Shown: piece after piece, positions 1 to 64,000 of the stretch
Layout: every line of letters starts with the position of its first letter
Position numbering within the stretch: position 1 is the stretch's first letter
From: Pseudomonas sp. F1_0610
Lineage (GTDB): Bacteria; Pseudomonadota; Gammaproteobacteria; Pseudomonadales; Pseudomonadaceae
DNA length: 64,000 nucleotides
Assembly: GCF_047470865.1 (NCBI RefSeq)
Contig: NZ_JAZDRH010000008.1
Coordinates: 37,165-101,164 of the forward strand
Direction of reading: 5' to 3'
The notes under the pieces: generated by a model
Told to the model about the DNA's origin: nothing
Database searches by the model: none
What the model saw: only the letters and a program-made list of their open reading frames with translations
Translations under genes and position numbers: made by a program

Positions 1-1281
1 CACTTTATTGTCTTTTAACGTGACAAGTTTTTCCTCGCTTAAAATAGCAGTAAAAACATCAAACATTGCCAATTGCGCTTCAGCACTTTCACCTGTTTCT
101 TTTTCTGCAAAAGCTAAAAGATCAGCTAGCATATCACGTGAAAACTCCATTTTATAGCTAGCATGAGGTACTAACCCCATGACAATACCAACGATGGAGC
201 TCTCTACCTTAGCCAAGTCAATCATAGAAAACTGTACTGATAAGCTTGAATTTATTTCGCCTGAGTTATTTTTCCAGTGAAAATTATCAAGGCTAAACTC
301 AGGTTTTGGTGTCAACAACTCGCCCACTATATTCATCGCGGCTGCATTATCCGCAGATCTCATGTAAAGGCGTTGTAACTTATCGACAGCTGCTCGATTA
401 AAGCGAGAAATTCTAATACCAGCTTTCATTGAACCCACGTCATATTCTTTAAACTTTACGTGTTCAATATTGTAGTTAGCTACTATGTTAGATATGCCAT
501 CAATAACTTTTTCAGTGCTGTCCACTGTTAGATTGGTTAAAACAGCGGTGTTGTCTAGCTGTATTTTATCAATTTGAAAATCAGTAACATTATGTCCGTT
601 GGGTAATCCATAACCAACGGCAGCTGTGGTTAACTTAATATTCTCAATTGTCATATTAACCTTGGTTTCATCATCACCTTTTACTTCGTTCATGACAAAA
701 CTAGGCAATGCACCATCAATATTAAAGTCACGTGCTAATAAATCATAATTAATCGTGAAATGTGCTGGGCTTAACTTTACACTACTGAAGTTTTCTTCAA
801 CGTCAATTGGCGAAAAATTAATTTCTGTACGGCCTTTGGTATTAAAACCAATATAAGTAACTGTATTAACTGGGATATTTCCTTGCTTGGCCACAAGATC
901 AAACCATTCTTTAATACTTTCATTTTCAACTAACTGACCTTGCGCACGCGCCAGTACAGGCATTAGTTCTCCACGCATTACACCTTCAAAAGGTAACGGG
1001 CCATGCTCAATATGCTCTTTATATTCAAAGGAGCTTTTATCATTACCATTGCCTACACCGATCTCAAAGACAGCATCAGATGAAAAAAAACCGCGGTTGT
1101 ATTCTTTAATTTCAACAGAAAATTGAATTTCTGGCGTAATGCTGGCGAAGCTAGCCAGCTGTTGGTTAACCTCACCTATTGTTTGCCGGTATGCTTCTTC
1201 TGTTTTTTCACCTAAAAACCATGTAGTACCTAAATAACCTGCAGCAACCACAGCTAACGCGACAATTGATTTCTTGCCCAT
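1..1281 (-). CDS. DUF945/YdgA-like membrane-anchored protein, partial (C-terminus beyond window edge); paralog of the next gene
   Basis: Reverse-complement translation from the ATG at 1279-1281 reads MGKKSIVALAVVAAGYLGTTWFLGEKTEEAYRQTIGEVNQQLAS, which parallels the N-terminus of the 1533..2873 protein. The ORF is open to position 1. Confidence 0.7.
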   Translation of the reverse strand, partial: MGKKSIVALAVVAAGYLGTTWFLGEKTEEAYRQTIGEVNQQLASFASITPEIQFSVEIKEYNRGFFSSDAVFEIGVGNGNDKSSFEYKEHIEHGPLPFEGVMRGELMPVLARAQGQLVENESIKEWFDLVAKQGNIPVNTVTYIGFNTKGRTEINFSPIDVEENFSSVKLSPAHFTINYDLLARDFNIDGALPSFVMNEVKGDDETKVNMTIENIKLTTAAVGYGLPNGHNVTDFQIDKIQLDNTAVLTNLTVDSTEKVIDGISNIVANYNIEHVKFKEYDVGSMKAGIRISRFNRAAVDKLQRLYMRSADNAAAMNIVGELLTPKPEFSLDNFHWKNNSGEINSSLSVQFSMIDLAKVESSIVGIVMGLVPHASYKMEFSRDMLADLLAFAEKETGESAEAQLAMFDVFTAILSEEKLVTLKDNKV

Positions 1282-1483
1282 GTACGCCTCAATATGTAAC
1301 AATTTTTAAAGTACTTAGTATAAACGCTAAGCTGACAAATACTATGCTTTTTAAGCTGCCATACAGCGCGTGATTAATCCACTTAAGAGTAGCTAGCACA
1401 TTAGCTATGCTAATTAATTTTGGAGTTGTCCTAGATAAGCTTTTTATCTATGTAGATTGAACCTTTACATTGCTTTGAGGCAT

Positions 1484-1513
1484 AAAAAAGCCAGCAACTG
1501 AATGCCGGCTTTA
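1484..1513 (-). terminator. Rho-independent terminator for the 1533..2873 gene
   Basis: Hairpin GCCAGC-aactgaat-GCCGGC. On the minus strand it is followed by TTTTTT. Confidence 0.5.
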
Positions 1514-1532
1514 TACTTCTTATCCTAACCGC

Positions 1533-2873
1533 CTAACGCAGCTTGGTATAAAGACTAATAATAAAATCTTCAAAACCCATAGTCTCTTTATTGTAGGTGA
1601 CTTGCTCGTTATCGAGCGCAAAATCCACTGAGACTGTTTTGCCATCCCAAACGACTAGCTCATCTTCTTGTAGTTTTGCAACGTAGTCATCAAAAAAGCT
1701 CATATCTACGACAGCGCTGTATTGATGAAATTCATTCTGTTTTTTGAGCAGATCTTCTACCAAGTCTCGAGATAAGCTCAGCTTCAAGTGCGCCTTGGGC
1801 GTAAATTTACCCAGTAGTGTAATCAAGTCGCCTTTGGCTTTTTTATCCAGTATGAAGTTGGCATCGGCTTCTAGTACAAAGCGTCCTGAGCTACTTTCCC
1901 ATACATTAGGCCCTACACTAAAGCTTGGTTTGGGCACCAAGAATGCGGCTACATCACGCTGTTCGGCTTGGTCGGTAGCTATTTTAGTTAAAGCCGTAAT
2001 ATTTAAGTTATCCGCTTTAAGTGAGCTATACGAAGTACCTAAATCAGCTTCACCTAAAAGAATTTTTTCAATCTTGTGCGATGCCTTAAAGGATGATAAT
2101 CCTTCTTTAACTTGTTCGCTGGCGTTAAATTCAAAGTTATTTAGCATTAGCTTTTTATCAACAGCTAATTGATCAAACTTGATAGCTAAGGTAGTTTTTG
2201 GTGTTTCTCCACCATAGCCTGTTATCTGTAATTGCCAAGCCATATTTTTAATGTCAGTTTCATACTGACGCGCCATTTTTTTGGCTAAATGTAATTGCGC
2301 AATATACCCTTTAATTTCAAGATTATGCGCCAGCAAGTCGTAGTTTAACTCGATGTCAATTGGAGTTAGTTCTGCTAACTCATTTAGCATTAACACTTTA
2401 ATTTGACTTTTACCTCTAGCATTAAAACCTATGCGTGTCACACTTGTTAAGGGTAAGCCACCTTTAGCCTCTATTTCTTCAAACCATTGTTGACTCACTT
2501 GTGATTCAGCCAATACACCTTGAGCTCTAGCTAAAACGGGCATCAACTCACCACGAATTAAACCTGAAACAGGTAATGGGCCGTGACTAATATGCTCTTT
2601 ATATTCAAATCCAGGGGCTTCACTGCCTTGTGTTGTAATATTCACTTTTAGTAAAGCATCGGATGAAAAGAAATGACGTGTATAACTATCTAAAACAATA
2701 GTCACCTTGGTGCCTTCAGGTAAAGCTAAGCCCGCTAATTGCTCATTCATTTGTTCAATGGTTTTGCCATACGTCTCTTCTGTTTTTACACCGAAAAACC
2801 ACGTTGCACCTATATAACTCATAGCTACCAAACCTAATGCAACAATAATTTTTTTGCTCATCCTTTGCTCCAC
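1533..2873 (-). CDS. DUF945 (YdgA-like) family protein, N-terminal TM anchor
   Basis: 446 aa ORF with an N-terminal hydrophobic segment. Overall similarity to enterobacterial YdgA/DUF945 proteins. Sits in tandem with a paralog upstream. Confidence 0.75.
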   Translation of the reverse strand: MEQRMSKKIIVALGLVAMSYIGATWFFGVKTEETYGKTIEQMNEQLAGLALPEGTKVTIVLDSYTRHFFSSDALLKVNITTQGSEAPGFEYKEHISHGPLPVSGLIRGELMPVLARAQGVLAESQVSQQWFEEIEAKGGLPLTSVTRIGFNARGKSQIKVLMLNELAELTPIDIELNYDLLAHNLEIKGYIAQLHLAKKMARQYETDIKNMAWQLQITGYGGETPKTTLAIKFDQLAVDKKLMLNNFEFNASEQVKEGLSSFKASHKIEKILLGEADLGTSYSSLKADNLNITALTKIATDQAEQRDVAAFLVPKPSFSVGPNVWESSSGRFVLEADANFILDKKAKGDLITLLGKFTPKAHLKLSLSRDLVEDLLKKQNEFHQYSAVVDMSFFDDYVAKLQEDELVVWDGKTVSVDFALDNEQVTYNKETMGFEDFIISLYTKLR

Positions 2874-3056
2874 ATGTTAAAACTAGTCAGCATAACTACT
2901 GATATTAAATAGCTGTTTAAAGGCATTCTTTATAAAAATTGCTTATATTTACTCACGAAAAGCAGCTAGTCGATCACCTAATTTAGCGTACAATACTGTG
3001 AACGATTGTGAAACAATCGATATTTAACTCTTAATTACCTTCCACTACTTATTACT

Positions 3057-4967
3057 ATGTCATTTTTAAAGCGCTTCGTGCTGTTATTTGTAGGTACCTG
3101 CCTTTTGGCCGGCTGTGCTGGTGTAAAAGTAGGCTCTGTTAGTAATAAAGACTACATTTCAAGCCGTCGAGGCGATGTCTTAACCACTAACCAGCTTAGT
3201 GGGGCCACTATTAATGCCCTAAGAATTATTGATGTAACAACTGATGTCTGTTTAAAAAACATCCTTGATTGCCAAGCTAAGATTTTAAGTAGTGCTGGTT
3301 TAGCCAATGAACAGCGTCTGTCCTCACTTTCTGAGATTTGGCTAAATCTGGCGCTGAAAAACAATACGAACGCCTCTTTAAGCCATGCTGCTCAAGTTGA
3401 TGCTTACATTGAAAGCGCTCGTTTTGCCTATGCTTATTTATTTATGACCCAGCGTGATACACGGGATAGAGCCTTAGAAGATCGCCAAACACAGGTGCGC
3501 GATTACTATAACTTTGCCTCACAACAAGCCTCCACTGGCCTATTTAAGTACTACTACAAGCAAATTGATAAAGACTTTGGCAGCCGTCAAGAATTTGCCT
3601 TAGACTCTGGTCGTTGGTCAATTATTGGGCGTTTAAATTACAGTCTACCTGAGGGGCAAGAGCTGCCTAGTGAGCTGATCCCTGCTGGCTCACTGACGTT
3701 TCAAGGTTTACGCAATCAATATCGGCGTGATGGCGTAGGCGCCGAGCTGGTGGCTGTAACAGCTAAGAAGGTAGTTTCTAATCAAAATGCAGATATACCT
3801 TATAGTGAAACCCCTTTTCCAGCAGTGACTACGGTATTGCGTTTTACTGGTGAATCCTTAGCTGAAGTGTTAAACACCCACGAGGTTATCTTAGAAGTAT
3901 TTGACCCATACCAAACCTCGCATATTGTTTTGGCTGGCAAAAGTGTACCTCTTGCGGCTAACTTTACCTCAGGTTACGGTTTATGGCTGGCTCGTTCTGG
4001 CTTCTCTAGCCAAGCATTATTGACGCTCATTGGCCGTGGCGAAGCATTAGAAAGCCCAAGGGTTTACTTAATGCAGCCCTATGATCCTAATCGTAAGGTG
4101 TTAATTATGCTGCACGGTTTGGCCAGCAGCCCAGAAGCCTGGATTAACGTTGCCAATGAGATCTTAGGTGATGAGCAACTTCGTCAACGCTACCAGATTT
4201 GGCAGGTGTATTATCCAACCAATATGCCTATTCCAATTAACAATTTGGAAGTGCATCAAGCCATAACAGCTACTTTTAAACACTTTGACCCACAAGGCAC
4301 AGCTCCTGCATCACAAGATATAGTGCTGCTAGGCCATAGCATGGGCGGTATTTTAGCGCGCTTGCTATCTTCATCTTCTGGCGATGGTGTATGGAATGCA
4401 TTACTAGAACAGTACCCTAAACGCGCCAAAAAAATAGAAAAAGAGCGAGCTAAAATAGAGCCTTATCTGTACTTTGAGCCTTTAACAGGTGTTACTCGTT
4501 CTATTTTTGTAGCGGCGCCGCATCAAGGCACGCCTTTTGCAGAAAATCGTATGGCGCGTTGGGCTTCCAATATTATTAAATTACCTGTTTCAGTAATGGG
4601 GCGCCTTAAAGAGATAGGGCAGATTTTAGTATCACCGACCTCAACCAGTACTGAACCATTGAACCGTTCTTTCAATAGTATTGATAATTTAAGCAATCAA
4701 GACTTTTTTATCCGTGTGTCTAGCCAAATTAGCATTTCACCTAAAGTGACTTATCATTCTATTATTGGCAACTACACACCAAAAGTTCCTTTAGAAGAGA
4801 GTAGTGATGGCGTTGTACCTTACCAAAGTTCACATTTGCCAGGTGCTGCTTCAGAAGTGGTGATTCCGTCATGGCACAGTGTGCAAGAAACGCCGCAGGC
4901 CATTATTGAGATTCGACGTATTCTGCATGAACACCTACTCCAACTTACTCCTCCTAGCAACCCTTAA
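3057..4967 (+). CDS. lipoprotein with C-terminal alpha/beta-hydrolase (esterase/lipase-like, PGAP1-like) domain
   Basis: Signal peptide plus lipobox (LLAGCAG). HG oxyanion segment (LIMLHGLASS) and nucleophile elbow GHSMGG in the C-terminal half. Confidence 0.8.
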   Translation: MSFLKRFVLLFVGTCLLAGCAGVKVGSVSNKDYISSRRGDVLTTNQLSGATINALRIIDVTTDVCLKNILDCQAKILSSAGLANEQRLSSLSEIWLNLALKNNTNASLSHAAQVDAYIESARFAYAYLFMTQRDTRDRALEDRQTQVRDYYNFASQQASTGLFKYYYKQIDKDFGSRQEFALDSGRWSIIGRLNYSLPEGQELPSELIPAGSLTFQGLRNQYRRDGVGAELVAVTAKKVVSNQNADIPYSETPFPAVTTVLRFTGESLAEVLNTHEVILEVFDPYQTSHIVLAGKSVPLAANFTSGYGLWLARSGFSSQALLTLIGRGEALESPRVYLMQPYDPNRKVLIMLHGLASSPEAWINVANEILGDEQLRQRYQIWQVYYPTNMPIPINNLEVHQAITATFKHFDPQGTAPASQDIVLLGHSMGGILARLLSSSSGDGVWNALLEQYPKRAKKIEKERAKIEPYLYFEPLTGVTRSIFVAAPHQGTPFAENRMARWASNIIKLPVSVMGRLKEIGQILVSPTSTSTEPLNRSFNSIDNLSNQDFFIRVSSQISISPKVTYHSIIGNYTPKVPLEESSDGVVPYQSSHLPGAASEVVIPSWHSVQETPQAIIEIRRILHEHLLQLTPPSNP

Positions 4968-4969
4968 AT

Positions 4970-5977
4970 ATGAACATCATGGCTTTGATACTTCGCATTT
5001 TGCTGTCACTCACCCTCCTAGTAATGAGTATATGGGGCGCTTTAGCCTTGCATTATCAAGAACCTTTGGAGCCTATTTGGACGCGTGCGTTAATTGCACT
5101 ATGGTCAATTCTTAGCCTGCTGTCTTTATTTAGTTTGTGGCGTAAACGTTATCTGATTAACTTCGGCTATTTCTTACTGATGTTCTGTATGTTGTTGCTC
5201 TGGTGGAGCAGTATTAAACCAACACACGAAAAAGATTGGGCTGACGACGTGATGCACATGGCCTCGGGGGAAGTTAAAGGCAATCTAGTTACTGTGCATA
5301 ACGTGCGCAACTTTAAATGGCGTGCGGAAGATGCCTATATTCCCAAATGGGAAACACGCACCTATGACCTTACTAAAATTCAATCTATTGACCTCTTTAC
5401 CTCACACTGGGGAATCGAGGCCATTGCCCATGTTTTGGTAACCTTTGGTTTTAGTGATGGGCAGTTCATTACCTTTACCGTTGAAATTCGCAAAACCAAA
5501 GGGCAATCTTTTGATTCGCTTGCTGGATTTTTCAAAGCTTACGAACTTAGCATTATTGCCACGGATGAGCGTGATGCGGTTGGTGTACGCCCTAATGTGC
5601 GTGGCGAAGATACCTATTTGTATCGCCTCAATATGCCAAAAGAAACCATGCGCCAACTATTTACGGCTTATATTAAGAAAGCCAATGATTTGGTCGAACA
5701 ACCACAGTTCTATCATACCATCACAGCCAACTGCACAACGATAGTGTTTGACATGATGGAGCATATCTCTGGAAAAATGCCTTTTGACTATCGTGTGTTG
5801 GCGACAGGTTACTTACCTGAGTATGTGCAAGACCTTAACGGTTTTTACGCAAAAGACGTACCATTAGAAGAATTAACACAAAAAGGCTTAATTAATACGC
5901 GTTCTAAAGCCGCTATGAATTTAAATACTTATTCACAGGACATTCGCCGAGATGTACCTGGCTGGCAAACGCCTTAA
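4970..5977 (+). CDS. DUF4105-like membrane protein (N-terminal TM helices; conserved NCTT motif)
   Basis: Three N-terminal TM segments. C-terminal domain ends ...YHTITANCTTIVFD, matching the NCTT signature I recall for DUF4105. Start is 3 nt after the upstream hydrolase stop. Confidence 0.6.
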   Translation: MNIMALILRILLSLTLLVMSIWGALALHYQEPLEPIWTRALIALWSILSLLSLFSLWRKRYLINFGYFLLMFCMLLLWWSSIKPTHEKDWADDVMHMASGEVKGNLVTVHNVRNFKWRAEDAYIPKWETRTYDLTKIQSIDLFTSHWGIEAIAHVLVTFGFSDGQFITFTVEIRKTKGQSFDSLAGFFKAYELSIIATDERDAVGVRPNVRGEDTYLYRLNMPKETMRQLFTAYIKKANDLVEQPQFYHTITANCTTIVFDMMEHISGKMPFDYRVLATGYLPEYVQDLNGFYAKDVPLEELTQKGLINTRSKAAMNLNTYSQDIRRDVPGWQTP

Positions 5978-5983
5978 TCAAAA

Positions 5984-6011
5984 AAGCCCAGTTCATAGAG
6001 CTGGGCTTTTT
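5984..6011. terminator. bidirectional Rho-independent terminator
   Basis: AAAAAGCCCAG-ttcatagag-CTGGGCTTTTTAT: a GC stem flanked by an A-run and a T-run, between convergent genes. Confidence 0.65.
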
Positions 6012-6022
6012 ATACAAACACC

Positions 6023-6418
6023 TTAGAAGTTATATTTAATCTTCCACTGCCCATTATCTTTAATCAACATCCCTTTTTCGGTATGGGTTTTATTATTTTT
6101 ATAGATTATAAGCAAAGTAACATCGGCGCTCAGTTTATCTTCACTGTATTCAATACTGCTGAGCTTCATTGACTTAATACCACCATTTTTACTATTTTCA
6201 TACTCAATATTTTCTGAAAAAGCCCTTTCAACATTTTGCAGTACCTCTTCTGAAGTACCTTCAGGAAAGTAAATTAATCCGAGCACATCCTTGGTATTAT
6301 TGTTGATCACTCTAGCTTCTAAATCGCTAAATAGTTGTTCTGGCGTATCTTGATTCCCACCACAACCTGTTAATACAAAAATAGCCACTAACGCACTTAC
6401 AAACAGTTTTAATTTCAT
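6023..6418 (-). CDS. small lipoprotein (DUF4878-like), paralog 1
   Basis: Lipobox LTGCGG. 131 aa. C-terminus GQWKIKYNF resembles the other two small proteins flanking ycaO. Confidence 0.65.
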   Translation of the reverse strand: MKLKLFVSALVAIFVLTGCGGNQDTPEQLFSDLEARVINNNTKDVLGLIYFPEGTSEEVLQNVERAFSENIEYENSKNGGIKSMKLSSIEYSEDKLSADVTLLIIYKNNKTHTEKGMLIKDNGQWKIKYNF

Positions 6419-6453
6419 CTTTACTTCTCGTTCAAAAGTTAAACAACGGTTAG

Positions 6454-6888
6454 TTATTCAATCTTTATTTTCCAATTATTTTGACTTTTTTGCAGTAGCC
6501 ATTGTTCCTTAATTTTTTTATCGTGGGCATAAATAAAGATCACTTGAGCAATAGCCTGAGTATTGTCGGCTGCATACTGAATATCAGCTAACTCAATAGA
6601 AGCTAACGGCCCATGTTCAGCCAATAGCTGGTTGAATTTTAACTGTAGCCCTTGGCTAATTAAGCCAATTAACTCTTGGGGTACATCTTTATCTGAAACA
6701 TAGAAAAGCAACGCAGCTTTTTGCGTATCCTGTGTCACAACGGCTTCTTGATAAGCCTGAACTAAAGCTTCAGGTGTTTCTGTTACAGGCTGTGAACATG
6801 CACTCAGCAACAGCATTAAAAACAAGCTAATAAAGATTTTGCTTTGAGTTAACACACAACTTCTCCCTTGTTTGCAGCCCGCTGACAT
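6454..6888 (-). CDS. small lipoprotein (DUF4878-like), paralog 2; exact start uncertain
   Basis: Lipobox LLSACSQ. C-terminus NNWKIKIE. The N-terminal extension before the hydrophobic region suggests the true start may be an internal or alternative codon. Confidence 0.6.
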   Translation of the reverse strand: MSAGCKQGRSCVLTQSKIFISLFLMLLLSACSQPVTETPEALVQAYQEAVVTQDTQKAALLFYVSDKDVPQELIGLISQGLQLKFNQLLAEHGPLASIELADIQYAADNTQAIAQVIFIYAHDKKIKEQWLLQKSQNNWKIKIE

Positions 6889-6928
6889 AACAGCCTATCA
6901 GCGAGCCTGACCACTTCAACAAAATAGT

Positions 6929-8680
6929 TTAAATAGCGTTAGATTTAGCGAGCTGCAACTTTTCGTAGGCGGCAAGTAACGCTGCGTGCATGGGTAAATT
7001 GCTAAAATCCTCATGGATAGCGAATAATCCATGGAAACGTTGCTCACCTTCTATATGATCAAGTGCAGTTTCTAATACATCTTCACCATACATTCTGGCA
7101 AAAGCAGGTAAGTACTGCTGATAATCACGCTCTTCATCCAAAGCTAAGTTTAAGAGCTGAATTAGGCAGCGATAATAATTGTGGCGCTGCGCACTAAAGA
7201 CTGATTCATTAAATGCCTGCGCCCATTCTGCCCATGACAAAGCAGTGTCAAGGTCACCACCGGCTAAAGCCAGCATGGATTTTAGCTCACCGATGCGTAA
7301 GCTACTCCACGCATTATCTGAACCAAACGCCAGCCCTAATAATTCACCGATAAGCACAGCATCATCAAAGCCTTCTGCATCTAGCTGCTCAATTAAAGCT
7401 AAATACTGCTCTTCATCCCACGCTGTAGTCGGCAAATTTAAGAGCGTTTCACGTAAATGCTGCCCCATATTATTGTTTGCTAGGGTGAGGTCTTCTGTCA
7501 GATAGATTTCTGACAGGCTAGGCACCAGAATACGGCAAGCATCTACGCCCAGATGGTTATAATCAGCAATATAGACTTCGGCATTATTAGCCGAAAAAAT
7601 CGCCATTAAGTTAGCAAACTCTTCTTGCGTTGAACCTTTAAAGCTCCAGTCAACAAATGGATAATCAGCTTCTTCTTTAAATAAATCCCAAGATACTAAA
7701 CCACTAGAATCCGTAAAGTGTGTTTCAAGGTTGGTGTAGTCGGCTACTTGCTCGTTATCAAAGGTAGGCTCAGGGAACACATCCAACTGTTTCAAGCTAC
7801 GCCCTTGCAGTAACTCAGTTACGCTACGCTCTAAAGCAACACCAAAGTCTGGGTGGGCACCAAAAGAAGCAAAGCAGCTGCCATTATTTGGGTTGAACAG
7901 CACAACACAAATAACTGGAAACTCGCCACCTAAAGAGGCATCGTAAGCAAAGATAGGGAAACCTTGGTTTTCTAATGCGGCTATTGACTCTTGTACCTGT
8001 GGATAACGCGCTAAAACAGCTTCTGGAATTTCAGGCAGGCTAATGCCTTCACATAAAATACGGTTTTTGACACTACGCTCAAAAATTTCAGACATAGCTT
8101 GCACATGAGCTTCCGTAGGATTATTTCCCGCCGACATGCCGTTTGACACATAAAGATTACCAATAATATTCATTGGAATATAAATCACTTGCTGATCACT
8201 TTGGCGCACAAAAGGCAGCGCACAAATACCCCGCTGAGCATTATTCGATTGAATATCTACTAGGTTACTGGCTGTTAGTTCATTTTCTGGATCATAGAAC
8301 TCACGTAGAGCCTCGTCTAAAATGCCTTCTGGCAAACTATCATCAGCAGGAATAGCAAACCACTTTTCTTGGGGATAGTGTACAAAATCCCCTTCTGCAA
8401 TTTTTTTGCCTAAATAATAATCTGCAAAGAAATAGTTACAGGAAAGACGCTCAAGATACTCACCCAGTGCTGACGCCAGTGCAGCCTTTTTGGTCGCACC
8501 TTTACCATTGGTAAAGCACAAAGAGCATTGCGTATCACGAATATGCACTGACCACACATTAGGCACAGGATTCAGCCATGAAGCTTCTTCAATAGTAAAG
8601 CCCAAGGCTGAGAGCTGAGATTGGAAACGGGCAATACTATCTTCTAGGGCGGCATCTTTGCCAGGGATAAACGTCTGCAT
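6929..8680 (-). CDS. ycaO: YcaO family protein (ribosomal protein S12 methylthiotransferase accessory factor)
   Basis: 583 aa. N-terminus MQTFIPGKDAALEDSIARFQSQLSALGFTIEEASWLNPVPNVWSVHIRD is nearly identical to E. coli YcaO as I recall it. Confidence 0.9.
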   Translation of the reverse strand: MQTFIPGKDAALEDSIARFQSQLSALGFTIEEASWLNPVPNVWSVHIRDTQCSLCFTNGKGATKKAALASALGEYLERLSCNYFFADYYLGKKIAEGDFVHYPQEKWFAIPADDSLPEGILDEALREFYDPENELTASNLVDIQSNNAQRGICALPFVRQSDQQVIYIPMNIIGNLYVSNGMSAGNNPTEAHVQAMSEIFERSVKNRILCEGISLPEIPEAVLARYPQVQESIAALENQGFPIFAYDASLGGEFPVICVVLFNPNNGSCFASFGAHPDFGVALERSVTELLQGRSLKQLDVFPEPTFDNEQVADYTNLETHFTDSSGLVSWDLFKEEADYPFVDWSFKGSTQEEFANLMAIFSANNAEVYIADYNHLGVDACRILVPSLSEIYLTEDLTLANNNMGQHLRETLLNLPTTAWDEEQYLALIEQLDAEGFDDAVLIGELLGLAFGSDNAWSSLRIGELKSMLALAGGDLDTALSWAEWAQAFNESVFSAQRHNYYRCLIQLLNLALDEERDYQQYLPAFARMYGEDVLETALDHIEGEQRFHGLFAIHEDFSNLPMHAALLAAYEKLQLAKSNAI

Positions 8681-8746
8681 GCGAAAGGCACTCTCAGCTA
8701 AAATAACAATAAGCTCAGAGTATATACGTAACCCTCGTGCGGTGGA

Positions 8747-9139
8747 TTAAATTTCCACTTTCCATTGCCCTTGAATATTAACTAAACGTAGTGAGTCGCT
8801 ATCACGTGTGCCGTCTGCAAACTCAAGTTGAATTTGCGCACGAGCGCGTTTGCCTTCTTCAATATAAGTAACTTGGCTAGTTTTAATACTGGTTAAGCCG
8901 CCTTTACTGGCAGATACGGCTTGGGCTTTTTGCACCATAACATCAACAATTTTGGCAATAGGCAGCGTTGTGAGTACGCCTGCTTCTGTGTTTTGCATAT
9001 AGACAAAACTTTCGGCAGTAGCGGTATCGCCAGCGGCGGCTGCACGGATAAAGCTTTCGGAGACAAACTCAGGTGAAGCAAGTACCTGTCCTGTTAGTAG
9101 GAGCAACACAAATACAAAGCACGATTTCAGACGCAGCAT
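8747..9139 (-). CDS. small secreted protein (DUF4878-like), paralog 3
   Basis: Cleavable signal peptide (VLA-SP). 130 aa. C-terminus GQWKVEI is shared with the two lipoproteins upstream of ycaO. Confidence 0.6.
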   Translation of the reverse strand: MLRLKSCFVFVLLLLTGQVLASPEFVSESFIRAAAAGDTATAESFVYMQNTEAGVLTTLPIAKIVDVMVQKAQAVSASKGGLTSIKTSQVTYIEEGKRARAQIQLEFADGTRDSDSLRLVNIQGQWKVEI

Positions 9140-9202
9140 AAGACTGTTCCCCTGACAGACTATTCACCTGAACTCTAGCATAAGGATTATATATAAAACT
9201 TG

Positions 9203-10129
9203 TCACAGTCTATCTTTCTGTAACGCAGAGTAAAGCATATCTAAAAAGGCGCGTGTTTTGGCTGGTAGTAATTTACGTCCAGGATAAACAGCCCATGCTG
9301 GACTACTGGGAAAACACCATTTAGGCAGAATACGTACTAGTTTACCTTGCAGTATGTCAGGCGTGACATAGTCTTCTGGCACCGCAATAATGCCTCGCCC
9401 TGCTTTGCCCAAACGCATAAGAATTTCTAGTGAATTAGCGGTTAGTTGCCCTGGCGGAACATGTTTCCAACGTTCTTCACCACAGCACAAGTCCCAAGCA
9501 GCTGGCTCGCCAGTGCGGGCTAGCAGCCGCACGGCCTGATGATGAAATAGCTCATCTGGCGTTTGTGGCTCACCATGCTCATAAATATAGCTAGGAGCTG
9601 CATACAAACCAAATGACACATCTAACAGATGCTTGGCTACTAACAGTGAATCATCAGGTAACGCGCCCATACGCACGGCGACGTCAAAGCCCTCACTGAG
9701 TAAATCAACCCGACGGGCCGAAAGATCTATTTCTAACAGCACCTTAGGGTGCATGGCGGTAAAGGCCGCTAACATGTCAACCAACATTAAATTGGCAAAA
9801 TCACTCGGCATAGACACGCGCAACCGACCGGAAGGCTGTGCTTGACGATGCAAACCTAAATCTTGGGCTGCTTGTAATTCATGCGCGATATGTTTGGCAT
9901 GTTCTAGTACTTGCTCTCCTAGCTCTGTTACCGATAGACGTCTGGTAGTGCGTAATAATAGCCGCTCCCCCATCTGCTCTTCTAGCAGACTGATACGACG
10001 AGAAACCGTCGATTTAGGCATTTTTAGCTGCTCACTGGCTTGTGTAAAGCTACTGGCTTCCACCACAGCGGCAAAAATAATAAGGTCATCCGCACTTAAT
10101 TGTTCCAAATTTGAAACATTGATACCCAT
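9203..10129 (-). CDS. LysR-family transcriptional regulator
   Basis: N-terminal HTH (LEQLSADDLIIFAAVVEASSFTQASEQLKMPKSTVSRRI) plus a LysR substrate-binding domain. Divergent from azoR. Confidence 0.85.
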   Translation of the reverse strand: MGINVSNLEQLSADDLIIFAAVVEASSFTQASEQLKMPKSTVSRRISLLEEQMGERLLLRTTRRLSVTELGEQVLEHAKHIAHELQAAQDLGLHRQAQPSGRLRVSMPSDFANLMLVDMLAAFTAMHPKVLLEIDLSARRVDLLSEGFDVAVRMGALPDDSLLVAKHLLDVSFGLYAAPSYIYEHGEPQTPDELFHHQAVRLLARTGEPAAWDLCCGEERWKHVPPGQLTANSLEILMRLGKAGRGIIAVPEDYVTPDILQGKLVRILPKWCFPSSPAWAVYPGRKLLPAKTRAFLDMLYSALQKDRL

Positions 10130-10202
10130 TTAGACCCTCTAATCAAGTGTTAAATCCAGATATAGAATAATCCCAAGTTTTACACAGAATCGAGATCATT
10201 GA

Positions 10203-10805
10203 ATGAAAATTTTACAAATCAACTCCAGCGCTCAAGGCAATAACGGCAATTCAACAAAGTTAGCTAATCAAATCAGCCAAGCCTTGCTGGCTAAAAACAG
10301 CCAAGCTACACATAGTGTGCGCGATTTAAGCATAACACCTGCTGATGTCGTTGATCCTGCGGGGTTGGCTGCGTTATTTACACCAGAAGAACAACGTACT
10401 GCTGAGCAACAAGCACGTGTTGCCCGCGATGACGTATTGATTAAAGAAGTGCAAGAGCATGATGTCTATGTAATTGGCGTGCCTATGTATAACTTTGGCA
10501 TACCTGCACAACTGAAAAGCTGGATTGATGCTATTTGCCGTGCCCGCGTAACTTTTCGCTATACCGAAAATGGCACTGTAGAAGGCTTATTAAAAAACAA
10601 AAAAGTGTATTTAGCCTTTGCTCGTGGTGGTGTTTACCGTGATAGCGATCGTGACTCACAAATTACGTATTTACGCGCAGTGCTCGCCTTTGTTGGCATT
10701 ACCGACGTACAGCCTATCTATGCTGAAGGCTTACAAATGGGCGATGAAATGAAAGCCAAAGGCTGGGCAGTTGCTGAGCAAGAAATTGCTCAATACGTTG
10801 CCTAA
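10203..10805 (+). CDS. azoR: FMN-dependent NADH-azoreductase
   Basis: 200 aa. MKILQINSS start and flavodoxin-like fold motifs typical of AzoR. Confidence 0.85.
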
Positions 10806-10832
10806 TTAGCCTCTGCACCTCAGGAGAACAGC

Positions 10833-11696
10833 ATGAAAACTCAAGCTGAAGTCGTTACACAAGCTCGCACCATAGAGCAAATTGTTCAAGGACAACTTAC
10901 TTCCGATGGTGCAGGTGTAAAACTGACCCGTTTCTTTGGCCACCACTTACAACGGCGTTTAGACCCCTTTTTAATGCTGGATGCCTTTGGTAGTGATGAT
11001 CCTGATGACTACATTGCAGGCTTTCCTGATCATCCTCATCGTGGTTTTGAAACCATGACCTACATGATTAAAGGGCGTATGCTCCATCGCGATAGCCAAG
11101 GTAATGAAGGGTTGTTAGAAACAGGTGGCATGCAGTGGATGAGTGCGACCCGTGGCGTAGTGCACTCGGAGATTCCACAGCAAAAAGAAGGCATAATGCA
11201 AGGTTTTCAACTGTGGACCAACCTAGCCGCCGCTAACAAGATGGATGCGCCTTGGTATAAAGATTTCCAAGCGCAAGATTTACCACGCTTTGCAACTGCA
11301 AACGGTGGTGAAGTCATAGTCATCGCGGGCCAAAGCCATGGCGTGCAAGGGGCGGTTTCTCGGCCAACCACTGAGCCTTTAATTTTAGATATCCATCTAA
11401 AACAAGGTGAAACATTCACCCAAGCCATTGGTAGCGCATTTACTATTTTCGCCCAAGTTTACGAAGGTGAAATTGATGTACAAGGGCAACCCCTTAAAGC
11501 ACAGCAAATGGGCATTTTCGCCCCAGCTACACAAGCTGATGGTGTGGTTTTTACGGCAAAAGAAGACAGTCGAATTTTGTTAGTGGCAGGTAAACCGCTA
11601 AACGAGCCTATCGAACAATATGGTCCGTTTGTCATGAACAATAAAGAGCAGATTTACCAAGCAGTAAATGACTATAGAAACGGCTTGTTCGGCTAA
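10833..11696 (+). CDS. pirin family protein (quercetin 2,3-dioxygenase-like cupin)
   Basis: HPHRGFETMTYM metal-binding cupin motif. 287 aa. Confidence 0.85.
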   Translation: MKTQAEVVTQARTIEQIVQGQLTSDGAGVKLTRFFGHHLQRRLDPFLMLDAFGSDDPDDYIAGFPDHPHRGFETMTYMIKGRMLHRDSQGNEGLLETGGMQWMSATRGVVHSEIPQQKEGIMQGFQLWTNLAAANKMDAPWYKDFQAQDLPRFATANGGEVIVIAGQSHGVQGAVSRPTTEPLILDIHLKQGETFTQAIGSAFTIFAQVYEGEIDVQGQPLKAQQMGIFAPATQADGVVFTAKEDSRILLVAGKPLNEPIEQYGPFVMNNKEQIYQAVNDYRNGLFG

Positions 11697-11701
11697 TTAG
11701 C

Positions 11702-11724
11702 AAGGGGCTTAAAGCCCCTTTTTT
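11702..11724 (+). terminator. Rho-independent terminator after the pirin gene
   Basis: AAGGGGCTT-aaa-GCCCCTTTTTTAC. Confidence 0.6.
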
Positions 11725-12359
11725 ACTTTAATAGCCTTACCCAGTGCAAATAGAATTTCATCTACACGCCTTAAAAAATCAGGTTGTTGCACCTGAATAT
11801 TTTGTTTGATCCAATCTTTATACTCTTGTATGCCCCTTAAATTACTTAAAGAGGTGCCCTGTTTACAGAAACCAACAAAGACTGAATCTTCTTGATCTAT
11901 ATGACGAAAGCAAACAAATGCACGTAATACATGCTGGTCAACAATAACTTCTAGCTCATTTACTAGGTGGCGTCCCAATTGGTTAAACACTAATCCTGTT
12001 TTTGCATTTAGTGGTTGATTATGCCCTGCCTCTTTAGCGCCTCGCACAATATGTTTTATTTTTACAAGATCACCATTTTTCCATAGGACAGCATAGAACA
12101 GCTTTTCTAGAGGCGTTATCAGCTGTGTCTTAACATCCAATTTTAAAATGCCCTCAACAAAATACTCATCGCATAATGTCTCTATCTCTTTATCACTAAG
12201 CGTAAGACCTTCTAGCTCTGGGTATTTAGTGCGATCTAGTTGATTATTTTTTAACACACTATGTACATCCATAATGCTGTCTAAACAGGCTAACGTATTA
12301 GCTGTTTTCAGCTTACCAAAAACCGTTGCTAGTAACTTTTTTGCTTCATTTATTTGCAT
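11709..12359 (-). CDS. hypothetical protein, AT-rich, no recognisable domain
   Basis: 216 aa ORF in an otherwise intergenic position between pirin and coaD. Visibly more AT-rich than its neighbours. Confidence 0.5.
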   Translation of the reverse strand: MQINEAKKLLATVFGKLKTANTLACLDSIMDVHSVLKNNQLDRTKYPELEGLTLSDKEIETLCDEYFVEGILKLDVKTQLITPLEKLFYAVLWKNGDLVKIKHIVRGAKEAGHNQPLNAKTGLVFNQLGRHLVNELEVIVDQHVLRAFVCFRHIDQEDSVFVGFCKQGTSLSNLRGIQEYKDWIKQNIQVQQPDFLRRVDEILFALGKAIKVKKGL

Positions 12360-12403
12360 CTTTTAATACCTTTTCCCTAGCTACTTGCAATGATTAGAAT
12401 TGA

Positions 12404-12964
<561 letters not shown>

Positions 12965-13057
12965 TGTAAAACAAGCATGCCCAGAACTTTAGGTGTGTTT
13001 TTTCTCTAGTTGAGGGATAATTTGCTTGTTGATATCTATTTCTTGTCTCATTGTTGA

Positions 13058-13327
<270 letters not shown>

Positions 13328-13339
13328 CCAGTAAGCAAT

Positions 13340-13374
13340 AAAAAATGCCTTCTTAACGAAGGCATTTTTGTTTC
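13340..13374. terminator. bidirectional Rho-independent terminator
   Basis: AAAAATGCCTTC-ttaac-GAAGGCATTTTTGTTT, between convergent genes. Confidence 0.65.
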
Positions 13375-15314
13375 TACTCAGCGGTCAGTGGGTCAATTTC
13401 TTGTTGAAGAGTTTTATCTGAGGTTTTTGCCGTTGCGCCAGCAGGCGTTCCTCGTAAGAAGCTTTCTTGGTCAAAGCCCAGCTTCATCACATTGCGTAAA
13501 CCTTGAATAATACGGCTGCAATAGCCTAAGTCATTCATTAATGAACTGGCTTGCATACTGCTAATTTTTTGTTCACGCACATCCGTAAATAAATCTGCGC
13601 GGAATTTAGCATCAAAATTAGCAGCTTCTGAGTCCACCCATTCCAGACGGCTTAACCACATATCTTCTGGCATATCTTCACTCACGCCAAGCTCACGAAT
13701 TTGCCGTAATACCCACATTAAATGGCTGCGTAACTCTATGTATTCATTGTGAATAACAGCCTCTCCCTCACGTAAATAATGCCCAAGATTTTTCTGTAAG
13801 TGCTTGGCATCTTTCACTGCATCCACCAACTGTAAAGCCGCTATTTGACAGGTAACCCAAAAACGCTGGTGATCTTCGTCGATTTCAAAATCAATATTCA
13901 CGCGGCTCATAAAATCTAAGATATCGGCATAAACGCTTTTAATGTATTGCTGATACAAGATTTGTGCATCCACCCCTTGCGCATGAGGCCGAGCATGTAA
14001 AATAGCATCATCAATACTAGGGTTAGTGAGCTGCTCAACAGGCTGATAGAGTGCGTGGCAGATCACCTCAAGGCTTAAGCGCCCTAGATGTTTTAACTCC
14101 ATGACAATAGCACGCATGGCTGTATCTACTGAGGACAATGCCGCTTTGTCTAAATAGCGTGCATGTATTGGCTCCGGCATGGCTACCACTGACTCTGCAC
14201 TTTCTGCCGCTTGGCTAGCAACTTCTGGCTCAATAAGTACCGCAGGCTCTTCTTTGTTTGGACGTATACGCTCCAAAAAGCGTACTAACATATCTTGCGT
14301 TGGCCAAAATAACATAAAGCCAATAATGCCAAAAAAAGTTTGAAACAGTGCCAGTTGCAGCAAGGTATTTTCACCTAGCCCTAACAAACTCATAAGCCAG
14401 ACACATAGCCAAGCAAGAGGCGTCAGCAGCGCAAAACAGGCAATGCCTGTAATAAGGTTAAAAATCACATGCGCTAACACTAGCTTTTGCCCACTACGAT
14501 TGCCACCCAGCCAGCCCATAATGGCAGTGGTCACACTACTACCGAGGTTGCCACCAATAGCCGCTGCCATGCCTTGGGTTAAATCAATTTGATTAGTTGC
14601 CAGCGCTGCCAAAATTAAAATCATAGTGGCATGGCTAGACTGCAAAACAGCGGTTAATAAAATACCAATGCCCACAAATAAGAGGGAGCCTAACCAGCCT
14701 GTTTCAGAGACAGAAGTAAGATCTATTGCATCGCCCAGTTCATTAAAACCATTTTTAATGTTTTCAATGCCAAGAAAAATAAAGGCGATCCCTAATACAA
14801 TGCGCCCGGCAGCTTTTCCTTTGCTCCCTGTAAAACCAGCTAATACACCAAAAACTAATAGCGGTAACGCTAGCACACTCAGGCTAAAGTTTTGCCCTGC
14901 AGCGGCCAGCAACCACATGCCAGGCACTGTGCCTAAGTTAATACCAATTAAAATAGCGATAGAGCTAGAAAAGTGCAGCAAGCCTGTACTTAAAAAAGCA
15001 ACTGTCAACAACGACATTAAGGTGGTTGATTGCAAAACACTGGTACCACCAGCGCCAAATAAAAAGCTTTTAAACTTGGTTTCAGTACTTTTTGCCAGCA
15101 ATATTTCTAATTTGCCACCTGCTAGCTGTTTTAAACCTTCCTCAAGGCATTGCATGCCAAATAAGAACAGTGCTAGACCCGCACATAGCGTCATCCATGA
15201 TGTGCTATAGAAAAAACTCAGGGATAAACCAATAAGAATAATTAACGGCAATACGAGCGCTTTAACTTTCTGCATACATGCATTCCTGCCCAAATTAGCA
15301 AGCCGAAATCGCAT
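13374..15314 (-). CDS. Na+/phosphate cotransporter family protein with C-terminal PhoU-like domain (YjbB-like)
   Basis: 646 aa. N-terminal polytopic Na/Pi-cotransporter II repeats and a C-terminal soluble PhoU-like helical domain. Confidence 0.8.
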   Translation of the reverse strand: MRFRLANLGRNACMQKVKALVLPLIILIGLSLSFFYSTSWMTLCAGLALFLFGMQCLEEGLKQLAGGKLEILLAKSTETKFKSFLFGAGGTSVLQSTTLMSLLTVAFLSTGLLHFSSSIAILIGINLGTVPGMWLLAAAGQNFSLSVLALPLLVFGVLAGFTGSKGKAAGRIVLGIAFIFLGIENIKNGFNELGDAIDLTSVSETGWLGSLLFVGIGILLTAVLQSSHATMILILAALATNQIDLTQGMAAAIGGNLGSSVTTAIMGWLGGNRSGQKLVLAHVIFNLITGIACFALLTPLAWLCVWLMSLLGLGENTLLQLALFQTFFGIIGFMLFWPTQDMLVRFLERIRPNKEEPAVLIEPEVASQAAESAESVVAMPEPIHARYLDKAALSSVDTAMRAIVMELKHLGRLSLEVICHALYQPVEQLTNPSIDDAILHARPHAQGVDAQILYQQYIKSVYADILDFMSRVNIDFEIDEDHQRFWVTCQIAALQLVDAVKDAKHLQKNLGHYLREGEAVIHNEYIELRSHLMWVLRQIRELGVSEDMPEDMWLSRLEWVDSEAANFDAKFRADLFTDVREQKISSMQASSLMNDLGYCSRIIQGLRNVMKLGFDQESFLRGTPAGATAKTSDKTLQQEIDPLTAE

Positions 15315-15339
15315 GATTATTCATGCGAACCAAAGTTTT

Positions 15340-16152
15340 TTATTTTTGGCAGTTTGGACAGAATACGCTAGAGCGTTGCCCTAGTTTCACTTCACGAAGT
15401 GATCGAGCACACACTAGACAAGGCTGATTTGTGCGTCCGTAAACATTAAGTTCCTGTTGAAAATAGCCAGGCTTACCATCGCCCCCTACAAAATCGCGTA
15501 ATGTAGTGCCACCACGTTCAATGGCTATGGCTAAAATACGCTTTATTTCTTCTGCCAAACGTACATAGCGTGCCTTGGAAATACTTTTTGCTTCACGGCG
15601 TGGATCAATACCCGCTGCAAATAATGCTTCAGATGCATAAATATTTCCCACACCCACTACAATAGCGTTATCCATAATAAAGGGTTTAACTGACATTGTT
15701 CGCTTGCGCGATAACTGATACAGACGTAGCCCTGTAAACTCCTCAGATAGAGGCTCTGGGCCTAAATTGGCTAGCAAGCTGTGCTTGAGAGGCTCATGAT
15801 CCCACAGCATGGCACCAAAGCGGCGAGGATCGGTATAACGCAGCGCCATACCGTTATTTAAAACAATATCCACATGTTCATGCTTAGCCGCTGGCGTATC
15901 TGCACTCACCATACGTAAACTGCCAGACATGCCTAAATGGCAAATCAAAGTACCCACTTGCGCGTGAATCAAAAGATATTTAGCGCGCCGTTCAACCTCT
16001 GTAATAGACTGGCCAGAAAGGCGAATATCTAAATCTTCAGGAATTGGCCAGCGTAAGCGACTATTACGCACAATCACCTGCTGCACACGCTGACCAATAA
16101 GATGCGGCGCTATTCCGCGCCGCGTTGTTTCTACTTCAGGAAGTTCTGGCAT
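15340..16152 (-). CDS. mutM: formamidopyrimidine-DNA glycosylase
   Basis: [14 protein letters not shown]-terminus (catalytic Pro2 and Glu3) and a C-terminal zinc finger CLVC...CPNC. Confidence 0.9.
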
Positions 16153-16826
16153 TAACTGCGCGCCAACACTTTCATTTGCGTTTCAGTATGACCCACTAAA
16201 GACAATGCCAAAGTATCGCCTATGTTGAGTGGACCAACACCTACTGGCGTACCTGTAAGCACCACATCCCCAGGTTGCAAACTAAAGTTGCCTGCAATGT
16301 GCTGAATTAATGGGATGATTGGGTTAAGCATATCGCGGCTATTGCCGTCTTGACGCACTTCACCGTTAATGCTTAAACGAATACCCATATCGGTTAAGTC
16401 GCCTACTTCATCACTATGAATAAACGCAGTTAACACACAGGCACCATCAAAGGATTTTGCCAGCTCCCAAGGTAAGCCTTTTTCTTTGAGCTTACTCTGC
16501 ACATCACGCAGGGTTAAATCTAGCGCTGCGGCATAGCCTGAAATGGCATCTAATACTTCTTCGTTGTCAGGTTTGCGCGACAACGGTTTGCCAATTAAGA
16601 CGCCAATTTCTGCCTCATAATGCACAACACCGCGATCAGTAGGTATGCTAAAACCGCCCTCAGGACAAACCACGCAGCTTCCTGGCTTAATAAAGAGTAA
16701 CGGTTCCGTCGGCACAGGGTTGTTCAGTTCTTTAGCATGCTCAGCATAATTACGACCTACACATACCACTTTGCCCACTGGAAAATGAATACGTGTGCCA
16801 TCTGTATAGCGGTGTTGATAGCTCAT
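16152..16826 (-). CDS. fumarylacetoacetate hydrolase (FAH) family protein, YcgM-like
   Basis: 224 aa FAH-fold protein. Its stop overlaps the mutM start. Confidence 0.8.
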
Positions 16827-16844
16827 AACACTCCCTCAAAGAAA

Positions 16845-18293
16845 TTAGTTAGACTCAGGCGCGAAAATTTTTCCTGGGTTCATAATGCCGTTTGGATCAA
16901 ACACTGCCTTAATGGCTTTCATATAGGCAATTTCTTCTTCACTGCGACTGTATTGCAAGTAATCGCGTTTGGTCATGCCAACGCCATGCTCAGCAGAAAT
17001 TGAGCCATTGTGTTTTTGCACAATTTCAAACACCCACTGGTTAACCGTGGCGCATTTTGCAAAGAATTCATCTTTTTCCATAGTTTCTGGTTTTAAGATG
17101 TTTAAGTGCAAGTTGCCATCACCAATATGGCCAAACCATACCACTTCAAAATCAGGGTAGTTTTTCTCTACCACCTCATCAATTTCACGCAAGAACGCAG
17201 GTACTTGACTCACAGTGACGGAAATATCGTTTTTGTAAGGCGTCCAATGAGAAATCGTTTCTGAAATATACTCGCGTAGTTTCCACAGATTCTCTAATTG
17301 CTGCTCGCTTTGGCTCATCACGCCGTCCCACACCCACTCTTGCTCAACACAATGCTCAAATAGCTCAAGAGCGGTGTTAGATACCTCTTCGCTGGTCGCT
17401 TCAAACTCCAGCAATGCGTAGAACGGGCATTCTGTTTCAAACGCCGGCGGCACATCACCACGTGCTAGTACTTTAGCTAAGGCTTTGTCAGAGAAAAACT
17501 CAAAAGCAGTTAGATCGATTTTGCTACGAAACGCATGCATAACAGGCATGATGGCATCAAAGTCAGACAAACCTAATACCAATGCAGTTAAGTTTTTGGG
17601 TGCACGGTCTAGCTGCATAGTTGCTTCGACTACAAAGCCCAATGTGCCTTCGGCGCCAATAAATAATTGACGCATATCATAGCCAGTGGCGTTTTTTACC
17701 AGCCCTTTGTTGAGCTCAAGAATGTCACCTTTCCCAGTAACTACTTTTAAGCCAGCTACCCAGTTACGCGTCATGCCGTAACGAATTACCTTGATACCAC
17801 CCGCATTAGTGCCAATGTTGCCACCAATTTGGCTAGAGCCTGCTGAGGCAAAATCAACAGGATAGTACAAACCTTTTTCTTCCGCGAAGTTCTGCAGTTG
17901 CTCAGTCACCACACCAGGCTGACATACTGCAGTACGATCATATTCGTTAAAGCTCAATACTTTATTCATGTAGTCGAAGGAAACTACAACCTCACCGTTA
18001 GCCGCAACGGCAGCGGCGGATAAACCAGTACGACCGCCAGAGGGCACTAGGGCCACCTTGCGTTCATTTGCCCAACGCACAATCGCCTGTACTTGTTCTG
18101 TGGTGCGTGGGAATGCAATTGCTAATGGAGCTGGAGCAAAATGTTTGGTCCAATCCTTTCCATGCGCTTCTAGCGACTCGGCGTCCGTAAGGACTTTGCC
18201 GTCATCCAATAAACTTTTTAATTCTTCAATTAACGCAAGGTTTGTCATTTCTTTAGTCTCGTGTGGTTCATCCACAGCGTGAATATCCTTCAT
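16845..18293 (-). CDS. FAD-binding oxidoreductase (GlcD/D-2-hydroxyglutarate dehydrogenase-like)
   Basis: 482 aa. FAD-binding PCMH domain (ALVPSGGRTGLSAAAV) and FAD-linked oxidase C-terminal domain. Divergent from serA. Confidence 0.85.
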   Translation of the reverse strand: MKDIHAVDEPHETKEMTNLALIEELKSLLDDGKVLTDAESLEAHGKDWTKHFAPAPLAIAFPRTTEQVQAIVRWANERKVALVPSGGRTGLSAAAVAANGEVVVSFDYMNKVLSFNEYDRTAVCQPGVVTEQLQNFAEEKGLYYPVDFASAGSSQIGGNIGTNAGGIKVIRYGMTRNWVAGLKVVTGKGDILELNKGLVKNATGYDMRQLFIGAEGTLGFVVEATMQLDRAPKNLTALVLGLSDFDAIMPVMHAFRSKIDLTAFEFFSDKALAKVLARGDVPPAFETECPFYALLEFEATSEEVSNTALELFEHCVEQEWVWDGVMSQSEQQLENLWKLREYISETISHWTPYKNDISVTVSQVPAFLREIDEVVEKNYPDFEVVWFGHIGDGNLHLNILKPETMEKDEFFAKCATVNQWVFEIVQKHNGSISAEHGVGMTKRDYLQYSRSEEEIAYMKAIKAVFDPNGIMNPGKIFAPESN

Positions 18294-18457
18294 AATTATT
18301 CAGGCTGTTTTCTTTTTAGTATATGTTAGCATAGGCAGCATCCCGCTAGTCGTGCTTTTCGCCGATTCCCGGGCCGGCTAATAAAATTATTTGCCGATCC
18401 GGTCAGTTACCACTGTCCACCAATTTGCCATTCACCTCGATAAACAGGTTTACGCAG

Positions 18458-19690
18458 ATGAGCAAAACGTCGCTTGATAAAAGCAAAATTCGCTTTCTAC
18501 TTCTAGAAGGCGTACACCAAAATGCTGTAGATACGCTGCATGCCGCAGGTTATTCAAATATTGAATACCTAGCAGGTTCTTTACCAGAAGATGAGCTCAA
18601 AGAAAAGATCCGTGATGCTCATTTCATCGGTATTCGCTCTCGCACACAGCTGACCGAAGAAATCTTCGACTGTGCAGAGAAGCTAGTTGCTGTGGGCTGC
18701 TTTTGTATCGGTACCAACCAAGTTGACTTAAACGCAGCGCGTGAGCGCGGCATCGCCGTTTTCAATGCGCCATTCTCAAATACTCGTTCGGTAGCAGAGC
18801 TCGCTCTGGCTGAAGCTATTATGCTATTACGTGGTATTCCGGAGAAGAACGCTTCCTGCCACCGTGGTGGTTGGATGAAGAGCGCATCTGGTTCCTATGA
18901 AATCCGCGGTAAAAAACTTGGGATTATCGGCTACGGCTCTATTGGCACGCAGCTTTCTGTACTAGCAGAAGCGCTAGGTATGGACGTTTACTACTACGAT
19001 GTAGTCACCAAGTTGCCTTACGGTAATGCTAAGCAAGTTGGTAGCTTAAAAGAGCTATTAGCTTTAGCTGATATTGTGTCTTTGCACGTTCCACAACTAC
19101 CTTCTACTCAGTGGATGATTAGTGAAAAAGAACTACGCACCATGAAGAAAGGCTCAATCCTACTGAATGCCGCTCGTGGCACTGTAGTTGTCATTGAAGA
19201 CCTAGTTAAAGTGCTAGAAGACGGTCACCTAGCAGGTGCTGCTATCGACGTATTCCCTGTTGAGCCTCGTGCTAACGGCGAAGAGTTTGAAAGCCCACTG
19301 CGTAAGTTTGATAACGTAATTCTAACGCCACACGTAGGCGGTTCAACCCAAGAAGCTCAAGCGAATATTGGTCTTGAAGTAGCAGAAAAGCTAGTTAAGT
19401 ACAGCGATAACGGTACTTCTGTATCTTCTGTAAACTTCCCAGAGTTAGCCTTACCTGCGCATCCTGGCAAGCACCGTATCCTACATATTCACAAGAATAT
19501 CCCTGGCGTTATGGGTGAAATTAACAAAGTATTTGCTGATAACAACATCAACGTATCAGGTCAATTTCTACAAACCAATGATAGCGTTGGCTATGTAGTA
19601 ATTGATGTTGATGCAGCGGTTGCAGCCGATGCTTACGAAAAACTACAGCATGTTAAAGGCACTATGCGCTGCCGCATCTTATTCTCTTAA
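18458..19690 (+). CDS. serA: D-3-phosphoglycerate dehydrogenase with C-terminal ACT domain
   Basis: MSKTSLDKSKIRFLLLEGVHQ matches the E. coli SerA N-terminus. NAD Rossmann motif GIIGYGSIG. Internal ATG chosen over the ORF-track extension. Confidence 0.9.
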   Translation: MSKTSLDKSKIRFLLLEGVHQNAVDTLHAAGYSNIEYLAGSLPEDELKEKIRDAHFIGIRSRTQLTEEIFDCAEKLVAVGCFCIGTNQVDLNAARERGIAVFNAPFSNTRSVAELALAEAIMLLRGIPEKNASCHRGGWMKSASGSYEIRGKKLGIIGYGSIGTQLSVLAEALGMDVYYYDVVTKLPYGNAKQVGSLKELLALADIVSLHVPQLPSTQWMISEKELRTMKKGSILLNAARGTVVVIEDLVKVLEDGHLAGAAIDVFPVEPRANGEEFESPLRKFDNVILTPHVGGSTQEAQANIGLEVAEKLVKYSDNGTSVSSVNFPELALPAHPGKHRILHIHKNIPGVMGEINKVFADNNINVSGQFLQTNDSVGYVVIDVDAAVAADAYEKLQHVKGTMRCRILFS

Positions 19691-19704
19691 GAAACTGTTG
19701 TAGT

Positions 19705-19742
19705 ACAAAAAACGCCTGATTTATATCAGGCGTTTTATTTAG
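19705..19742 (+). terminator. Rho-independent terminator after serA
   Basis: AACGCCTGAT-ttat-ATCAGGCGTTTTATTT. Confidence 0.65.
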
Positions 19743-19764
19743 CATTTTAACCATAACTTAACTA

Positions 19765-20397
19765 TTAAATTTTATTTAAGTCTTGCACTAACTGCGCAAT
19801 AGTCTCATCTGTTAGTGGTTCCTTAGACATAAATTGCACTATTGCTATTTCGTTTTCTAACACCGCTTTAACAATATAAATAACATGCAAATTATGGTTA
19901 TTCTTACCCAGAATATAATTTACGCCTGCCTGAGTATGAGCCGTAAAATGGCCTTCTTGTGCATTGATATCGGCTAAAAAGCGTTGCTGGAATGGTCTAG
20001 GCCCTTGATAGGTAAAAATTTCCTGAGTGATAAGCGTTTTATCATCAGTTGTAGTAAAGGTGCTGTGAATATAACCGCCCTGCCTTTTAATTTGTCGTTC
20101 ACCTGCCAAAACATAGTGCTTGCCTGCTACCTGATAGGATATATTCAGTAGCTGATTAATTGGGCTATTTAACGGCAAACCTGTTGGTGTCTGTTGAATA
20201 CCATAGCATTTGACATAATTTTGGTACTCAGGATTAATAATAGGCTGCTTTGTAGGTAGTCCTGTTTTATCAATAAATTGCCCTTGATGATCTTTTAAAT
20301 ATTTCTGTGGCACCTCACCATAATAGCAACGGCCTGTATCCAACGCTGAGCATCCAACCAAACCCAATATACTTAATATTATTAATAGTTTTTCCAT
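19765..20397 (-). CDS. lipoprotein of unknown function
   Basis: Lipobox LVGCSA. 210 aa. Confidence 0.6.
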   Translation of the reverse strand: MEKLLIILSILGLVGCSALDTGRCYYGEVPQKYLKDHQGQFIDKTGLPTKQPIINPEYQNYVKCYGIQQTPTGLPLNSPINQLLNISYQVAGKHYVLAGERQIKRQGGYIHSTFTTTDDKTLITQEIFTYQGPRPFQQRFLADINAQEGHFTAHTQAGVNYILGKNNHNLHVIYIVKAVLENEIAIVQFMSKEPLTDETIAQLVQDLNKI

Positions 20398-20589
20398 TTT
20401 GCTTAATCCTTATTTCGCTGCTGCTATACTCTCTGATGAGTATGCTGTTACTCGCCACTATAACTGCTTAGCGCAGATATGTTTCACTACAATTCTAGTC
20501 ATTCAATTTATACTTTTAACGACTTAGAGCATATATTTACTTTGTAGATCTTTTATGGTTGATCTACATCTACTGAGGACTATTAAGTT

Positions 20590-21264
20590 ATGCGTAAAGC
20601 TTTTTTTATAATTGCCCTGTTAGGCGCAGCTCTACTTGGATTAGCTGGCTATTTCATTAATGGCACTAAAAACTTCCTAAATACGGCAACGCAAACAGAA
20701 GGTACCGTTATTGAGCTGGTAGGCTCAGATACTAAAGCACCACGTGTTGCTTTTATTGATCAGAACGGTAATGAGCACACCTATAAATCTTCTGTTTCAT
20801 CTAGCCCACCAAGCTACTATGTAGGCGAGAAAGTCACCGTTTATTATGACCCGTCTAACCTTAATAAAATTGAAATTGATGGCTTCACATCGCTATGGCT
20901 TGGTTCCACGATATTAGCGGGTATTGGTGGCATTCTTTTCTTAATTGGAGCAGTGCCTTTTGTAATTTTCTCACGCAAAAATAGCCAAAATAAAAGACTC
21001 AAAAGTTCAGGAACTTTAGTACAAGCGACATTTACTGGAACTGAGTTTGGAAATGTAGCTGTCAATAATCGCAGTCCCTATATTTTGTGCTGCCAGTGGA
21101 AAAGTCCAACATCCGACTTGATCTATATTTTCAAAAGTGACTATATTTGGTTTGACCCAAACCCTTATATCAAAGAATCGCAAACTATTGGGGTGTACAT
21201 CGACCCAAGCGATCCTAAAAAACACTATATTGATTTAGGTTTTTTACCCAAGTTAGCCAGTTAA
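20590..21264 (+). CDS. DUF3592-like membrane protein
   Basis: N-terminal TM segment, beta-rich domain, second TM segment. Architecture typical of DUF3592. Confidence 0.55.
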   Translation: MRKAFFIIALLGAALLGLAGYFINGTKNFLNTATQTEGTVIELVGSDTKAPRVAFIDQNGNEHTYKSSVSSSPPSYYVGEKVTVYYDPSNLNKIEIDGFTSLWLGSTILAGIGGILFLIGAVPFVIFSRKNSQNKRLKSSGTLVQATFTGTEFGNVAVNNRSPYILCCQWKSPTSDLIYIFKSDYIWFDPNPYIKESQTIGVYIDPSDPKKHYIDLGFLPKLAS

Positions 21265-21297
21265 AAATATCCACTTAATGCATAGAAGGATAGCGTT

Positions 21298-21729
21298 ATG
21301 GCAGCCGAATACACTAATAGCCAGCATAGCTTTCACTATCAATTACTAGCAGCATGGCTGAAAAGCAGTAGAGTTCTAAGCCTGCTATCCTTAGCATTAT
21401 TACTTTGTGGTGCTGCACTAAGCGTGCATTATGAACAACTATTTGGCTTGCTTAGCCATATCATCATTGCATTATTTGCTCAGTATTTTGGGCTACGCTT
21501 ATACATGGACGGCTTAATTTTTCAATCACTGACACACACCAGTGCCTGCGATAAACTTGAACAGTTGGATGCCAGTTTGCACTTCCTATTTGGCAAGCAA
21601 ATAACGGCAACACGTACACTCTATGAACGTATTTGCGCTTGCCGTCGACTCTATATTTACTTTGCCTTAGCTCTGTTGATTCAGCTGTTATCTATTGTGC
21701 GACAAGTTATCTATATCCTGTACTTTTAA
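21298..21729 (+). CDS. hypothetical membrane protein
   Basis: 143 aa with three hydrophobic segments. No recognisable domain. Confidence 0.4.
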   Translation: MAAEYTNSQHSFHYQLLAAWLKSSRVLSLLSLALLLCGAALSVHYEQLFGLLSHIIIALFAQYFGLRLYMDGLIFQSLTHTSACDKLEQLDASLHFLFGKQITATRTLYERICACRRLYIYFALALLIQLLSIVRQVIYILYF

Positions 21730-23003
21730 AGCCCAGCATACTTAGGTAGCCACTTAAGCATAGCGAAAACCTGTGAGAAAAACGCCAGCGCTGCAAACAC
21801 CATCACAAAGCCCACCATAAAGTTGCCGCCATATACTCTATAGTTTGCTTTAGGATATTTTTTACGACTTGCAATAACCAGCAATGCAGGCACTAATGCT
21901 GCCCAAATAGCAGCAACAGCGCCCACATATCCCATGGCATTAACAAAGCCTGTAGGTGCCACAATAAAGGCAATATAAGGCGGTAAGAACGTGATCAGTG
22001 CTGCTTTAAAACGTCCACCAGCCGTATTTGCAAACTTAAACATGTCTGCAATGTAGTCAAACAAACCTAAGGTAACACCTAAAAAGGAGCTTGAAATCGC
22101 CATGTAAGCGAAGGCATCTAATAATGTACTAACACCCTTTGTTGAAATGTAAGCCGATAATGCGCCAAGTAGCACTTTTACATCACCATCAGCAGCGATA
22201 ACAGGGGCAAAGTTATTACGTGGTAAATTTCCTTGCACAGCAAACTGCCACAAAATATAAATAACCAGTGATAAAAACGAACCTAGAAAAATACATTTAA
22301 CGATCTTTGCTGTATTACGGTTGTAATAATTAACCAAGCTGGGCACATTGCCATGAAAACCAAATGAAGAAACACAAACAGGTAATGCTACCCAAATATA
22401 CTGCCAATAACTCTGCCCTGAACTCGTGTGGCTATCCAATAATATCGGCAAAGATGCATGACTTAATAAACTGCCGGTAGATAAGAAAAAACTAATAATC
22501 ATGCCACCAATAAGTACGGTAGAAATACGATCTACTGTTTTGGTAGACAGCCATACCAAAAAGCCCAGCACCAACAAAAAGACGCTAGAACCTAGGACTT
22601 CATATACCTTGGTAGGCGTGCCTGTCACAGATGATAGCAGTTTCTCCAGTCCAGCAGCCGTAGCATTACCGCCTACAAAAATATAAGCATAGGTCAGCAT
22701 GTAGAGAGTAAATGCAACAGCTAAGCCTGTAATAATGTTCCAATGCTTGCCTAGCAAATCATTGACAATGGTATGAAAACTGGCACCCGCTTCGTAATTT
22801 AAATTAGCCTCTAAAATCATCAAACCTGAAGTAAACATGCTGAACCACACATACAGCATTAAGACTAACGAGCCTAAAAACCAAACACCCGAGGTTGCAG
22901 TAGGATTAGCCAGCATACCCGCCCCAATAGCGGTGCCCGCAATAATCATTGCGCCGCCTAAAAGTGAAGGATGCTTGTGAGGTGCAGTCGCAGTGTTGGG
23001 CAT
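21726..23003 (-). CDS. aromatic amino acid permease (HAAAP family; TyrP/Mtr/TnaB-like)
   Basis: 425 aa. Alignable by eye along its full length to E. coli TyrP (GAGMLA, FGFHGNVPSLV and GLFDY motifs). Confidence 0.8.
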   Translation of the reverse strand: MPNTATAPHKHPSLLGGAMIIAGTAIGAGMLANPTATSGVWFLGSLVLMLYVWFSMFTSGLMILEANLNYEAGASFHTIVNDLLGKHWNIITGLAVAFTLYMLTYAYIFVGGNATAAGLEKLLSSVTGTPTKVYEVLGSSVFLLVLGFLVWLSTKTVDRISTVLIGGMIISFFLSTGSLLSHASLPILLDSHTSSGQSYWQYIWVALPVCVSSFGFHGNVPSLVNYYNRNTAKIVKCIFLGSFLSLVIYILWQFAVQGNLPRNNFAPVIAADGDVKVLLGALSAYISTKGVSTLLDAFAYMAISSSFLGVTLGLFDYIADMFKFANTAGGRFKAALITFLPPYIAFIVAPTGFVNAMGYVGAVAAIWAALVPALLVIASRKKYPKANYRVYGGNFMVGFVMVFAALAFFSQVFAMLKWLPKYAGL

Positions 23004-23336
23004 AGGTAATTGTGCAGTAACGATAAAAGGCTAAGTGTACCTTGTATTGTTACTGCAATATAGATACAGATGTTTCTGCCTATCAAGCAGGTAATTTGTC
23101 TGTAAACATCTTTATTTTTAGTAGCATTTCCCCATTAATTTTATAACTCAAGAATTTATACTGAACTTCCTTAGTTTTTTACCTAATTCATATAGTTAGC
23201 GACTAATTTAAAAGAAATTTTCACAATAATTGACAAGATTTGTAGTTATATCTAATGTGCTTGCTGGCTTTATACAGCCTATCTTTTTATCCTATTTGTT
23301 GGCCAATATACTCTTATACGGCCCCCAGAAATTGTC

Positions 23337-24035
23337 ATGAAAAATTCAGAGTCATCATCTAACAAACATGAATTTTGGCTAGGCGCTAGCCATTCTATTC
23401 CACTGTGTCTGGCTGTTTTACCTTGGGGTATTTTGGCTGGTTCTATGGCCGTTAGTAACGGTATTAGCGCATTACACAGCATTGCCATGTCAGTATTTAT
23501 TTTTGCCGGCGCAGCACAGTTAGTCACTATTAGTATGCTGGCCGCGGGTAGTGGCTTGCTCGCTATCTGTGTAACTGTATTTATTATTACTGCACAGCAT
23601 TTACTGTATGCGCTTATTTTACGTGAAAATGTCAGCAAAATGCCTGCAAAACAGCGTCTTTCGGTGGGCTTTTTATTAACGGATGAGCTTTTTGCTTTGG
23701 CTGTGGGTAAAAACAAACACAATTACCCATACTTAATAGGTGTAGGCTTAACCTTTTACGTGGCGTGGATTAGTTTTACTGTGCTTGGTGTTGTACTCGC
23801 CTCATCCATTCCTAATCTAGAAAACTATCACTTAGATTTTTCCATTGTGGCCACCTTTGTCGCCATCGTAGTACCTATGATTAAACGCTTAAGCACACTT
23901 GTAGGGGTAGTTATTTCGCTGACATTATCTTTGATCTTAAATAGCCAAGGTGTTAGCGGCGCCATGGTAATTTCTGGCCTAATTGGCATGATTTGTGCCG
24001 TTACTGTGGCGCGTTTAAGAGGTGAAGTGGTATGA
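23337..24035 (+). CDS. azlC: branched-chain amino acid exporter AzlC family
   Basis: 232 aa polytopic membrane protein of the AzlC family. ATGA overlap with the downstream azlD. Confidence 0.75.
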   Translation: MKNSESSSNKHEFWLGASHSIPLCLAVLPWGILAGSMAVSNGISALHSIAMSVFIFAGAAQLVTISMLAAGSGLLAICVTVFIITAQHLLYALILRENVSKMPAKQRLSVGFLLTDELFALAVGKNKHNYPYLIGVGLTFYVAWISFTVLGVVLASSIPNLENYHLDFSIVATFVAIVVPMIKRLSTLVGVVISLTLSLILNSQGVSGAMVISGLIGMICAVTVARLRGEVV

Positions 24036-24343
24036 CATGGCTCTTACTCTTTAGCTTAGCTGCCATTTTGTTTCTAAATAGATACTTATTATTAGAACCT
24101 AGATTACCTATTCGCTTACCTGTTATTGTACGACAAACGCTACATTACTCTGCGCCTTGCTTACTCACTGCTATTTGTGGCCCCATTATTTTAAACAAAG
24201 GTGGACTCAGCGACTTACCCAGCAACCCTTATCTTTATGCTGCTATTTTTAGTATTGCTTGTGCCCTCTTTATTAGAAATATGCTGCTGTCTGTATTGGT
24301 TAGTTTGGCTGGTTTTTATAGTTTGCTGTATTTTTTCTTTTAA
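24032..24343 (+). CDS. azlD: AzlD family membrane protein
   Basis: 103 aa small hydrophobic protein, translationally coupled to azlC. Confidence 0.7.
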   Translation: MTWLLLFSLAAILFLNRYLLLEPRLPIRLPVIVRQTLHYSAPCLLTAICGPIILNKGGLSDLPSNPYLYAAIFSIACALFIRNMLLSVLVSLAGFYSLLYFFF

Positions 24344-24381
24344 TGGTAAGAACCATCAAAATTGCCCTTACCGTTAAACTG

Positions 24382-25029
24382 TTATTGCTGTTGCCACTGA
24401 TTATTATACAGCAGCTCACTTAGCACTTTTTCACTAGCCCAACCTTCTTCAACAAGCATGGGCTTAGAATAAAATTTATCCACCGCGCCAAGGCATAAAA
24501 TGGCTACAGGCTTGCTGCCTAGCGGCATCGCCAGTAGCTGTGCAAGTTGTTGTGGATCGAACAAAGAAACCCAACCCATACCTAGATTTTCCGCACGCGC
24601 TGCTAGCCACATATTTTGAATGGCACAAGCAACAGAGGCTAAATCCATCTCTGGCAAGGTGCGACGACCAAAAATATAAGATTCACGTTTATCCGTTAAT
24701 GCCACCACAATAAGTTCAGCGCACTCGGTAATGCCTTCTACTTTTAACCGCATAAACTCATCGTCACGCTCACCCAATGCCTGCGCTGTTTGTAAGCGCT
24801 CCTGCTCAACAAGATTTTTTATCGCCTTGCGTAAACTTAAATCAGTAATCCGAATAAAACGCCACGGCTGCATTAAGCCTACACTAGGCGCATGATGCGC
24901 TGCTTGTAAAACGCGCGCTAACACTTCTGACTCAACGATACCGCCTGCAAAGTGGCGCATATCACGGCGTTGTTCAATGACTTTATAGATCACCGCTCGT
25001 TCTTGGGCAGAAAATACATGGTTAGACAA
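24382..25029 (-). CDS. nitroreductase-family protein, BluB (5,6-dimethylbenzimidazole synthase)-like
   Basis: 215 aa. N-terminus SAQERAVIYKVIEQRRDMRHF and the nitroreductase fold resemble BluB. Confidence 0.65.
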   Translation of the reverse strand: MSNHVFSAQERAVIYKVIEQRRDMRHFAGGIVESEVLARVLQAAHHAPSVGLMQPWRFIRITDLSLRKAIKNLVEQERLQTAQALGERDDEFMRLKVEGITECAELIVVALTDKRESYIFGRRTLPEMDLASVACAIQNMWLAARAENLGMGWVSLFDPQQLAQLLAMPLGSKPVAILCLGAVDKFYSKPMLVEEGWASEKVLSELLYNNQWQQQ

Positions 25030-25059
25030 GTGTTTCTCCTAAAACCACCTTGAAGCTAC

Positions 25060-25500
25060 TTAAAGTGCCTCTGTAATAGCGACCACAATAATACTTAATG
25101 TAATCATAAACAATAAAATAGAGGCACTCATTTGTTTTATAACATCTGTTTTATCCATTGAGCTGCGTTGCTTAAATTTCTTTTCCAACCTCGTAATATC
25201 AAATACAGCAACAGCTAAAATCACAAAGTATTTGGAAAAAATAGAGACAGCCGATCCTAAGCTAGTTAATACCTGAAACGAAGCAAAAACGTACATAACA
25301 AGCAGCAACAAAATAAAATGTAAAATAACACCCAACATCACCCCTAACATAATTTCAGGTTCTGTTTTCTTCCATTTTAGATAGAGAAAAAGAAAAACAG
25401 GCCCCATTAACGGAATAAGTAACAAAATACTTATGAGTAATAAAATCCCTGCAACTGTTGCTAGTGCAATCATTATGATGTCTGTTGCTTTTGTATCCAT
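25060..25500 (-). CDS. hypothetical membrane protein
   Basis: 146 aa, four hydrophobic helices. Confidence 0.45.
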   Translation of the reverse strand: MDTKATDIIMIALATVAGILLLISILLLIPLMGPVFLFLYLKWKKTEPEIMLGVMLGVILHFILLLLVMYVFASFQVLTSLGSAVSIFSKYFVILAVAVFDITRLEKKFKQRSSMDKTDVIKQMSASILLFMITLSIIVVAITEAL

Positions 25501-25852
25501 TACAACGCCTTACTCAGTCCTTTTATAACTATCAACAAAAAGCCACTGCTAAAGTTGATGGTTAATTATTGGTAGCATTTAAAATGCAAAACCAATTTTA
25601 ATATTTAATTTAAAAGTATTTATACAATAAATTAGCTATACAATTTTTAATAATATAAATAAATCTGCCCAGTATTTTTCATTAAACAACTAAAGTATTT
25701 ACTTTAACCGGACATAGACAACAGACTACTAAAGCAAGATCCCCACTGTCTGTATCAGTATTTTATAAGATTTCTTACCCTTTTATCCCTCGCTTAAGCC
25801 AACTTTCTATAACTCGCAAAACAAATTAGATTTTTAAAAAGCTAATTTTAAG

Positions 25853-25879
25853 TAAAAAAAAGCCCTACAAAGTAGGGCT
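25853..25879 (-). terminator. Rho-independent terminator for the DUF1338 gene
   Basis: AGCCCTAC-aaa-GTAGGGCT. On the minus strand it is followed by TTTTTTTT. Confidence 0.6.
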
Positions 25880-25902
25880 ATAAAAGTTTCAGGGGGATAT
25901 AG

Positions 25903-27297
25903 TTATAATGTTACTTTTAGCGCACTTAGCGCTTGCTCAAGCGAGCGTTGCTGCGTTTGTGCATACAGCGCTAGTTCATTGAGTACCTTAGCTCCAAGTG
26001 CTTGCTCAAATTTTTCTTGGCTAGACATCTCTACATAGTTTGTTTGCGCACCTTCGCCTAAGTTCGACTGGAAAATGCCAGCCGCACTCACAGGTAAAAA
26101 GTCCTCATAAACCAGTGGTTCATACTCTAAGTAACCCGCTTCGATCAGCGCTTCAACCGAGGTTAGCTGAGCTGCCTGTGCTGTTTCAGCTAAGCCTTTT
26201 TCGCTCGCAAAATAACGGAAGAAACCAAGTTCTTGCTGACGAATAGCTGGGTACGTATCAGGGAATGCTTGGAAGTGCTGCTGCATAAGCTCAACGTAAC
26301 GCTCGGCATTGCTTTCATCAGGGAACGCGCCAAGCTCTTTACGTGCCGCATTCAGCAGTTGGTCATACAGCGCGCGACCTTTTGGCGTTAACGCCATGCC
26401 ACGCTGTTCAATTTCACCAAAGCGTGCTGTGTGGCTGCCCGAAGCAGTACCTTGCTCGCCTATATAGGCTACTTTTTCTTGTAGTGCTTTAAAGCTGGTT
26501 TGACGCAGCAAAATAGCGCAATTACGGCGCGGTGGGCCTTCAATTACGGCTTTTGGCGGAATGTTACGCGCACTCATACCTAGCTGCACATCATCAATAT
26601 CTAATGTGCGTGGCGTTAAGTGGTTAATGTGCGGGCCTTTAAATGCCACAATATCAGCAATTAAGCGATGCGTATCATGCAGCTCTTGGTACTGCTGTGC
26701 CGTTACTGTTGCCTCTGTGTGCCAACGGAAAGTTTCTAACGCTTGTTGTACGAACTCATCAGCATCAGTCTCGTTTAACCCACCTTGTGCCTCAAATTGC
26801 TCAATAAGAGCAATGGCTTTATCTGTAAAAATATTGCGTTTGGCTAGCACTTCTTCTGCCATTTGGCGAAGCTGCGCATTATCAATCAAGTCTAAACGCA
26901 GTAATGATGTAAAGACGCGAAATGGGCTTACTTGCAGTGATTTTTCATGAACTGCACGAAAAGCTGTTGAATGAACAGGTACGCCCGCAGGTGTTAAATC
27001 ATAGTAACCCACTGCCTGCATGCCCATTACTGCAAATAAACGGCGCATAGTAGTCAGTTCTTCAACCTTACCTAAACGAATAGCGCCATGGCGTTCTTCA
27101 TTTAAGCGCTCCATTTCGCCTGTTCTTTCTAGGCGCTGAGCTACGTCTGGCTGAGTATCAAGTACATGCTTATTCACATCCTGTACTAGTTCAACAAGCG
27201 AGCCATATAAAGGCACTTCAGTCTGATACATGTCAGACATGGCTTGCGCAAACTTAGCACGAATTAAATCTGGGCTGATAAAGGCTTGCTGGTTCAT
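25903..27297 (-). CDS. DUF1338 protein (YdcJ/HglS family; 2-oxoadipate dioxygenase/decarboxylase-like)
   Basis: MNQQAFISPDLIRAKFAQAMSDMYQTEVPLYGSLVELV parallels the E. coli YdcJ N-terminus. Internal ATG preceded by GGTGGGA chosen over the upstream TTG start. Confidence 0.8.
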   Translation of the reverse strand: MNQQAFISPDLIRAKFAQAMSDMYQTEVPLYGSLVELVQDVNKHVLDTQPDVAQRLERTGEMERLNEERHGAIRLGKVEELTTMRRLFAVMGMQAVGYYDLTPAGVPVHSTAFRAVHEKSLQVSPFRVFTSLLRLDLIDNAQLRQMAEEVLAKRNIFTDKAIALIEQFEAQGGLNETDADEFVQQALETFRWHTEATVTAQQYQELHDTHRLIADIVAFKGPHINHLTPRTLDIDDVQLGMSARNIPPKAVIEGPPRRNCAILLRQTSFKALQEKVAYIGEQGTASGSHTARFGEIEQRGMALTPKGRALYDQLLNAARKELGAFPDESNAERYVELMQQHFQAFPDTYPAIRQQELGFFRYFASEKGLAETAQAAQLTSVEALIEAGYLEYEPLVYEDFLPVSAAGIFQSNLGEGAQTNYVEMSSQEKFEQALGAKVLNELALYAQTQQRSLEQALSALKVTL

Positions 27298-27617
27298 AAA
27301 GATTCCCACCATCAACAACTATTCGTTATTAGTAGTTGGCACATAAAGTGCCTTTTGGCGCCATGATGCGCACTCATGCAGGAACACACAAACGAAGTTT
27401 TTTGGCTACTTCATTCAAAAAAGGAATAGATAGCTAAAACCTAAGCCAGATAGCCAGCTTGTAATATAAGTATATATTTTCCAGTGTAAACAGCTAATCC
27501 TAAGGTCTAATGCGAATTTTAGGAATGACTCAAGCACTTAATTTCGCTTGTACCCTACTGCACTTCTTAGTTTCATAGCCAACATTCAAATATAACATCA
27601 AGAACTAAGGACGCTTT

Positions 27618-28862
27618 ATGACACAGCCTTCCATCAGTTCAGCTATTGGCATTGTGCACCCTATTACAGTTGACCACGGTAAAAACGCACAAGTGTGGGA
27701 TACCGAAGGTAAGCGCTATATCGACTTTATTGGCGGTATTGGCGTGTTAAACCTTGGTCATTGCAACCCAAAGGTAGTTGAAGCCATTATTGAGCAAAGC
27801 CAAAAAATGACGCATTCAGCGTTTAATGCTTTGCCTCACGCACCTTATAAAAAATTAATGAATAAACTGGCTGAGTTTATTCCTGTGAGTTATCCGATTA
27901 GTGGCATGCTAACTAATAGCGGTGCAGAAGCAGCGGAAAACGCACTAAAAATCGTACGTGGAGCTACTGGTCGTAATGTCGTTGTGGCATTTGATGGTGG
28001 TTTTCATGGACGTACCTTAGCCACACTAAACCTAAACGGTAAGGTTGCGCCCTACAAACAAAAACTAGGCGTATTACCAGGTCCAGTTTACCACGTACCT
28101 TATCCAAGCATCGACAATGGCATTACGTTCGAGCAAGCCATGCAGGCGATTGAGCGGTTGTTCAGTGTTGAAGTGGATATTAACGAGGTAGGCTGCTTCA
28201 TCTTTGAACCTATTCAAGGTGAAGGTGGCTTTACACCAATGCTGCCCGAATTTGCCCAAGCCTTGCGTGCTTATTGTGATCAACATGGCATTTTAATTAT
28301 TTGCGATGAGATCCAATCTGGCTTTGGTCGTACTGGTACTCGCTTCGCCTTTACTCATTTAGGTATTGAACCTGACTTGCTGTTAATGGCAAAGAGTATG
28401 GGCGGTGGTATGCCAATTGGTGCGGTGATGGGTCGAAAAGAGCTAGTAGATGCACTACCCAAAGGCGGCCTAGGTGGTACCTACTCAGGCAATCCTGTGG
28501 CCTGTGCTGCTGCTCTAGCTTCGATCGAACAAATGAGCGATGAAAACCTAGCTACTTGGGGTCAACAACAAGAAGCTATCATCATTGAATACTATGAAAA
28601 ATGGAAAGCCATGCAACTACCTTATGTAGGGCGCCTAACAGGTGTTGGTTGCATGCGCGGTATTGAGTTAACCACCCCAGAAGGCAAGCCTGCTTCTGCT
28701 CAACTAGGGCAACTCCTAGAAAAAGCACGCGAGCGCGGCTTACTGCTAATGCCAAGTGGTAAATACCGCCATATTATTCGCCTGTTAGCACCACTGACCA
28801 TAGAGCCAGAGCTAATGCGTGAAGGTATGGAGATTTTCCAAACTTGCCTTGCCGAGCTTTAA
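27618..28862 (+). CDS. class-III (GabT/DavT-like) PLP-dependent aminotransferase
   Basis: 414 aa. Aminotran_3 fold with the PLP-lysine region (ICDEIQSGFGRTG...LLMAKSMGGG). Confidence 0.8.
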   Translation: MTQPSISSAIGIVHPITVDHGKNAQVWDTEGKRYIDFIGGIGVLNLGHCNPKVVEAIIEQSQKMTHSAFNALPHAPYKKLMNKLAEFIPVSYPISGMLTNSGAEAAENALKIVRGATGRNVVVAFDGGFHGRTLATLNLNGKVAPYKQKLGVLPGPVYHVPYPSIDNGITFEQAMQAIERLFSVEVDINEVGCFIFEPIQGEGGFTPMLPEFAQALRAYCDQHGILIICDEIQSGFGRTGTRFAFTHLGIEPDLLLMAKSMGGGMPIGAVMGRKELVDALPKGGLGGTYSGNPVACAAALASIEQMSDENLATWGQQQEAIIIEYYEKWKAMQLPYVGRLTGVGCMRGIELTTPEGKPASAQLGQLLEKARERGLLLMPSGKYRHIIRLLAPLTIEPELMREGMEIFQTCLAEL

Positions 28863-28896
28863 ATTAACCATTAAAAGCTCCAGTGGCAGATACGCC

Positions 28897-29793
28897 TTAC
28901 CGGCTTTCTGCCACTTTCTGCTGTATCCAGTCCACAAAAAGTGCGATTTTTGGCACTTTCGCTGTATTTTCTAAGAACGCAATGTAATGCGCACCATGGC
29001 TAGGCAATGCAAACTGCCATGGAATGACTAGCTTGCCTTCCTGTAGCTCGTCCATCACCATAAATTTTGGAATAAGTGCAATACCGCAGCCTGCTTGCGC
29101 GGCACGAATGCACATATAGAAGGTATCAAAGCGCGGCCCATGATAGCTATTTAAGCTATGCAGCCCTTGAGCTAAAAACCATTCATGCCAAGATTCAGGG
29201 CGAGAAGTACATTGCAACAACTCAAGTTTAGTTAAATCTTGGGCGCTATGAATTAGTTTTCCTTGCAGAATTTCTGGAGCACAGACAGGCACAATTTCTT
29301 CTTCAAACAATTTAAGACACGTCGAGCCAGGCCAAATACCCTTGCCAAAATAGAACGCCACATCGGCTTTAGCATGCAAAATTTCTAGAGGTTCAAGCTG
29401 ATTGTGGATATCTAAATGAATATTAGGATGTGCTTCGCCAAAACCTTTTAAATTTGGAATTAACCAACGTGCGCCAAAGGTAGGTGGGACAGCCACACGT
29501 AAGACTTCTGTAGCACCGCCATAAGAAAGAATATAGCGACTCGACATATCCATTTGGTTGAGGATTTTATTTACTTCTGTCAGATATAAAGCACCTGCTG
29601 GTGTTAGCTGTAACCGCCGCCGAATACGCTCAAAAAGCTGATTACGCAGCATATCTTCTAATTGTGCAACCTGTTTACTTACCGCGCTTTGGGTTAGATG
29701 CAGTTCTTCTGCCGCACGTGTAAAGCTCAAATGACGAGCCGCTGCCTCAAAGCACTCAAGCGATTTTATAGAAGGTATTAAGCGTTTATTCAT
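28897..29793 (-). CDS. LysR-family transcriptional regulator, GcvA-like
   Basis: N-terminus LPSIKSLECFEAAARHLSFTRAAEELHLTQSAVSKQV is GcvA-like. Confidence 0.8.
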   Translation of the reverse strand: MNKRLIPSIKSLECFEAAARHLSFTRAAEELHLTQSAVSKQVAQLEDMLRNQLFERIRRRLQLTPAGALYLTEVNKILNQMDMSSRYILSYGGATEVLRVAVPPTFGARWLIPNLKGFGEAHPNIHLDIHNQLEPLEILHAKADVAFYFGKGIWPGSTCLKLFEEEIVPVCAPEILQGKLIHSAQDLTKLELLQCTSRPESWHEWFLAQGLHSLNSYHGPRFDTFYMCIRAAQAGCGIALIPKFMVMDELQEGKLVIPWQFALPSHGAHYIAFLENTAKVPKIALFVDWIQQKVAESR

Positions 29794-30114
29794 AACGGGC
29801 CTGACACTGGCAAGAAGGCTATCCTTTCCTACAAAAATAATATGTTACCTCTAGAGAGGCGCTAAAAGCACTTTAGCACTACAGATAAATCTAGCGGCAA
29901 ACCTAATACTAGAGGGATAAAAGAATAAATACATTGTTATCACAGCTTAGCTGTTATAACGCATAATTCATCTAAAGCCATTACCCTGTTTTAGTTATTC
30001 CTATAATAGCGGAGTGGATTAAATAGCACTACAGACGAAAAATTCCGTTGCAGAAAATTGCCTAAAATTAAGGCGATAGTGCCACAAAGTAGCAAAGGCG
30101 CTTTTGCGCCTTTG

Positions 30115-31335
30115 CTAACCTTTCACACAGACTACTTGGCGTAATGTATGCACAATTTCCACAAGGTCAGATTGTGCTTTCATCACGGCGTCAATGTCTT
30201 TATAAGCCATAGGTGTTTCGTCAATAACATCTTCGTCTTTTCGACACTCCACATGAGCCGTTGCCTTTTTATGGTCATCAATACTGAACACCGATTTTGC
30301 TTTGGTGCGACTCATAACACGGCCAGCACCATGGCTGCATGAGCAAAAGCTTTCTTGGTTACCTAAGCCGCGCACAATAAAGCTTTTTGCGCCCATGGAG
30401 CCAGGAATAATACCCAACTGTCCAGATCGCGCAGAAACGGCACCTTTACGGGTTACTAGCACATTCTCACCAAAGTGATTTTCACGTTGCACATAGTTAT
30501 GGTGGCAGTTCACTGCCTCTAAACGACTGACAAAGGGTTTAGTGATAACTGATGCCACTGCCGCCAATGTATGTTCCATCATAATTTCACGGTTTACACG
30601 GGCGAAGTTTTGCGCCCAGTCGACTGCTTCAATGTAGTCATCAAAGTAGCTTGTACCTTCTGGCAAGTACGCTAAGTCTTTATCGGGCAAGTTAATCATG
30701 TAGCGTTCCATTTCTTGACGCGCCAGCCCAATAAAGTGTGTACCAATAGCATTACCAACACCGCGTGAACCGCTATGCAGCATTACCCAAACAGTGTTTT
30801 CTTCATCCAAACACAGCTCAATAAAGTGATTCCCTGTTCCCAATGTACCAAGGTGCTTATGGTTATTGGTTTTCGCTAAATGAGGGTACTTTTGCGTTAT
30901 TTGCTCAAACTTTGGTAATAACGCTGCCCATTGTTCATCAATATAGTTTGAGGTTTTATTCCAAGCACCTACATCACGGCGAGAACGTCCAGCGGAACGT
31001 CCGTGAGGTACCGCCTTCTCAATGGCAGAGCGGATTGCAAATAGATTATCTGGTAAATCACTCGCGGTTAATGAAGTGCGTACTGCCATCATTCCACAAC
31101 CAATATCTACACCAACGGCTGCTGGAATAATAGCGCCCTTGGTTGGAATCACGCTGCCAATGGTTGAGCCTTTTCCTAAGTGTACATCTGGCATGACTGC
31201 CAAGTGCTTAAAGATAAATGGCATACGAGCTGTGTTTAACAACTGCTCTTTGGCTTTATCTTCAACTGGCACGCCATTGGTCCACATACGGATAGGGGCG
31301 CCGCCTTTTTCAAACAAGACTTCATGGTTAATCAT
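30115..31335 (-). CDS. rtcB: RNA-splicing ligase RtcB (3'-phosphate/5'-hydroxyl RNA ligase)
   Basis: 406 aa. Near-identical blocks to E. coli RtcB (MPFIFKHLAVMPDVHLGKGSTIGSVIPT, GTGNHFIE, SFCSCSHGAGR, LRQVVCVKG). ATGA overlap with the upstream gene. Confidence 0.95.
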   Translation of the reverse strand: MINHEVLFEKGGAPIRMWTNGVPVEDKAKEQLLNTARMPFIFKHLAVMPDVHLGKGSTIGSVIPTKGAIIPAAVGVDIGCGMMAVRTSLTASDLPDNLFAIRSAIEKAVPHGRSAGRSRRDVGAWNKTSNYIDEQWAALLPKFEQITQKYPHLAKTNNHKHLGTLGTGNHFIELCLDEENTVWVMLHSGSRGVGNAIGTHFIGLARQEMERYMINLPDKDLAYLPEGTSYFDDYIEAVDWAQNFARVNREIMMEHTLAAVASVITKPFVSRLEAVNCHHNYVQRENHFGENVLVTRKGAVSARSGQLGIIPGSMGAKSFIVRGLGNQESFCSCSHGAGRVMSRTKAKSVFSIDDHKKATAHVECRKDEDVIDETPMAYKDIDAVMKAQSDLVEIVHTLRQVVCVKG

Positions 31336-32669
31336 TTTGCTATTCCTTTTAAATTCACTAAGCCGTTAAGTACTTGGTCTAAACCGCCAAATACGGAAAT
31401 TTTGTCGATACGCTCACACACACGCTCTAAGGTTTCTAACTCTTTTAAACGCAGCGCCACAGGGTTGTTTTCCATCACTTTGGCGGTATTAAGCAAAGAG
31501 CGGGTGGCCGCTGTTTCTTCGCGACGACGAATCACATTGGCTTGTGCTGCTTTTTCAGCCTCTATCACGCTAGATAAAATGGTACGCATTTCACCTGGTA
31601 AGATAATATCTTTTACGCCCATTGAGCCTATCTCTAGGCCGTATTGCGGAATACTCTGGCTAAGCTGTTCCGTCACCTGCTGATCGATAATTTCTTTATT
31701 TTCTAGCAGCTCATCAAGGGTGCGCGTACCTACTATTTCACGCAGTGCAAATTGTACTTCACGGTATAAAAAAGCCTCTGCATCTTGCATTGCTGCCAAC
31801 GCAGTTAGCACATCGACATAACGCCAGTTGATGACGAAATTCAGGCGGATGCTGACTTTGTCCTTCGTTAGGATTTCCTGGCCCGACATATCCAACACGC
31901 GCAAGCGTGTATCCACGGACTGCACAGCTACCGTATTGTGATATGTCCAAAAACCATAACTACCTGCTGGTAGTACCTGTTTTACTTCATCATCAACTTT
32001 TAACACACCCAAATGCCATGCTGGCACTGTAGACAATAAAAGACTCTTGCTGTCGATAGCTTTTTTATTCATCAATGGGCGCAAGCCTTTAAGCAGTTCA
32101 GGTTTGATCTCTAACTCAGCTAACGAAACAAACTCAACTTGCTGCTGGCTACCATTTTTCCACCATAAATAGCGGCTATTAGGTTCTAACAGTTCAGTTA
32201 AAACACCATCGACATAGCGCAAGCCAACTTGATGCTCAGCAACCTGCACGTCAATGCAATATTGCTTTACCCAATCAGCATGCTGATGGCGCAAGTTGTT
32301 CGCTAGCTCTTGACTAATGGCTCGCGTATTTAAGTGATGAACTTCATGTTGCTGTTCAATGCCATTTTTCCAATACAAATGTTGACTTGCCGGCTCAAGC
32401 ACTTGGGTCAAACGTCCATCAACATAACGTAAAGCAATCTGGTTATTATTTAAATTCACTTCAATGCAATACTTCTCTACCCATGCTTTATGGAAGCGGC
32501 GCAACTCTTTAGCTACGTCATTGGGCACAGGTTGATCTAAATTAAATACAACATATGCTGGCTTAATTAGCCAAAAGCGATATTCGCCTGTAGTTAATAC
32601 ATGGCTAAAACCATCCTTGTTTCGAACAAGTGCAATTTCGTTATTCTTTATAGTTACTTTATTCAACAT
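31332..32669 (-). CDS. cytoplasmic SPFH/band-7 (slipin-like) protein with tandem N-terminal repeats
   Basis: C-terminal roughly 230 aa is a typical SPFH domain (LTKDKVSIRLNFVINWRYVD...GLEIGSMGVKDIILPGEMR...AEKAAQANVIRRRE). The N-terminus has three repeats of a roughly 65-aa unit (IALVRNKDGFSHVLTTGEYRFW / IALRYVDGRLTQVLEPASQHLYWKNG / VGLRYVDGVLTELLEPNSRYLWWKNG). No TM segment. Confidence 0.8.
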   Translation of the reverse strand: MLNKVTIKNNEIALVRNKDGFSHVLTTGEYRFWLIKPAYVVFNLDQPVPNDVAKELRRFHKAWVEKYCIEVNLNNNQIALRYVDGRLTQVLEPASQHLYWKNGIEQQHEVHHLNTRAISQELANNLRHQHADWVKQYCIDVQVAEHQVGLRYVDGVLTELLEPNSRYLWWKNGSQQQVEFVSLAELEIKPELLKGLRPLMNKKAIDSKSLLLSTVPAWHLGVLKVDDEVKQVLPAGSYGFWTYHNTVAVQSVDTRLRVLDMSGQEILTKDKVSIRLNFVINWRYVDVLTALAAMQDAEAFLYREVQFALREIVGTRTLDELLENKEIIDQQVTEQLSQSIPQYGLEIGSMGVKDIILPGEMRTILSSVIEAEKAAQANVIRRREETAATRSLLNTAKVMENNPVALRLKELETLERVCERIDKISVFGGLDQVLNGLVNLKGIAK

Positions 32670-32856
32670 TATTGATTCCTTTTAAATTAACAAAGCAGCG
32701 GACTGTGGTGCGAAACATAACGGGGGCTTGCCTAAATCTCAGGTTTGCTTGCGTTTTATTCGGCAGTTTTATCGGCTGCTTCGGTGTTGTGTGTCACTTA
32801 GCTCACAACTAAATACAAATTGATATAGTCCAATTAAAAAGCCTTGGAGACTTTTT

Positions 32857-32990
32857 TGGTGCCGTTTGTAGGAGTCGAACCTACTCTTTCATGCAGAACA
32901 CAAAGCAGAAACACCATCGCGTCGCTTTGAGCTACCTAAGTTCAAGAACTTATGGTCAAGGCAAAAGCAAAAGAAATACCTCTAACAGCA
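32857..32990 (-). ncRNA. tRNA-like RNA element (candidate Y-RNA/YrlA-like or tRNA-derived leader) at the 5' end of the rtc operon transcript
   Basis: The minus strand reads ...GUAGG-UUCGACU-CCUAC-AAACGGC-A-CCA: a canonical T-arm (GGTTCGACTCC), a 7-nt acceptor 3' strand, a discriminator and CCA. A 5' segment GCUGUU near the predicted TSS can pair with AACGGC. No canonical D-arm or anticodon arm was found. Sits between the sigma54 promoter and the first CDS. Boundaries are approximate. Confidence 0.45.
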
Positions 32991-33000
32991 AAATATATAG

Positions 33001-33016
33001 AGCGAAAAGCGTGCCA
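33001..33016 (-). promoter_or_regulatory. sigma54 (-24/-12) promoter for the rtc operon
   Basis: The minus strand reads TTGGCACGCTTTTCGCT, i.e. TGGCACG-N4-TCGC with correct GG-N10-GC spacing. It faces rtcB and is divergent from the sigma54 activator gene rtcR. Confidence 0.6.
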
Positions 33017-33133
33017 ACTTTTAAAAATTAAAATTAACTATTTGATTTATATAAGTATTTTATTTTGTAGCGACTTTTTATCTTGTCTTGGTTATAGTTG
33101 CATTTCTATCTTTTTAGATAACTATTTATAAAT

Positions 33134-34714
33134 ATGGATAAAAAATCTAACATTCTTATTGGATTACTAGGCGTTACACTAGATATGGCGGGTAGGCACA
33201 GGATTAATCGTTGGCGCCCTAGTTATTCCCTTTGTGCCCAACCAGACTTGCCTATTACACGCTTTGAAATGCTGTATCAGCCTCATTATTCGCGGTTAGC
33301 CCATCAAGTTAAGCGAGATATAGAACTACACAGCCCCCACACGCATGTGCAGCTTGTGCAAGTAGATATTGAAGATCCATGGGATTTAGAAGAGGTTTAC
33401 AACCACTTATTGGATTTTTGCCAGCAATATTCTTTTGATACAGATAACGAAAATTACCTGCTCAACATCACTACAGGCACCCATGTTGCGCAAATTTGCT
33501 GGTATCTGCTTAATGAAGCGCATTATATTCCTGCCCGTTTAATTCAAAGCTCACCCGCTAAAAACCTACCAGAACGAGGCTATGGCACTTATTCAATTAT
33601 CGACCTTGATTTAAGCCGTTACGACAAAATTGCCAGCCGTTTTTCTCAGCAAATTGACAACTCAATTGCGTTACTTAAAGACGGCATAGCCACGCGTAAC
33701 GTGCGCTTTAACAGCCTGATTGATCAAATAGAAAAAGTCGCGGTACGCTCACAAGCTCCCATGCTATTAACAGGGCCAACAGGTGCAGGTAAATCCTTTT
33801 TAGCACAGCGTATTTTTCAACTTAAGAAACAACGTCAAGCCTTAAAGGGTAAGTTCGTTTCAATAAACTGCGCCACTTTACGTGGTGATAACGCCATGTC
33901 TAGCTTATTTGGTCACAGCAAAGGCGCCTTTACTGGTGCTATTAGTGCTCGCCAAGGCTTACTGAAAGAAGCTGATCAAGGGGTTTTATTTTTAGATGAA
34001 ATAGGCGAGCTTGGGCTAGATGAGCAAGCCATGTTATTAACGGCCATCGAAAACAAATGCTTTATGCCTTATGGCAGTGATAAGACGGTTGAAAGCGACT
34101 TTCAGTTAATTGCTGGCACTAACCGCCATCTTCCTGATGAAGTGGCTGCTGGGCGTTTTCGGGAAGATTTATACGCACGGATAAATCTTTGGTCATTTCG
34201 CTTATTGGGTTTAGCTGAGCGCCCTGAAGATATTGAACCCAACCTTGATTACGAGCTACGCAAATACGAACAACAGCATCAAGTCAATATTCGTTTTAGC
34301 CAAGAAGCACGTCAGCGCTATCTGGCCTTTGCTTGCAGTAAAGCTGCTTTATGGAAAGGTAACTTTCGTGAACTAAGCGCTTCTATTACGCGCATGGTAA
34401 CCCTAGCAGAAGCCAGCTGTATTAGTGAAGAGCAAGTCAACGAAGAAATAGCTCGGTTACGTGCTGATTGGTACGCCAGCGTACCTGCCACTACAATTGA
34501 TCTTCCTGTAGAGCATGAACTGGACTTATTCGATCAGTATCAGCTACAAGGCGTACTAGACACATGCCGCCGCGCCAGCAGTTTATCCGATGCAGGCCGC
34601 CAGCTATTTGCTATATCACGCCAACAAAAAGCCAACCCAAATGATGCCGATCGACTGCGTAAATATTTGGCGAGGTTCGGTTTGGATTGGCAAGGACTAG
34701 AACAACAGCCTTAG
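33134..34714 (+). CDS. rtcR: sigma54-dependent transcriptional regulator RtcR (CARF-like N-domain + AAA+ sigma54-interaction domain)
   Basis: 526 aa, collinear with E. coli RtcR (WRPS..LC, HITTGTHVAQICWYLL, GPTGAGKSFLA, GAFTGA, ESDFQLIAGTNR). Confidence 0.9.
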   Translation: MDKKSNILIGLLGVTLDMAGRHRINRWRPSYSLCAQPDLPITRFEMLYQPHYSRLAHQVKRDIELHSPHTHVQLVQVDIEDPWDLEEVYNHLLDFCQQYSFDTDNENYLLNITTGTHVAQICWYLLNEAHYIPARLIQSSPAKNLPERGYGTYSIIDLDLSRYDKIASRFSQQIDNSIALLKDGIATRNVRFNSLIDQIEKVAVRSQAPMLLTGPTGAGKSFLAQRIFQLKKQRQALKGKFVSINCATLRGDNAMSSLFGHSKGAFTGAISARQGLLKEADQGVLFLDEIGELGLDEQAMLLTAIENKCFMPYGSDKTVESDFQLIAGTNRHLPDEVAAGRFREDLYARINLWSFRLLGLAERPEDIEPNLDYELRKYEQQHQVNIRFSQEARQRYLAFACSKAALWKGNFRELSASITRMVTLAEASCISEEQVNEEIARLRADWYASVPATTIDLPVEHELDLFDQYQLQGVLDTCRRASSLSDAGRQLFAISRQQKANPNDADRLRKYLARFGLDWQGLEQQP

Positions 34715-34735
34715 TGCTTTATGCTGAGCCAAACC

Positions 34736-36916
34736 CTATGTAGCTAAGCGCTGAATAGCTTCATGAGCCTCTTCTTCGCCTTCATCATGCGCCAGTTGAT
34801 AAAGCGCCAAAGCACGCTCAAGATTTTTATCCACACCCTGCCCTGTTTCATACATAACTGCTAGATTGAACGCCGCCTGTGGATGTTTTTGCTCTATGGC
34901 TTTTTCATACCAGAATAAGGCTTGCTGGTAATCAACAGGTATTTCGTCGCCATGTTGGTACATCCAACCAAGGCTGTATTGTGCGCTGGCATCGCCCTGA
35001 TCAGCGGCCATTTTGTACCAGTGCATAGCCAAGTCAACATTACGCTCAGTGCCATGCGCATAGTCATACAGCAGTGCAAGGTTATACTGAGCATCGGCAT
35101 CTCCCTTTTCAGCAGCTTTGTTATACCAAAACAGAGCTTGTTGATAATCTTGTGCGACACCTTCACCCTCTTCATATAAACGCGCTAACCTAAACTGTGC
35201 AAGAACATGCCCGTTTAATGCTGCTTTGTTATACCACTCACTGGCTTGGGTTAAATCTTGTGCAACACCATCAGCATGTTGGTAGATATGGCCTAGATTG
35301 TACTGTGCTTTAGCATCATTTTGCGCTGCTGCGGCCTTATACCATTCGCGTGCTAGGGCCTTATTTTGTTCTACACCTTTACCTGAGGCATACGAGATAG
35401 CAAGATTATTCTGCGCTTCGGCAAAACCCAGCGCAGCTGCTTTTGTATAGTACTTTAGCGCCTGCTGAGAATCCTGTGTAACACCTTTACCTTCTTCGTA
35501 GAACACCCCTAGGTTATACAGCGCATTGGCTACATTTTGCTCGCCAGCAGCATGGTACCACTTAAGAGCAGTAGCCATATCAGGCTGAACATGCTCACCA
35601 TTTTTGTACATGACGGCAAGGTTAAATTGCGCTTCACCATGCCCTTGCTGTGCTGCTTGTTCAAACCAACTAAAGCCTTTGGCTAAATCAACAGTAACGC
35701 CTCGACCTTCCGTATAGATAAGTCCTAAAGCATTTTGAGCATCTGCATCCTTTTGCTCTGCCGCTTTCAGATACCATTGCAAAGCTAGTTGGCTATCTTG
35801 CGCAACGCCTTTTCCATCACGATAACTTTCGCCCAACAAACATTGTGCTGCGGCATTACCTTGGGCGGCCAAACGGTGCGCCAAAGTCACTGCTTTTAGG
35901 TAAGCGTCATTGGCTAGCTGAGTGTTTTGTGCAACACCCTGACCTTTTTGGTACAAATCACCCAGCATAAACAGTGCAATAAGGTCATCCTGCTCAGCTG
36001 CTTGCTTAAACCAAGCAAAGGCTTCAACCCAATCAATGGCAACTTGCTTTCCTTCACTGTAGATAAAACCTAGACTGCGCTGAGCTATGGGGCTATTCTG
36101 GTCTGCTGCCGCCTGATAGAGCTGTATGGCTTTGGCGATGTCTTGCTTAACTCCTTTGCCTTGCTGGTACAAAGAGGCTAATAAACGTTGCGCATCCGCA
36201 TCACCTTGAGCGGCAGCCTTTTCATACCAAAAAGCTGCTTTTTCATAGCTTTGCTCTACGCCTGTACCTTCACGATGCAGGTCGCCCAGCATACATTGCC
36301 CATCAGCATCACCATTCCTAGCAGCGCGCTGTAACCAATATGCAGCTTTGCTATAACTTTGCTCTACGCCTTTTCCATCACGATATAGCCAGCCCAACAT
36401 CGCCTGTGCGCCTGCATCTTTTTGATTGGCGGCCAGCAACAGCCAGCGTTGTGCTTCAATAAGGTTCTGAGCTACGCCAGTGGCCTCCAGATAACAAGTG
36501 CCTAGTGCATATTGCGCAGGCGCGTAATCTTGCTGAGCCGACAGCTGAAACCAATGCACCGCCTGCTCCGCATTCTGTGCTACACCTTCTCCAGCCTCAT
36601 AGCAACAGCCCAGCCTATATTGTGCCTGCACATGATTGCGCTGAGCCGCTTGGGTTAGCCAAAAAGCTGCATTTTTATAGTCGTTTTGCTCTCTATACAG
36701 AACAGCTAACGCCCATTGTGCTGATAAGTTGTGTTTTTTACTTGCTGTAAGAAATAAAGCCAGCGCTTGTTGGCGCTCAGTGGCACTACATTCTCCACCA
36801 TTGTAAAGGTCAACACCTTGCGCATACTCTTTTTCCGCTGCAACCCTCTTTTGTTCTGTAGGGACTCGTGCGAAGAAGGCTTTCATCGTGTTAATTAGTT
36901 GATCTCCAAATCCCAT
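34736..36916 (-). CDS. Sel1-repeat (SLR) protein, about 18 repeats, no signal peptide
   Basis: 726 aa almost entirely made of roughly 36-aa Sel1-like repeats (A.Q..LG..Y..G.GV.QD...A..WY.KAA.QG). Convergent with rtcR, 21-bp gap. Confidence 0.8.
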   Translation of the reverse strand: MGFGDQLINTMKAFFARVPTEQKRVAAEKEYAQGVDLYNGGECSATERQQALALFLTASKKHNLSAQWALAVLYREQNDYKNAAFWLTQAAQRNHVQAQYRLGCCYEAGEGVAQNAEQAVHWFQLSAQQDYAPAQYALGTCYLEATGVAQNLIEAQRWLLLAANQKDAGAQAMLGWLYRDGKGVEQSYSKAAYWLQRAARNGDADGQCMLGDLHREGTGVEQSYEKAAFWYEKAAAQGDADAQRLLASLYQQGKGVKQDIAKAIQLYQAAADQNSPIAQRSLGFIYSEGKQVAIDWVEAFAWFKQAAEQDDLIALFMLGDLYQKGQGVAQNTQLANDAYLKAVTLAHRLAAQGNAAAQCLLGESYRDGKGVAQDSQLALQWYLKAAEQKDADAQNALGLIYTEGRGVTVDLAKGFSWFEQAAQQGHGEAQFNLAVMYKNGEHVQPDMATALKWYHAAGEQNVANALYNLGVFYEEGKGVTQDSQQALKYYTKAAALGFAEAQNNLAISYASGKGVEQNKALAREWYKAAAAQNDAKAQYNLGHIYQHADGVAQDLTQASEWYNKAALNGHVLAQFRLARLYEEGEGVAQDYQQALFWYNKAAEKGDADAQYNLALLYDYAHGTERNVDLAMHWYKMAADQGDASAQYSLGWMYQHGDEIPVDYQQALFWYEKAIEQKHPQAAFNLAVMYETGQGVDKNLERALALYQLAHDEGEEEAHEAIQRLAT

Positions 36917-37233
36917 ACGATTTTCCTAATTTATGGCTGCCACACTGTGCACTAAATTTCATATAACAATCTAGACTATTCATTACCCAAGATTAAATCT
37001 AGTAACTATGTAAGGGATGAGCACTTATGATGAGATATGTTCTCTTCAACTAGATGGGGAATAAACCGCTTTTTGAGCCTGTTTTGACTTGTTTCTGCTG
37101 ATTTACATAAAAAATCAAGGATACACTCTATATTTTATTGATTTTTGCATTATGACGCGGTTTATTCTTTTATTTTCTAGCATAATACTCAGTTAGTAAA
37201 AATGGATTTCCTAGGCAGAATAACAGGCAAGTC

Positions 37234-37920
37234 ATGCGCTTTTTAAAATCAAATTTCCCATTCGTAGCCTTCGTCGGCTTAATTATTATAGAAAGTGCAT
37301 CGTTATTCTTTTATGCCGCTCTGGGATTTTGCTTTAGTTTTGCGATTGGCTTTATTCTAAATATGCTAACTGAGCAATTATTAAAGCCCATCACCAATGT
37401 ACTAGCCCGCCGGCCTAACCTGATAGCCAACTTCTTTTTAGGATTTTTCCATAGTTTTTGTTTTTACCTAGGCTCTGCCGTATCAGCCATTGCTTTACTT
37501 ATCGCTTTTAATGAATTTATTACTCGAAAAGGCTTTAGCTTGTTTTATGCAGTTATTGCTTTGTGGGTTGCAGTATCTGTAGCTATATCTGCTGATTTCT
37601 TTCGTGTGCAAAAGCAACATATTTCTATTTTAAGTATCTGTTGTTGGGCATTTATTTTAGCAATAGCTAGCACTTTATTAGGTAACTATAAGTTGCTTTA
37701 TGACGGTTACTTTATTTATCAATTAACTATTGAATACTTTGCTGGAGTTATTAGTATTCATGAGATGCAGGCAGCACTCATTATTATCGCTGGGCTATTT
37801 TTTATCAGTTTCTGTTCTGGCTTAGGCTATATGATTTCAGGGACGCCTGAGCAAGCGCATCTAAACAGCTACTCCTCTGGGGTAAAAGCTAAAAAAATAA
37901 AACAGCCACGTAAATGGTAA
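37234..37920 (+). CDS. hypothetical polytopic membrane protein
   Basis: 228 aa with about 6 hydrophobic helices and a C-terminal basic tail. No recognisable family. Confidence 0.45.
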   Translation: MRFLKSNFPFVAFVGLIIIESASLFFYAALGFCFSFAIGFILNMLTEQLLKPITNVLARRPNLIANFFLGFFHSFCFYLGSAVSAIALLIAFNEFITRKGFSLFYAVIALWVAVSVAISADFFRVQKQHISILSICCWAFILAIASTLLGNYKLLYDGYFIYQLTIEYFAGVISIHEMQAALIIIAGLFFISFCSGLGYMISGTPEQAHLNSYSSGVKAKKIKQPRKW

Positions 37921-37990
37921 TAACAGCCGATAAAAAACCCCGAAAAGCATGTCCATCTTTTCGGGGTCAGTTCATTTTCGGCGCTTTCTA

Positions 37991-39295
37991 TTAAACCGCA
38001 TAGCCTAAATAACGCGGCAACCATAAGGCAATTTCGGGAAATGCCATTACCACTAATAACGCAGCAAACATGGTCACCATAAAGAGCATAGCCCACACAA
38101 AGGTATGTTCTAATTTAATATTAGCCACCTTGGTAGTTACCATTAAATTCACAGCAACAGGGGGCGTAAACTGGCCGATAGCAATGTTCATAGCCAGCAA
38201 AATTCCAAACCATACTGGATTCCAGCCAAAGTGCTGAATCAGTGGAATCAAAACAGGCGTTAAGATCAAATAAATTGAAATAGCATCTAGCAACATGCCT
38301 GCAATTAGCACCAACAACATAACTAATAACAGCAAAATCATTGGATTTTCCGAAATACCCAACATAGCTTCAGCCAGCTTAGTGAACGTACCTAAGGTAG
38401 TGCCTGCCCACGCAAAAATGCCTGCCAGTGAAATAATTAATAACACTACGCCTGAAATTTTTGCGGCTTCCGTAAAAATCTCAGTTAATACACGCCATGT
38501 CAGCATACGGTAGATAAAAGCACCTATTAACAAGCCATAAGCAACGGCTACTACAGCAGCTTCAGTAGGTGTAAATAAACCTGAGCGCAAACCACCTAAA
38601 ATTAAAATAGGGGCAAAAAGTGCTGGCAAAGCCTCTATAAAGCTTTTCTTGATGGAGATTTTATTCTCTTCATCGCTCTGTTGCTTGCTTTCCCAACCAT
38701 TGCGTTTAGCTAAGATAAAAACCGGCACCAATAAGGATAAACCAGCCAAAATACCTGGCAACAAGCCTGCGGCAAAAAGCGCTCGCAGATCCACGCCTGG
38801 CATCATGACCGAGTACAAAATCAGCGCAATAGAAGGCGGAATTAAGATTGCTGTAGAAGATGCCGCCGCAATGAGTGACGCTGAAAACGGGCGAGGATAG
38901 CCCGCTTTAGTCATGCTCGGTAGCATAACCATGGCAACTGCTGCGGCATCCGCAGGGCCAGAGCCGCTCATTCCACCCATAATCAGGCAGACTAAAATCG
39001 CCACAACAGCTAAGCCACCATGACGACGTCCAATCAACGATTGAGCAAACCTCACCAAGCTAGCCGCTACGCCCGCTCGCTCAAATATCAAGCCCGTCAA
39101 AATAAATAATGGAATGGCAACAAGAGGGTATTTGGCAACGCTGTTATAGGTGTTTGTGCCTAAAGTCGCCAGCATATCTGGTGACAAGCCAATAAGAATA
39201 CCCGCTGCTCCACCTAATCCAAGCGCATAGGCTACAGGCATGCCTAATAGTAAACACAGTCCGAAAATTAATAGCATCCACATGTCAGGACTCAT
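37991..39295 (-). CDS. TRAP transporter large permease subunit (DctM family)
   Basis: Start set at MSPDMWMLLIFGLCLLLGMPVAYALG, giving an ATGA overlap with the upstream dctQ stop. The upstream 47 codons of the ORF track are read-through of dctQ. Confidence 0.85.
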   Translation of the reverse strand: MSPDMWMLLIFGLCLLLGMPVAYALGLGGAAGILIGLSPDMLATLGTNTYNSVAKYPLVAIPLFILTGLIFERAGVAASLVRFAQSLIGRRHGGLAVVAILVCLIMGGMSGSGPADAAAVAMVMLPSMTKAGYPRPFSASLIAAASSTAILIPPSIALILYSVMMPGVDLRALFAAGLLPGILAGLSLLVPVFILAKRNGWESKQQSDEENKISIKKSFIEALPALFAPILILGGLRSGLFTPTEAAVVAVAYGLLIGAFIYRMLTWRVLTEIFTEAAKISGVVLLIISLAGIFAWAGTTLGTFTKLAEAMLGISENPMILLLLVMLLVLIAGMLLDAISIYLILTPVLIPLIQHFGWNPVWFGILLAMNIAIGQFTPPVAVNLMVTTKVANIKLEHTFVWAMLFMVTMFAALLVVMAFPEIALWLPRYLGYAV

Positions 39296-39771
39296 TGTGC
39301 GTCCTCCCGTGTGTCTGCATTTTTCCAGCGACAAATTAAGTTTTGAGTGGTACGAAAAGCAATCATCAAGGCTAAGATGGGTAACCAAATTTGATAAATC
39401 CAAATCGGATAACCACCTGGCGATTGTTCCTCCCATTCATAAGCTTCATACACCACAAGGCTGCCGTACCAAATAATTAAACCTAAAACAGCTAGGCTTC
39501 CTAACCATTGCAATACGTACAATGCTCGCCTACCAGAGGCAGGCAAACGGTCTTCGAGAACAGTAATGCGTATATGCTCGTTGGTGCGTGCAGCCACCGC
39601 AGCACCAGCAAAGGTAAGAACCACTAAAAAGAAAACAGAAAACTCTTCAGTATAAGCAAAGGAGGCATTAGTGAAGTAGCGAACCATTACGTTGCCTAAA
39701 CTGATGATAGCAATACCAGCCAACGCAATAATGGCTAACCACGACTCAGGTCGAGATTTTGGGCTAGACAT
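39292..39771 (-). CDS. TRAP transporter small permease subunit (DctQ family)
   Basis: 159 aa with four TM helices, translationally coupled to dctM. Confidence 0.8.
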   Translation of the reverse strand: MSSPKSRPESWLAIIALAGIAIISLGNVMVRYFTNASFAYTEEFSVFFLVVLTFAGAAVAARTNEHIRITVLEDRLPASGRRALYVLQWLGSLAVLGLIIWYGSLVVYEAYEWEEQSPGGYPIWIYQIWLPILALMIAFRTTQNLICRWKNADTREDAQ

Positions 39772-39819
39772 AGAAAACTTCTTTTAACGAGGCTGCAAGC
39801 CGAAACTTGCAGCAAAAAA

Positions 39820-40818
39820 CTAACGATTTTTAATAGCTGTTTGTGCTTTTTCGACTAAATCAGCACCAATTTTTGGTGTCCATTTTTCGTAAACTGACTG
39901 CGTAGCCTGCACAAAGGCTGCATGCTCTTCTGCTGTGAGTTCACGCACATCAATGCCATAGCTACGAATGCGGTCAAGGGTTGTAGCTAGCTCACTGCGG
40001 GCTTTTGCAATTTCCCATTGCCCTGCTTCAATCGCTGTTTCTTGTAGAAGCTTTTGATCTTCGGCACTTAAGGTTTTCCACACACGCTGACTCACACCAA
40101 AAATCAGTGGATCATTCATGTAGTGCCATTGTGTGAGGTATTTCTGATTAGCACGGTCAATACGTGCAACATCATATACCGCAATAGGATTTTCCTGACC
40201 ATCTACTGCACCTGTAGTTAACGCAGGTTGTGCATCTGTCCAGCTCATTTGAGTTGGGTTAGCACCCAATGCATTAAAGGTATCAAGGAATAATGGCGAT
40301 CCTACAACGCGAATTTTAAGCCCTTTTAAATCTGCTGGTTTGGTAATGGCGAGCTTAGAGTTAGAAATTTCACGAAAGCCGTTTTCACCCCATGCCAGTG
40401 GTTTTACGCCTCGTTTTTCAATCGCCGCAAAGATTTGCTTACCTGCTTCGCCTTGCGTTACAGCATCCACAGCCGCATCATCTGGCATCAAGAAAGGTAA
40501 GGAAAACAAGTTAACTTCTGGAACCTGAGTTGACCAGTTAATTGTTGAGCCAACCGCCATATCAATCAAACCGCTACGCATTGCAGAAAACTCACGGGTT
40601 TGATCACCCGAGACTAGCTGAGCGTTAGGATAGACTTTAAGTTTGATACGGCCTTGTGAGCGTTCTTCAACTAGCTCGGCCCATTTGGTGGCTGCTTGCC
40701 CCCATGGAAAAGCATCAGATAATACAGTAGATACTGAAAACTCACGCACTTGCTGGGCAAATGCTAAAGACGATGTTAGTGCTAAACAGGCTAAACCCAT
40801 TGATAATAAACGCTTCAT
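39820..40818 (-). CDS. TRAP transporter substrate-binding protein (DctP family)
   Basis: 332 aa with a signal peptide (LAFA-QQ) and DctP-family fold. Confidence 0.85.
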   Translation of the reverse strand: MKRLLSMGLACLALTSSLAFAQQVREFSVSTVLSDAFPWGQAATKWAELVEERSQGRIKLKVYPNAQLVSGDQTREFSAMRSGLIDMAVGSTINWSTQVPEVNLFSLPFLMPDDAAVDAVTQGEAGKQIFAAIEKRGVKPLAWGENGFREISNSKLAITKPADLKGLKIRVVGSPLFLDTFNALGANPTQMSWTDAQPALTTGAVDGQENPIAVYDVARIDRANQKYLTQWHYMNDPLIFGVSQRVWKTLSAEDQKLLQETAIEAGQWEIAKARSELATTLDRIRSYGIDVRELTAEEHAAFVQATQSVYEKWTPKIGADLVEKAQTAIKNR

Positions 40819-41050
40819 GCTACTTATACCTTTTTTCGAATAATTGGCAGTAAACGCACATCACTAGCGCGATAACACTAAGATATTTGTTTTTAACGCT
40901 ATTTTGTAGCTTTCTTGAGGCGTTGCACGCAATATTATCTTGATAAACAATTTGAATCGGCAACTAATGCTCGGATAGAGCAACTTAGGATACTAATGCA
41001 AACAGATTATCCCTGCAAAGCTTTGTAACAGCTTTGCAAGAAATCTCTAC

Positions 41051-41737
41051 TTATAGGCTTTTAGTTGCTTTCCACTGCCAAGTAATACCAATTACGATAC
41101 AAAATTGCGCTAATAAATAGCTCAACATCAAGAGTTCTTGTGCCAATGGGAAACTACCAATAAAACGGTCAATTGCTAGCAAGCTATCTGAAACTAAAAA
41201 GCAAATAGCGCCAAGCTGAACCATAGTAAAGCTAAAAGGCACAACATGGTCTTTACGTCCAAAAGCAAACCATGCCATAGCCAAAATGACCACTATATAA
41301 AACAATACGGGAACCGATAAATCTCCTAGATGTGGCAAAAGAAAGCTATAAACAGCAGCGCCTAGCAAGAGTAAGAAAAAGAGGAAAAGACCAGCATTTC
41401 TACTGGATGGATAGCCTTTTTGCTCTAACGCAAAAATCACCACATACAACAGATGCCCAACTAAGAAAAAACCTAAGCCCAACATAAAATTAAGCTGCGA
41501 GTCTGGCAGCATCAAAGCAATATCACCCAAAGTACCTAAAATAATTGCGCTAAAAAGTACGCTTTGGATGCGAGGACAGTGAAAACAGCTAAGCAATACT
41601 AGAACACTTAAGCTCACGCCAAACATAGGCTTGGTTGCAAAACCTATAGCTTGCCAGCCGCTAGCGATGCTCATTAGATGCACCATAAGCAGAGTTACAT
41701 ACCAATAACCAAAACGCTTGTACGCATGCATGCACAT
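41051..41737 (-). CDS. YhhN-family (lysoplasmalogenase-like) membrane protein
   Basis: 228 aa with about 7-8 TM helices. Pattern resembles YhhN/TMEM86. Confidence 0.65.
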   Translation of the reverse strand: MCMHAYKRFGYWYVTLLMVHLMSIASGWQAIGFATKPMFGVSLSVLVLLSCFHCPRIQSVLFSAIILGTLGDIALMLPDSQLNFMLGLGFFLVGHLLYVVIFALEQKGYPSSRNAGLFLFFLLLLGAAVYSFLLPHLGDLSVPVLFYIVVILAMAWFAFGRKDHVVPFSFTMVQLGAICFLVSDSLLAIDRFIGSFPLAQELLMLSYLLAQFCIVIGITWQWKATKSL

Positions 41738-41842
41738 AAGCTTTTCCCTAGATTTTTTCCTTTACTGTACAAAAGTTCAAACTCTGTACCTATTAGGCTA
41801 TAGCCGTAGAAAAGCGCCAATTAATCGGTATTGCGTAGCCTT

Positions 41843-42472
41843 TTAAACAAATAGAGGATTATCTGCTCGGCGGCGAAACCAGCCCGCAATTGACAGGCGA
41901 TCTTTAGTTGCTGCCAAAACTTCGTGCGGCCAGTCTGCTGACATAAAGAACATCATAGTACCCAAGCGCGGGCTAACGTCGTACACTTTATTAGCGCCTA
42001 AGTGCATGCGCATTTCACCCCCAAACTCAGGTAACCAGCCTTCATTAAGATAGAGCACACTGGTCACTGTCCGACGATCATCATCACGAAAACGATCTAG
42101 ATGTTTTTTGTAATAAGCACCTGGGGGATACCATGCAAAATGGCATTCGTAATCTTCCAAACCTAAAAATAAACTTTGGTTAAGCGTATTTTTAAAGCTA
42201 TCCATCAGATTAAGATAGCGATCAATCGAAGGACTTTGCCCTTCATTTAGCCACATAATGCTATCGCCTCGAATTGACTCTTTAATCACTGGATCAATCC
42301 CAGAGCCAATACCTGCTTGATTCATTTGACCTGCTTGTGCGCGATTACGGCACTCTTGTGCTAAGGCCAGGGTCAGATCTTCAGGCAAAAAAATATTTTG
42401 TTGAGTCCAACCATGGGTTGCTAAATCATCGGCTACACGCTCAAACAGGGGATTCGACGCGAATGCACTCAT
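41843..42472 (-). CDS. 2OG-Fe(II) oxygenase superfamily protein
   Basis: 209 aa. A His/Asp...His arrangement (HLDRFRDDD ... WPHEV) in a prolyl-hydroxylase-like fold. Confidence 0.6.
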   Translation of the reverse strand: MSAFASNPLFERVADDLATHGWTQQNIFLPEDLTLALAQECRNRAQAGQMNQAGIGSGIDPVIKESIRGDSIMWLNEGQSPSIDRYLNLMDSFKNTLNQSLFLGLEDYECHFAWYPPGAYYKKHLDRFRDDDRRTVTSVLYLNEGWLPEFGGEMRMHLGANKVYDVSPRLGTMMFFMSADWPHEVLAATKDRLSIAGWFRRRADNPLFV

Positions 42473-42500
42473 AGGTAAAACCTTCAGTGAGGAGTTTTTA

Positions 42501-43229
42501 ATGATTACCTTGAAAAAAATAGCGACTTACAAAAAAGTGTGGTTTTTGCAGGCTCTATTTGCTTGGCTGTGGCTGGGCATTTCTGCACAGGCCCATGCTG
42601 ATAGCTATGACGATTTATACGAGCTGGCAGGCTGGAAACAACAAGCAGTACATTTTGAGCAAGCTTTGCCATTACTACAACAAGAAATTACACAAAAAAC
42701 AGGATTTACCCCATCGATTAGTTGGCAACCTCAAGCTTTTCAGCGCAAAGCCACTGAAACCCTACGTCAGCAATTAGTGTCACCACAAGCAGCACTCGAC
42801 TTTTTTAATTCAAAAGCGGGAATGCAGGTCGTCAAAGCTGAAGTAAATGCGACGCAGCTAAGTAAAATTAAAACATACCGACATCAGCCATCATGGAGTC
42901 TTGATGTTACTCGTCAACGTGAACTAGATCGCTTGCGCGCCAGCCTGCCTATTCAAGCAGCACTGAACCAATTGCAAAGCCAAATCATTAAACAGCAAAC
43001 CAACAATGCTAACTTAAACATTCCAGGGTTAGGTGACCTCTCAACGCTTACCTCAGGTGCACTGCAAAACATCAGCTTATTTAAGCCCAGTACGTATGAC
43101 ATTAACCAAGCAATGATTATTGTCTATGGCGATCTTAGTCATCCTGAACTAAAAGCCTTTGCTGATTTTGCAGAATCAGCTGAAGGGCAAGCCTATTACA
43201 ATGCCTGCGTGCAAATGCTGCAGTTTTAA
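42501..43229 (+). CDS. secreted hypothetical protein
   Basis: Signal peptide ending AQAHA-DS. 242 aa. Confidence 0.5.
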   Translation: MITLKKIATYKKVWFLQALFAWLWLGISAQAHADSYDDLYELAGWKQQAVHFEQALPLLQQEITQKTGFTPSISWQPQAFQRKATETLRQQLVSPQAALDFFNSKAGMQVVKAEVNATQLSKIKTYRHQPSWSLDVTRQRELDRLRASLPIQAALNQLQSQIIKQQTNNANLNIPGLGDLSTLTSGALQNISLFKPSTYDINQAMIIVYGDLSHPELKAFADFAESAEGQAYYNACVQMLQF

Positions 43230-43253
43230 TCTTACTTGTTCTAAGGAACAATT

Positions 43254-43652
43254 ATGCGTCCTTTGTTCTACCTATGTTTAGCGCTTGTTTTGAGTCTTTC
43301 TGCACAAGCTGCTCCATTAGACGAGCTTGCATCTAGTGCAACTCAAGTGCAGTGCAAAGACACTGTATACAGCCCAGAGGGTATAGAGCTCGCAGATGAG
43401 TGTTATTACCCTAACACCGCCATTAAGCAAGCCTATGTGCTGTATGTGCAAGCTATGCTAGAGAATATGCCTGAGTTAAAAACTATGCTGTTGAGCGATA
43501 CCTACCAGTTAACCCAACAGAGCGATATATTTGTCTGGAAAAATAAACATGAACTCATTATTACAGATGACTTTTCAGTAGGAATTTCCCAAGTTATTTT
43601 TCGCTTTGATGGAAAAGGCACCCAGGTAGTGACTGTCTACCTGCCAGATTAA
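43254..43652 (+). CDS. small secreted hypothetical protein
   Basis: Signal peptide (SLSAQA-AP). 132 aa. Confidence 0.5.
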   Translation: MRPLFYLCLALVLSLSAQAAPLDELASSATQVQCKDTVYSPEGIELADECYYPNTAIKQAYVLYVQAMLENMPELKTMLLSDTYQLTQQSDIFVWKNKHELIITDDFSVGISQVIFRFDGKGTQVVTVYLPD

Positions 43653-43712
43653 CTAGCATCATACTCAGCGCTTGCTTAAGCATATAACTGAGCAAACGCT
43701 GAGCCGGCTAAG

Positions 43713-44306
43713 TTAACTGTTGCGCTCAAAAGCGATAAATGCTTGGGCTGTTTTATTAAACCAAACTTCATACCAAGGCTCAGCCTCTTTGAGGGTAATT
43801 AAGGTGAAATCTAATTCAGGATCCCACTCTAAAATAGTATCGTCTTCTGGCCAGATAAAACTCCACCCATGACTGATAAAATAAACGTCATCGCTATTAT
43901 AAAAAGGATCTTGCTGCTGAAACCAACGAACATACCTATCAGCAGCTGGGTCAGGAAAGTTATCGTTGTAGCCTTCATCTGTGTCCCAATGGCAACTTTC
44001 TAACCAAGTACTAATAGCTGTATCACCATAATGAAATAGATGATCTATGCTTGGATAGGCTAAAAACTCATGCTTAGTCAGTGGCGTTTTAGATATCACT
44101 TGCTCTTGCTTGGCGACGGCAAATAGGAGGTTATCGGCTTTATCTTTACTTAACGCATACCACTGGTCACCAAGTTGCACCGTTAAAATCAACTTATCCT
44201 TCCCATGCCAGTAGGCATCTATGTTTTCTCCTCTTTGTGTTTTTCGGTAGGCAAAAGCATTACGCGTCATAGTTTCAGCAAAACGTATTAGATAAGCTAA
44301 ATCCAT
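43713..44306 (-). CDS. hypothetical protein (acidic, Trp-rich)
   Basis: 197 aa ORF adjacent to the downstream alpha/beta hydrolase (4-nt gap). No secretion signal. Confidence 0.45.
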   Translation of the reverse strand: MDLAYLIRFAETMTRNAFAYRKTQRGENIDAYWHGKDKLILTVQLGDQWYALSKDKADNLLFAVAKQEQVISKTPLTKHEFLAYPSIDHLFHYGDTAISTWLESCHWDTDEGYNDNFPDPAADRYVRWFQQQDPFYNSDDVYFISHGWSFIWPEDDTILEWDPELDFTLITLKEAEPWYEVWFNKTAQAFIAFERNS

Positions 44307-44310
44307 TCGG

Positions 44311-45261
44311 TTACCTCGATAATTGGCGGCTTAAAAAACCAAAGATTTCATCTCTATAGTTAGCACTTTCATTAACTAAATGATGCTTAGCGGTTGGCAA
44401 AAATAGCTGTGCTTGCAAATCAAACCAATGAGCTATCAACGGCACATTGTGCTGCCAATCAACAGTGCCATCGTCACCGCCTTGCACCAAAACAATAGGT
44501 CGATGACCTTTAGGCGCAGCCTCTACTTTTTCTAGCCATAGATTTAGCGCCCCCACCCAAGTGGTTGGAATTTCCAACGGCTGCAGTGGGTCACGTTGCA
44601 GGAAACTCAAGAATTGCGCATCATGAGAATTGTTACTAAATACTCGTTTAACACTAGTAATTACCGACTTAAGCATATGAAAAGCCAGGCGTGAGCGCAT
44701 CCAAGAACAAGGACGCACTAACGGTGCTAAAAACATAATAGTGCCAAATTCGTCACCAAATGGGCGACTTAACAAATACTCCGTAATAACTGAACAGCCA
44801 GTACTTTGTGCAAAAACATGCCATGGCTGAGGTAATTTTTGAATGTACTCATGCTGCACTAACGCTGTAAAAACTTCGCTATACTGCGAGAAACTATCAA
44901 TACCTGCACGCTGTCCTGAACTTAGTCCATGTCCAGGCAAGTCAAAACACACAACCGAAAAGTTCTCAGCTAATGCCCAGCGTATTGCATTGCCATAGAG
45001 CCCCATATGGTCAAAATAGCCATGCAGAATAAACACTGTTCCTTTGGCTTGTGCTTGCTCATAGGTTTGCACAGCCACACGAAAACCTGCCGCATAAATA
45101 CAACCAAAGCGGTTTGTGACCGAACAAGGTAGCGAGTTTAATTCCAACTGATAGAATGAACGCCACTTTTGCGCCAACTCAGGTTCTTGCATATCTTCTG
45201 AGAATGGCTGTAGCTGTTGATGAAGCTGTTGGATATCCTGTTCACTTAGCATAATTATCAC
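44311..45261 (-). CDS. alpha/beta hydrolase (lysophospholipase-like)
   Basis: HG oxyanion motif (FILHGYFDHMG) and nucleophile elbow AQSTGCS. 316 aa. Confidence 0.75.
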   Translation of the reverse strand: MIIMLSEQDIQQLHQQLQPFSEDMQEPELAQKWRSFYQLELNSLPCSVTNRFGCIYAAGFRVAVQTYEQAQAKGTVFILHGYFDHMGLYGNAIRWALAENFSVVCFDLPGHGLSSGQRAGIDSFSQYSEVFTALVQHEYIQKLPQPWHVFAQSTGCSVITEYLLSRPFGDEFGTIMFLAPLVRPCSWMRSRLAFHMLKSVITSVKRVFSNNSHDAQFLSFLQRDPLQPLEIPTTWVGALNLWLEKVEAAPKGHRPIVLVQGGDDGTVDWQHNVPLIAHWFDLQAQLFLPTAKHHLVNESANYRDEIFGFLSRQLSR

Positions 45262-45305
45262 TCTATTTTATAGTTGTTCAGCCCTACGCGGAGCCAACTC
45301 AATTT

Positions 45306-45875
45306 ATGTCACTACCTTCTCGCAAAGTTATTATTACCACAAGCATTGTTATCGTCTGGGTCGCCATTATGTTGTTTGCATTATGGTGGTATCAATCGCG
45401 TTTTATTCGTGCGTTTAATGAAACTACAGCAGTATTTAGTGGCAGTGAACTACAGTTACCTAACGCTATTGCAGGTGAAGGTAAAATTCGTTTTGTACAC
45501 TTTTGGGATCCTAGCTGCCCTTGCAACGTTGGCAACCAACAACACCTGATAGAGTTACTGGAACATTTTTCTGATCAGGTAGATTTTTACCACGTACAAA
45601 AGCCAAATACCAACGGCACATTACCTAAACAGTTAGAAAAGCTTAACCACTTATCAGGTTTGGTGGGTATGGAAAAGCTACCTGCATCGCCTGCCGTGGC
45701 AATTTGGGATAAACAAGGCAAGCTCGCCTATTTTGGTCCTTATAGCGAAGGTGCAGTGTGTAATTCGAGCAATAGCTTTATCGAGCCTGTGCTCAATGCC
45801 TTAATAGAAAACCGTCCCGTTTCGGCAGATAGCACTTTAGCCGTAGGCTGTTTTTGTGATTGGCAAGCTAAATAA
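45306..45875 (+). CDS. membrane-anchored thioredoxin-like protein (CPC motif)
   Basis: N-terminal TM anchor. FWDPSCPCN redox-like motif. Confidence 0.5.
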   Translation: MSLPSRKVIITTSIVIVWVAIMLFALWWYQSRFIRAFNETTAVFSGSELQLPNAIAGEGKIRFVHFWDPSCPCNVGNQQHLIELLEHFSDQVDFYHVQKPNTNGTLPKQLEKLNHLSGLVGMEKLPASPAVAIWDKQGKLAYFGPYSEGAVCNSSNSFIEPVLNALIENRPVSADSTLAVGCFCDWQAK

Positions 45876-45904
45876 CTAAGCCTGAAACTGAGCCTTATCA
45901 GCCA

Positions 45905-46369
45905 TTATTCAAGCAAAATATAACGATCTGCCAGCCTTACATCAGCCTCTTCTTCCCACGATAGAAAATGATATCTAACCACTCTAGTAAGCCTTTTGAA
46001 GAAAGGATATAACACTGGGTCTATGAGTTTTATATAGGATTGTGCTGTTAACTGACGTATTAACGCTGCCAGCTCTTCATCCGATTTATCAGAACCATAG
46101 GTTAAATTGTCAACGTCAAAACCTAATGTTTCACCTTTAGGCCCAAACTCAATCAACGCATTATCTACATCATCGGTTTGAACAAGGCATTCATGGCCAG
46201 TAAACAGATAAACCACTTTGCCATCTTGTTTACCAATGCGTTCAATATTGCCTTTTACATATTCATACCAAATATGCTGCCTAGCAATACCTGTGTACTT
46301 TTCTAATTGTAAAACAGCTTGGCGTTTTATATATTTTTGCTGTTTTAAATGACTAAGCAGCCTTTCCAT
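45905..46369 (-). CDS. hypothetical protein
   Basis: 154 aa. No recognisable domain. Confidence 0.45.
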   Translation of the reverse strand: MERLLSHLKQQKYIKRQAVLQLEKYTGIARQHIWYEYVKGNIERIGKQDGKVVYLFTGHECLVQTDDVDNALIEFGPKGETLGFDVDNLTYGSDKSDEELAALIRQLTAQSYIKLIDPVLYPFFKRLTRVVRYHFLSWEEEADVRLADRYILLE

Positions 46370-46429
46370 AATAGCCTCACTTAGTTATAACGGCGTTCAA
46401 ACCCTTGATTAGGCCGCTAGCTGTACCAT

Positions 46430-46476
46430 AAAAAACGCCCTCAACCAGCCAAGCTCATTGAGGGTGTTTTGATTTA
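46430..46476. terminator. bidirectional Rho-independent terminator downstream of metQ
   Basis: CGCCCTCAA...TTGAGGGTG stem, with an A-run upstream and TTTTGATTT downstream. Confidence 0.6.
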
Positions 46477-46490
46477 GGCGTGCTCAGCTA

Positions 46491-47270
46491 TTAATTAAAC
46501 GCTGGTAAAATCGCGCCTTGGTATTTTTCATTGATGAAGTTTTTCACTTCTTCACTATGCAGTACTTTGATCAGTTTTTGCACATCTTCTGAATCTTTAT
46601 TGTCTTCACGGGTTACCAAAATATTCACGTAAGGTGAGTCTGCACCTTCAATAAAGAGTGCGTCTTTTGTTGGGTTTAACCCTGCATCTAACGCATAGTT
46701 GGTATTAATTAACGCTAAGTCAGCTTGTTTGAATGCACGTGGAATCATAGGGGCTTCAAACTCGCGAATGACTACTTTTTTTGGATTCTCAACAATATCT
46801 TTCACTTTAGCGGCAATACCTGCATCTGCTTTAAGCTTAATTACACCGGCTTTATCCAGTAGTAATAAAGCACGACCACCATTAGTCACATCATTTGGGA
46901 TAATGATAGTTGCGCCTTCTTTTAAGTCATCTAATGACTTAAGTTGGTTGGCATAAATACCAATAGGCTCAATATGTACACCTGCTACGCTAACCAAAGC
47001 TAATTTACGTGAAGTGGCAAACTCATCCAAATAAGGTTGGTGTTGGAAAAAGTTAGCATCAATGCCTTTACGTGCTAGCTGTAAGTTTGGCTGAACATAA
47101 TCAGTAAACTCTTTGATTTTTAATTCTACGCCTTCTTTTTCTAATGCAGGTTTAACAAAGGCTAAAATTTCAGCATGTGGCACAGGTGTAGCGCCGACGG
47201 TTAAAGTACCTGCGTTAGCCGATATAGCGGCAAATGCAGTGAGTGCGACTAATAGTTTTTTCATTGCCAT
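46491..47270 (-). CDS. metQ: methionine ABC transporter substrate-binding protein (NlpA/MetQ family)
   Basis: 259 aa with a signal peptide and MetQ-family fold. Last gene of the metNIQ operon. Confidence 0.85.
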   Translation of the reverse strand: MAMKKLLVALTAFAAISANAGTLTVGATPVPHAEILAFVKPALEKEGVELKIKEFTDYVQPNLQLARKGIDANFFQHQPYLDEFATSRKLALVSVAGVHIEPIGIYANQLKSLDDLKEGATIIIPNDVTNGGRALLLLDKAGVIKLKADAGIAAKVKDIVENPKKVVIREFEAPMIPRAFKQADLALINTNYALDAGLNPTKDALFIEGADSPYVNILVTREDNKDSEDVQKLIKVLHSEEVKNFINEKYQGAILPAFN

Positions 47271-47301
47271 GCTCCTAAAAGTTTGCCGTTTTCGGCTTAT
47301 G

Positions 47302-47982
47302 TTATTTCCGTGAAAAATGAATCACTAGACGATCACCTATGACTTGCTGCACTTGCACAAACACCAATAGCAACACAACACAAATAATAGTGATGTCCAT
47401 TTGGTTACGTTGGTAACCATAGCGAATAGCCAAGTCGCCTAAACCACCAGCACCAATAATACCTGCCATGGCGGTATAGCCAACCAAGGTAATACCTGTA
47501 ACTGTTATTGCTGCAATTAAACTAGGACGTGCTTCTGGCAATAATGCACTCCACACGATTTGCCCAACACGAGCGCCCATGGACTGGGTTGCTTCAATAA
47601 TACCGCGATCCACTTCACGTAACGCTGTTTCCACTAAACGCGCTAAAAAAGGAACAGCGCCTACAGTCAGCATCACAACAATATCTGCCACACCTGGCAA
47701 ACTGGTTGGGAAGATAATGGCTTGCACACTCGCCAAGATCACTACCAAAATAATAAAGGGAATCGACCTCAGCAGATTCACGATAAAGCCCACCAACATA
47801 TACACAGGCTTATTTGACCACAGTTGATCAGGTCCAGTTAAAAACAAAAATATACCTAATGGCACGCCTAATAAGGTAGTTAGCAGCAAAGAGCCCGCTA
47901 GCATATACAGGGTATTTAAGCTTTCTGTAGCGATTTCGCTCCAGTCAGTACTGGCAAATAGCTCTGTTATTAATTCAATCAT
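47302..47982 (-). CDS. metI: methionine ABC transporter permease
   Basis: 226 aa with five TM helices and the EAA-like loop ([10 protein letters not shown]). Confidence 0.85.
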
Positions 47983-48989
47983 GTGCGTACCACCTCTACA
48001 TCTACACCAGCCGCACGCAGTTGCTGCTCTGCTTGTTCTGCTTTATCACCTGTGAGTGCCACCATTAACTGCCCACAAGGCGTATCTTTAATACGTCCAA
48101 TTCGCCCCGATAAAATGCTGTAATCAACATGGGTATCGCGGGCAACCTGTCCTAATATTGGCGAATAGGTTGAGTCGCCTAAGAAGGTTAGACGCACGAT
48201 ACGCCCCTGCACCTTACTAAAATCTTGCTGTTGCTCTGGACTGCCATCCCCTTCGGCTTCATGCACGAAACGCTGAGTTGTCTGATGCTGTGGATGTAAG
48301 AATACTTCTGTTACATCGCCTCGCTCGACAATAACACCAGCGTCCATCACCGCAACGCGATCACACACACGGCGAATAACGTCCATTTCATGTGTAATTA
48401 ATACAATGGTTAAGCCTAACTCGCGGTTAATTTCAGCCAGTAAATCTAATACCTGAGCTGTTGTTTGTGGATCAAGCGCGCTTGTAGCTTCATCACACAA
48501 TAAAATTTTGGGGTTGGTTGATAGCGCTCGCGCTATACCCACTCGCTGTTTTTGTCCGCCAGACAACTGCGCTGGATACTTCTGCGCATGCTCGCTTAAA
48601 CCAACTCTAGCTAATAACTCAGTAACGCGTGCCTTAATCTTAGCTTCTGGCAAACTGCCTGCTAAACGCAAAGGTAAAGCAATGTTATCTGCCACTGTTT
48701 TTGAAGAAAGTAAATTAAAGTGCTGAAAAATCATTCCCACTTGCTGGCGAAAATGACGCAACTCTGTCTTAGTAAAGGCTGTTACTTCCTCGCCATCAAT
48801 AATGATCTTACCGCCACTTGGTTCTTCTAGGCGGTTAATCAAACGTAATAAAGTACTTTTACCTGCGCCTGAATGCCCAATAAGACCAAACACTTCGCCT
48901 TTAGCAATCTGCAAGTCGATAGGCTTTAGCGCTGCTACTTCTCGCCCTTTAACAAAGTAGCTTTTAAATACTTGGTGAAAACTAATCAC
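47979..48989 (-). CDS. metN: methionine ABC transporter ATP-binding protein with C-terminal NIL regulatory domain
   Basis: Walker [10 protein letters not shown], signature LSGGQKQRV, Walker [12 protein letters not shown]. The 3' end overlaps metI. Confidence 0.9.
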
Positions 48990-49084
48990 AATAAACCTTG
49001 GGTATCAGTTGCAGGCTAGTGTGCCGTACAATATTTAGAATTAAAAAGAATATTTGAAAATAAATTCATAACAAAAAAGAATAA

Positions 49085-49858
49085 CTAAAGTTTTTCTGAT
49101 AGTACAATTTGTGGCACCTGTTCAGGTTTTATCACCTCAACAATCTTTGGTTGATAAAACTGATCATTTTTCTTCACGCGCGGCATCAGTAAGGCTACTA
49201 CCCAATGAAAATCACGTGTATTACGGACTTCAACAACGATGGTGTAGTGATGCTTAATCACATCTGCAGCGACTTTATCCAGCACATTAAGTAGTTTGCT
49301 ATCATTACTCGTATCCAGCACTTCTAGTGAAACAATTTTTGCCACCTTTAAACTAGGTACTAATTTTTCTGATGGCTTAGTGATAACTACCGGCTCAACA
49401 GGCTCTTCTTTGGCTTTAGGTTTGACTGCCTGCGCGCTAGCTGCTGCGCGACGGTTTTGTAGAGCACGTGATTTTGCCTGAGCAGCACCCAATGCTTTAG
49501 ACAAATCTACCGTTAATGCGGGAGCATTAGGTAATAGCTGTTTTGCTTGCGTTAACGCATGACTGGCTTGCTCTAGATTCTTGTCATTAATAGCTTGCTG
49601 ACCACGTACTAGCCAAGCATCCGCCAACTGCTTGCGCATCTGAGCAAGGTTTTCAGCATTATCGGTATTTTCTTCAATAGCGAGCAGCTGCTCAGTCGCA
49701 AAGGCTAAATCACCTGCTTGTAAATACTGGTTAAAAACTTGCTGTTCTATAGCAAATTCATCAATTTTTACTGCAGATGGCTGCGAAGTTGTTTGGCAAG
49801 CTGTAAGCAGTGCACAAATCAAACTTAAAAGTACAGCACGCAAAGATAAGGTTTTCAT
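49085..49858 (-). CDS. lipoprotein of unknown function (helical/TPR-like N-terminal half, Pro/Lys-rich linker)
   Basis: Lipobox LLTACQT. 257 aa. Confidence 0.55.
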   Translation of the reverse strand: MKTLSLRAVLLSLICALLTACQTTSQPSAVKIDEFAIEQQVFNQYLQAGDLAFATEQLLAIEENTDNAENLAQMRKQLADAWLVRGQQAINDKNLEQASHALTQAKQLLPNAPALTVDLSKALGAAQAKSRALQNRRAAASAQAVKPKAKEEPVEPVVITKPSEKLVPSLKVAKIVSLEVLDTSNDSKLLNVLDKVAADVIKHHYTIVVEVRNTRDFHWVVALLMPRVKKNDQFYQPKIVEVIKPEQVPQIVLSEKL

Positions 49859-49928
49859 TCAGTCATGTTCCAATCAAAAACTGGCGAAAGTCTACACTGT
49901 GTCGACCTTAGACAAAACCACAGTTTGT

Positions 49929-50714
49929 TTAGGCTCGTTTGGGTATCACAAAACTACAGAGAAAAAAGATGGCTGCACAAAGCACAATTGAAGGCCCAGC
50001 AGGTGTATCAAACCACCATGATAGGCTCAGACCACCACAAACAGCCAGGGTACCTACTAAGCTAGCACCTACCGCCATCTGCTCAGGGCTACGCGCATGA
50101 CGCTGGGCACCAGCTGCTGGAATAATTAACAATGCTGTAATTAACAACACACCTACGATTTTCATAGCCACAGCAATCACCATAGCAATCAATAGCATAA
50201 GCGCTAAACGCAAACCTGCAACGGGTAAGCCCTCTACTTTGGCCAATTCCTCATGCACAGTAATAGAAAGCAAAGGCTTCCATAATAACAAAATACAGCA
50301 CATAACAATGACGCAACCTAGCAGAATCCAAAGTAAGTCATCTGGACTAATGGCAAGTAAATCACCAAAAAGGTAACCCATAAGATCAACCCGCACTTCT
50401 TTCATAAAGCTGAGCGTTACTAACCCCAAAGAGAGCGTGCTATGGGCAAGAATCCCAAGCAAAGTATCGGAAGCTATAGGCTGACGTGCTTGTAAAGCGA
50501 CCAGTACTAACGCCAATAAAAGGCAGCCAACGATGACGGCTAAGGTGAGATTAATATTCAATAGCAAGCCTAAAGCTACGCCAAAAAGTGCGGAGTGTGA
50601 CAAGGTATCGCCAAAATACGCCATACGCCGCCACACCACAAAAGAACCCAAAGGCCCAGCGACAACAGCAAGTGATAAGCCCGCAATGAGGGCATATAAC
50701 AGAAAGTCAGGCAT
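49929..50714 (-). CDS. znuB: zinc ABC transporter permease
   Basis: From [38 protein letters not shown] it is collinear with E. coli ZnuB (261 aa). The upstream 25 codons of the ORF track are read-through of znuC. Exact start uncertain by a few nt. Confidence 0.85.
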
Positions 50715-51486
50715 GATGTTTACAATGTGGTCCATGTTGATGTTGTGCTGGAGATAATACGCAACCATGCAGGTCGTGTTGATGGTCATGCTGATGATGA
50801 TAAACTGCTAGATTATTGGCCGCTGTACGCCCAAATAGCTCAATAAAAGCAGGGTCTTCACTCACCGCCTCAGGGTGTCCTGAACAGCAAACATGATGAT
50901 TTAAACACACCACACGGTCTGTAGCTTTCATTACCAAATGCAGGTCATGAGAGACCATAAGTACACCACATTGATAGCGTTTACGTACCTGTGCAATCAA
51001 CTCATAAAGCTCTAATTGCCCATTAACATCTACACCTTGCACAGGTTCATCCAGCACTAATAATTGTGGTTGACGCAGTAAAGCGCGTGCCAGCAATACG
51101 CGTTGTAATTCACCACCTGAAATACGCTGAATAGGGCTGTCAATAACCTTAACAGCCCCCACCTCTGTCAGCGCAGCTAATGCAGATTCTCGCGTTACGT
51201 TAGGCACCATGCGCAAAAAGCGAAATACAGTCAGCGGCATAGTCTCATGTACGGCCAGCTTTTGTGGCATATAGCCAATACGCAGCTTAGCTGCTCGCCA
51301 TACTTCGCCAGAATCTGGTTTAAGCAAACCTAATAAGGTGCGTACTAGGGTTGTTTTACCTGAACCGTTAGGGCCTACCAAGGTGACGATTTCATTATTG
51401 TGTATGCTCAGATCAACCTGATCTAACACTTGTTGGTCTGCCAGTTTTAGGTTGACGCCCTGTAAGCGAATGAGCGTGTCACTCAT
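50707..51486 (-). CDS. znuC: zinc ABC transporter ATP-binding protein with His-rich C-terminal tail
   Basis: Walker [10 protein letters not shown], signature ISGGELQRV, Walker B LLVLDEP. C-terminal [11 protein letters not shown]...[10 protein letters not shown]. Confidence 0.9.
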
Positions 51487-51968
51487 GCGTTGGCCTCACA
51501 AGCATAACAAAGCCCTAAAACTTCAACTGTTTGCTGCTCTACAGTAAAACCGGCTTGTTTAGCCGCAGCCAAAATAGCTTGATCAATACTGCTATGGGGT
51601 AGTTCTTGGGCAATATGGCATTCGCGGCAGATTAAAAAATGACCTTCATGGGCAACCCCAGGATGATTACAACCCACATAGGCATTTAATGAAGCAATGC
51701 GATGAATTAAACCGTTTTCTAATAAAAAATCTAACGCTCGATAGACTGTAGGAGGAGCCGCACGACGGCCGTCTTCTGTACTTAATACGCCCAAAATATC
51801 ATAAGCGCCCAGTGGCTTATGGCTTTGCCATACAAGCTCTAATACACGCTTGCGCAAAGCGGTTAAACGCAGCCCTTTTTCTGAGCACAACGTCTCTGCA
51901 TTAGTTAAAGCATTATCAATGCATTGATGATGATTGTGTGGCTCACAAACTGGTATTTTTTTTTGCAT
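51483..51968 (-). CDS. zur: zinc uptake regulator (Fur family)
   Basis: 161 aa Fur-family protein with CxxC pairs (CRECH, CYAC) immediately upstream of znuCB. Divergent from znuA. Confidence 0.85.
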
Positions 51969-51989
51969 GGATGCAGCATCCTCTTAAAA

Positions 51990-52012
51990 GAGATGTTATT
52001 ATATAACCTTTC
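51990..52012. promoter_or_regulatory. Zur box (operator) in the zur-znuCB / znuA divergent promoter region
   Basis: GAGATGTTATTATATAACCTTTC matches the gammaproteobacterial Zur box GAAATGTTATANTATAACATTTC (7-1-7 palindrome TGTTATT-A-TATAACC). Confidence 0.65.
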
Positions 52013-52031
52013 TATTCAGGAGTATAATCTT

Positions 52032-52928
52032 GTGTTGCGATCATTCTTTTTTTGCGCATTATTACTGCTCAGCAGCACCTCTCAAGCGCAGGTTACCGTA
52101 CTTACCAGCATCAAGCCGCTGCAGTTTATAGCAGAAGCTATTACTCAGGGGCAGGCAACAACAGAAGTTTTACTTCCGCCTGGCGCTTCCCCGCATCATT
52201 ATGCATTGCGCCCTTCTGATATTACACGTATTGAGCAAGCCGACCTTGTGTACTGGATTGGCAATGATCTAGAAACCTTTTTAGCTAAACCTTTAGCTCG
52301 TCGTAAATTGCCTACTGTAGCTATCCAAAAACTTCCTACAATACAGCTGTTACATTTTTCGACTGAGCATGACGCACATGATGAGCACGATCATGATCAT
52401 GCTCCCGGTTCTATTGATACCCACTTATGGCTTTCAACGCAGAATGCACTCATTATTGCAGAAAAAATGGCAAATGACCTTGCCAAACTTGATCCAAATA
52501 ATGCAACACTCTATCAAGCCAATTTAACGCAGTTTAAGCAAGCACTGGCGCTGACAAATACACATATCAAGCAGCAACTGGGCAACACTAAACAAAAACC
52601 TTTTTTTGTGTTTCATGAAGCCTTTAATTATTTTGAGCAGGCTTATGGCTTAAAGCATGCTGGTGTATTTGCTATTTCTGCAGAAATTCAGCCAGGTGCA
52701 CGTCATGTTCAAAAAATGCGCCAGCAACTAGCCGCAGCTGGGGCAAGCTGTGTATTTACTGAGCCACCTTTGCAGCCACGTTTAGCTTCTACTTTATCCG
52801 CCGATTTACCTGTTACCTTAGTGGAGTTAGATCCATTAGGTACGCACCTGATCTCCAGCCCATCTGCCTACCCTCAACTATTAGAAAATCTCGCTAAAAA
52901 TATAAGTCAGTGTTTGAATCAGGAATAA
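52032..52928 (+). CDS. znuA: zinc ABC transporter substrate-binding protein
   Basis: GTG start preceded by AGGAG (9-nt spacer). Signal peptide LRSFFFCALLLLSSTSQA. His/Asp-rich loop HDAHDEHDHDHAPGSIDTH typical of ZnuA. Confidence 0.85.
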   Translation: MLRSFFFCALLLLSSTSQAQVTVLTSIKPLQFIAEAITQGQATTEVLLPPGASPHHYALRPSDITRIEQADLVYWIGNDLETFLAKPLARRKLPTVAIQKLPTIQLLHFSTEHDAHDEHDHDHAPGSIDTHLWLSTQNALIIAEKMANDLAKLDPNNATLYQANLTQFKQALALTNTHIKQQLGNTKQKPFFVFHEAFNYFEQAYGLKHAGVFAISAEIQPGARHVQKMRQQLAAAGASCVFTEPPLQPRLASTLSADLPVTLVELDPLGTHLISSPSAYPQLLENLAKNISQCLNQE

Positions 52929-53003
52929 TTATCAACATCTTTTAAGCGCCCAACGTATAATTGGGCGCTAGCTAATTGATGACTGATCAAATACGAGGTT
53001 TGT

Positions 53004-54611
53004 GTGGCCCATCCTGCTCAACGTCGCTGGTATCCAATACCTATTATTACAGCCCTGCTGCTTGTACTACCTATTGCAGTATTGTTGTTAAGTTGGCACA
53101 GCATTGACCGTGAAATCTGGCAGCATTTATGGGATACCCAGTTAACCCGCCTAGTAGGCAACACCTTAACCTTAGTCTTTGGCGTTGGTATTGGTGTGAT
53201 TTTGCTAGGTGTCAGCCTAGCTTGGCTCACGAGTTTATGTGAGTTTCCTGGACGTAAATGGCTAGATTGGGCGTTAATGCTCCCTTTTGCTATTCCCGCC
53301 TATGTCTTAGCCTTTGTCTTTGTCGGCCTGCTTGATTTCTCTGGGCCCATTCAAACCTTCATGCGTGAAGTGTTAGAAATCAAAATGCGCATGCCACGAG
53401 TACGCTCTACTGGCGGCATTATTATTGTCTTTGTACTGGTTTTCTACCCTTATGTATATCTCTTAGCGCGGTCTGCTTTTCTGTCCCAAGGTAAAGGCTT
53501 AATGGAAGCGGCACGCGTATTAGGCTTATCACCTTTACAAGCCTTTTGGCGTGTTGCCCTGCCTGTTGCTCGACCTGCAATTGGAGCCGGATTAGCATTA
53601 GCACTAATGGAAACCTTAGCCGATTTTGGCGCCGTCTCAGTTTTTAACTTTGATACCTTTACCACGGCGGTTTACAAAACTTGGTACGGATTTTATAGCC
53701 TATCTAGCGCAACACAGCTAGCGAGCCTATTGTTGCTATTTGTAGCTTTACTCATATTTGCTGAACGCAAAGCCCATGGTGCCATTCGCCCTAGCAATGA
53801 ACGCCCTCGCGGGAAGGCGCTTTATCCACTTAAAGGATTAAAAGCAGGGCTGGCCTTTACTTGGTGTTTTCTAGTCTTTTTATGTGCCTTTATTCTGCCT
53901 GTGATTCAACTGATAGCTTGGTTCTTTCAGCGTGGCTATCAGGATTTAGATGAGCGCTACTGGTCCTTAATTTCTCACACACTTATTCTTGGTGCCAGCG
54001 CCGCTGCCATTACAGTCACAGTTGCATTATTGCTGGCTTTTACCAAACGCTTTGCCGGTCGTTCTTGGGTTAAAGCATTAATTGGCTTTTCTAACCTTGG
54101 CTATGCTATCCCTGGTTCAGTATTAGCTGTGGCCATTATGTTAGCCTTTACTTATTTTGATAACTTCTTAATTGATACCTTAGGCTGGAAAGGTCAAGCC
54201 TTTCTAATGGGAAGCCTAGGCGCCTTATTAATTGCCTATTTAATTCGCTTTATTGCCGTAGCTTTTAATCCTTTAGATGCTTCACTGGCTCGCATTAAAC
54301 CTTCTATTCCTGAGGCTTCCCGCAGCTTAGGTGTAGCTGGCTTTTCTTTATTCCGTCGCATTTATTTTCCTTTGTTACTTCCAGGTGTGCTTTCTGCATC
54401 CTTGCTAGTGTTCGTGGATGTTTTAAAAGAAATGCCTGCCACTTTAATTATGCGCCCTTTTGGTTGGGATACATTAGCCGTGCGTATTTTTGAAATGACC
54501 AGTGAAGGAGAATGGGCTCGCGCTTCACTTCCTGCTTTAACCTTAGTATTAGTTGGGCTATTACCTGTTATTTTATTGATCCGCCGCTCAGCAAAGTCTG
54601 TTGGTCACTAA
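53004..54611 (+). CDS. two-domain ABC transporter permease (Fe3+/thiamine-type, FbpB/ThiP-like)
   Basis: 535 aa with two tandem MetI-like permease domains (12 TM). No cognate ATPase or binding protein adjacent other than znuA. Confidence 0.7.
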   Translation: MAHPAQRRWYPIPIITALLLVLPIAVLLLSWHSIDREIWQHLWDTQLTRLVGNTLTLVFGVGIGVILLGVSLAWLTSLCEFPGRKWLDWALMLPFAIPAYVLAFVFVGLLDFSGPIQTFMREVLEIKMRMPRVRSTGGIIIVFVLVFYPYVYLLARSAFLSQGKGLMEAARVLGLSPLQAFWRVALPVARPAIGAGLALALMETLADFGAVSVFNFDTFTTAVYKTWYGFYSLSSATQLASLLLLFVALLIFAERKAHGAIRPSNERPRGKALYPLKGLKAGLAFTWCFLVFLCAFILPVIQLIAWFFQRGYQDLDERYWSLISHTLILGASAAAITVTVALLLAFTKRFAGRSWVKALIGFSNLGYAIPGSVLAVAIMLAFTYFDNFLIDTLGWKGQAFLMGSLGALLIAYLIRFIAVAFNPLDASLARIKPSIPEASRSLGVAGFSLFRRIYFPLLLPGVLSASLLVFVDVLKEMPATLIMRPFGWDTLAVRIFEMTSEGEWARASLPALTLVLVGLLPVILLIRRSAKSVGH

Positions 54612-54711
54612 AGTTGCAAGCTATTGCTAATGCGAGCAACGCTTAAGCTCGTTACAATAGGCAGATTACTCAATGGCTCAGCGTTTTAAATAACGCTAAC
54701 TAGGAGACCCC

Positions 54712-55785
54712 ATGGGATTGCGTACTCCAATGTATGATCTACATGTGGCGCTTGGCGCTAAAATGGTTGATTTCAACGAATGGGAATTGCCTTTACATTA
54801 CGGTTCACAAATCGAAGAGCACAATCAAGTGCGTAACGATTGTGGCGTATTCGATATTTCTCATCTCACCATTACGGATATTTCTGGCAGCCAAGCAACA
54901 TCCTTTCTGCAAAAGCTCCTCTGCTCTGATGTCGCTAAACTCGCGACAAAGCAAATGTGCTTTAGCCTGTTACTCGATGAAAACGCGGGCATTATTGATG
55001 AAGTTGCGGTCATGCAACTGGATAATGGCTATCGTTTACTTACCAATGCAGCCACCAAGCTTTCCGTACGCCAGTGGCTCACCAAGCACGCTGATGATTT
55101 TACTATAAGCATTGAAGCACAGGACGACTTAGCTATTTTAGCTATTCAAGGACCTAATACATACAGCCACCTTAAAACCGTTTTAAACTCCAGCCGCAAA
55201 GCTTTGTTAGAGCAACTACAGCCACACCAAGGCGCGGCCGATGGCGACTGGTTTATTGCACGCATGGGCTATACTGGCGAAGAAGGTTTTGAGATTTTTT
55301 TACCTAGTGAGCAAGCCGTTAACTTATTTAATGAACTGATGGGTAGCGGAATTTCGCCCATAGGTATTGGCGCACGAGATACCTTGCGCATTGAAGCAGG
55401 TTATCCGCTCTATGGTGTAGATATTAATGCAGCTATTCAGCCTGCCTGCCTTGGCTTAAACGACCGTATTGATTTAGAACCAAGCACACGTTCATTTATT
55501 GGTCGCAATAAAATTACTAAGCGTGATCAATGTGAACGTGTTCTAGTAGGCTTGGTGTTAGAAGAGCGTGGTGTATTACGCCAAGGACAGCCTGTGCACA
55601 TTGAAGGCTTTGGTGAAGGGGTCATTACCAGTGGTAGTTTTTCCCCTACGCTAAGCAAAGCGATTGCGCTAGCCTTAGTGCCTGCTGCTGCACAAGATCG
55701 TGCTGAAGTAGAGATTCGTGGCAAATGGCATCCTGTGCGCATTGTACAGCCGCCCTTTGTTCGCCATGGGAAAATTCTCGTTTAA
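54712..55785 (+). CDS. gcvT: glycine cleavage system aminomethyltransferase T protein
   Basis: 357 aa, collinear with E. coli GcvT (MVDFNEWELPLHYGSQIEEH, GYTGEEGFEI, GARDTLRIEAG). Confidence 0.9.
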   Translation: MGLRTPMYDLHVALGAKMVDFNEWELPLHYGSQIEEHNQVRNDCGVFDISHLTITDISGSQATSFLQKLLCSDVAKLATKQMCFSLLLDENAGIIDEVAVMQLDNGYRLLTNAATKLSVRQWLTKHADDFTISIEAQDDLAILAIQGPNTYSHLKTVLNSSRKALLEQLQPHQGAADGDWFIARMGYTGEEGFEIFLPSEQAVNLFNELMGSGISPIGIGARDTLRIEAGYPLYGVDINAAIQPACLGLNDRIDLEPSTRSFIGRNKITKRDQCERVLVGLVLEERGVLRQGQPVHIEGFGEGVITSGSFSPTLSKAIALALVPAAAQDRAEVEIRGKWHPVRIVQPPFVRHGKILV

Positions 55786-55831
55786 TATTAATAAAGATAA
55801 TATCGCCTACTTGCGTTGAGGAGCCTAAAGT

Positions 55832-56215
55832 ATGAGCCTTACCCCTGAACATTTGCGCTATGCGTCCACTCATGAATGGGCTCGTCTAGAAAATGACGGC
55901 ACTATCACAGTTGGTATTACAGATCACGCCCAAGAAGCCTTAGGCGATGTGGTTTATATTGAGCTACCTGAGCTTGGCAAGACCCTTCAAGCTAAACAGC
56001 AAGCCGGCGTTGTTGAATCCGTTAAAGCTGCTTCAGAAATTTACGCCCCTGTAACAGGTGAAGTGATTGCCGTTAATCTTGGACTAGCCGATGCACCGGA
56101 TAGTATTAACACTCATCCTTATGATAGTTGGTTTTATAAGCTCAAACCTAGCAATGCCAGTGAGCTAGAAGCCTTACTCACTGCTGCAGATTATCAAACT
56201 CATGTAGCCGGTTAA
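55832..56215 (+). CDS. gcvH: glycine cleavage system H protein (lipoyl carrier)
   Basis: 127 aa. Lipoyl-lysine region ESVKAASEIYAPVTGEV. Confidence 0.9.
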   Translation: MSLTPEHLRYASTHEWARLENDGTITVGITDHAQEALGDVVYIELPELGKTLQAKQQAGVVESVKAASEIYAPVTGEVIAVNLGLADAPDSINTHPYDSWFYKLKPSNASELEALLTAADYQTHVAG

Positions 56216-56242
56216 GCTTTAACCATTTGAAATGAGGCTATT

Positions 56243-57148
56243 ATGCAAACTGTATTACTGGCATTATGGCCTCTATTTGCCTTAATTGGCTTGGGCTATT
56301 ACTTACAACAACGAAAAATCTATAGCAGTGAGTTTTGGGCTGGAGCAGAACGACTTAATTATTTTATTCTGTTCCCAGCCTTATTAGTTGGCAGCCTTGC
56401 CAAAGCACCATTAGATAACCCTCAACTACCACGCTTAGCCTTAGCTGTTATTTTAGTGGTTACTATTGCATGGATTATTTTACAAATTGCCAAACGCTTA
56501 CTGAAATGGCCTGCCAGCCGTTTTGGGGTTAAAGCTCAGGGCATTATTCGCTTTAATACCTATCTAGGTTTGGCAGCTGTAAATACATTTTATGGCACCG
56601 AAGGCATGGCTATTGCTGCCTTAATTATGGCAGTCTTAGTACCCGCTGGAAATATCACTGCAGTCTGGGCATTATCGGCACAAAATGGTATCCACTGGCG
56701 CCAGCTTTTGATGCCCATTTTGAAAAACCCATTAATTCAATCCTGCATAGTGGGTGTACTAATCAACTTAACAGGCATAGGCCTTCCTTTTGGTACAGAC
56801 GAATTCTTAAAGCTAATGGCCGCCGCAAGTCTACCTTTAGGTCTGCTCTGCATTGGGGCAGCATTACAAACACAAACCATTAAAGATGAAGCCAAACCTA
56901 TTATTATTAATAGCCTATTACGGCTATGCTTGATGCCTTTATGTGCTTACATCATTGCTCGCCTGTTAGGTCTAGAGCAACTTGAATTGGTTCTACTGGT
57001 GATATTTTTTGCCCTACCTACTGCACCTACCGCCTATGTATTAGCCCGTCAGTTAGGCGGTGATAGCCAATTAATGGCAGGCATTATTACCTTGCAAACC
57101 ATTTTTGCAGCAATAACGTTGCCTATTATTATCAACCTTTTAAATTAA
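56243..57148 (+). CDS. AEC (auxin efflux carrier / malate permease-like) family transporter
   Basis: 301 aa with about 10 TM helices in the AEC pattern. Confidence 0.7.
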   Translation: MQTVLLALWPLFALIGLGYYLQQRKIYSSEFWAGAERLNYFILFPALLVGSLAKAPLDNPQLPRLALAVILVVTIAWIILQIAKRLLKWPASRFGVKAQGIIRFNTYLGLAAVNTFYGTEGMAIAALIMAVLVPAGNITAVWALSAQNGIHWRQLLMPILKNPLIQSCIVGVLINLTGIGLPFGTDEFLKLMAAASLPLGLLCIGAALQTQTIKDEAKPIIINSLLRLCLMPLCAYIIARLLGLEQLELVLLVIFFALPTAPTAYVLARQLGGDSQLMAGIITLQTIFAAITLPIIINLLN

Positions 57149-57157
57149 GGAGTTCAC

Positions 57158-57550
57158 ATGCAAGGTAGCTGTTTATGTGGCGCGGTCAGCTATGAAGTCG
57201 ATGAAATTATTAGCATCAAATTTTGTCACTGCCGAACCTGCCAGCTTGCTCAAGGTGCGCCTTATATTGCTGCTGGTGGCGTAAAACGTGAGCATTTCCG
57301 TTGGCTAACTGGCGAATCTTTAGTAACACGTTATGAATCTAGTCCTGGCAAGCATCGTTGTTTTTGCTCACGCTGTGGCACGCCACTGCTAGCGGATCGC
57401 GCTAACTTACCTCACATAGCGCTACGTGTTGTTACACTCAAAGAAGATCCAAAACTACGCCCAACTGAGCATATTTGGCTAAATGATGACTGCCCTTGGA
57501 CGTTAGATAGCCCTGACTTACCACGTCACCCTGCATGGCCAACGGTATAA
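57158..57550 (+). CDS. GFA (glutathione-dependent formaldehyde-activating, CENP-V-like) family zinc protein
   Basis: CxC...CxxC...CxxC pattern (CLCGAV, CHCRTCQ, CSRCGT). Confidence 0.75.
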   Translation: MQGSCLCGAVSYEVDEIISIKFCHCRTCQLAQGAPYIAAGGVKREHFRWLTGESLVTRYESSPGKHRCFCSRCGTPLLADRANLPHIALRVVTLKEDPKLRPTEHIWLNDDCPWTLDSPDLPRHPAWPTV

Positions 57551-57828
57551 AGTTCTCTGCGTTAGTGCATTGGTTAACAGCCGAGCAAGGCGGTAGGCAA
57601 GTCATACCGCCTCTTAGCACAACCTATTACTGCACTACAGAAGCCTTAGAAGGTAAAGATTCAAGCAACAGTTGGAGTATCGCTTGCCTTACAGAACAAA
57701 GGCATAACCGCACCAGCTTGGTTAGCGCTTGGTTTTTATTTGAAAATGCACCAGACCCAGCTTACTTAAAGTCCTTTAAATTATATGAAGGTGCTCGCTT
57801 AGTGGCTGTGCTTGAGATAATTGACTGA
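57535..57828 (+). CDS. small hypothetical protein
   Basis: 97 aa non-repetitive ORF that overlaps the GFA gene stop by 16 nt. Coding status uncertain. Confidence 0.3.
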   Translation: MANGIKFSALVHWLTAEQGGRQVIPPLSTTYYCTTEALEGKDSSNSWSIACLTEQRHNRTSLVSAWFLFENAPDPAYLKSFKLYEGARLVAVLEIID

Positions 57829-57848
57829 ACTCAAAAGCACTATATACT

Positions 57849-58409
57849 GTGCCTATGGAAAATAATAAATTTGAAAAAGCACTATATAACGTATTTAAAC
57901 AAGCTACAGAACGTTCTTTAGAAGAATACCTACTCGCGCTCTACCAACTACTCCCCAATAGCCCATCAGCGCCCTGCTCTCATGAGATTTTATTGCAACT
58001 ATTAGAGCACGCTTTCACTGCGCCTTTTACGCCCTACGCAAACCAATGGGACAAGGTCAAAGTTCCTGTAGATGATGATGAGATGGTCTGGCTTAAATTC
58101 ACCCATCCAGACGTTAAAAACCATGTGTCTAAACCACAGCTTGATTCTAGCCTCGATTACACCAAGCAGGTTATTCAGTTTCAAGTTAAAGAACTGCATA
58201 GTATGCGTGGCAAACAACTCGACAATGAATACCGCTTTTTTGGTATTAGCTCTGACAGTGGACACACATGGTACAACTTCACACCTGTTGATAACTTAAG
58301 CTGTGGCTTTGCGGGTTTAAGTGACAATCTAGAGGATGAAGAAACGTCTTTTAATATCTCATGGGGTTTTCTTGGGTTGTGGTTAGAAATGGGCCGTATT
58401 TATGAGTAG
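57849..58409 (+). CDS. hypothetical protein, translationally coupled to kptA
   Basis: 186 aa. Its stop overlaps the kptA start by 8 nt. Confidence 0.5.
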   Translation: MPMENNKFEKALYNVFKQATERSLEEYLLALYQLLPNSPSAPCSHEILLQLLEHAFTAPFTPYANQWDKVKVPVDDDEMVWLKFTHPDVKNHVSKPQLDSSLDYTKQVIQFQVKELHSMRGKQLDNEYRFFGISSDSGHTWYNFTPVDNLSCGFAGLSDNLEDEETSFNISWGFLGLWLEMGRIYE

Positions 58410-58962
58410 CCAGCCCTATAATGCGCTTAAACTCAGCCGTTTTTTAAGTTTAATCTTACGTCATGCCCCCGAATCTATTGGTTTAGAACTTGATAGCCAA
58501 GGCTGGGCTAAGATTAGCCAGCTACTCCCACTACTTAAAAAACGAGGTTTTAACCTCAGCTTTAACGAATTAGCGTCTATTGTTCAGAGCAACAATAAAC
58601 AACGTTTCATTATAAGCGAGGATAAGCAAAAAATTCGTGCCAACCAAGGCCACTCTATTCCCATCGACCTTGGTTACGCAGAACAAAAGCCACCAGCCAT
58701 TTTATTGCATGGCACTGCAACACGCTTTATTGAAAGCATTTTCCAGCAAGGCTTAACCAAGCAAAAACGCCACCATGCTCACTTATCCACTGACTTATCC
58801 ACAGCCGTCAGTGTAGGTAAACGCTATGGCAAAGCCGTCATTCTATGTATTGATGCGCAAACAATGTACGAGCATGGTTATCGTTTTTATCTTTCCACTA
58901 ATGGCGTTTGGCTAACCGAGCAAGTGCCCGTAGACTATATTTCCTATTATGACGCCAGATAA
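58402..58962 (+). CDS. kptA: RNA 2'-phosphotransferase (Tpt1/KptA family)
   Basis: 186 aa, collinear with E. coli KptA (LSRFLSLILRHAPESIGL, RANQGHS, HGT, HLS, VWLTEQV). Confidence 0.85.
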   Translation: MSSQPYNALKLSRFLSLILRHAPESIGLELDSQGWAKISQLLPLLKKRGFNLSFNELASIVQSNNKQRFIISEDKQKIRANQGHSIPIDLGYAEQKPPAILLHGTATRFIESIFQQGLTKQKRHHAHLSTDLSTAVSVGKRYGKAVILCIDAQTMYEHGYRFYLSTNGVWLTEQVPVDYISYYDAR

Positions 58963-59515
58963 ATTAAACCTACTCATTAGCGCTTTAGACGCCCAAGGTG
59001 TGGTTTTTATTAAAGGTCTATCAGACGCTGAAATAATAGCAATTGAAGCCACTTTTGATCTTTGCTTCCCCGACGACTTAAAAGCCTTCTTACAAGCGGC
59101 ACTTCCCGTTTCCCCAAGCTTTGTGAATTGGCGAGCAGCACTTAAATCTCCCAAAATAGTCTTAGATCGCTTAAGCATGCCTTTAGAAAGTCTATTATTT
59201 GACGTAAGAAAAAACAGCTTTTGGTTAAATATGTGGGGAGAAAAGCCAAGCCTTTTCGCTGAGCAAGCACATATTGTGACGACACACTACGCAAGCTACC
59301 CTAAGCTCATTCCTATTTACTCACATCGTTTTATGCCTTGCACACCGAGCAGTGCAGGTAATCCAGTTTTCTCTATGATGGGTACAGATATTATTTATTA
59401 TGGAACAAATCTATATAATTATTTAATTAATGAATTTTATTTAACCCTAGAAAAAGACAACAACCTCACTAAAACTATTCCGTTTTGGTCTCAACTAGTA
59501 GAACTAAATACCTAA
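58949..59515 (+). CDS. SUKH/SMI1-KNR4-like (immunity-protein-like) domain protein
   Basis: 188 aa. N-terminal LSDAEIIAIEATFDLCFPDDLKAFLQAALPVS fits the SMI1/KNR4 (SUKH-1) signature. Overlaps the kptA stop by 14 nt. Confidence 0.5.
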   Translation: MTPDKLNLLISALDAQGVVFIKGLSDAEIIAIEATFDLCFPDDLKAFLQAALPVSPSFVNWRAALKSPKIVLDRLSMPLESLLFDVRKNSFWLNMWGEKPSLFAEQAHIVTTHYASYPKLIPIYSHRFMPCTPSSAGNPVFSMMGTDIIYYGTNLYNYLINEFYLTLEKDNNLTKTIPFWSQLVELNT

Positions 59516-59726
59516 TTTTTGTTAATTAATGCATATATAAAATACCATCCAATCGACAAATTTAAATCTCGCCTCTATTAATACAAAAAATATTTTCTTA
59601 ATCTCGTGTCCGTGAACCTATTAACAACTTAATTTTTATCACCTGATATCATCCGCACGCTTTTTTAGTTGTTATGCAGTCGCTAAAAGCTTAAGGAATC
59701 ACATTAGAATAATTCAGGATAGATTT

Positions 59727-60523
59727 ATGCCGCATGCAGACTGCTTAATTATTTGGATAACAGGCGCATCTAGTGGAATTGGCTTGGCTCTAGCTAAACA
59801 GTTTGCAGAGCAGAACGTTGTTGTCATTTTAAGTGCACGTCGTGAAGCAGAGCTTGAAAATGTTCGCCAACAATTAAAAAACCCAAATCGTCATATGGTA
59901 TTGCCGCTGGATATCACAGATAGCGCTGCCCTAGTTAAAGCAACCTCTAAAGTAATTCAAGAATATGGGCGTATTGACTACCTAATTAACAATGCAGGGG
60001 TTAGCCAGCGTGCGTTAATTTTTGAAACCACTGAAAAAACCGATCGACAACTCATGGAAATAGGCTATTTCGCACCTGTTAACTTAACCCGCTGCGTACT
60101 GCCTTTCATGGAGCGTCAAGGTAGCGGCAAAGTTGTCTTTGTCTCCAGCGTAGCCGGTTTACTTGGAACACAATACAGAGCTAGCTATTCTGCTGCCAAA
60201 GCCGCTATTCATATGTGGGCAAACAGCTTACGTGCAGAGTATGCAACCAAAGGTATAAAAGTGGCGGTATCTTTCCAGGCTTTGTAAAATCAAATGTATC
60301 TGTTGCAGCACTGACTGGCGATGGCACCCCGCTTGGCTCAATGGATGACGCACAAGCAAATGCCATGAGTTGTGAAAGTTTCGCCCAGAAAGCTATTCAT
60401 GCGTTGAAAAATGATAAGGAATATATTGTTATTGGCGGTCTTAAAGAACGCTTAGGCGTACTTGTATCGCGCCTAAGCCCTAGCTTACTTTACCGCCTTA
60501 TCCAACGTAGCAAGGTCCGTTAA
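59727..60523 (+). pseudogene. SDR-family oxidoreductase disrupted by a 1-nt frameshift near 60268
   Basis: The N-terminal ORF (59727..60287) carries TGASSGIG and YSAAKAA...GIKVAV, then a stop. The C-terminal remainder (IFPGFVKSNVS...) continues in another frame. Restoring one nucleotide in gtggcggt-atctttcca would give a contiguous protein of about 265 aa. Confidence 0.6.
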
Positions 60524-60528
60524 ACAGA

Positions 60529-61041
60529 TTAAACTCGCTGCCAAACCTCAAATGTATAGGCTGGTAAACTTTCCCTTGCGGGATAACTTTCTGCTTCTAG
60601 CTGATGCCATTGCTGCTCATCTAACTCAGGAAAAAAAGCATCACCCTCACACGTCATATGAATACGCGTGCGATAGACTCTATCCACTATAGGTAATGCT
60701 TGTTGATATAATTGAGCGCCACCGATGATCATAACCTCATCAACAGCTTGTTGTTGCGCCCACATTTGGGCTCTCTGGCATGCTTGCTTTAAATCAGCAA
60801 AAACTTCAGCACCTTCCAAAGTAAGATCAACCTGACGGCTAACCACAATATTTAAACGACTAGGCAAAGGTCGCCCTAGCGACTCCCAGGTTTTACGTCC
60901 CATAATCACAGGTTTGCCTAGTGTGCGACGTTTAAAGTATTTTAGATCTTCTGGCAAATGCCATGGCATTTTGTTATTTAGCCCTATCACATTGTTTTCA
61001 GTAGTGGCTACAATTAGCGCTAACGGCAATTTATGACTCAT
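60529..61041 (-). CDS. folA: dihydrofolate reductase
   Basis: 170 aa. IVA..N.IG..N.MPWHLPEDLKYFKRRTLGKPVIMGRKTWESLGRPLP matches the FolA consensus. Confidence 0.9.
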   Translation of the reverse strand: MSHKLPLALIVATTENNVIGLNNKMPWHLPEDLKYFKRRTLGKPVIMGRKTWESLGRPLPSRLNIVVSRQVDLTLEGAEVFADLKQACQRAQMWAQQQAVDEVMIIGGAQLYQQALPIVDRVYRTRIHMTCEGDAFFPELDEQQWHQLEAESYPARESLPAYTFEVWQRV

Positions 61042-61099
61042 AATTACAACCTGAATATTTAAACCTAAGCCGCATCATACTGGAAAAGTACGAGGTAAC

Positions 61100-62479
61100 G
61101 TGACTAAACCACTCACCCAGCTTGAAACTCAGTGGCTCTGTGAGGCAGTTCGCCTACGAGAGGAACAGACTGGTATCTTAGAAGATAGCCAAGCCTGTCG
61201 ACAAGCCATAGCCCAAGCGTCTACGCTGCAGCAGCGCATAGCGTTAAGAGCACTCTTGCTGGCTCAACGTGACGGGCTGACACAAGCCCTGCAACAGTGG
61301 TTACAAGGTGCAAGGTTAGCATCATGGTTAATGATATTGTTAGCGCTTCTTACAGGTATTGGCTTAGCCAAGGCCGCACTATTTGATAACACTCAGGTTA
61401 ATATATTTTGGACTATAGGTTGCTTGTTAGGTCTGAACTTTCTTAGCCTTATCTTGTGGAGCATGAATTTTACTTTATCAAACAACAGTACTGATTCTCT
61501 TGCCCAGTTATGGCTCTGGCTTAGTGGCAAGCTCGCACGTGATGCCAAATCTCTCCAACTTGCTCCTGCACTATTACTTTTATTACAACGTCATTATGCT
61601 TTGCGCTGGGGCATTGGTCGCATTATTCATGGCTGGTGGTGTTTAGCATTACTGAGTAGCCTAATAACAGTTCTGCTTCTACTAAGCACTAAACGCTATG
61701 GCTTTGTCTGGGAGTCAACCATTATTGCAAGCGATAGCTTTGTTTGGCTTGTGAATACATTAGGATATTTACCCAGCCTGCTCGGCTTTGCTGTCCCCTC
61801 TGCTGAACTCATTGCACACAGTGGACAAAGTATACAAATTGAAGAAACCGCACGCCATGCTTGGGCCAGTTGGTTAGTTGGAGCACTGGTTATTTATGGC
61901 CTACTTCCCCGCATGCTGCTCTGGTTAATTTGCCAGTGGCGCTGGCTACACACTACTCAGCACATACAGATCAATCCGAATTTGCCTACTTGGCTAGAAT
62001 TAGCACAACGCCTAATGCCATCAAGCGAGCGCATGGGCGTAATAGATCAAGCACCAAAAAAAATTATTCGCAGCGTTTCAGGTGTGGGAAACCAGAATAA
62101 CTATACTAATTTAATAGCCTCAATCGAGATTGATCCTGTTCGTCAATGGTCCGTGGAAAGCGCAGCGGCACATAACGCTGGCGCTCTTGATACACGTGAA
62201 CAACGTCAACTATTACTAGATCAATTAAGCCTGACTCCAGTGCAACGTTTGCTAATTATATGTGATCCTTTACGATCAGTAGACCGCAGTACACTCAACC
62301 TGATAGCAGAACTCTCACATTATGCTGCACAGACACGCGTTTGGTTGCTAGAAGCACCCTCAGGATATCAGTTAGATGCAGACCGTCTTGATGACTGGCA
62401 AAAATCACTTGATAAACTAGGTATACAAAACAGCACACACTCTCTTTTATCTTGGCTGGAACATGGTTATGACGTCTAA
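61100..62479 (+). CDS. DUF2868-like membrane protein
   Basis: GTG start with GAGGT Shine-Dalgarno. 459 aa with several TM helices. Overlaps the downstream GTPase gene by 17 nt. Confidence 0.6.
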   Translation: MTKPLTQLETQWLCEAVRLREEQTGILEDSQACRQAIAQASTLQQRIALRALLLAQRDGLTQALQQWLQGARLASWLMILLALLTGIGLAKAALFDNTQVNIFWTIGCLLGLNFLSLILWSMNFTLSNNSTDSLAQLWLWLSGKLARDAKSLQLAPALLLLLQRHYALRWGIGRIIHGWWCLALLSSLITVLLLLSTKRYGFVWESTIIASDSFVWLVNTLGYLPSLLGFAVPSAELIAHSGQSIQIEETARHAWASWLVGALVIYGLLPRMLLWLICQWRWLHTTQHIQINPNLPTWLELAQRLMPSSERMGVIDQAPKKIIRSVSGVGNQNNYTNLIASIEIDPVRQWSVESAAAHNAGALDTREQRQLLLDQLSLTPVQRLLIICDPLRSVDRSTLNLIAELSHYAAQTRVWLLEAPSGYQLDADRLDDWQKSLDKLGIQNSTHSLLSWLEHGYDV

Positions 62480-63848
62480 TTCACCATTAAAGCTTGCCGT
62501 TGTTGGTCATACCAATGTAGGTAAGACCTCATTAATGCGCACCTTAACCCGTGATGTTGATTTTGGACAAATAGCCCAAACCGCCAGTACAACCCGTCAT
62601 GTTGAAGGTGCTCGCTTGTTTGTACAAGGGCAGATAGTGCTTGAGCTTTATGATACCCCTGGCCTAGAAGATCCCATTGCGTTATACGATTATTTAGAAC
62701 GCTTAAAACCCAACACAGATAGGCCAGATGGCCCTACTCAAATCAGCATTTTTTTAAAGACCAGCGAGTCAAAACAACGCTTTGAGCAAGAAGGTAAAGT
62801 GCTTCAACAGCTACTCGCCAGTGATGCTGGGCTTTATGTTATTGACGCACGCGAACCTGTTTTAAGCAAATACCGTGACGAACTTGCCATACTCGCCATG
62901 TGTGGAAAACCTTTACTGCCCGTTTTAAACTTTATTCATGCGCCCGAGCAGCGTGAGCATGAATGGCGAGAGGTGCTAGCCCGTGTTGGTCTACACGCCC
63001 ATGTGCGCTTTGATACTGTTGCCCCACCTATTGATGGGGAAAAGCGTCTATATGATAACTTAGGTATCTTGCTTGAAAACTACCGCCCAGAGTTAGAACG
63101 CCTAATAACTGACCATCAACAACAAGTAAAACAACGCCGTGAAACAGGATATCAACTTGTAGCCGAGCTTCTTATTGACGTGGCCGCCTGTCGTCGCAGC
63201 ACAAACGACAATAATAGCAAACAAACTATTCAAGACATGCATGAATCCGTACGCAAGCGTGAACAACGCTGTGTGGAGGCTTTACTACGTCTGTATGCTT
63301 TTCGGCGTGATGATGTCACAGCCACAGATCTACCCTTACAAAATGGCCGCTGGGGGGATGACCTATTTAACCCTGCCAGTCTTAAGCACATGGGAATTAA
63401 GCTAGGCAGTGGTATGGCCGCCGGTGCTGCGGCCGGGGCGGGTATTGACCTTTTAACAGGGGGAGCATCATTAGGCGCGGCAACCGTTCTTGGCGCTCTA
63501 ATCGGCGGCACAACCCAAACCATTCGAAAATACGGTAATCGCCTAAAACTTAAACTGCAAGGACACCGAGAATTAAGCGTTGAAGATAATATTTTACGCT
63601 TATTAGCTTTACGGCAGCAGTGGCTATTACAAGCCTTAGAACAGCGCGGGCATGCTGCACTGAATAAATTAGAGGTGGTGATTCCTAATGACCATCAATG
63701 GCGTGAAGGCAAACTACCTACAGCTGTTGAAAATGCCCGTGCTTTCCCTGAGTGGTCCTGCTTAAATCCTGCATTCAATCCACAGGACACAGAGCGTTTA
63801 ATGAGCATTCAAAGTTTACAACAAGCTTTACTGCAAAAACCCACGTAA
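62463..63848 (+). CDS. DUF3482-like GTPase with C-terminal glycine-zipper membrane segment
   Basis: G1 VVGHTNVGKTSL and G3 DTPG motifs. C-terminal GSGMAAGAAAGAGIDLLTGGASLGAATVLGALIGG. Confidence 0.65.
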   Translation: MVMTSNSPLKLAVVGHTNVGKTSLMRTLTRDVDFGQIAQTASTTRHVEGARLFVQGQIVLELYDTPGLEDPIALYDYLERLKPNTDRPDGPTQISIFLKTSESKQRFEQEGKVLQQLLASDAGLYVIDAREPVLSKYRDELAILAMCGKPLLPVLNFIHAPEQREHEWREVLARVGLHAHVRFDTVAPPIDGEKRLYDNLGILLENYRPELERLITDHQQQVKQRRETGYQLVAELLIDVAACRRSTNDNNSKQTIQDMHESVRKREQRCVEALLRLYAFRRDDVTATDLPLQNGRWGDDLFNPASLKHMGIKLGSGMAAGAAAGAGIDLLTGGASLGAATVLGALIGGTTQTIRKYGNRLKLKLQGHRELSVEDNILRLLALRQQWLLQALEQRGHAALNKLEVVIPNDHQWREGKLPTAVENARAFPEWSCLNPAFNPQDTERLMSIQSLQQALLQKPT

Positions 63849-64000
63849 ACAAAAATGTTCATTATGATTTATGAAGTTTTTCGTTCCAGACGCGATAGAG
63901 GATTGGCTTTTTCCGTATTAATTTAGTAACAGCATACTTATCTATAGCACTGTTATTATCTAATAAGGTGCTTTTGATTTCCAAAACAAATTTCATTTTT

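Follow-up and report, generated by a model that had tools for sequence, protein, structure and literature searches.

A Pseudomonas Rtc RNA-repair locus with a tRNA-like RNA that probably belongs to the described SPFH/Band-7 type

Burroughs and Aravind described in 2016 a system in which a Band-7 protein and a band-7-associated tRNA stand next to RtcB. As summarised in bioRxiv 10.1101/312249 and PMC13404743, they proposed a scaffold or cofactor role by analogy with Ro60-Y RNA and MVP/vault, so the vault analogy for this system is already in the literature (PMC13404743). The Pelobacter carbinolicus locus contains rtcR, a "mutant tRNA" (Pcar_R0061), the stomatin-like gene Pcar_2837, rtcA1, and rtcB (Aklujkar et al. 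2012, PMC3543383). The P. aeruginosa protein PaFlo8 (PA14_60630) is encoded inside the rtc locus (PMC13086221). In Salmonella, the rsr-yrlBA-rtcBA operon gives rise to YrlA, a stable RNA (PMC4201824).

We analyzed a locus of this kind in a 64-kb stretch of Pseudomonas sp. F1_0610 DNA, hereafter the window. The RNA-repair cluster, consisting of rtcR, a tRNA-like RNA, an SPFH gene whose product lacks a transmembrane segment, and rtcB, was confirmed as real and conserved. We consider it probable, at about 78%, that this locus belongs to the SPFH/Band-7-type Rtc RNA-repair module known from earlier work. The architecture was published in 2012, 2016, 2018, and 2026, with computational descriptions in 2012 and 2016. 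The order matches that in Pelobacter, where a divergent rtcR is succeeded by a tRNA derivative with no role in translation, the stomatin-like gene, and rtcB. However, the Pelobacter locus has rtcA and a cloverleaf RNA, and the protein is described there as a membrane protein (PMC3543383). The system of Burroughs and Aravind, as far as it is summarised, has in common with the window a Band-7 gene adjoining RtcB and a predicted tRNA-like noncoding RNA upstream. It differs in that the window RNA is a non-cloverleaf derivative of about 134 nt, RlaP is frequent in relatives and absent in the window, and the window SPFH protein carries three N-terminal repeats whereas relatives apparently have one fewer or more. 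In P. aeruginosa the SPFH gene also lies between rtcR and rtcB, but RlaP and rtcA are additionally present, and the accessible parts of PMC12776372 and PMC13086221 mention no RNA element for the PaFlo8 locus. The Salmonella operon is alike in its RtcR/sigma54 control and in having a tRNA-mimicking noncoding RNA and a ring-forming scaffold ahead of rtcB; however, its scaffold is Ro60/TROVE instead of SPFH, and rtcA is present. E. coli K-12 rtcR/rtcBA shares RtcR, the sigma54 promoter, and RtcB (68% nucleotide identity), but it has rtcA and no SPFH gene.

The rtcR gene (33134..34714, forward strand) encodes a CARF-type sensor domain, a sigma54 AAA+ activator domain, and lid/HTH regions. Pfam assigns RtcR to aa 4 to 184 (1.5e-72) and Sigma54_activat to aa 187 to 353 (4.3e-49), and the protein scores 776 bits against the NCBIfam equivalog RNA_repair_RtcR, whose cutoff is 650. 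The rtcB gene (30115..31335, reverse strand) encodes the RNA 3'-phosphate/2',3'-cyclic phosphate-5'-OH ligase (Pfam RtcB, E=3.7e-135), with 69 to 76% amino acid identity to the RtcB proteins whose genes follow SPFH in relatives. The start codon of rtcB and the stop codon of SPFH share the sequence ATGA (31335..31332). These genes, the promoter, the tRNA-like RNA, and the SPFH repeats all lie where the initial annotation had placed them.

That annotation could not map the locus to a described Rtc variant and read it as an undescribed RtcR-controlled module with SPFH as the obligate partner of RtcB. Its observation that rtcA and rsr are missing, which favors such a reading, stands: no RtcA or TROVE domain was found among the 24 scanned window open reading frames of at least 286 aa, and a tblastn search of the 64-kb window with E. 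coli RtcA gave no match. RtcA is likewise encoded in none of 162 related loci. In E. coli, RtcA and RtcB are both reported to be necessary for RtcR activation (PMC9650030), so activation without RtcA may differ here. The ATGA coupling of SPFH and rtcB and the lack of an Rfam family for either RNA of the locus also speak for an undescribed module. However, the overlap is confined to the window lineage, and relatives have SPFH-rtcB gaps of 10 to 60 nt. SPFH and the RNAs occur without rtcB in many genera, which contradicts an obligate partnership. RlaP nucleotidyltransferase follows them instead in Brenneria, Lonsdalea, Hafnia, the Klebsiella oxytoca group, and Citrobacter, and 1637 of 5426 complete E. 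coli genomes (30%) have SPFH and the RNAs, then RlaP, and no rtcB. Given also the Pelobacter locus, the Burroughs and Aravind system, and the PaFlo8 match, the architecture was in print, and we regard an undescribed module as very improbable.

The 162 related loci that we compared come from Enterobacterales, Orbales, Neisseriaceae, and Pseudomonadales. RtcR, SPFH, and RtcB occur together in 82 of them, and RtcR with SPFH in 40. Among the first 80 loci, 77 have rtcR and the SPFH gene in divergent orientation, and in about 58 rtcB comes directly after the SPFH gene. The arrangement of rtcR, sigma54 promoter, tRNA-like RNA, SPFH, and rtcB is thus a conserved unit, kept across four orders, and the SPFH gene is not an unrelated insertion. 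The neighboring Sel1 protein, which had been suggested as a possible further component, is not a member: a radical-SAM gene occupies its position in the close relative L081, and none of the first 80 loci had a Sel1 match. Pfam finds 16 repeat stretches in this protein, and not the 18 counted earlier.

The SPFH/Band-7 (slipin-type) gene (31332..32669, reverse strand) encodes 445 aa, with Pfam Band_7 at aa 214 to 385 (E=6.2e-28). The protein is 100% identical to the NCBI entry "slipin family protein [Pseudomonas sp. F1_0610]". Three tandem beta5-alpha repeats of about 70 aa (aa 5 to 70, 71 to 140, and 141 to 213; nt 32031..32657, reverse strand) were delimited by repeat comparison (R1/R2 z=14.5, R2/R3 z=24.7). 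They are followed by the SPFH domain (aa 214 to 356) and long C-terminal helices (aa 359 to 442). Relatives of about 375 or 520 aa apparently have one repeat fewer or more. An AF2 model (pLDDT 83) has stomatin as its top fold match. Searched alone against the PDB, the repeats gave no significant match to MVP or anything else (best E 2.2e-3), which sets the locus apart from the eukaryotic vault of MVP, vault RNA, and the TROVE protein TEP1. SPFH proteins are in general membrane scaffolds, and PaFlo8 is treated as one of nine such P. aeruginosa proteins (PMC13086221). On these grounds, the window protein could be a generic protein of membrane microdomains or of stress responses, found in an rtc locus by position only and uninvolved in RNA repair. 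However, it has neither a transmembrane segment nor a hydrophobic hairpin (Kyte-Doolittle maximum 1.09, 19-residue window), in line with its initial description as a cytoplasmic protein with tandem N-terminal repeats, and no NfeD-type partner was noticed. The gene has its own conserved RNAs, and its linkage to RtcR, RtcB, RlaP, or KptA is kept across four orders. In Anabaena, moreover, deletion of the repressor TrcR derepresses both a slipin gene and rtcB (PMC10272220). An ordinary SPFH protein is therefore extremely improbable.

Upstream of the SPFH gene, and divergent from rtcR as first annotated, lies a sigma54 (-24/-12) promoter, TGGCAC-N5-TCGC(T), at 33001..33016 on the reverse strand, with a predicted start at about 32990. 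The sequence TGGCACGCTTTTCGC at 33016..33002 is the sole TGGCACN5TYGC match in the window; because 0.45 chance matches are expected, the single match alone is not significant. However, the motif recurs ahead of the SPFH gene in 155 of the 163 related sequences.

RNA-1 is a band-7-associated tRNA-like/Y-like RNA of about 134 nt (32857..32990, reverse strand). It has a T-arm, GTAGGTTCGACTCCTAC (32884..32868), and a 7-nt 3' acceptor strand with discriminator A and CCA (32867..32857, CCA at 32859..32857). The 3' AACGGC strand pairs with 5' GCUGUU at 32989..32984, at the predicted sigma54 start. This acceptor-like stem includes one A-A mismatch and, with a single near-identical relative for comparison, has no support from covariation. 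The predicted fold (MFE -39.1 kcal/mol, z=-2.1) contains three internal hairpins. RNA-1 differs from its L081 counterpart by one substitution in 134 nt. Across the whole intergenic noncoding region, window and L081 are 95.1% identical; the neutral proxies, namely the rtcB-LysR spacer (75%) and third codon positions (73 to 79%), are less alike, a difference that speaks for selection. Model R1, built only from enterobacterial RNAs, gave one window match (32852..32965, 21.5 bits, E=2.3e-5); by this match, RNA-1 is homologous to the approximately 140-nt RNAs of enterobacterial loci, whose helices covary (compensatory changes in 18 of 21 pairs). R1 matches every SPFH locus type, and the canonical E. 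coli rtcR-rtcBA locus has no match. A T-loop was found in 154 of 163 related sequences; of 150 relatives, just 27 encode a CCA where a tRNA would have it.

The element is tRNA-like only in its T-arm, acceptor stem, and ACCA end. A cloverleaf identity was rejected: ARAGORN called no tRNA on RNA-1, Rfam gave no tRNA match even at E<=10, and neither a D-loop GG nor an anticodon loop is present. The T arm, closed acceptor stem-loop, D arm order of Salmonella YrlA and its GNCGAA Ro-binding motif are not evident either. In place of RNA-1, the loci of Orbales, Neisseriaceae, and Ventosimonas have a genuine cloverleaf tRNA (55 to 68 bits against the Rfam tRNA family), with odd and variable anticodons.

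Directly 3' of the CCA, an A/U-rich hairpin with U5 (32836..32856, reverse strand) forms part of the MFE structure and could be a leaky terminator or a processing site. By eye, a similar hairpin overlaps or trails the RNA 3' end in relatives. Hairpin A (32786..32809, reverse strand) has a GUUGUG/CACAAC stem and a 12-nt loop, AGCUAAGUGACA, which resembles the loop GCGCAGUCAGCA of the aligned equivalent hairpin in relatives. It is followed by RNA-2, a structured leader of about 100 nt (32687..32786, reverse strand) whose 3' end is about 17 nt ahead of the ribosome-binding site. RNA-2 folds as a rod-like hairpin (P1-P3-P4-P5) whose internal loops (CCGR / UUCG) are conserved, as is a C-C mismatch in P1. 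In an alignment of 34 sequences, its 20 pairs are 91.2% paired, with compensatory changes in 19. The covariation of 0.575 compares with at most 0.21 in slid controls and was reached by 0 of 500 shuffles. Model R2, built without the window lineage, has a single window match (32.2 bits, E=1.2e-6). It matches 82 of 83 sources once each, and every match whose position was checked lies ahead of the SPFH gene. Rfam has no family for RNA-1 or RNA-2. The leader, as a second conserved RNA structure next to the SPFH gene, is the one feature of the locus that may be new.

From RNA-1 through the hairpin-U5 and hairpin A to the leader, the elements form one uninterrupted stretch downstream of a single sigma54 promoter. 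In 82 of 83 sources the leader directly precedes the ribosome-binding site, and many relatives lack an encoded CCA. These features are consistent with one long structured 5' untranslated region that acts in cis on SPFH-rtcB expression through stability, attenuation, or autoregulation, with no stable trans-acting RNA. However, the Orbales and Neisseriaceae element is a bona fide tRNA, which cells normally excise, and the window RNA has an ACCA end followed by the hairpin-U5. The predicted fold keeps the ribosome-binding site free of pairing, which leaves no obvious sequestering switch, and the related YrlA is a stable RNA (PMC4201824). A purely cis-acting leader is therefore unlikely.

For the SPFH/Band-7-type repair module, we suggest the following scenario. 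By orthology, the CARF domain of RtcR would sense RNA damage. Salmonella RtcR responds to tRNA fragments whose ends carry a 2',3'-cyclic phosphate. RtcR would then open the sigma54 promoter (33016..33001), whose motif, position, and conservation are observed. One transcript from about 32990 would carry the tRNA-like RNA, leaky hairpin-U5, structured leader, SPFH, and rtcB; the order and conservation of these elements are observed, and the transcript ends and any processing are predicted from sequence. From this transcript the tRNA-like element would probably be set free as a small, stable RNA. Its T-arm, acceptor stem, and ACCA end correspond to the portions of a tRNA that tRNA-processing and tRNA-binding proteins recognise. 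The SPFH protein, lacking a transmembrane segment, would probably assemble into a soluble ring or cage like other SPFH proteins, and together with the RNA may serve as the scaffold or cofactor for RtcB that Burroughs and Aravind proposed. RtcB would reseal broken tRNA or rRNA. RtcA would be dispensable in this pathway, since 3'-phosphate and 2',3'-cyclic phosphate ends are both substrates of RtcB.

The rtc unit of the window is arranged around a predicted sigma54-type -24/-12 motif, TGGCACgctttTCGC (33016..33002, minus strand), which lies ahead of the repair genes. The divergent gene rtcR (33134..34714, plus strand) encodes an N-terminal CARF-type RtcR domain and a Sigma54_activat AAA+ domain, and it scores 776 bits against the NCBIfam RtcR equivalog, with a cutoff of 650. 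On the minus strand, the motif is followed by about 320 nt of structured noncoding sequence, then by the gene for a 445-aa SPFH/Band_7 protein (32669..31332; Pfam Band_7, 6.2e-28), and then by rtcB (31335..30115; Pfam RtcB across the full length, 3.7e-135). The last two genes overlap by 4 nt in an ATGA, where the rtcB start lies over the SPFH stop. A single copy of the motif is present in the 64 kb, where chance predicts 0.45; on its own it therefore proves nothing, and its weight rests on position and conservation. A scan for sigma70 promoters and terminators found nothing exceeding chance, and the GC content of the locus is the same as that of its flanks. Neither an RtcA domain nor a TROVE (Ro60/Rsr) domain was found in the 24 window ORFs scanned, all of at least 286 aa, and E. 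coli RtcA had no tblastn match in the window. The locus features listed in the initial annotation, namely rtcR, the sigma54 motif, a tRNA-like RNA, an SPFH gene, and rtcB with neither rtcA nor rsr, were all confirmed in the window.

We then turned to relatives of the SPFH protein. Scans yielded 166 confirmed relatives in genomes and 167 in metagenomes, and 80 of each were taken as loci. The genome loci came from Enterobacterales, Orbales, Neisseriaceae, and Ventosimonas, and the sampled SPFH proteins are 43 to 57% identical to that of the window. Among the first 80 loci, rtcR was divergent in 77, and rtcB was directly downstream of the SPFH gene in about 58. The sigma54 motif was present in 155 of 163 related sequences, and 154 of the 163 had a T-loop, GGTTCGAnTCC, downstream of it. 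By tblastn, RtcA was encoded in none of 162 sampled SPFH loci, and the few recurrent neighbour clusters scanned in relatives had no TROVE domain. The proposal that RtcR controls a conserved unit without RtcA and Rsr held in the loci, ORFs, and clusters covered. As read from the sequences, the order of sigma54 promoter, T-arm RNA, structured leader, and SPFH gene is fixed across four bacterial orders.

The SPFH protein had also been described as the obligate partner of RtcB, and this did not hold. Gene content across the 162 loci, some of which are truncated at contig edges, was RtcR with SPFH and RtcB in 82, RtcR with SPFH in 40, RtcB with SPFH in 8, and SPFH only in 32. The commonest additional gene encodes an RlaP nucleotidyltransferase (PF10127). 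In Brenneria, Lonsdalea, Hafnia, the Klebsiella oxytoca group, and several Citrobacter, RlaP directly follows SPFH and rtcB is missing. Furthermore, 1637 of 5426 complete E. coli genomes (about 30%) carry, in the yjbD-lysC interval, a slipin-RlaP pair that has neither rtcR nor rtcB beside it. Because these SPFH-RlaP loci do without rtcB, SPFH is not an obligate RtcB partner. In E. coli strain R32_14_1F (L082; NZ_CP074749.1 4559169-4572869, locus coordinates 6213..8428), the island contains the sigma54 motif, the tRNA-like RNA (90 bits with its covariance model, R1), the leader (76 bits with its model, R2), the slipin gene, and an RlaP-type nucleotidyltransferase gene, and there is a convergent gene of the zeta-toxin family. 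Since neither rtcR nor rtcB is adjacent, the chromosomal RtcR may act on the island in trans.

Two further arrangements were seen among the relatives. In three Xenorhabdus loci (L004, L024, and L033), a gene for a KptA/Tpt1 RNA 2'-phosphotransferase (PF01885, 3.6e-49; about 9660..10210 in L004) comes after SPFH-rtcB-RlaP, making a four-gene RNA-repair operon. The SPFH locus of Neisseriaceae bacterium ESL0693 (L076) lacks both a sigma54 motif and a divergent rtcR. It contains two T-loop elements (about 5630..5700 and 9424..9451), a diverged RtcB on the opposite strand, a CRISPR repeat nearby, and a weak leader match of 23.5 bits.

The best SPFH matches were 56% identical in the genome scan and 57% in the metagenome scan, and an exact-protein look-up for closer relatives found nothing. 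Only one Logan contig, L081, is close, with an SPFH protein 85% identical to that of the window and the same gene order. Between the two, the rtcR-SPFH intergenic region is 95.1% identical, versus 75% for the rtcB-LysR spacer and 73 to 79% for third codon positions. The comparison indicates strong purifying selection on the intergenic region. Over the 134 nt of the tRNA-like RNA (RNA-1) there is one difference, at the discriminator base; the identity of the RNA is also given as 97%. Owing to this near-identity, the sole close relative provides no covariation with which to test the fold or acceptor stem of RNA-1 in the window lineage. The 726-aa Sel1-repeat protein (34736..36916, minus strand; 16 Pfam stretches), which is convergent with rtcR and has no signal peptide or transmembrane segment, had been suggested as a possible member of the unit. 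It is not conserved beside rtcR and is absent from the syntenic L081, and is therefore unrelated to the unit.

Elsewhere in the window, a 636-aa ORF (3057..4967, plus strand) has no Pfam family at E<=1e-5 and adjoins a Lnb_N-domain protein (4970..5977), and two overlapping genes (61100..63848, plus strand) for DUF2868 and a DUF3482/MMR_HSR1 GTPase form a conserved pair. The GC content is 40 to 44% throughout. The SPFH protein is 100% identical to one recorded for Pseudomonas sp. F1_0610, but at 42 to 43% the GC content of the window is well below that of typical Pseudomonas, and the Pseudomonas label of F1_0610 may be a misclassification.

RNA-1 (32990..32857, minus strand) has a perfect T-arm, GUAGG-UUCGACU-CCUAC, and ends in a 7-nt acceptor strand, discriminator A, and an encoded CCA. 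Its 3' acceptor strand pairs with GCUGUU (32989..32984), which is also the sigma54 transcript start predicted by its distance from the -12 GC. The two acceptor strands are separated by three non-tRNA hairpins, and directly 3' of the CCA is a hairpin followed by U5 (32856..32836, minus strand). ARAGORN found no tRNA gene in the window, the Rfam tRNA model RF00005 had no match at E<=10 within 32500..33300, and an Rfam search of the window (gathering threshold and E<=10) found no known RNA family. The ARAGORN and Rfam negatives rule out a canonical cloverleaf tRNA.

The equivalents of RNA-1 in relatives are diverse. Orbales, Neisseriaceae, and Ventosimonas have a true cloverleaf tRNA before the SPFH gene (Rfam, 55 to 68 bits), with odd and variable anticodons (AAT, ATC, CGG, CAG, ATT, AGG, and ACC). 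[quoted passage not shown] Among the relatives, Rfam found true tRNAs in Orbales, Neisseria, and Ventosimonas alone and nothing for the enterobacterial RNA. Seven Gilliamella/Orbus loci (L065, L066, L069, L075, and L078 to L080) have an extra conserved noncoding stretch of about 190 nt between the sigma54 promoter and the b7a-tRNA (about 5420..5640, locus coordinates), which holds a GCGAAU reminiscent of the Y-RNA GNCGAA motif. In Enterobacterales, the equivalent RNA is about 130 to 155 nt long. A first hairpin precedes a long one, whose UU bulge (CGG-CRC/GYG-UU-CCG) is invariant, and a T-arm comes next; after the T-arm, the RNA either ends as an open acceptor, CACC(A/U), or folds into a closed hairpin as in YrlA. 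Of the 21 pairs predicted for this enterobacterial RNA, 18 show compensatory changes. Just 27 of 150 relatives encode a CCA at the tRNA position.

The model R1, built from 35 enterobacterial RNAs exclusively, matched 81 of 84 sources, once each, and did not match the canonical E. coli rtcR-rtcBA locus. In the window it had exactly one match (32852..32965; 21.5 bits, E=2.3e-5), which aligned hairpin on hairpin, GUGUUCUG on the UU-bulged helix, and T-arm on T-arm. This match and the RNAs of the relatives place the window RNA-1 as a divergent member of one SPFH-linked RNA family, which spans real tRNAs to Y-RNA-like molecules.

A second structured RNA, the rod-like leader of about 100 nt (RNA-2; 32786..32687, minus strand), was recognized by alignment and with R2. 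It is preceded by hairpin A, which has a conserved loop (32809..32786, minus strand). The covariation test used 34 diverse relatives, none of them from the window lineage, aligned with MAFFT, and 20 pairs were specified. Standard pairs filled 91.2% of the cells, versus 39 to 52% when the partners were slid by 1 to 3 columns. Compensatory changes were found in 19 of the 20 pairs (10 to 14 in the slid controls), and the covariation score was 0.575 (at most 0.21 when slid), a value reached by none of 500 shuffles. R2, made from this alignment, gave one full-length match in the window (32.2 bits, E=1.2e-6). It matched 82 of 83 sources, once each, and the match was just upstream of the SPFH gene wherever checked. 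Rfam 15 had no match for RNA-2. The enterobacterial leader has a strand, CCUGCGG, in common with 16S rRNA helix 45, and it was considered as a mimic of that helix. This was rejected because the strand shows covariation and is not the same in Proteus, Orbales, and the window.

The leader also matched R2 in the E. coli yjbD-lysC island. It thus stays with the SPFH gene at a locus without rtcR and rtcB. We give a probability of roughly 0.4, somewhat short of even odds, that RNA-2 and hairpin A form an RNA class not yet described and confined to SPFH/Band-7 RNA-repair modules, acting as an autoregulatory or recruitment site or as a cofactor. RNA-2 could be a putative site at which the SPFH assembly binds to autoregulate or recruit its own mRNA. 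Alternatively, by analogy with YrlB beside YrlA, it could serve as another cofactor RNA. The predicted fold leaves the ribosome-binding site unpaired, so the leader is no obvious sequestering switch. By eye, helix P1 of RNA-2 has a C-C mismatch between covarying pairs in the window and most Enterobacteriaceae (A3 columns 10/134 and 14/130), and an internal loop, CCGR/UUCG, is almost invariant. The mismatch and the loop could be candidate protein-contact sites.

The SPFH protein begins with three tandem repeats of about 70 aa (z=14.5 for the first against the second, and 24.7 for the second against the third). Each repeat is predicted to form five strands and a helix, and the repeats show a weak similarity to the opening strands of the SPFH domain (z about 4.5). 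In most relatives the SPFH protein has a length of about 375 or about 520 aa, and tblastn alignment suggests one repeat fewer or one more than the three of the window. The repeats are followed by the SPFH domain and a coiled-coil helix, as in membrane-anchored stomatin/slipin of the SPFH-NfeD type. However, the N-terminal anchor of those proteins is missing: the N terminus is made of soluble beta-rich repeats and has no hydrophobic hairpin, and we found no hydrophobic segment or transmembrane anchor in the protein (maximum 19-residue Kyte-Doolittle value, 1.09). The major vault protein (MVP) has tandem beta-domain repeats, an SPFH-like shoulder, and a cap helix, and the full-length SPFH model aligned to it over 500 to 560 columns (E 3.8e-12 to 1e-8), a comparison by predicted model. 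An AF2 model of the repeat region alone (pLDDT 88.6) had no significant fold match in the PDB. A vault-repeat identity of the N-terminal repeats was not confirmed.

The window shares an RtcR activator, a divergent sigma54 motif, and RtcB with E. coli rtcR/rtcBA, but it lacks the RtcA that is co-transcribed with rtcB there. Rsr, the Ro60/TROVE protein of the Salmonella rsr-yrlBA-rtcBA operon, was likewise absent from the window ORFs scanned. YrlA has a 5' GNCGAA(N)G motif, and its T arm, closed acceptor stem-loop, and D arm come in that order; some enterobacterial relatives likewise have a T arm and then a closed hairpin. In the window RNA-1, judged by its own sequence against this description, the GNCGAA motif was not seen, the acceptor stem is open, and the end is ACCA. 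The abstract of Burroughs and Aravind reportedly names SPFH/Band-7 modules that comprise "a novel tRNA-like molecule" along with the RlaP nucleotidyltransferase.

The initial annotation had regarded the locus as a variant that could not be mapped to a described one, but the same architecture is already in print. In Pelobacter carbinolicus, Aklujkar et al. 2012 described a divergent rtcR, a non-translational "mutant tRNA," a stomatin-like protein, rtcA1, and rtcB, and suggested that the "mutant tRNA" is a substrate or guide (PMC3543383). A passage of Wang et al. 2018 credits Burroughs & Aravind 2016 with the finding that in some bacteria the RtcB gene is beside a Band-7 gene and a predicted b7a-tRNA, which swaps with YrlA in some genomes (bioRxiv 10.1101/312249). 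An excerpt on the P. aeruginosa SPFH protein PaFlo8 places it within an rtc locus (PMC13086221). In Anabaena, deletion of the TrcR repressor derepresses both rtcB and a slipin gene (PMC10272220). The window likewise has a Band-7 gene adjacent to rtcB, a linkage that is conserved, and a tRNA-like ncRNA beside the Band-7 gene. In the published excerpt the b7a-tRNA strongly resembles an authentic tRNA, whereas the window copy does not. The locus is therefore a somewhat divergent new member of the published SPFH/Band-7 Rtc architecture.

A role for the SPFH/Band-7 protein and a tRNA-like RNA in bacterial RNA repair has been a computational proposal since 2012-2016, and the window adds a divergent member. 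Exclusion of RtcA in 162 of 162 sampled relatives, together with an order that is constant across four orders, makes the question easier to test, and the E. coli version without adjacent rtcR and rtcB, in about 30% of complete genomes, offers a tractable experimental host. An analogy between the SPFH protein and vaults has already been published, as an excerpt indicates (PMC13404743). Should the soluble SPFH protein assemble into a vault-like shell enclosing RtcB and RNA, this would have implications for how eukaryotic vaults arose and what they do.

Follow-up and report, generated by a model that had tools for sequence, protein, structure and literature searches.

The closest described systems are RNAs encoded alongside bacterial RtcB repair genes. 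[quoted passage not shown] (bioRxiv 10.1101/312249), and the passages of this 2018 preprint that treat it describe the RNA as experimentally unvalidated at that time and as possibly redundant with YrlA. Our literature search found the b7a-tRNA named in no paper besides this preprint. YrlA itself (Rfam RF02553) is encoded in the Salmonella rsr-yrlBA-rtcBA operon and has been proposed to act with Ro60. As for the proteins involved, RtcR is activated by damaged-tRNA fragments with cyclic phosphate ends (PMC7790460), tmRNA is a ligation target of RtcB in E. coli (PMC9650030), and in P. aeruginosa the rtc locus includes the gene of an SPFH protein, PaFlo8 (PMC13086221).

We analysed a 64,000-nt stretch of Pseudomonas sp. 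F1_0610 DNA, hereafter the window, in which a tRNA-like sequence had been noted as the first transcribed element of an rtc operon (Table 1). The features of an RtcR-type rtc operon, namely a -24/-12 promoter, a divergent RtcR (with CARF-like and sigma54 AAA+ domains) and RtcB, are all found at this locus, where the operon neighbours are RtcR, slipin, RtcB, a LysR protein and a Sel1-repeat protein. The sigma54 site is identical at 15/15 positions in the sole close relative, a Logan assembly contig (L001). Standard -24/-12 spacing places +1 at ~32990/32989, that is, at the U/G opening GCUGUU, and the tRNA-like element is accordingly predicted to be the first transcribed part behind an RtcR-type sigma54 promoter, as had been proposed; 190 nt separate it from the slipin gene downstream, after which comes rtcB, and rtcR is read divergently. 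The description as an rtc operon stands for rtcB and the divergent rtcR, but the first gene, a slipin (SPFH/Band-7), had gone unnoticed, and rtcA is absent from the slipin-rtcB operon. No Ro60/Rsr (TROVE) gene was found in the operon or among its neighbours, in agreement with the original prediction, and no integrase lies near the element.

Table 1. Features of the tRNA-like element, its leader and the adjoining genes (positions in the window)
Feature	Position	Strand	Remarks
tRNA-like RNA, predicted +1 G to CCA	32857..32989	-	133 nt
T arm GUAGG-UUCGACU-CCUAC	32868..32884	-	canonical T loop; read from sequence
T-stem 5' strand GUAGG	32884-32880	-	
T-loop UUCGACU	32879-32873	-	
T-stem 3' strand CCUAC	32872-32868	-	
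Acceptor 3' strand AAACGGC	32867-32861	-	
Discriminator A	32860	-	
CCA	32859-32857	-	
Acceptor-like 5' strand GCUGUU	32984..32989	-	at predicted transcription start; pairs with 32862-32867
Linker AGAGGUAUU	32975..32983	-	contains GG; possible D-loop substitute
~90-nt insert replacing D and anticodon arms	32885..32974	-	hairpins H1 and H2
Hairpin H1	32934-32956	-	in MFE structure
Hairpin H2	32895-32933	-	in MFE structure
A/U-rich hairpin AAAAAGUC-uccaa-GGCUUUUU	32836..32856	-	immediately 3' of CCA; read from sequence
Second conserved leader domain GCCGAUAAAA...GCAAGCAAA	32694..32780	-	long irregular hairpin; 95% identical to L001
sigma54 (-24/-12) promoter TGGCACgctttTCGC	33002..33016	-	sole TGGCAC-N5-TYGC site in the window
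rtcR, divergent sigma54 enhancer-binding activator	33134..34714	+	Pfam RtcR 1.5e-72, Sigma54_activat 4.3e-49
slipin (SPFH/Band-7)	31332..32669	-	445 aa; first operon gene
rtcB, RtcB RNA ligase	30115..31335	-	Pfam RtcB 3.7e-135; start overlaps slipin stop

The minus-strand sequence on which attention had been focused, GUAGG-UUCGACU-CCUAC-AAACGGC-A-CCA, is present as described at 32884-32857, and the 64 kb window contains a single copy of GGTTCGANTCC, versus 0.02 expected from shuffles. It had also been argued that D and anticodon arms are missing and that this is not an ordinary tRNA gene, and non-coding RNA detectors agree: ARAGORN called 0 tRNAs and 0 tmRNAs in the whole window, Rfam gave no match at gathering score in the same sequence, and between 32500 and 33300 there was no relevant Rfam match at E<=10, including to the tRNA (RF00005) and YrlA models. 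With ARAGORN and Rfam both negative, we conclude that the window copy has no cloverleaf, just 104 nt separating +1 from the T stem, and an ordinary tRNA, a tmRNA or a known Rfam family was rejected as its identity. Read from its sequence, the window copy is a tRNA-like module consisting of a T arm, an acceptor 3' strand and CCA. The A/U-rich hairpin that directly follows may represent a processing or pause site; L001, which carries two substitutions there, can still form it, and the terminator scan made no terminator call at this hairpin.

Comparison with L001 outlines the proposed RNA. The protein search returned this single close slipin homologue (85% identity), the next ones being at 54-56%. 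The two loci agree at 129/129 positions over 32861-32989, a block that opens with the first G of GCUGUU and closes with the final C of AAACGGC. The differences nearest to it are at 32992, which is two bases ahead of +1, and at 32860, where the discriminator changes from A to U; CCA is kept. Since the mismatches begin just outside its ends, the conserved block coincides with the proposed RNA. DNA identity to L001 is 81% for slipin, 92% for rtcB and 89% for rtcR, 75% for the promoter-to-+1 stretch, 74% for the downstream intergenic sequence and 74-92% for other intergenic DNA. Judged from this pair of loci, purifying selection is demonstrably much stronger on the RNA than on the surrounding genes. 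Further relatives of the window type were sought, and the contexts of the candidates P0006, P0013 and P0026 carry other leader types; GTAGGTTCGANTCCTAC-N8-CCAAAA, used as a pattern against metagenomes, retrieved 120 ordinary tRNA genes but no window-type relative.

Folding of the 133-nt RNA (32989-32857) closes GCUGUU on AACGGC and forms the T arm in both the MFE and the centroid structure, as anticipated when a pairing of the two transcript ends was first suggested. Within the ensemble, pairs of the terminal stem (G-C, C-G, U-G, G-C, U-A and U-A) reach probabilities of 0.81-1.0 and those of the T stem 0.95; the whole fold shows only a modest gain over shuffles (z -1.9). Based on a partner scan, a 6/7 complement to the acceptor 3' strand is estimated to occur ~2-3 times per 200 nt by chance, and the distal complement is thus notable solely for its position exactly at the predicted start (estimated p ~0.03). 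We favor distal closure, i.e. an acceptor-like stem formed by the 5' end of the transcript, because of its ensemble probability, the location of the stem at +1 and the boundary of the conserved block; it is the best-supported fold in these models and, in our view, reasonably probable. A rival reading, which we consider rather unlikely, retains the RNA class and changes the fold: the acceptor 3' strand would pair with a second, proximal partner, GGUGUUU (32914-32908), located 24 nt upstream of the T stem, or would be unpaired, and the 5' GCUGUU would be part of a 5' domain of its own, an arrangement seen in other lineages. This proximal partner is also complementary at 6/7 positions, and leaders of Pseudomonas, Burkholderiales and Enterobacterales do have a self-closed 5' domain ahead of the tRNA-like unit. 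However, the proximal pairing suffers from an internal G.G mismatch and from competition with hairpin H2, the distal stem has an ensemble probability of at least 0.8, the fully conserved block begins at GCUGUU, with the nearest upstream mismatch only at 32992, and no complement to GCUGUUAGAGG is found upstream of the T arm. L001 is identical across the terminal stem, leaving no variation there from which covariation could be read. In another related locus (L086), a candidate distal closure, GAGCAUG ... CAUGCUC-A-CCA, was set aside as a second example of this arrangement, its status being ambiguous given an alternative partner. A closing helix for the ~90-nt insert, UCUUUUGC/GCAugAAAGA, which we proposed by analogy alone, was rejected as thermodynamically disfavoured (absent from the ensemble, p ~0.002; -34.2 versus -38.5 kcal/mol).

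To place the element in a broader context, we used a profile of slipin homologues, which recovered 80 loci from Enterobacterales, Pseudomonas, Orbaceae (Gilliamella), Burkholderiales and Neisseriaceae. The T-arm motif GGTTCGAnTCC is found in the leader of nearly all 80 slipin loci, usually once or twice per leader and four times in L086, and in most related loci a sigma54 promoter lies upstream of the T arm at a fixed distance specific to the lineage. RtcR is divergently encoded in 69/84 related loci and RtcB follows slipin in 68/84, with both present in 60. Many of the related units are called as tRNAs by ARAGORN, with arbitrary or 2- and 4-nt "anticodons", and some score 33-58 bits against the Rfam tRNA model. 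An alignment of 24 slipin-proximal units (A5) yields a cloverleaf with conserved D and T arms, in which all five anticodon-stem pairs covary and the anticodon loop is non-conserved and 4-8 nt long; loops of related units are often UUCG tetraloops. In this alignment, 98.4% of cells are paired (36-45% with partners slid), and 84 are compensatory, as against 24 in shuffles (0/500).

The original prediction had looked to related loci for conservation and compensatory change in the T arm, and both are evident: the arm is conserved, and the 116 related T-arm units display 30 different complementary T-stem combinations. Acceptor stems of related units are likewise complementary at 7/7 positions in many different sequences. 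N-CCA follows the acceptor strand in 20/116 related units versus ~2 expected, among them the window copy, L001, Gilliamella, Proteus and the Xenorhabdus-like locus L085, an enrichment which suggests an excised tRNA-like end. The acceptor 5' strand lies 39-42 nt before the T stem in full-cloverleaf units and 13-29 nt before it in short, minihelix-like units, which are found as unit 1 in Burkholderiales, in many Enterobacterales, and in L085 and L088. As these alignments demonstrate at the level of predicted structure, the corresponding operon position holds one to four tRNA-like units in ~80 other species of gamma- and betaproteobacteria. Rfam searches of the window and its relatives indicate that this class is without an Rfam family, and in E. 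coli, where the leader is present in 1632/5426 complete genomes, no annotated feature lies under it. Hence, the window element is very probably a copy of this conserved leader tRNA-like class, the b7a-tRNA, and appears to be a reduced and derived variant in which the acceptor-like stem, T arm and CCA were kept, with ~90 nt in place of the D and anticodon arms.

The tRNA-like units do not stand alone in these leaders. Transcripts of Pseudomonas and Burkholderiales open with a 5' domain of ~115 nt (GGUGC...GCAUGCCGC) that is predicted to form a three-way junction and has compensatory changes at 14/23 pairs; a covariance model built on it (R1) recovers the domain at E<1e-4 in 52 loci of these two groups, each time where expected. 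The 5' domain of Enterobacterales has diverged, with R1 scores of 12-14 bits in the right place. Downstream, the second hairpin domain of the window ends ~25 nt before the slipin ribosome-binding site and is shared with Enterobacteriaceae, 14/22 of its predicted pairs showing compensatory changes (alignment A6). As predicted from these alignments, the class belongs to a longer leader, driven by sigma54, that comprises the ~115-nt 5' domain, one to four units and a 3' hairpin domain. The T arm and ACCAAAAA tail of the window copy are nearly identical to those of Gilliamella units, which are full cloverleaves; given this T arm and tail and the downstream hairpin homologous to that of Enterobacteriaceae, we regard the window copy as probably the same leader RNA.

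The origin of the 90-nt insert was addressed separately. When a profile of related leaders was compared to the window with nhmmer, only the T-arm/CCA part matched (E 0.018); R1 gave no match in the window (<0 bits); pairwise comparison of the insert with the 5' domain of the family reached a z of at most 3.1; and the likeness of the linker AGAGGUAUU to AAGAGGGUUAUUU, which joins acceptor strand and T arm in short units of Proteus, was not significant (p ~0.08). With all four of these tests failing, homology of the insert to the 5' domain of the family was set aside as unsupported. In L085, the acceptor 5' strand and linker sit between the 5' domain and the T arm, and we hypothesize that a "circular permutation" could have moved these two parts from behind the 5' domain to the front, giving GCUGUU-AGAGGUAUU. 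By eye, GUGUUCUGCAUGAAAGAG resembles the end of the L085 5' domain (GUAUUCCGCCAGUGAGGGAC), with the T stem directly after it.

Set against the described b7a-tRNA, the window copy shares the setting, adjoining a Band-7/SPFH gene in an RtcB-type RNA-repair cluster, and several structural traits, namely a T arm, a 6-bp acceptor-like stem (ensemble p 0.8-1.0) and a 3' ACCA; its relatives at the same position are full cloverleaves, and the role proposed in both cases is that of an RNA cofactor of the RNA-repair module. Unlike the described form, it does not "strongly resemble an authentic tRNA", being 133 nt long and devoid of D and anticodon arms, with an acceptor predicted to be closed by the 5' end of the transcript. 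The comparison with bacterial Y RNAs made in the original prediction holds at the level of the system: in both cases an RtcB operon under RtcR control encodes a tRNA-like module with a T arm next to a putative scaffold protein, and other structure replaces the anticodon region. It does not extend to membership of the YrlA family. The window gave no match to the YrlA model, the best score among related loci is 17.7 bits versus a gathering score of 69, there is no Ro60/Rsr gene in the operon, and the predicted RNA ends in an acceptor stem. In YrlA, the outer stem is the Ro-binding stem. The ends of the RNA form this outer stem in the Rfam consensus, and the acceptor-like stem is a closed hairpin, whereas the predicted ends of the window RNA form the acceptor stem with a free ACCA. 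The E. coli, Citrobacter and Klebsiella forms of the class have a loop-closed hairpin after the T arm, which in E. coli and Citrobacter is a further point of likeness to YrlA. Overall, these comparisons support the original interpretation in part: the element is a Band-7 analogue of YrlA, and not a Y RNA, and constitutes a structural variant of the predicted b7a-tRNA class.

Likeness to other RNAs is a matter of topology or mechanism. The order of parts in the window RNA (acceptor 5' strand, stemless short D-loop substitute, long insert, T arm, acceptor 3' strand and ACCA) is that of the tRNA-like domain of tmRNA (SsrA). However, the window RNA is far shorter, has no tag reading frame or pseudoknots, was not called by ARAGORN and has U-G as its 3:70 pair instead of the G-U alanine identity pair, and we claim a likeness in topology only, not common ancestry. 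As in mascRNA/MALAT1, a tRNA-like fold is found inside a longer transcript from which it could be excised by tRNA-processing enzymes, and the mascRNA model gives a weak match (19 bits) to a short unit from Burkholderia; that RNA is eukaryotic and unrelated, and with processing hypothetical here the analogy is mechanistic alone.

The neighbouring slipin, 100% identical to a protein of Pseudomonas sp. F1_0610, is the presumed protein partner. Its AlphaFold model (pLDDT 78.7) comprises three N-terminal beta-rich repeats of ~70 aa each, an SPFH domain and a long helix; no transmembrane helix is predicted and the model has no N-terminal hydrophobic helix. Sequence searches of Pfam and PDB with the N-terminal repeats yielded no match. 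In structural comparison, stomatin, HflK/C and prohibitin match best, major vault protein (MVP) is also among the matches, and SPFH proteins in the matched structures form large rings or cages. The modelled slipin thus appears to be soluble and to resemble MVP loosely. Comparison to the vault RNP has clear bounds: over the SPFH part, stomatin, HflK/C and prohibitin match slipin better than MVP does, the N-terminal repeats belong to no sequence family, vault RNA is not tRNA-like in the same way, and any assembly of slipin is putative. That slipin forms a ring or cage in the cytoplasm together with the RNA is, by analogy, speculation.

A mechanism may be sketched on this basis, and we infer each of its functional steps. 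RtcR and sigma54 would co-induce the tRNA-like RNA, as the 5' part of the slipin-rtcB transcript, together with slipin and RtcB. In the window copy, the unit would be reduced to an acceptor/T-arm minihelix whose 5' strand is the very 5' end of the transcript, with ~90 nt of hairpins where the D and anticodon arms would be and a topology like that of the tRNA-like domain of tmRNA. Enzymes of tRNA end processing would probably release the RNA from the mRNA at CCA. Once released, the RNA would act in trans as a partner of the slipin oligomer and the RtcB ligase, serving as an adaptor or scaffold presenting the "elbow and acceptor" of a tRNA, as proposed for YrlA with Ro60. This trans-acting RNP role with slipin and RtcB, drawn from analogy, is plausible while falling somewhat short of an even chance; the explanation as a whole, blending class identity, distal closure and the trans role, is slightly favored on balance.

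Several other roles have to be weighed against this one. The tRNA-like fold may instead stay on the mRNA as a cis-acting leader or sensor that controls slipin and rtcB expression, as a processing or stability determinant or as a bait for stress- or toxin-activated tRNA nucleases, in which case cyclic-phosphate fragments could feed back on the CARF domain of RtcR or require repair by RtcB before translation. The element is always located in the 5' leader behind an RtcR/sigma54 promoter and is never a separate gene, such that a purely cis role is equally compatible with the observed conservation; moreover, the covariation-supported second hairpin follows, close to the ribosome-binding site, and RtcR is known to respond to tRNA fragments of this type. 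Yet both the enrichment in encoded CCA and the cloverleaf units that abut in tandem have the look of tRNA-type products that are excised, no terminator/anti-terminator alternative was found in the terminator scan, the window copy offers no anticodon loop to anticodon nucleases, and YrlA fragments were not detected in Salmonella after mitomycin C, i.e. YrlA is not a substrate of the nuclease concerned. We consider a cis role unlikely on this evidence. A decoy, competitive inhibitor or built-in RtcB substrate, i.e. a mimic that soaks up tRNA-targeting toxins or tRNA-modifying or -processing enzymes, or that is itself cut and re-ligated, would account for the conservation of the elbow (D and T loops) and acceptor next to freely varying anticodon loops, and an inhibitor has been raised for YrlA by Hughes et al. 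Mimicry of anticodon-nuclease targets fits poorly with anticodon loops that are arbitrary and often UUCG and with the absence of an anticodon arm from the window copy, and this reading strikes us as improbable. Finally, a T arm, an acceptor 3' strand and CCA without a cloverleaf are also what an att remnant of integration or a functionless, decaying pseudo-tRNA might leave behind, an option entertained when the element was first noted. However, ~80 species from two classes of proteobacteria have this module in the equivalent place in the operon, 129/129 positions are conserved in L001 while neighbouring sequence diverges, and there is no integrase nearby; these comparisons effectively refute an att remnant, a decaying pseudo-tRNA and chance, which can be disregarded for practical purposes.

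Beyond the trans-acting RNP that we favor, a bolder extension can be formulated, although we hold it to be distinctly doubtful. In this view, a minimal and rewired tRNA mimic of tmRNA-like topology, namely an acceptor/T-arm minihelix with CCA and a 90-nt insert, would be excised and would then enter or dock on a soluble, cage-forming and vault-like SPFH protein, yielding an RtcR-inducible "vault-like" RNP that organises RtcB-dependent RNA repair. If true, the one to four units per lineage would be different solutions for presenting the same tRNA elbow/acceptor surface.

Taken together, these results bear on what bacterial RtcB repair operons target and on the roles of the RNAs they co-encode, such as YrlA/YrlB and b7a-tRNA. 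They indicate that a tRNA-like RNA linked to Band-7 proteins is widespread and under strong selection, even though it is unannotated and absent from Rfam, and that it is embedded in a multi-domain sigma54 leader. Tractable carriers include E. coli isolates, P. aeruginosa PA14 with its PaFlo8 locus, Proteus and Xenorhabdus. The variant found in the window suggests that the cloverleaf is dispensable as long as the T arm, acceptor and CCA are kept, which narrows the likely functional surface of these RNAs and points to partners that recognise the acceptor or elbow, such as RNase P, the CCA-adding enzyme, RtcB or slipin.

Between the tRNA-like RNA and the ribosome-binding site of slipin, the leader in the window carries a second structured domain, a long irregular hairpin common to the window and Enterobacteriaceae, in which the motif GCCGRUAA...GCAGGCAAAA...UUCCCCUG...CUUCGC is kept and compensatory changes were found in 14 of the 22 predicted pairs. 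Pseudomonas and Burkholderiales loci conserve an RNA domain with a three-way junction (~115 nt; GGUGC...GCAUGCCGC), which begins at the sigma54 transcription start, ahead of the tRNA-like units. This domain is supported by covariation and was recovered from 52 loci in a search with a new covariance model. Rfam contains neither the three-way-junction domain nor any match for the hairpin.

In 1632 of 5426 complete E. coli genomes (~30%), a sigma54-promoted leader precedes the genes for slipin and for a nucleotidyltransferase of the RlaP type; a zeta-toxin gene lies alongside, and neither rtcR nor rtcB is adjacent. In this leader, which carries no annotation in E. coli genomes, what comes after the T arm is not an open acceptor stem but a loop-closed hairpin. 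Neither RtcB nor RtcR adjoins the leader of two further related loci (L086/L087), which holds four T-arm modules: one follows the 5' domain, two are cloverleaf units, and the last sits immediately upstream of where slipin starts. This last module reads GCGGGUUCGAGUCCCGC-CAUGCUC-A-CCA and may represent another large-insert tRNA-like unit, since a perfect 7-nt partner lies ~170 nt upstream, and an alternative pairing also exists.

The slipin protein of the window begins with three repeats of ~70 aa each, composed of five strands and two helices, for which Pfam has no family. With its repeats, SPFH domain, and long helix, and no transmembrane segment, its overall architecture recalls that of the major vault protein. 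Just past rtcR, the divergent sigma54 activator gene, lies a 726-aa protein made up almost wholly of Sel1 repeats (16 repeats).

Coordinates of features in the window and in related slipin loci from other genomes (L-numbers)
Feature	Location	Strand	Remarks
Slipin	window 31332-32669	-	N-terminal region, residues 1-200
Leader hairpin	window 32694-32780	-	
Sel1-repeat protein	window 34736-36916	-	Pfam 3.5e-153
Three-way-junction domain	L009 3463-3577; L046 3503-3622		examples
Leader with four T-arm modules	L086/L087 1623-2500		~870 nt
E. coli loci (L002/L003/L089)	L089 4001-6246		
Xenorhabdus-type operons	L004 6572-9263; L085 4072-6575		
tRNA gene arrays, Burkholderiales MAGs	L056 2145-2705; L070 2240-2700; L071 892-1688; L072 153-2031; L082 2226-2842; L084 78-2617; L061 2457-2798; L054 2485-2747		

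Xenorhabdus-type operons are longer, running slipin-RtcB-RlaP-KptA/Tpt1 (2'-phosphotransferase), with a metallo-beta-lactamase-fold (Anti-Pycsar Apyc1-like) gene beyond rtcR. In several Burkholderiales MAGs, arrays of between 2 and 12 tRNA genes of ordinary appearance occupy the place of the divergent rtcR. These arrays stand directly upstream of the slipin leader, a position that links the slipin-RtcB module to tRNA gene arrays.

Follow-up and report, generated by a model that had tools for sequence, protein, structure and literature searches.

The cassette described here is flanked by genes for a GFA-family protein and a short-chain dehydrogenase (SDR) in a small-genome (3.1 Mb) gammaproteobacterium recorded as Pseudomonas sp. 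F1_0610. Within the window, by which we mean the whole stretch of 64,000 nucleotides that was analysed, the neighbours of kptA are GFA, ORF2, ORF3, ORF5 and SDR, the last with a putative frameshift at 60260-60280. The features of the cassette are the following:

57535..57828, plus strand: ORF2, a lineage-specific gene of 97 aa
57821..57848, plus strand: sigma-70-like -35/-10 pair (TTGACT-16-TATACT), weak, the region's top match, directly 5' of the ORF3 start
57849, plus strand: GTG, alternative start of ORF3 (186 aa, same end at 58409)
57855..58409, plus strand: ORF3, 184 aa from the ATG at 57855 (the start in the NCBI record, P0121)
58402..58962, plus strand: kptA, 186 aa, RNA 2'-phosphotransferase of the Tpt1/KptA family
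58949..59515, plus strand: ORF5, 188 aa, SUKH fold, divergent SMI1/KNR4-like clade

A preliminary description of this DNA had reported a unit of three overlapping genes, and all three open reading frames are present on the plus strand at the positions listed. The stop of ORF3 overlaps the start of kptA by 8 nt (ATGAGTAG) and the stop of kptA overlaps the start of ORF5 by 14 nt. The upstream gene of 186 aa in that description, with its stop overlapping the kptA start, corresponds to ORF3 read from the GTG at 57849. The trio itself is thus real, but the start given for it, 57535, belongs to a fourth gene that had gone unmentioned, ORF2, which shares 16 nt with the end of the GFA gene upstream of it. 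Promoter-like sites are not enriched as a class, since the scan returned 5 against 10.1 in shuffled sequence, and no convincing terminator was found 3' of ORF5, where the spacer (59516-59726) has a GC content of ~31%. Promoter and terminator counts are at or under chance, and no signal above chance delimits an operon. A signal of horizontal transfer was also sought in base composition and was rejected, the cassette having a GC content of 41-42%, near the 42-47% of its flanks.

The full trio was found in one lineage only, comprising the window and two syntenic genomes (L001 and L002), and the flanking ORFs are indeed conserved beside kptA in these relatives. The 8-nt overlap between ORF3 and kptA is kept in both, and the overlap between kptA and ORF5 is retained, its length ranging from 8 to 38 nt with the choice of start codon. 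Synonymous sites between the window and its relatives are near saturation (dS of at least 0.7), and dN/dS against L001 is 0.06-0.10 for ORF3, kptA and ORF5, and 0.06-0.18 over the four ORFs, which indicates purifying selection. ORF2 is probably a real gene, judging from its dN/dS of 0.18 against L001; it is present in the window and in L001 and missing from the syntenic L002, a pattern that points to gene turnover at this spot. It matches no family in Pfam, NCBIfam or PADLOC and no PDB sequence, and a search of 5.8 billion proteins returned only itself and the L001 copy. These features bear on an alternative that we consider less likely than our own reading but plausible, in which kptA, ORF3 and ORF5 (together with ORF2) would be unrelated accessory genes piled at an insertion-tolerant spot. 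The overlaps would then result from compaction in a small genome, ORF5 would be an orphan immunity gene, KptA would act as in other bacteria, and the locus would be an ordinary patch of accessory genes. The restriction of the trio to one lineage, the turnover of ORF2 and the lack of above-chance promoter or terminator signals delimiting an operon all favour such a lack of functional link, as does the faster evolution of the trio genes (69-78% amino-acid identity to L001, against 90-95% for the flanking housekeeping genes). The maintenance of the overlaps despite saturating synonymous divergence argues against it.

KptA matches Pfam PF01885 over residues 9-174 (E 2.6e-51, 174.6 bits for a cutoff of 26), exceeds the cutoff of the NCBIfam equivalog NF002014 (247 bits for 239) and shares ~60% identity with 7kw8, a tRNA 2'-phosphotransferase chain of solved structure (phmmer E 6.7e-60). 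Residues R20 and H21 (in LRH), R79 (in IRANQGHS) and R123 (in KRHHAHL), which we take to be the catalytic Arg-His-Arg-Arg tetrad of Tpt1, do not vary in alignment A4 or in the alignment with 7kw8. As judged from its sequence, the protein is a canonical Tpt1 orthologue with an intact catalytic R-H-R-R, and the level of identity to 7kw8 suggests that it presumably performs NAD+-dependent removal of 2'-phosphates. Some Tpt1 enzymes additionally strip terminal 2'/3' phosphates. The enzyme of bacteria is well understood, whereas its purpose in most of them is not. The earlier remark that no physiological substrate is known for bacterial KptA is broadly fair, but it needs to be qualified, given that E. 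coli KptA erases 2'-phospho-U47 of tRNA in engineered E. coli and that ArkI, the kinase which writes this mark, has homologues in some bacteria (PMC9095486).

An SMI1/KNR4 (SUKH) signature had been reported in the downstream protein, and ORF5 is confidently assigned to the SUKH alpha+beta fold. With the conservation of the flanking ORFs in related genomes, the preliminary description thus withstood both of the refutations that it had named. The motif quoted for the signature, LSDAEIIAIEATFDLCFPDDLKAFL, corresponds to residues 24-48 of ORF5 (59018-59092). The protein remains below the Pfam gathering scores (14.6 bits for SUKH_5, with a threshold of 27, and 15.3 bits for SMI1_KNR4, with a threshold of 25.4), and its partial Pfam SUKH matches are confined to the N-terminal ~30 residues. 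A few of its homologues have a precomputed PF09346 match, and several are called 'SMI1/KNR4 family protein' by NCBI; the family is represented in at least 552 species. The clade possesses 27 invariant positions across phyla, the polar ones including H126, R127, N138, S142, D147 and E162. Such conservation is unusual for an immunity protein, and a fixed cellular partner would fit it at least as well. As for a phage origin of the cassette, this was considered and rejected: none of 50,697 phage records matched ORF5, a search of IMG/VR found neither the ORF5 nor the ORF3 family, and the ORF3 model had no match among viral structures.

The genomic settings of ORF5 homologues include one that links the family to a toxin. 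On plasmid NZ_CP135437.1 (L182), an ORF5-family gene starts 10 nt after a gene encoding an Rhs-PT-TG-PF00545 ribonuclease of the barnase type. This member is distant (26% identity) but securely placed in the family (hhalign probability 99.4%, E 5e-22), and ribonuclease tips related to that of L182 pair with barstar elsewhere. The link of the family to toxins thus comes from a single locus and a distant member, and because SUKH immunity proteins partner many toxin types (PMC3482391), the target cannot be generalised from this one case. A homologue 70% identical to the ORF5 copy of a Peptostreptococcaceae MAG (L075, Clostridia) lies in an array composed of DUF2625, the homologue, WapI, unknowns and GNAT, with no adjacent KptA. 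Further neighbours of ORF5 homologues are Imm7, YxiJ, Cys_rich_CPCC and DUF6756, and the other plasmid homologues are orphans beside IS elements, integrases or a PIN gene. No toxin gene was found beside the cassette and no barnase-like domain in the whole window; the gene directly upstream of ORF5 is the canonical kptA and not a toxin with a C-terminal toxin domain.

It had also been suggested that KptA itself could modify RNA as an effector, with ORF5 serving as antidote. In this hypothesis, KptA would be a toxic RNA ADP-ribosylating protein neutralised by ORF5, or by ORF3, a variant that matches the usual antitoxin-first order, in the manner of DarT-DarG or Rhs toxin-immunity pairs. In its favour, the fold of KptA is that of an ADP-ribosyltransferase, the enzyme is able in vitro to transfer ADP-ribose to nucleic acids carrying a 5'-phosphate (PMC6582358, PMC10415124), the possibility of 'KptA/Tpt1-like toxins' has been raised (PMC11833690), ORF5 has the SUKH fold characteristic of immunity proteins, and the compact overlapping layout resembles that of toxin-antitoxin modules. 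Nevertheless, we regard this hypothesis as very improbable, and the claim is not upheld by the data. The enzyme is a canonical orthologue, and its 186 aa, with PF01885 spanning residues 9-174, contain no secretion or trafficking domain. E. coli is a routine host for producing canonical Tpt1/KptA enzymes, and no antidote is supplied. None of the four proteins matched a PADLOC defence model (E up to 0.1), and the toxin-linked member of the ORF5 family at L182 faces a ribonuclease rather than an ADP-ribosyltransferase. Nor is the pair conserved in either direction: an ORF5 homologue is found beside none of 80 other KptA loci, and kptA beside one of 78 ORF5 loci outside the window lineage (L075), in the reverse order relative to the window.

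ORF3 belongs to an uncharacterised, mostly helical family of 511 clusters. It has no fold relative in the PDB, a profile search of PDB sequences was empty, no kinase motif or kinase fold match was detected, and a search of plasmids gave no match. A kinship with the unknowns of 148 and 195 aa in the rtc operons of Psychrobacter was rejected (hhalign probability below 1%). Beyond the window lineage, ORF3 and kptA are joined by a 1-nt stop/start overlap on unrelated contigs, namely L097, reached from the KptA-side search, and L173-175, reached from the ORF3-side search, and across the two unrelated lineages in which the pair occurs the order is always ORF3 followed by kptA. For the ORF5 family, the homologue of L075 lies 52 nt 5' of kptA according to the longest-ORF call, or ~100 nt using the aligned KptA start. 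By a rough estimate rather than a formal computation, the probability that kptA occupies a given neighbour slot is ~5e-5, so that ~0.005 adjacencies would be expected in ~100 ORF5 slots and ~0.001 in ~20 ORF3 slots; one independent case was observed for each family beyond the window lineage. Chance alone would place the rare kptA beside these genes in far fewer than 1% of such samples, again as a rough estimate. This recurrence of the pairs, together with the presence of ORF5 homologues in rtcB...rtcA operons, argues against a mere accumulation of unrelated genes, whereas the mixed neighbours of both families (GNAT, TPR, sbcC, the isc operon, PIN-MazE, kinase-like genes, IS elements and integrases) speak for it.

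The recurrence also bears on the possibility that ORF3, ORF5 or both serve KptA as accessory subunits or regulators, binding the enzyme or its RNA substrate and setting specificity or timing, for example in a system that erases internal 2'-phosphates from RNA, much as KptA does when paired with the writer ArkI. The stop/start overlaps suggest a fixed stoichiometry, the ORF3 to kptA order recurs as described, the invariant polar residues of the ORF5 clade would fit a fixed partner better than a fast-evolving toxin, and the eraser activity of KptA on 2'-phospho-U47 offers a precedent (PMC9095486). We nonetheless hold it to be improbable, since characterised Tpt1 enzymes act alone (PMC6097658, PMC6333775) and the cassette contains no kinase gene. 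Furthermore, ORF3 homologues adjoin one of the 80 KptA loci and the remaining 79 carry neither partner family; the majority of the sampled distinct ORF3 contexts are without KptA, and most ORF5 homologues likewise lie beside neither ORF3 nor kptA. The association of ORF5 homologues with rtcB/rtcA, with sbcC and with an Rhs ribonuclease toxin argues in particular against a role of ORF5 specific to KptA.

Links to a second set of RNA repair genes were found for the ORF5 family. Homologues are located between rtcB and rtcA in eight Psychrobacter genomes, and another adjoins rtcB on one short Pseudomonadales MAG contig. At all four Psychrobacter loci that were scanned, rtcB is preceded by a sigma-54-like site with one mismatch, TGGCACGCCCTT(A/C)GCA or the variant TGGCACGCTCTTCGCA. 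In L089 rtcB has rtcR as its immediate, divergent neighbour, while one extra ORF separates the two genes in L044 and L065. For the window itself, a connection of the cassette to the RtcR regulon had been envisaged. The rtc locus (rtcR, Band_7-rtcB), whose rtcR/Band_7 spacer has a sigma-54-like site at 33001-33016 on the minus strand, lies 24 kb from the cassette, and no site resembling TGGCAC-N5-TTGCA with up to two mismatches was found in 56100-59800, so that such a connection is unsupported in this genome. A one-mismatch site inside the ORF3 homologue of L002 was discarded as evidence of RtcR/sigma-54 control, as it is not conserved in the window or in L001. The looser proposal of an RNA-end-processing module gains support from the ORF3-kptA pairs of unrelated contigs and from the ORF5 homologues found within rtcB...rtcA operons and beside a clostridial kptA. 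The overall interpretation of the preliminary description is partly supported. Among the papers searched, none connects RtcB with SMI1 and 'RNA repair', and the ten that mention both 'KptA' and 'SUKH' contain the latter term once each.

Taking these elements together, we propose that the cassette combines immunity against RNase toxins with RNA-end repair, a reading to which we attribute a probability of about 45%. ORF3, kptA and ORF5 would form a translationally coupled accessory cassette guarding against the RNA-cutting toxins of competitors. We infer that ORF5, as an orphan immunity protein, would bind and block an incoming RNase toxin domain; a member of its family occupies the cognate-immunity position behind an Rhs barnase-type toxin. 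KptA would remove 2'-phosphates from damaged or re-joined RNA in the cell and restore a normal backbone, and ORF3 could either direct or control KptA as its partner or be another immunity-like protein. RNA-damage-reversing enzymes can serve as immunity against RNA-targeting toxins (PMC11833690), and KptA has been assigned to the repair of RNase-cleaved RNA ends (PMC9503650). What counts against an immunity and repair cassette is the confinement of the full trio to one lineage, the fact that most members of the families are unlinked to RNA repair, the single, distant locus behind the toxin link, the unusual conservation of the ORF5 clade, and the absence of a toxin gene, a sigma-54 site or an rtc gene next to the cassette. 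The chemistry must also be considered. Barnase-type cleavage leaves 2',3'-cyclic or 3'-phosphate ends, which RtcB and RtcA handle directly, whereas KptA requires a 2'-phosphate; the chemical link to KptA is consequently indirect.

Each of two conserved uncharacterised families is tied to kptA in at least two lineages, and one is also tied to rtcB/rtcA. It can be surmised, although we consider this broader proposition rather unlikely, that bacterial RNA-end repair enzymes (KptA and RtcB/RtcA) have dedicated and hitherto undescribed partners in the conserved ORF5-type SUKH clade and the ORF3 family. Were this true, bacterial KptA would serve cells recovering from attack by RNase toxins, with ORF3 as a cofactor or regulator specific to KptA, and the SUKH protein would act either by blocking the RNase or by escorting damaged RNA or ribosomes to repair; the long-sought physiological setting of bacterial KptA would be provided by a three-protein system that is directly testable. 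If ORF3 binds KptA, it may reveal the natural substrate of the enzyme, and if ORF5-type proteins neutralise RNase toxins, immunity and RNA repair would be packaged together, an arrangement for which a general case has been made (PMC11833690), though not one involving KptA or SUKH proteins.

Several known systems resemble parts of the cassette. The ArkI-KptA pair (Ohira et al. 2022, PMC9095486) gives KptA a defined physiological substrate, and E. coli KptA can erase the mark in vivo, but that system is mainly archaeal and thermophilic and includes a kinase, for which the cassette has no gene. The NAD+/ADP-ribose neighbourhoods of KptA (Iyer et al. 2022, PMC9503650) involve the same enzyme family and presumably the same chemistry. 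The usual partners there are 2H, Macro, NADAR, ADP-ribosylglycohydrolase (ARH), NAMPT and Sir2 (PMC9503650), and the recurrent neighbours in our 80 metagenome KptA loci were ADP_ribosyl_GH, NAMPT, NADAR, a metallophosphoesterase and a Sir2 fusion; the present cassette has none of the 2H, Macro, NADAR, ARH, NAMPT or Sir2 partners and contains instead a helical and a SUKH protein. Barnase-barstar and Rhs-barnase/Imm-barstar are comparable in that the ORF5-family protein of L182 occupies the position of barstar behind related RNase tips, but the fold of ORF5 is unrelated to barstar, a single case is involved, and no RNase gene lies near the cassette of the window. The RtcR-controlled rtcBA operon (PMC7790460) shares with our locus the ORF5 family, whose homologues lie within sigma-54-type rtcB...rtcA operons of Psychrobacter. 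The kptA cassette differs from it in having no sigma-54-like site and in not being adjacent to the rtc genes of the window. The canonical rtc operons of E. coli and Salmonella are not known to contain a SUKH gene. The comparable system for ORF5 is the SUKH (SMI1/KNR4) immunity of polymorphic toxins and polyimmunity loci, exemplified by B. subtilis YobK (Zhang et al. 2012, PMC3482391), in a text where neither 'KptA' nor 'RNA repair' occurs. ORF5 departs from it by the absence of an adjacent toxin gene, by its sub-threshold Pfam SUKH scores, by the unusual conservation of its clade and by the coupling of its family to RNA repair genes, either kptA or rtcB...rtcA.

Five tightly packed ORFs occupy 57158-59515 on the + strand in the ORF listing:

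Genes of the kptA locus
57158-57550, + strand: GFA-family gene, 130 aa (Pfam GFA, E 5e-25)
57535-57828, + strand: ORF2, 97 aa, overlapping the GFA stop by 16 nt
57855-58409, + strand: ORF3, 184 aa (186 aa if the GTG start at 57849 is used)
58402-58962, + strand: kptA, 186 aa, overlapping the ORF3 stop by 8 nt
58949-59515, + strand: ORF5, 188 aa, overlapping the kptA stop by 14 nt

We tentatively propose, with a probability of roughly 0.45, that the cassette formed by the last three genes would combine anti-RNase immunity (ORF5) with RNA-end repair (KptA). The ORF coordinates bear out the preliminary description in that kptA overlaps the ORF3 stop at its start and the ORF5 start at its stop, and the motif quoted there is found at ORF5 residues 24-48; the start given for the finding, 57535, is that of ORF2, a gene absent from that account. 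On the 3' side of the cassette, a short-chain dehydrogenase gene (59727-60523) is broken into two frames that overlap (59727-60287 and 60215-60523) by a 1-nt deletion at about 60269 relative to the related genomes L001 and L002, in both of which it is intact (264-265 aa); the window copy is a pseudogene, or else the deletion is a sequencing error.

L001 and L002 share synteny with the window over the stretch between znuA and bfr, and their cassette proteins are 69-78% and 54-60% identical, respectively, to those of the window. Both contain ORF3-kptA-ORF5, with the same 8-nt ORF3/kptA overlap and with kptA and ORF5 also overlapping, so that the flanking ORFs are indeed conserved beside kptA in related genomes. 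Synonymous sites have come close to saturation in the comparison of the window with L001 (dS 0.7 to above 2), and dN/dS is 0.06 for ORF3, 0.10 for kptA, 0.06 for ORF5 and 0.18 for ORF2, the latter indicating purifying selection; all four are thus genuine genes subject to constraint. Evolution is faster in the cassette genes than in the housekeeping genes on either side. ORF2 (VQ643_06630 on record) has no detectable relatives except in one sister genome, is without a family or structure match, and is not present in L002, the next relative. Among the loci sampled, the complete trio was never seen outside this lineage. Such confinement, the turnover of ORF2 and the mixed contexts of the ORF3 and ORF5 families would be compatible with kptA, ORF3 and ORF5 being unrelated neighbours, an explanation that we consider plausible but less likely than the immunity-and-repair cassette; it leaves the independent recurrences of gene pairs unexplained.

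Judged by its sequence, the window KptA is a canonical Tpt1: it matches PF01885 (E 2.6e-51) and the NCBIfam equivalog NF002014 (247 bits, cutoff 239), is ~60% identical to 7kw8, a solved tRNA 2'-phosphotransferase chain (phmmer, E 6.7e-60), and shows no variation in the alignment at R20-H21, R79 and R123. The recurrent KptA neighbours in 80 metagenome loci, 62 of them with at least 600 nt upstream, are ADP-ribosylglycohydrolase, NAMPT, NADAR, metallophosphoesterase and a Sir2 fusion, in agreement with the known NAD+/ADP-ribose set of KptA neighbours (PMC9503650). In L147 (3263-4702), a Sir2 domain and a KptA domain are fused in one 479-aa ORF. An ORF3 homologue occurs at one of the 80 loci (L097), where its end shares 1 nt with the start of kptA, and an ORF5 homologue at none.

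ORF3 is the more novel element of the cassette. It is 100% identical to the hypothetical protein VQ643_06635 and has no match in Pfam, NCBIfam or PADLOC; a profile built from nine homologues retrieved 511 clusters at 50% identity among 1.84 billion representatives. In some members (P0141, P0153, P0163, P0173 and P0132), the module forms the C-terminal part of fusions with DUF3137 membrane proteins or DUF6630. The DUF3137 fusions are ~520 aa long with N-terminal transmembrane segments, the DUF6630 fusion is a single case, and the module always lies at the C-terminal end of fusion members, mostly closing with the motif GR(I/V)YE. In the ORF3-side sample, kptA directly follows P0125, an ORF3 homologue (40% identical), in three contigs (L173-175), the two genes sharing 1 nt, and is found in none of the remaining sampled contexts:

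Contexts of ORF3 homologues without kptA
DNA_alkylation/RibD_C
beside PIN-MazE
restriction-modification/transposase island
iron-sulfur cluster operon, with an iscA-like gene (Fe-S_biosyn) and hscB on either side (P0129, L170-L172; L170 about 2213-2797)
AAA_18 kinase-like gene
YfbR-like HD gene
array of small unknown genes
copy standing alone

It is unlikely that ORF3-kptA coupling arose in two unrelated lineages by chance (about 0.001 cases expected in roughly 20 neighbour slots, by our rough estimate). Of the 80 genome loci sampled from the ORF5 side, a single one has kptA as a neighbour: in a Peptostreptococcaceae MAG (L075) it lies downstream of the ORF5 homologue, at a distance of 52 nt if the longest ORF is taken and of about 100 nt if the KptA start is placed by alignment. 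No kptA accompanies another homologue that shares 70% identity with this ORF5 copy. The earlier suggestion of KptA as a toxic effector with an antidote conflicts with the canonical nature of the enzyme, the lack of conservation of the pair and the reversed gene order in L075, and we regard it as highly improbable.

The SUKH signature attributed to ORF5 holds at the level of the fold, whereas the Pfam sequence match is weak (E about 0.03, N terminus only); the AlphaFold model, computed from an alignment of 30 sequences, is very confident (pLDDT 97.1, pTM 0.90). Conservation is unusually high, with 27 invariant positions in 30 sequences. A word-indexed search retrieved 283 homologues, a genome scan detected the family in at least 552 species across many phyla, and homologues outside the lineage are 44-54% identical to ORF5. 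On a Streptococcus sp. plasmid (NZ_CP135437.1; L182 2519-5507), a family member starts 10 nt past the gene of an Rhs protein whose tip carries PT-TG (pre-toxin) and a PF00545 barnase-type ribonuclease domain. This member is only 26% identical to ORF5, yet hhalign gives a probability of 99.4% (E 5e-22), and it retains the motifs WGE.P, HRYI, PVFS..DIIYY and FWS. Barstar, not SUKH, follows related RNase tips in Enterobacter, Bacillus and Streptomyces plasmids (L185-L187). ORF5 homologues also lie in orphan-immunity-gene arrays, beside WapI, Imm7, YxiJ, Cys_rich_CPCC and DUF6756. Because of the SUKH fold, the Rhs-RNase case and these arrays, ORF5 is most likely an immunity-type binding protein; no toxin gene was found near it in the window, and it is thus an orphan here.

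In eight Psychrobacter genomes (L044, L061, L062, L064, L065, L067, L078 and L089), an ORF5 homologue is located between rtcB and rtcA, in the order rtcB, a 148- or 195-aa unknown, the ORF5 homologue, DUF6847 (most loci) and rtcA. A sigma-54-like site, TGGCACGCCCTT(A/C)GCA or the variant TGGCACGCTCTTCGCA, with one mismatch, precedes rtcB in all four loci scanned; rtcR is adjacent and divergent in L089, and is separated from rtcB by one extra ORF in L044 and L065. In a Pseudomonadales MAG (L070, 4.2-kb contig), an ORF5 homologue lies beside rtcB together with these extra genes, the contig ending before any rtcA. The rtc link was seen in Psychrobacter and this related MAG only. In Acinetobacter (L036, L046, L055 and L068, about 5989-6585), the ORF5 homologue and the end of a 1,200-aa SbcC-like gene share 1-4 nt, an arrangement that links the clade with an operon for a DNA-end nuclease. 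Five further plasmid copies were inspected, and all are orphans located close to mobile elements or to a PIN gene. A role of ORF3 and ORF5 as accessory subunits of KptA would fit the overlapping genes and the strong conservation of ORF5; it is nevertheless improbable, since both families are missing at 79 of 80 KptA loci and the ORF5 family also accompanies rtc genes, sbcC and an RNase toxin.

The window has an rtc locus (30115-34714) of unusual make-up, and no rtcA:

The rtc locus of the window
30115-31335, - strand: rtcB
31332-32669, - strand: Band_7/SPFH gene, 445 aa, its stop overlapping the rtcB start
33001-33016, - strand: sigma-54-like site TGGCACGCTTTTCGCT
33134-34714, + strand: rtcR, divergent from the Band_7 gene

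It lies 24 kb from kptA, and no sigma-54-like site with up to two mismatches occurs in 56100-59800; the proposed link of kptA to the RtcR regulon is therefore unsupported in this genome.

Ends left by metal-independent RNases are substrates of RtcB/RtcA and KptA. ORF5 homologues recur with the genes of these enzymes, which suggests that some loci bundle immunity to RNA-cutting toxins with repair; a related idea has been demonstrated for PARG-type enzymes against an RNA-ADP-ribosylating toxin (PMC11833690). The notion of an RNA-end-processing module gains support from the ORF5 homologues beside rtcB/rtcA and kptA and from ORF3 with kptA elsewhere, but not from any rtc link in the window.

Within the searchable literature, which did not include Burroughs & Aravind 2016 (a review of RNA repair neighbourhoods), we found no description of kptA or rtcBA in association with a conserved SUKH clade, of SUKH instead of barstar as the partner of an Rhs barnase-type toxin, or of the ORF3 family with kptA. 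The locus is a solid, testable lead on bacterial KptA biology, based on a few recurrences rather than a general rule. Its component classes, namely Tpt1, SUKH immunity proteins and RNA repair operons, are already known.
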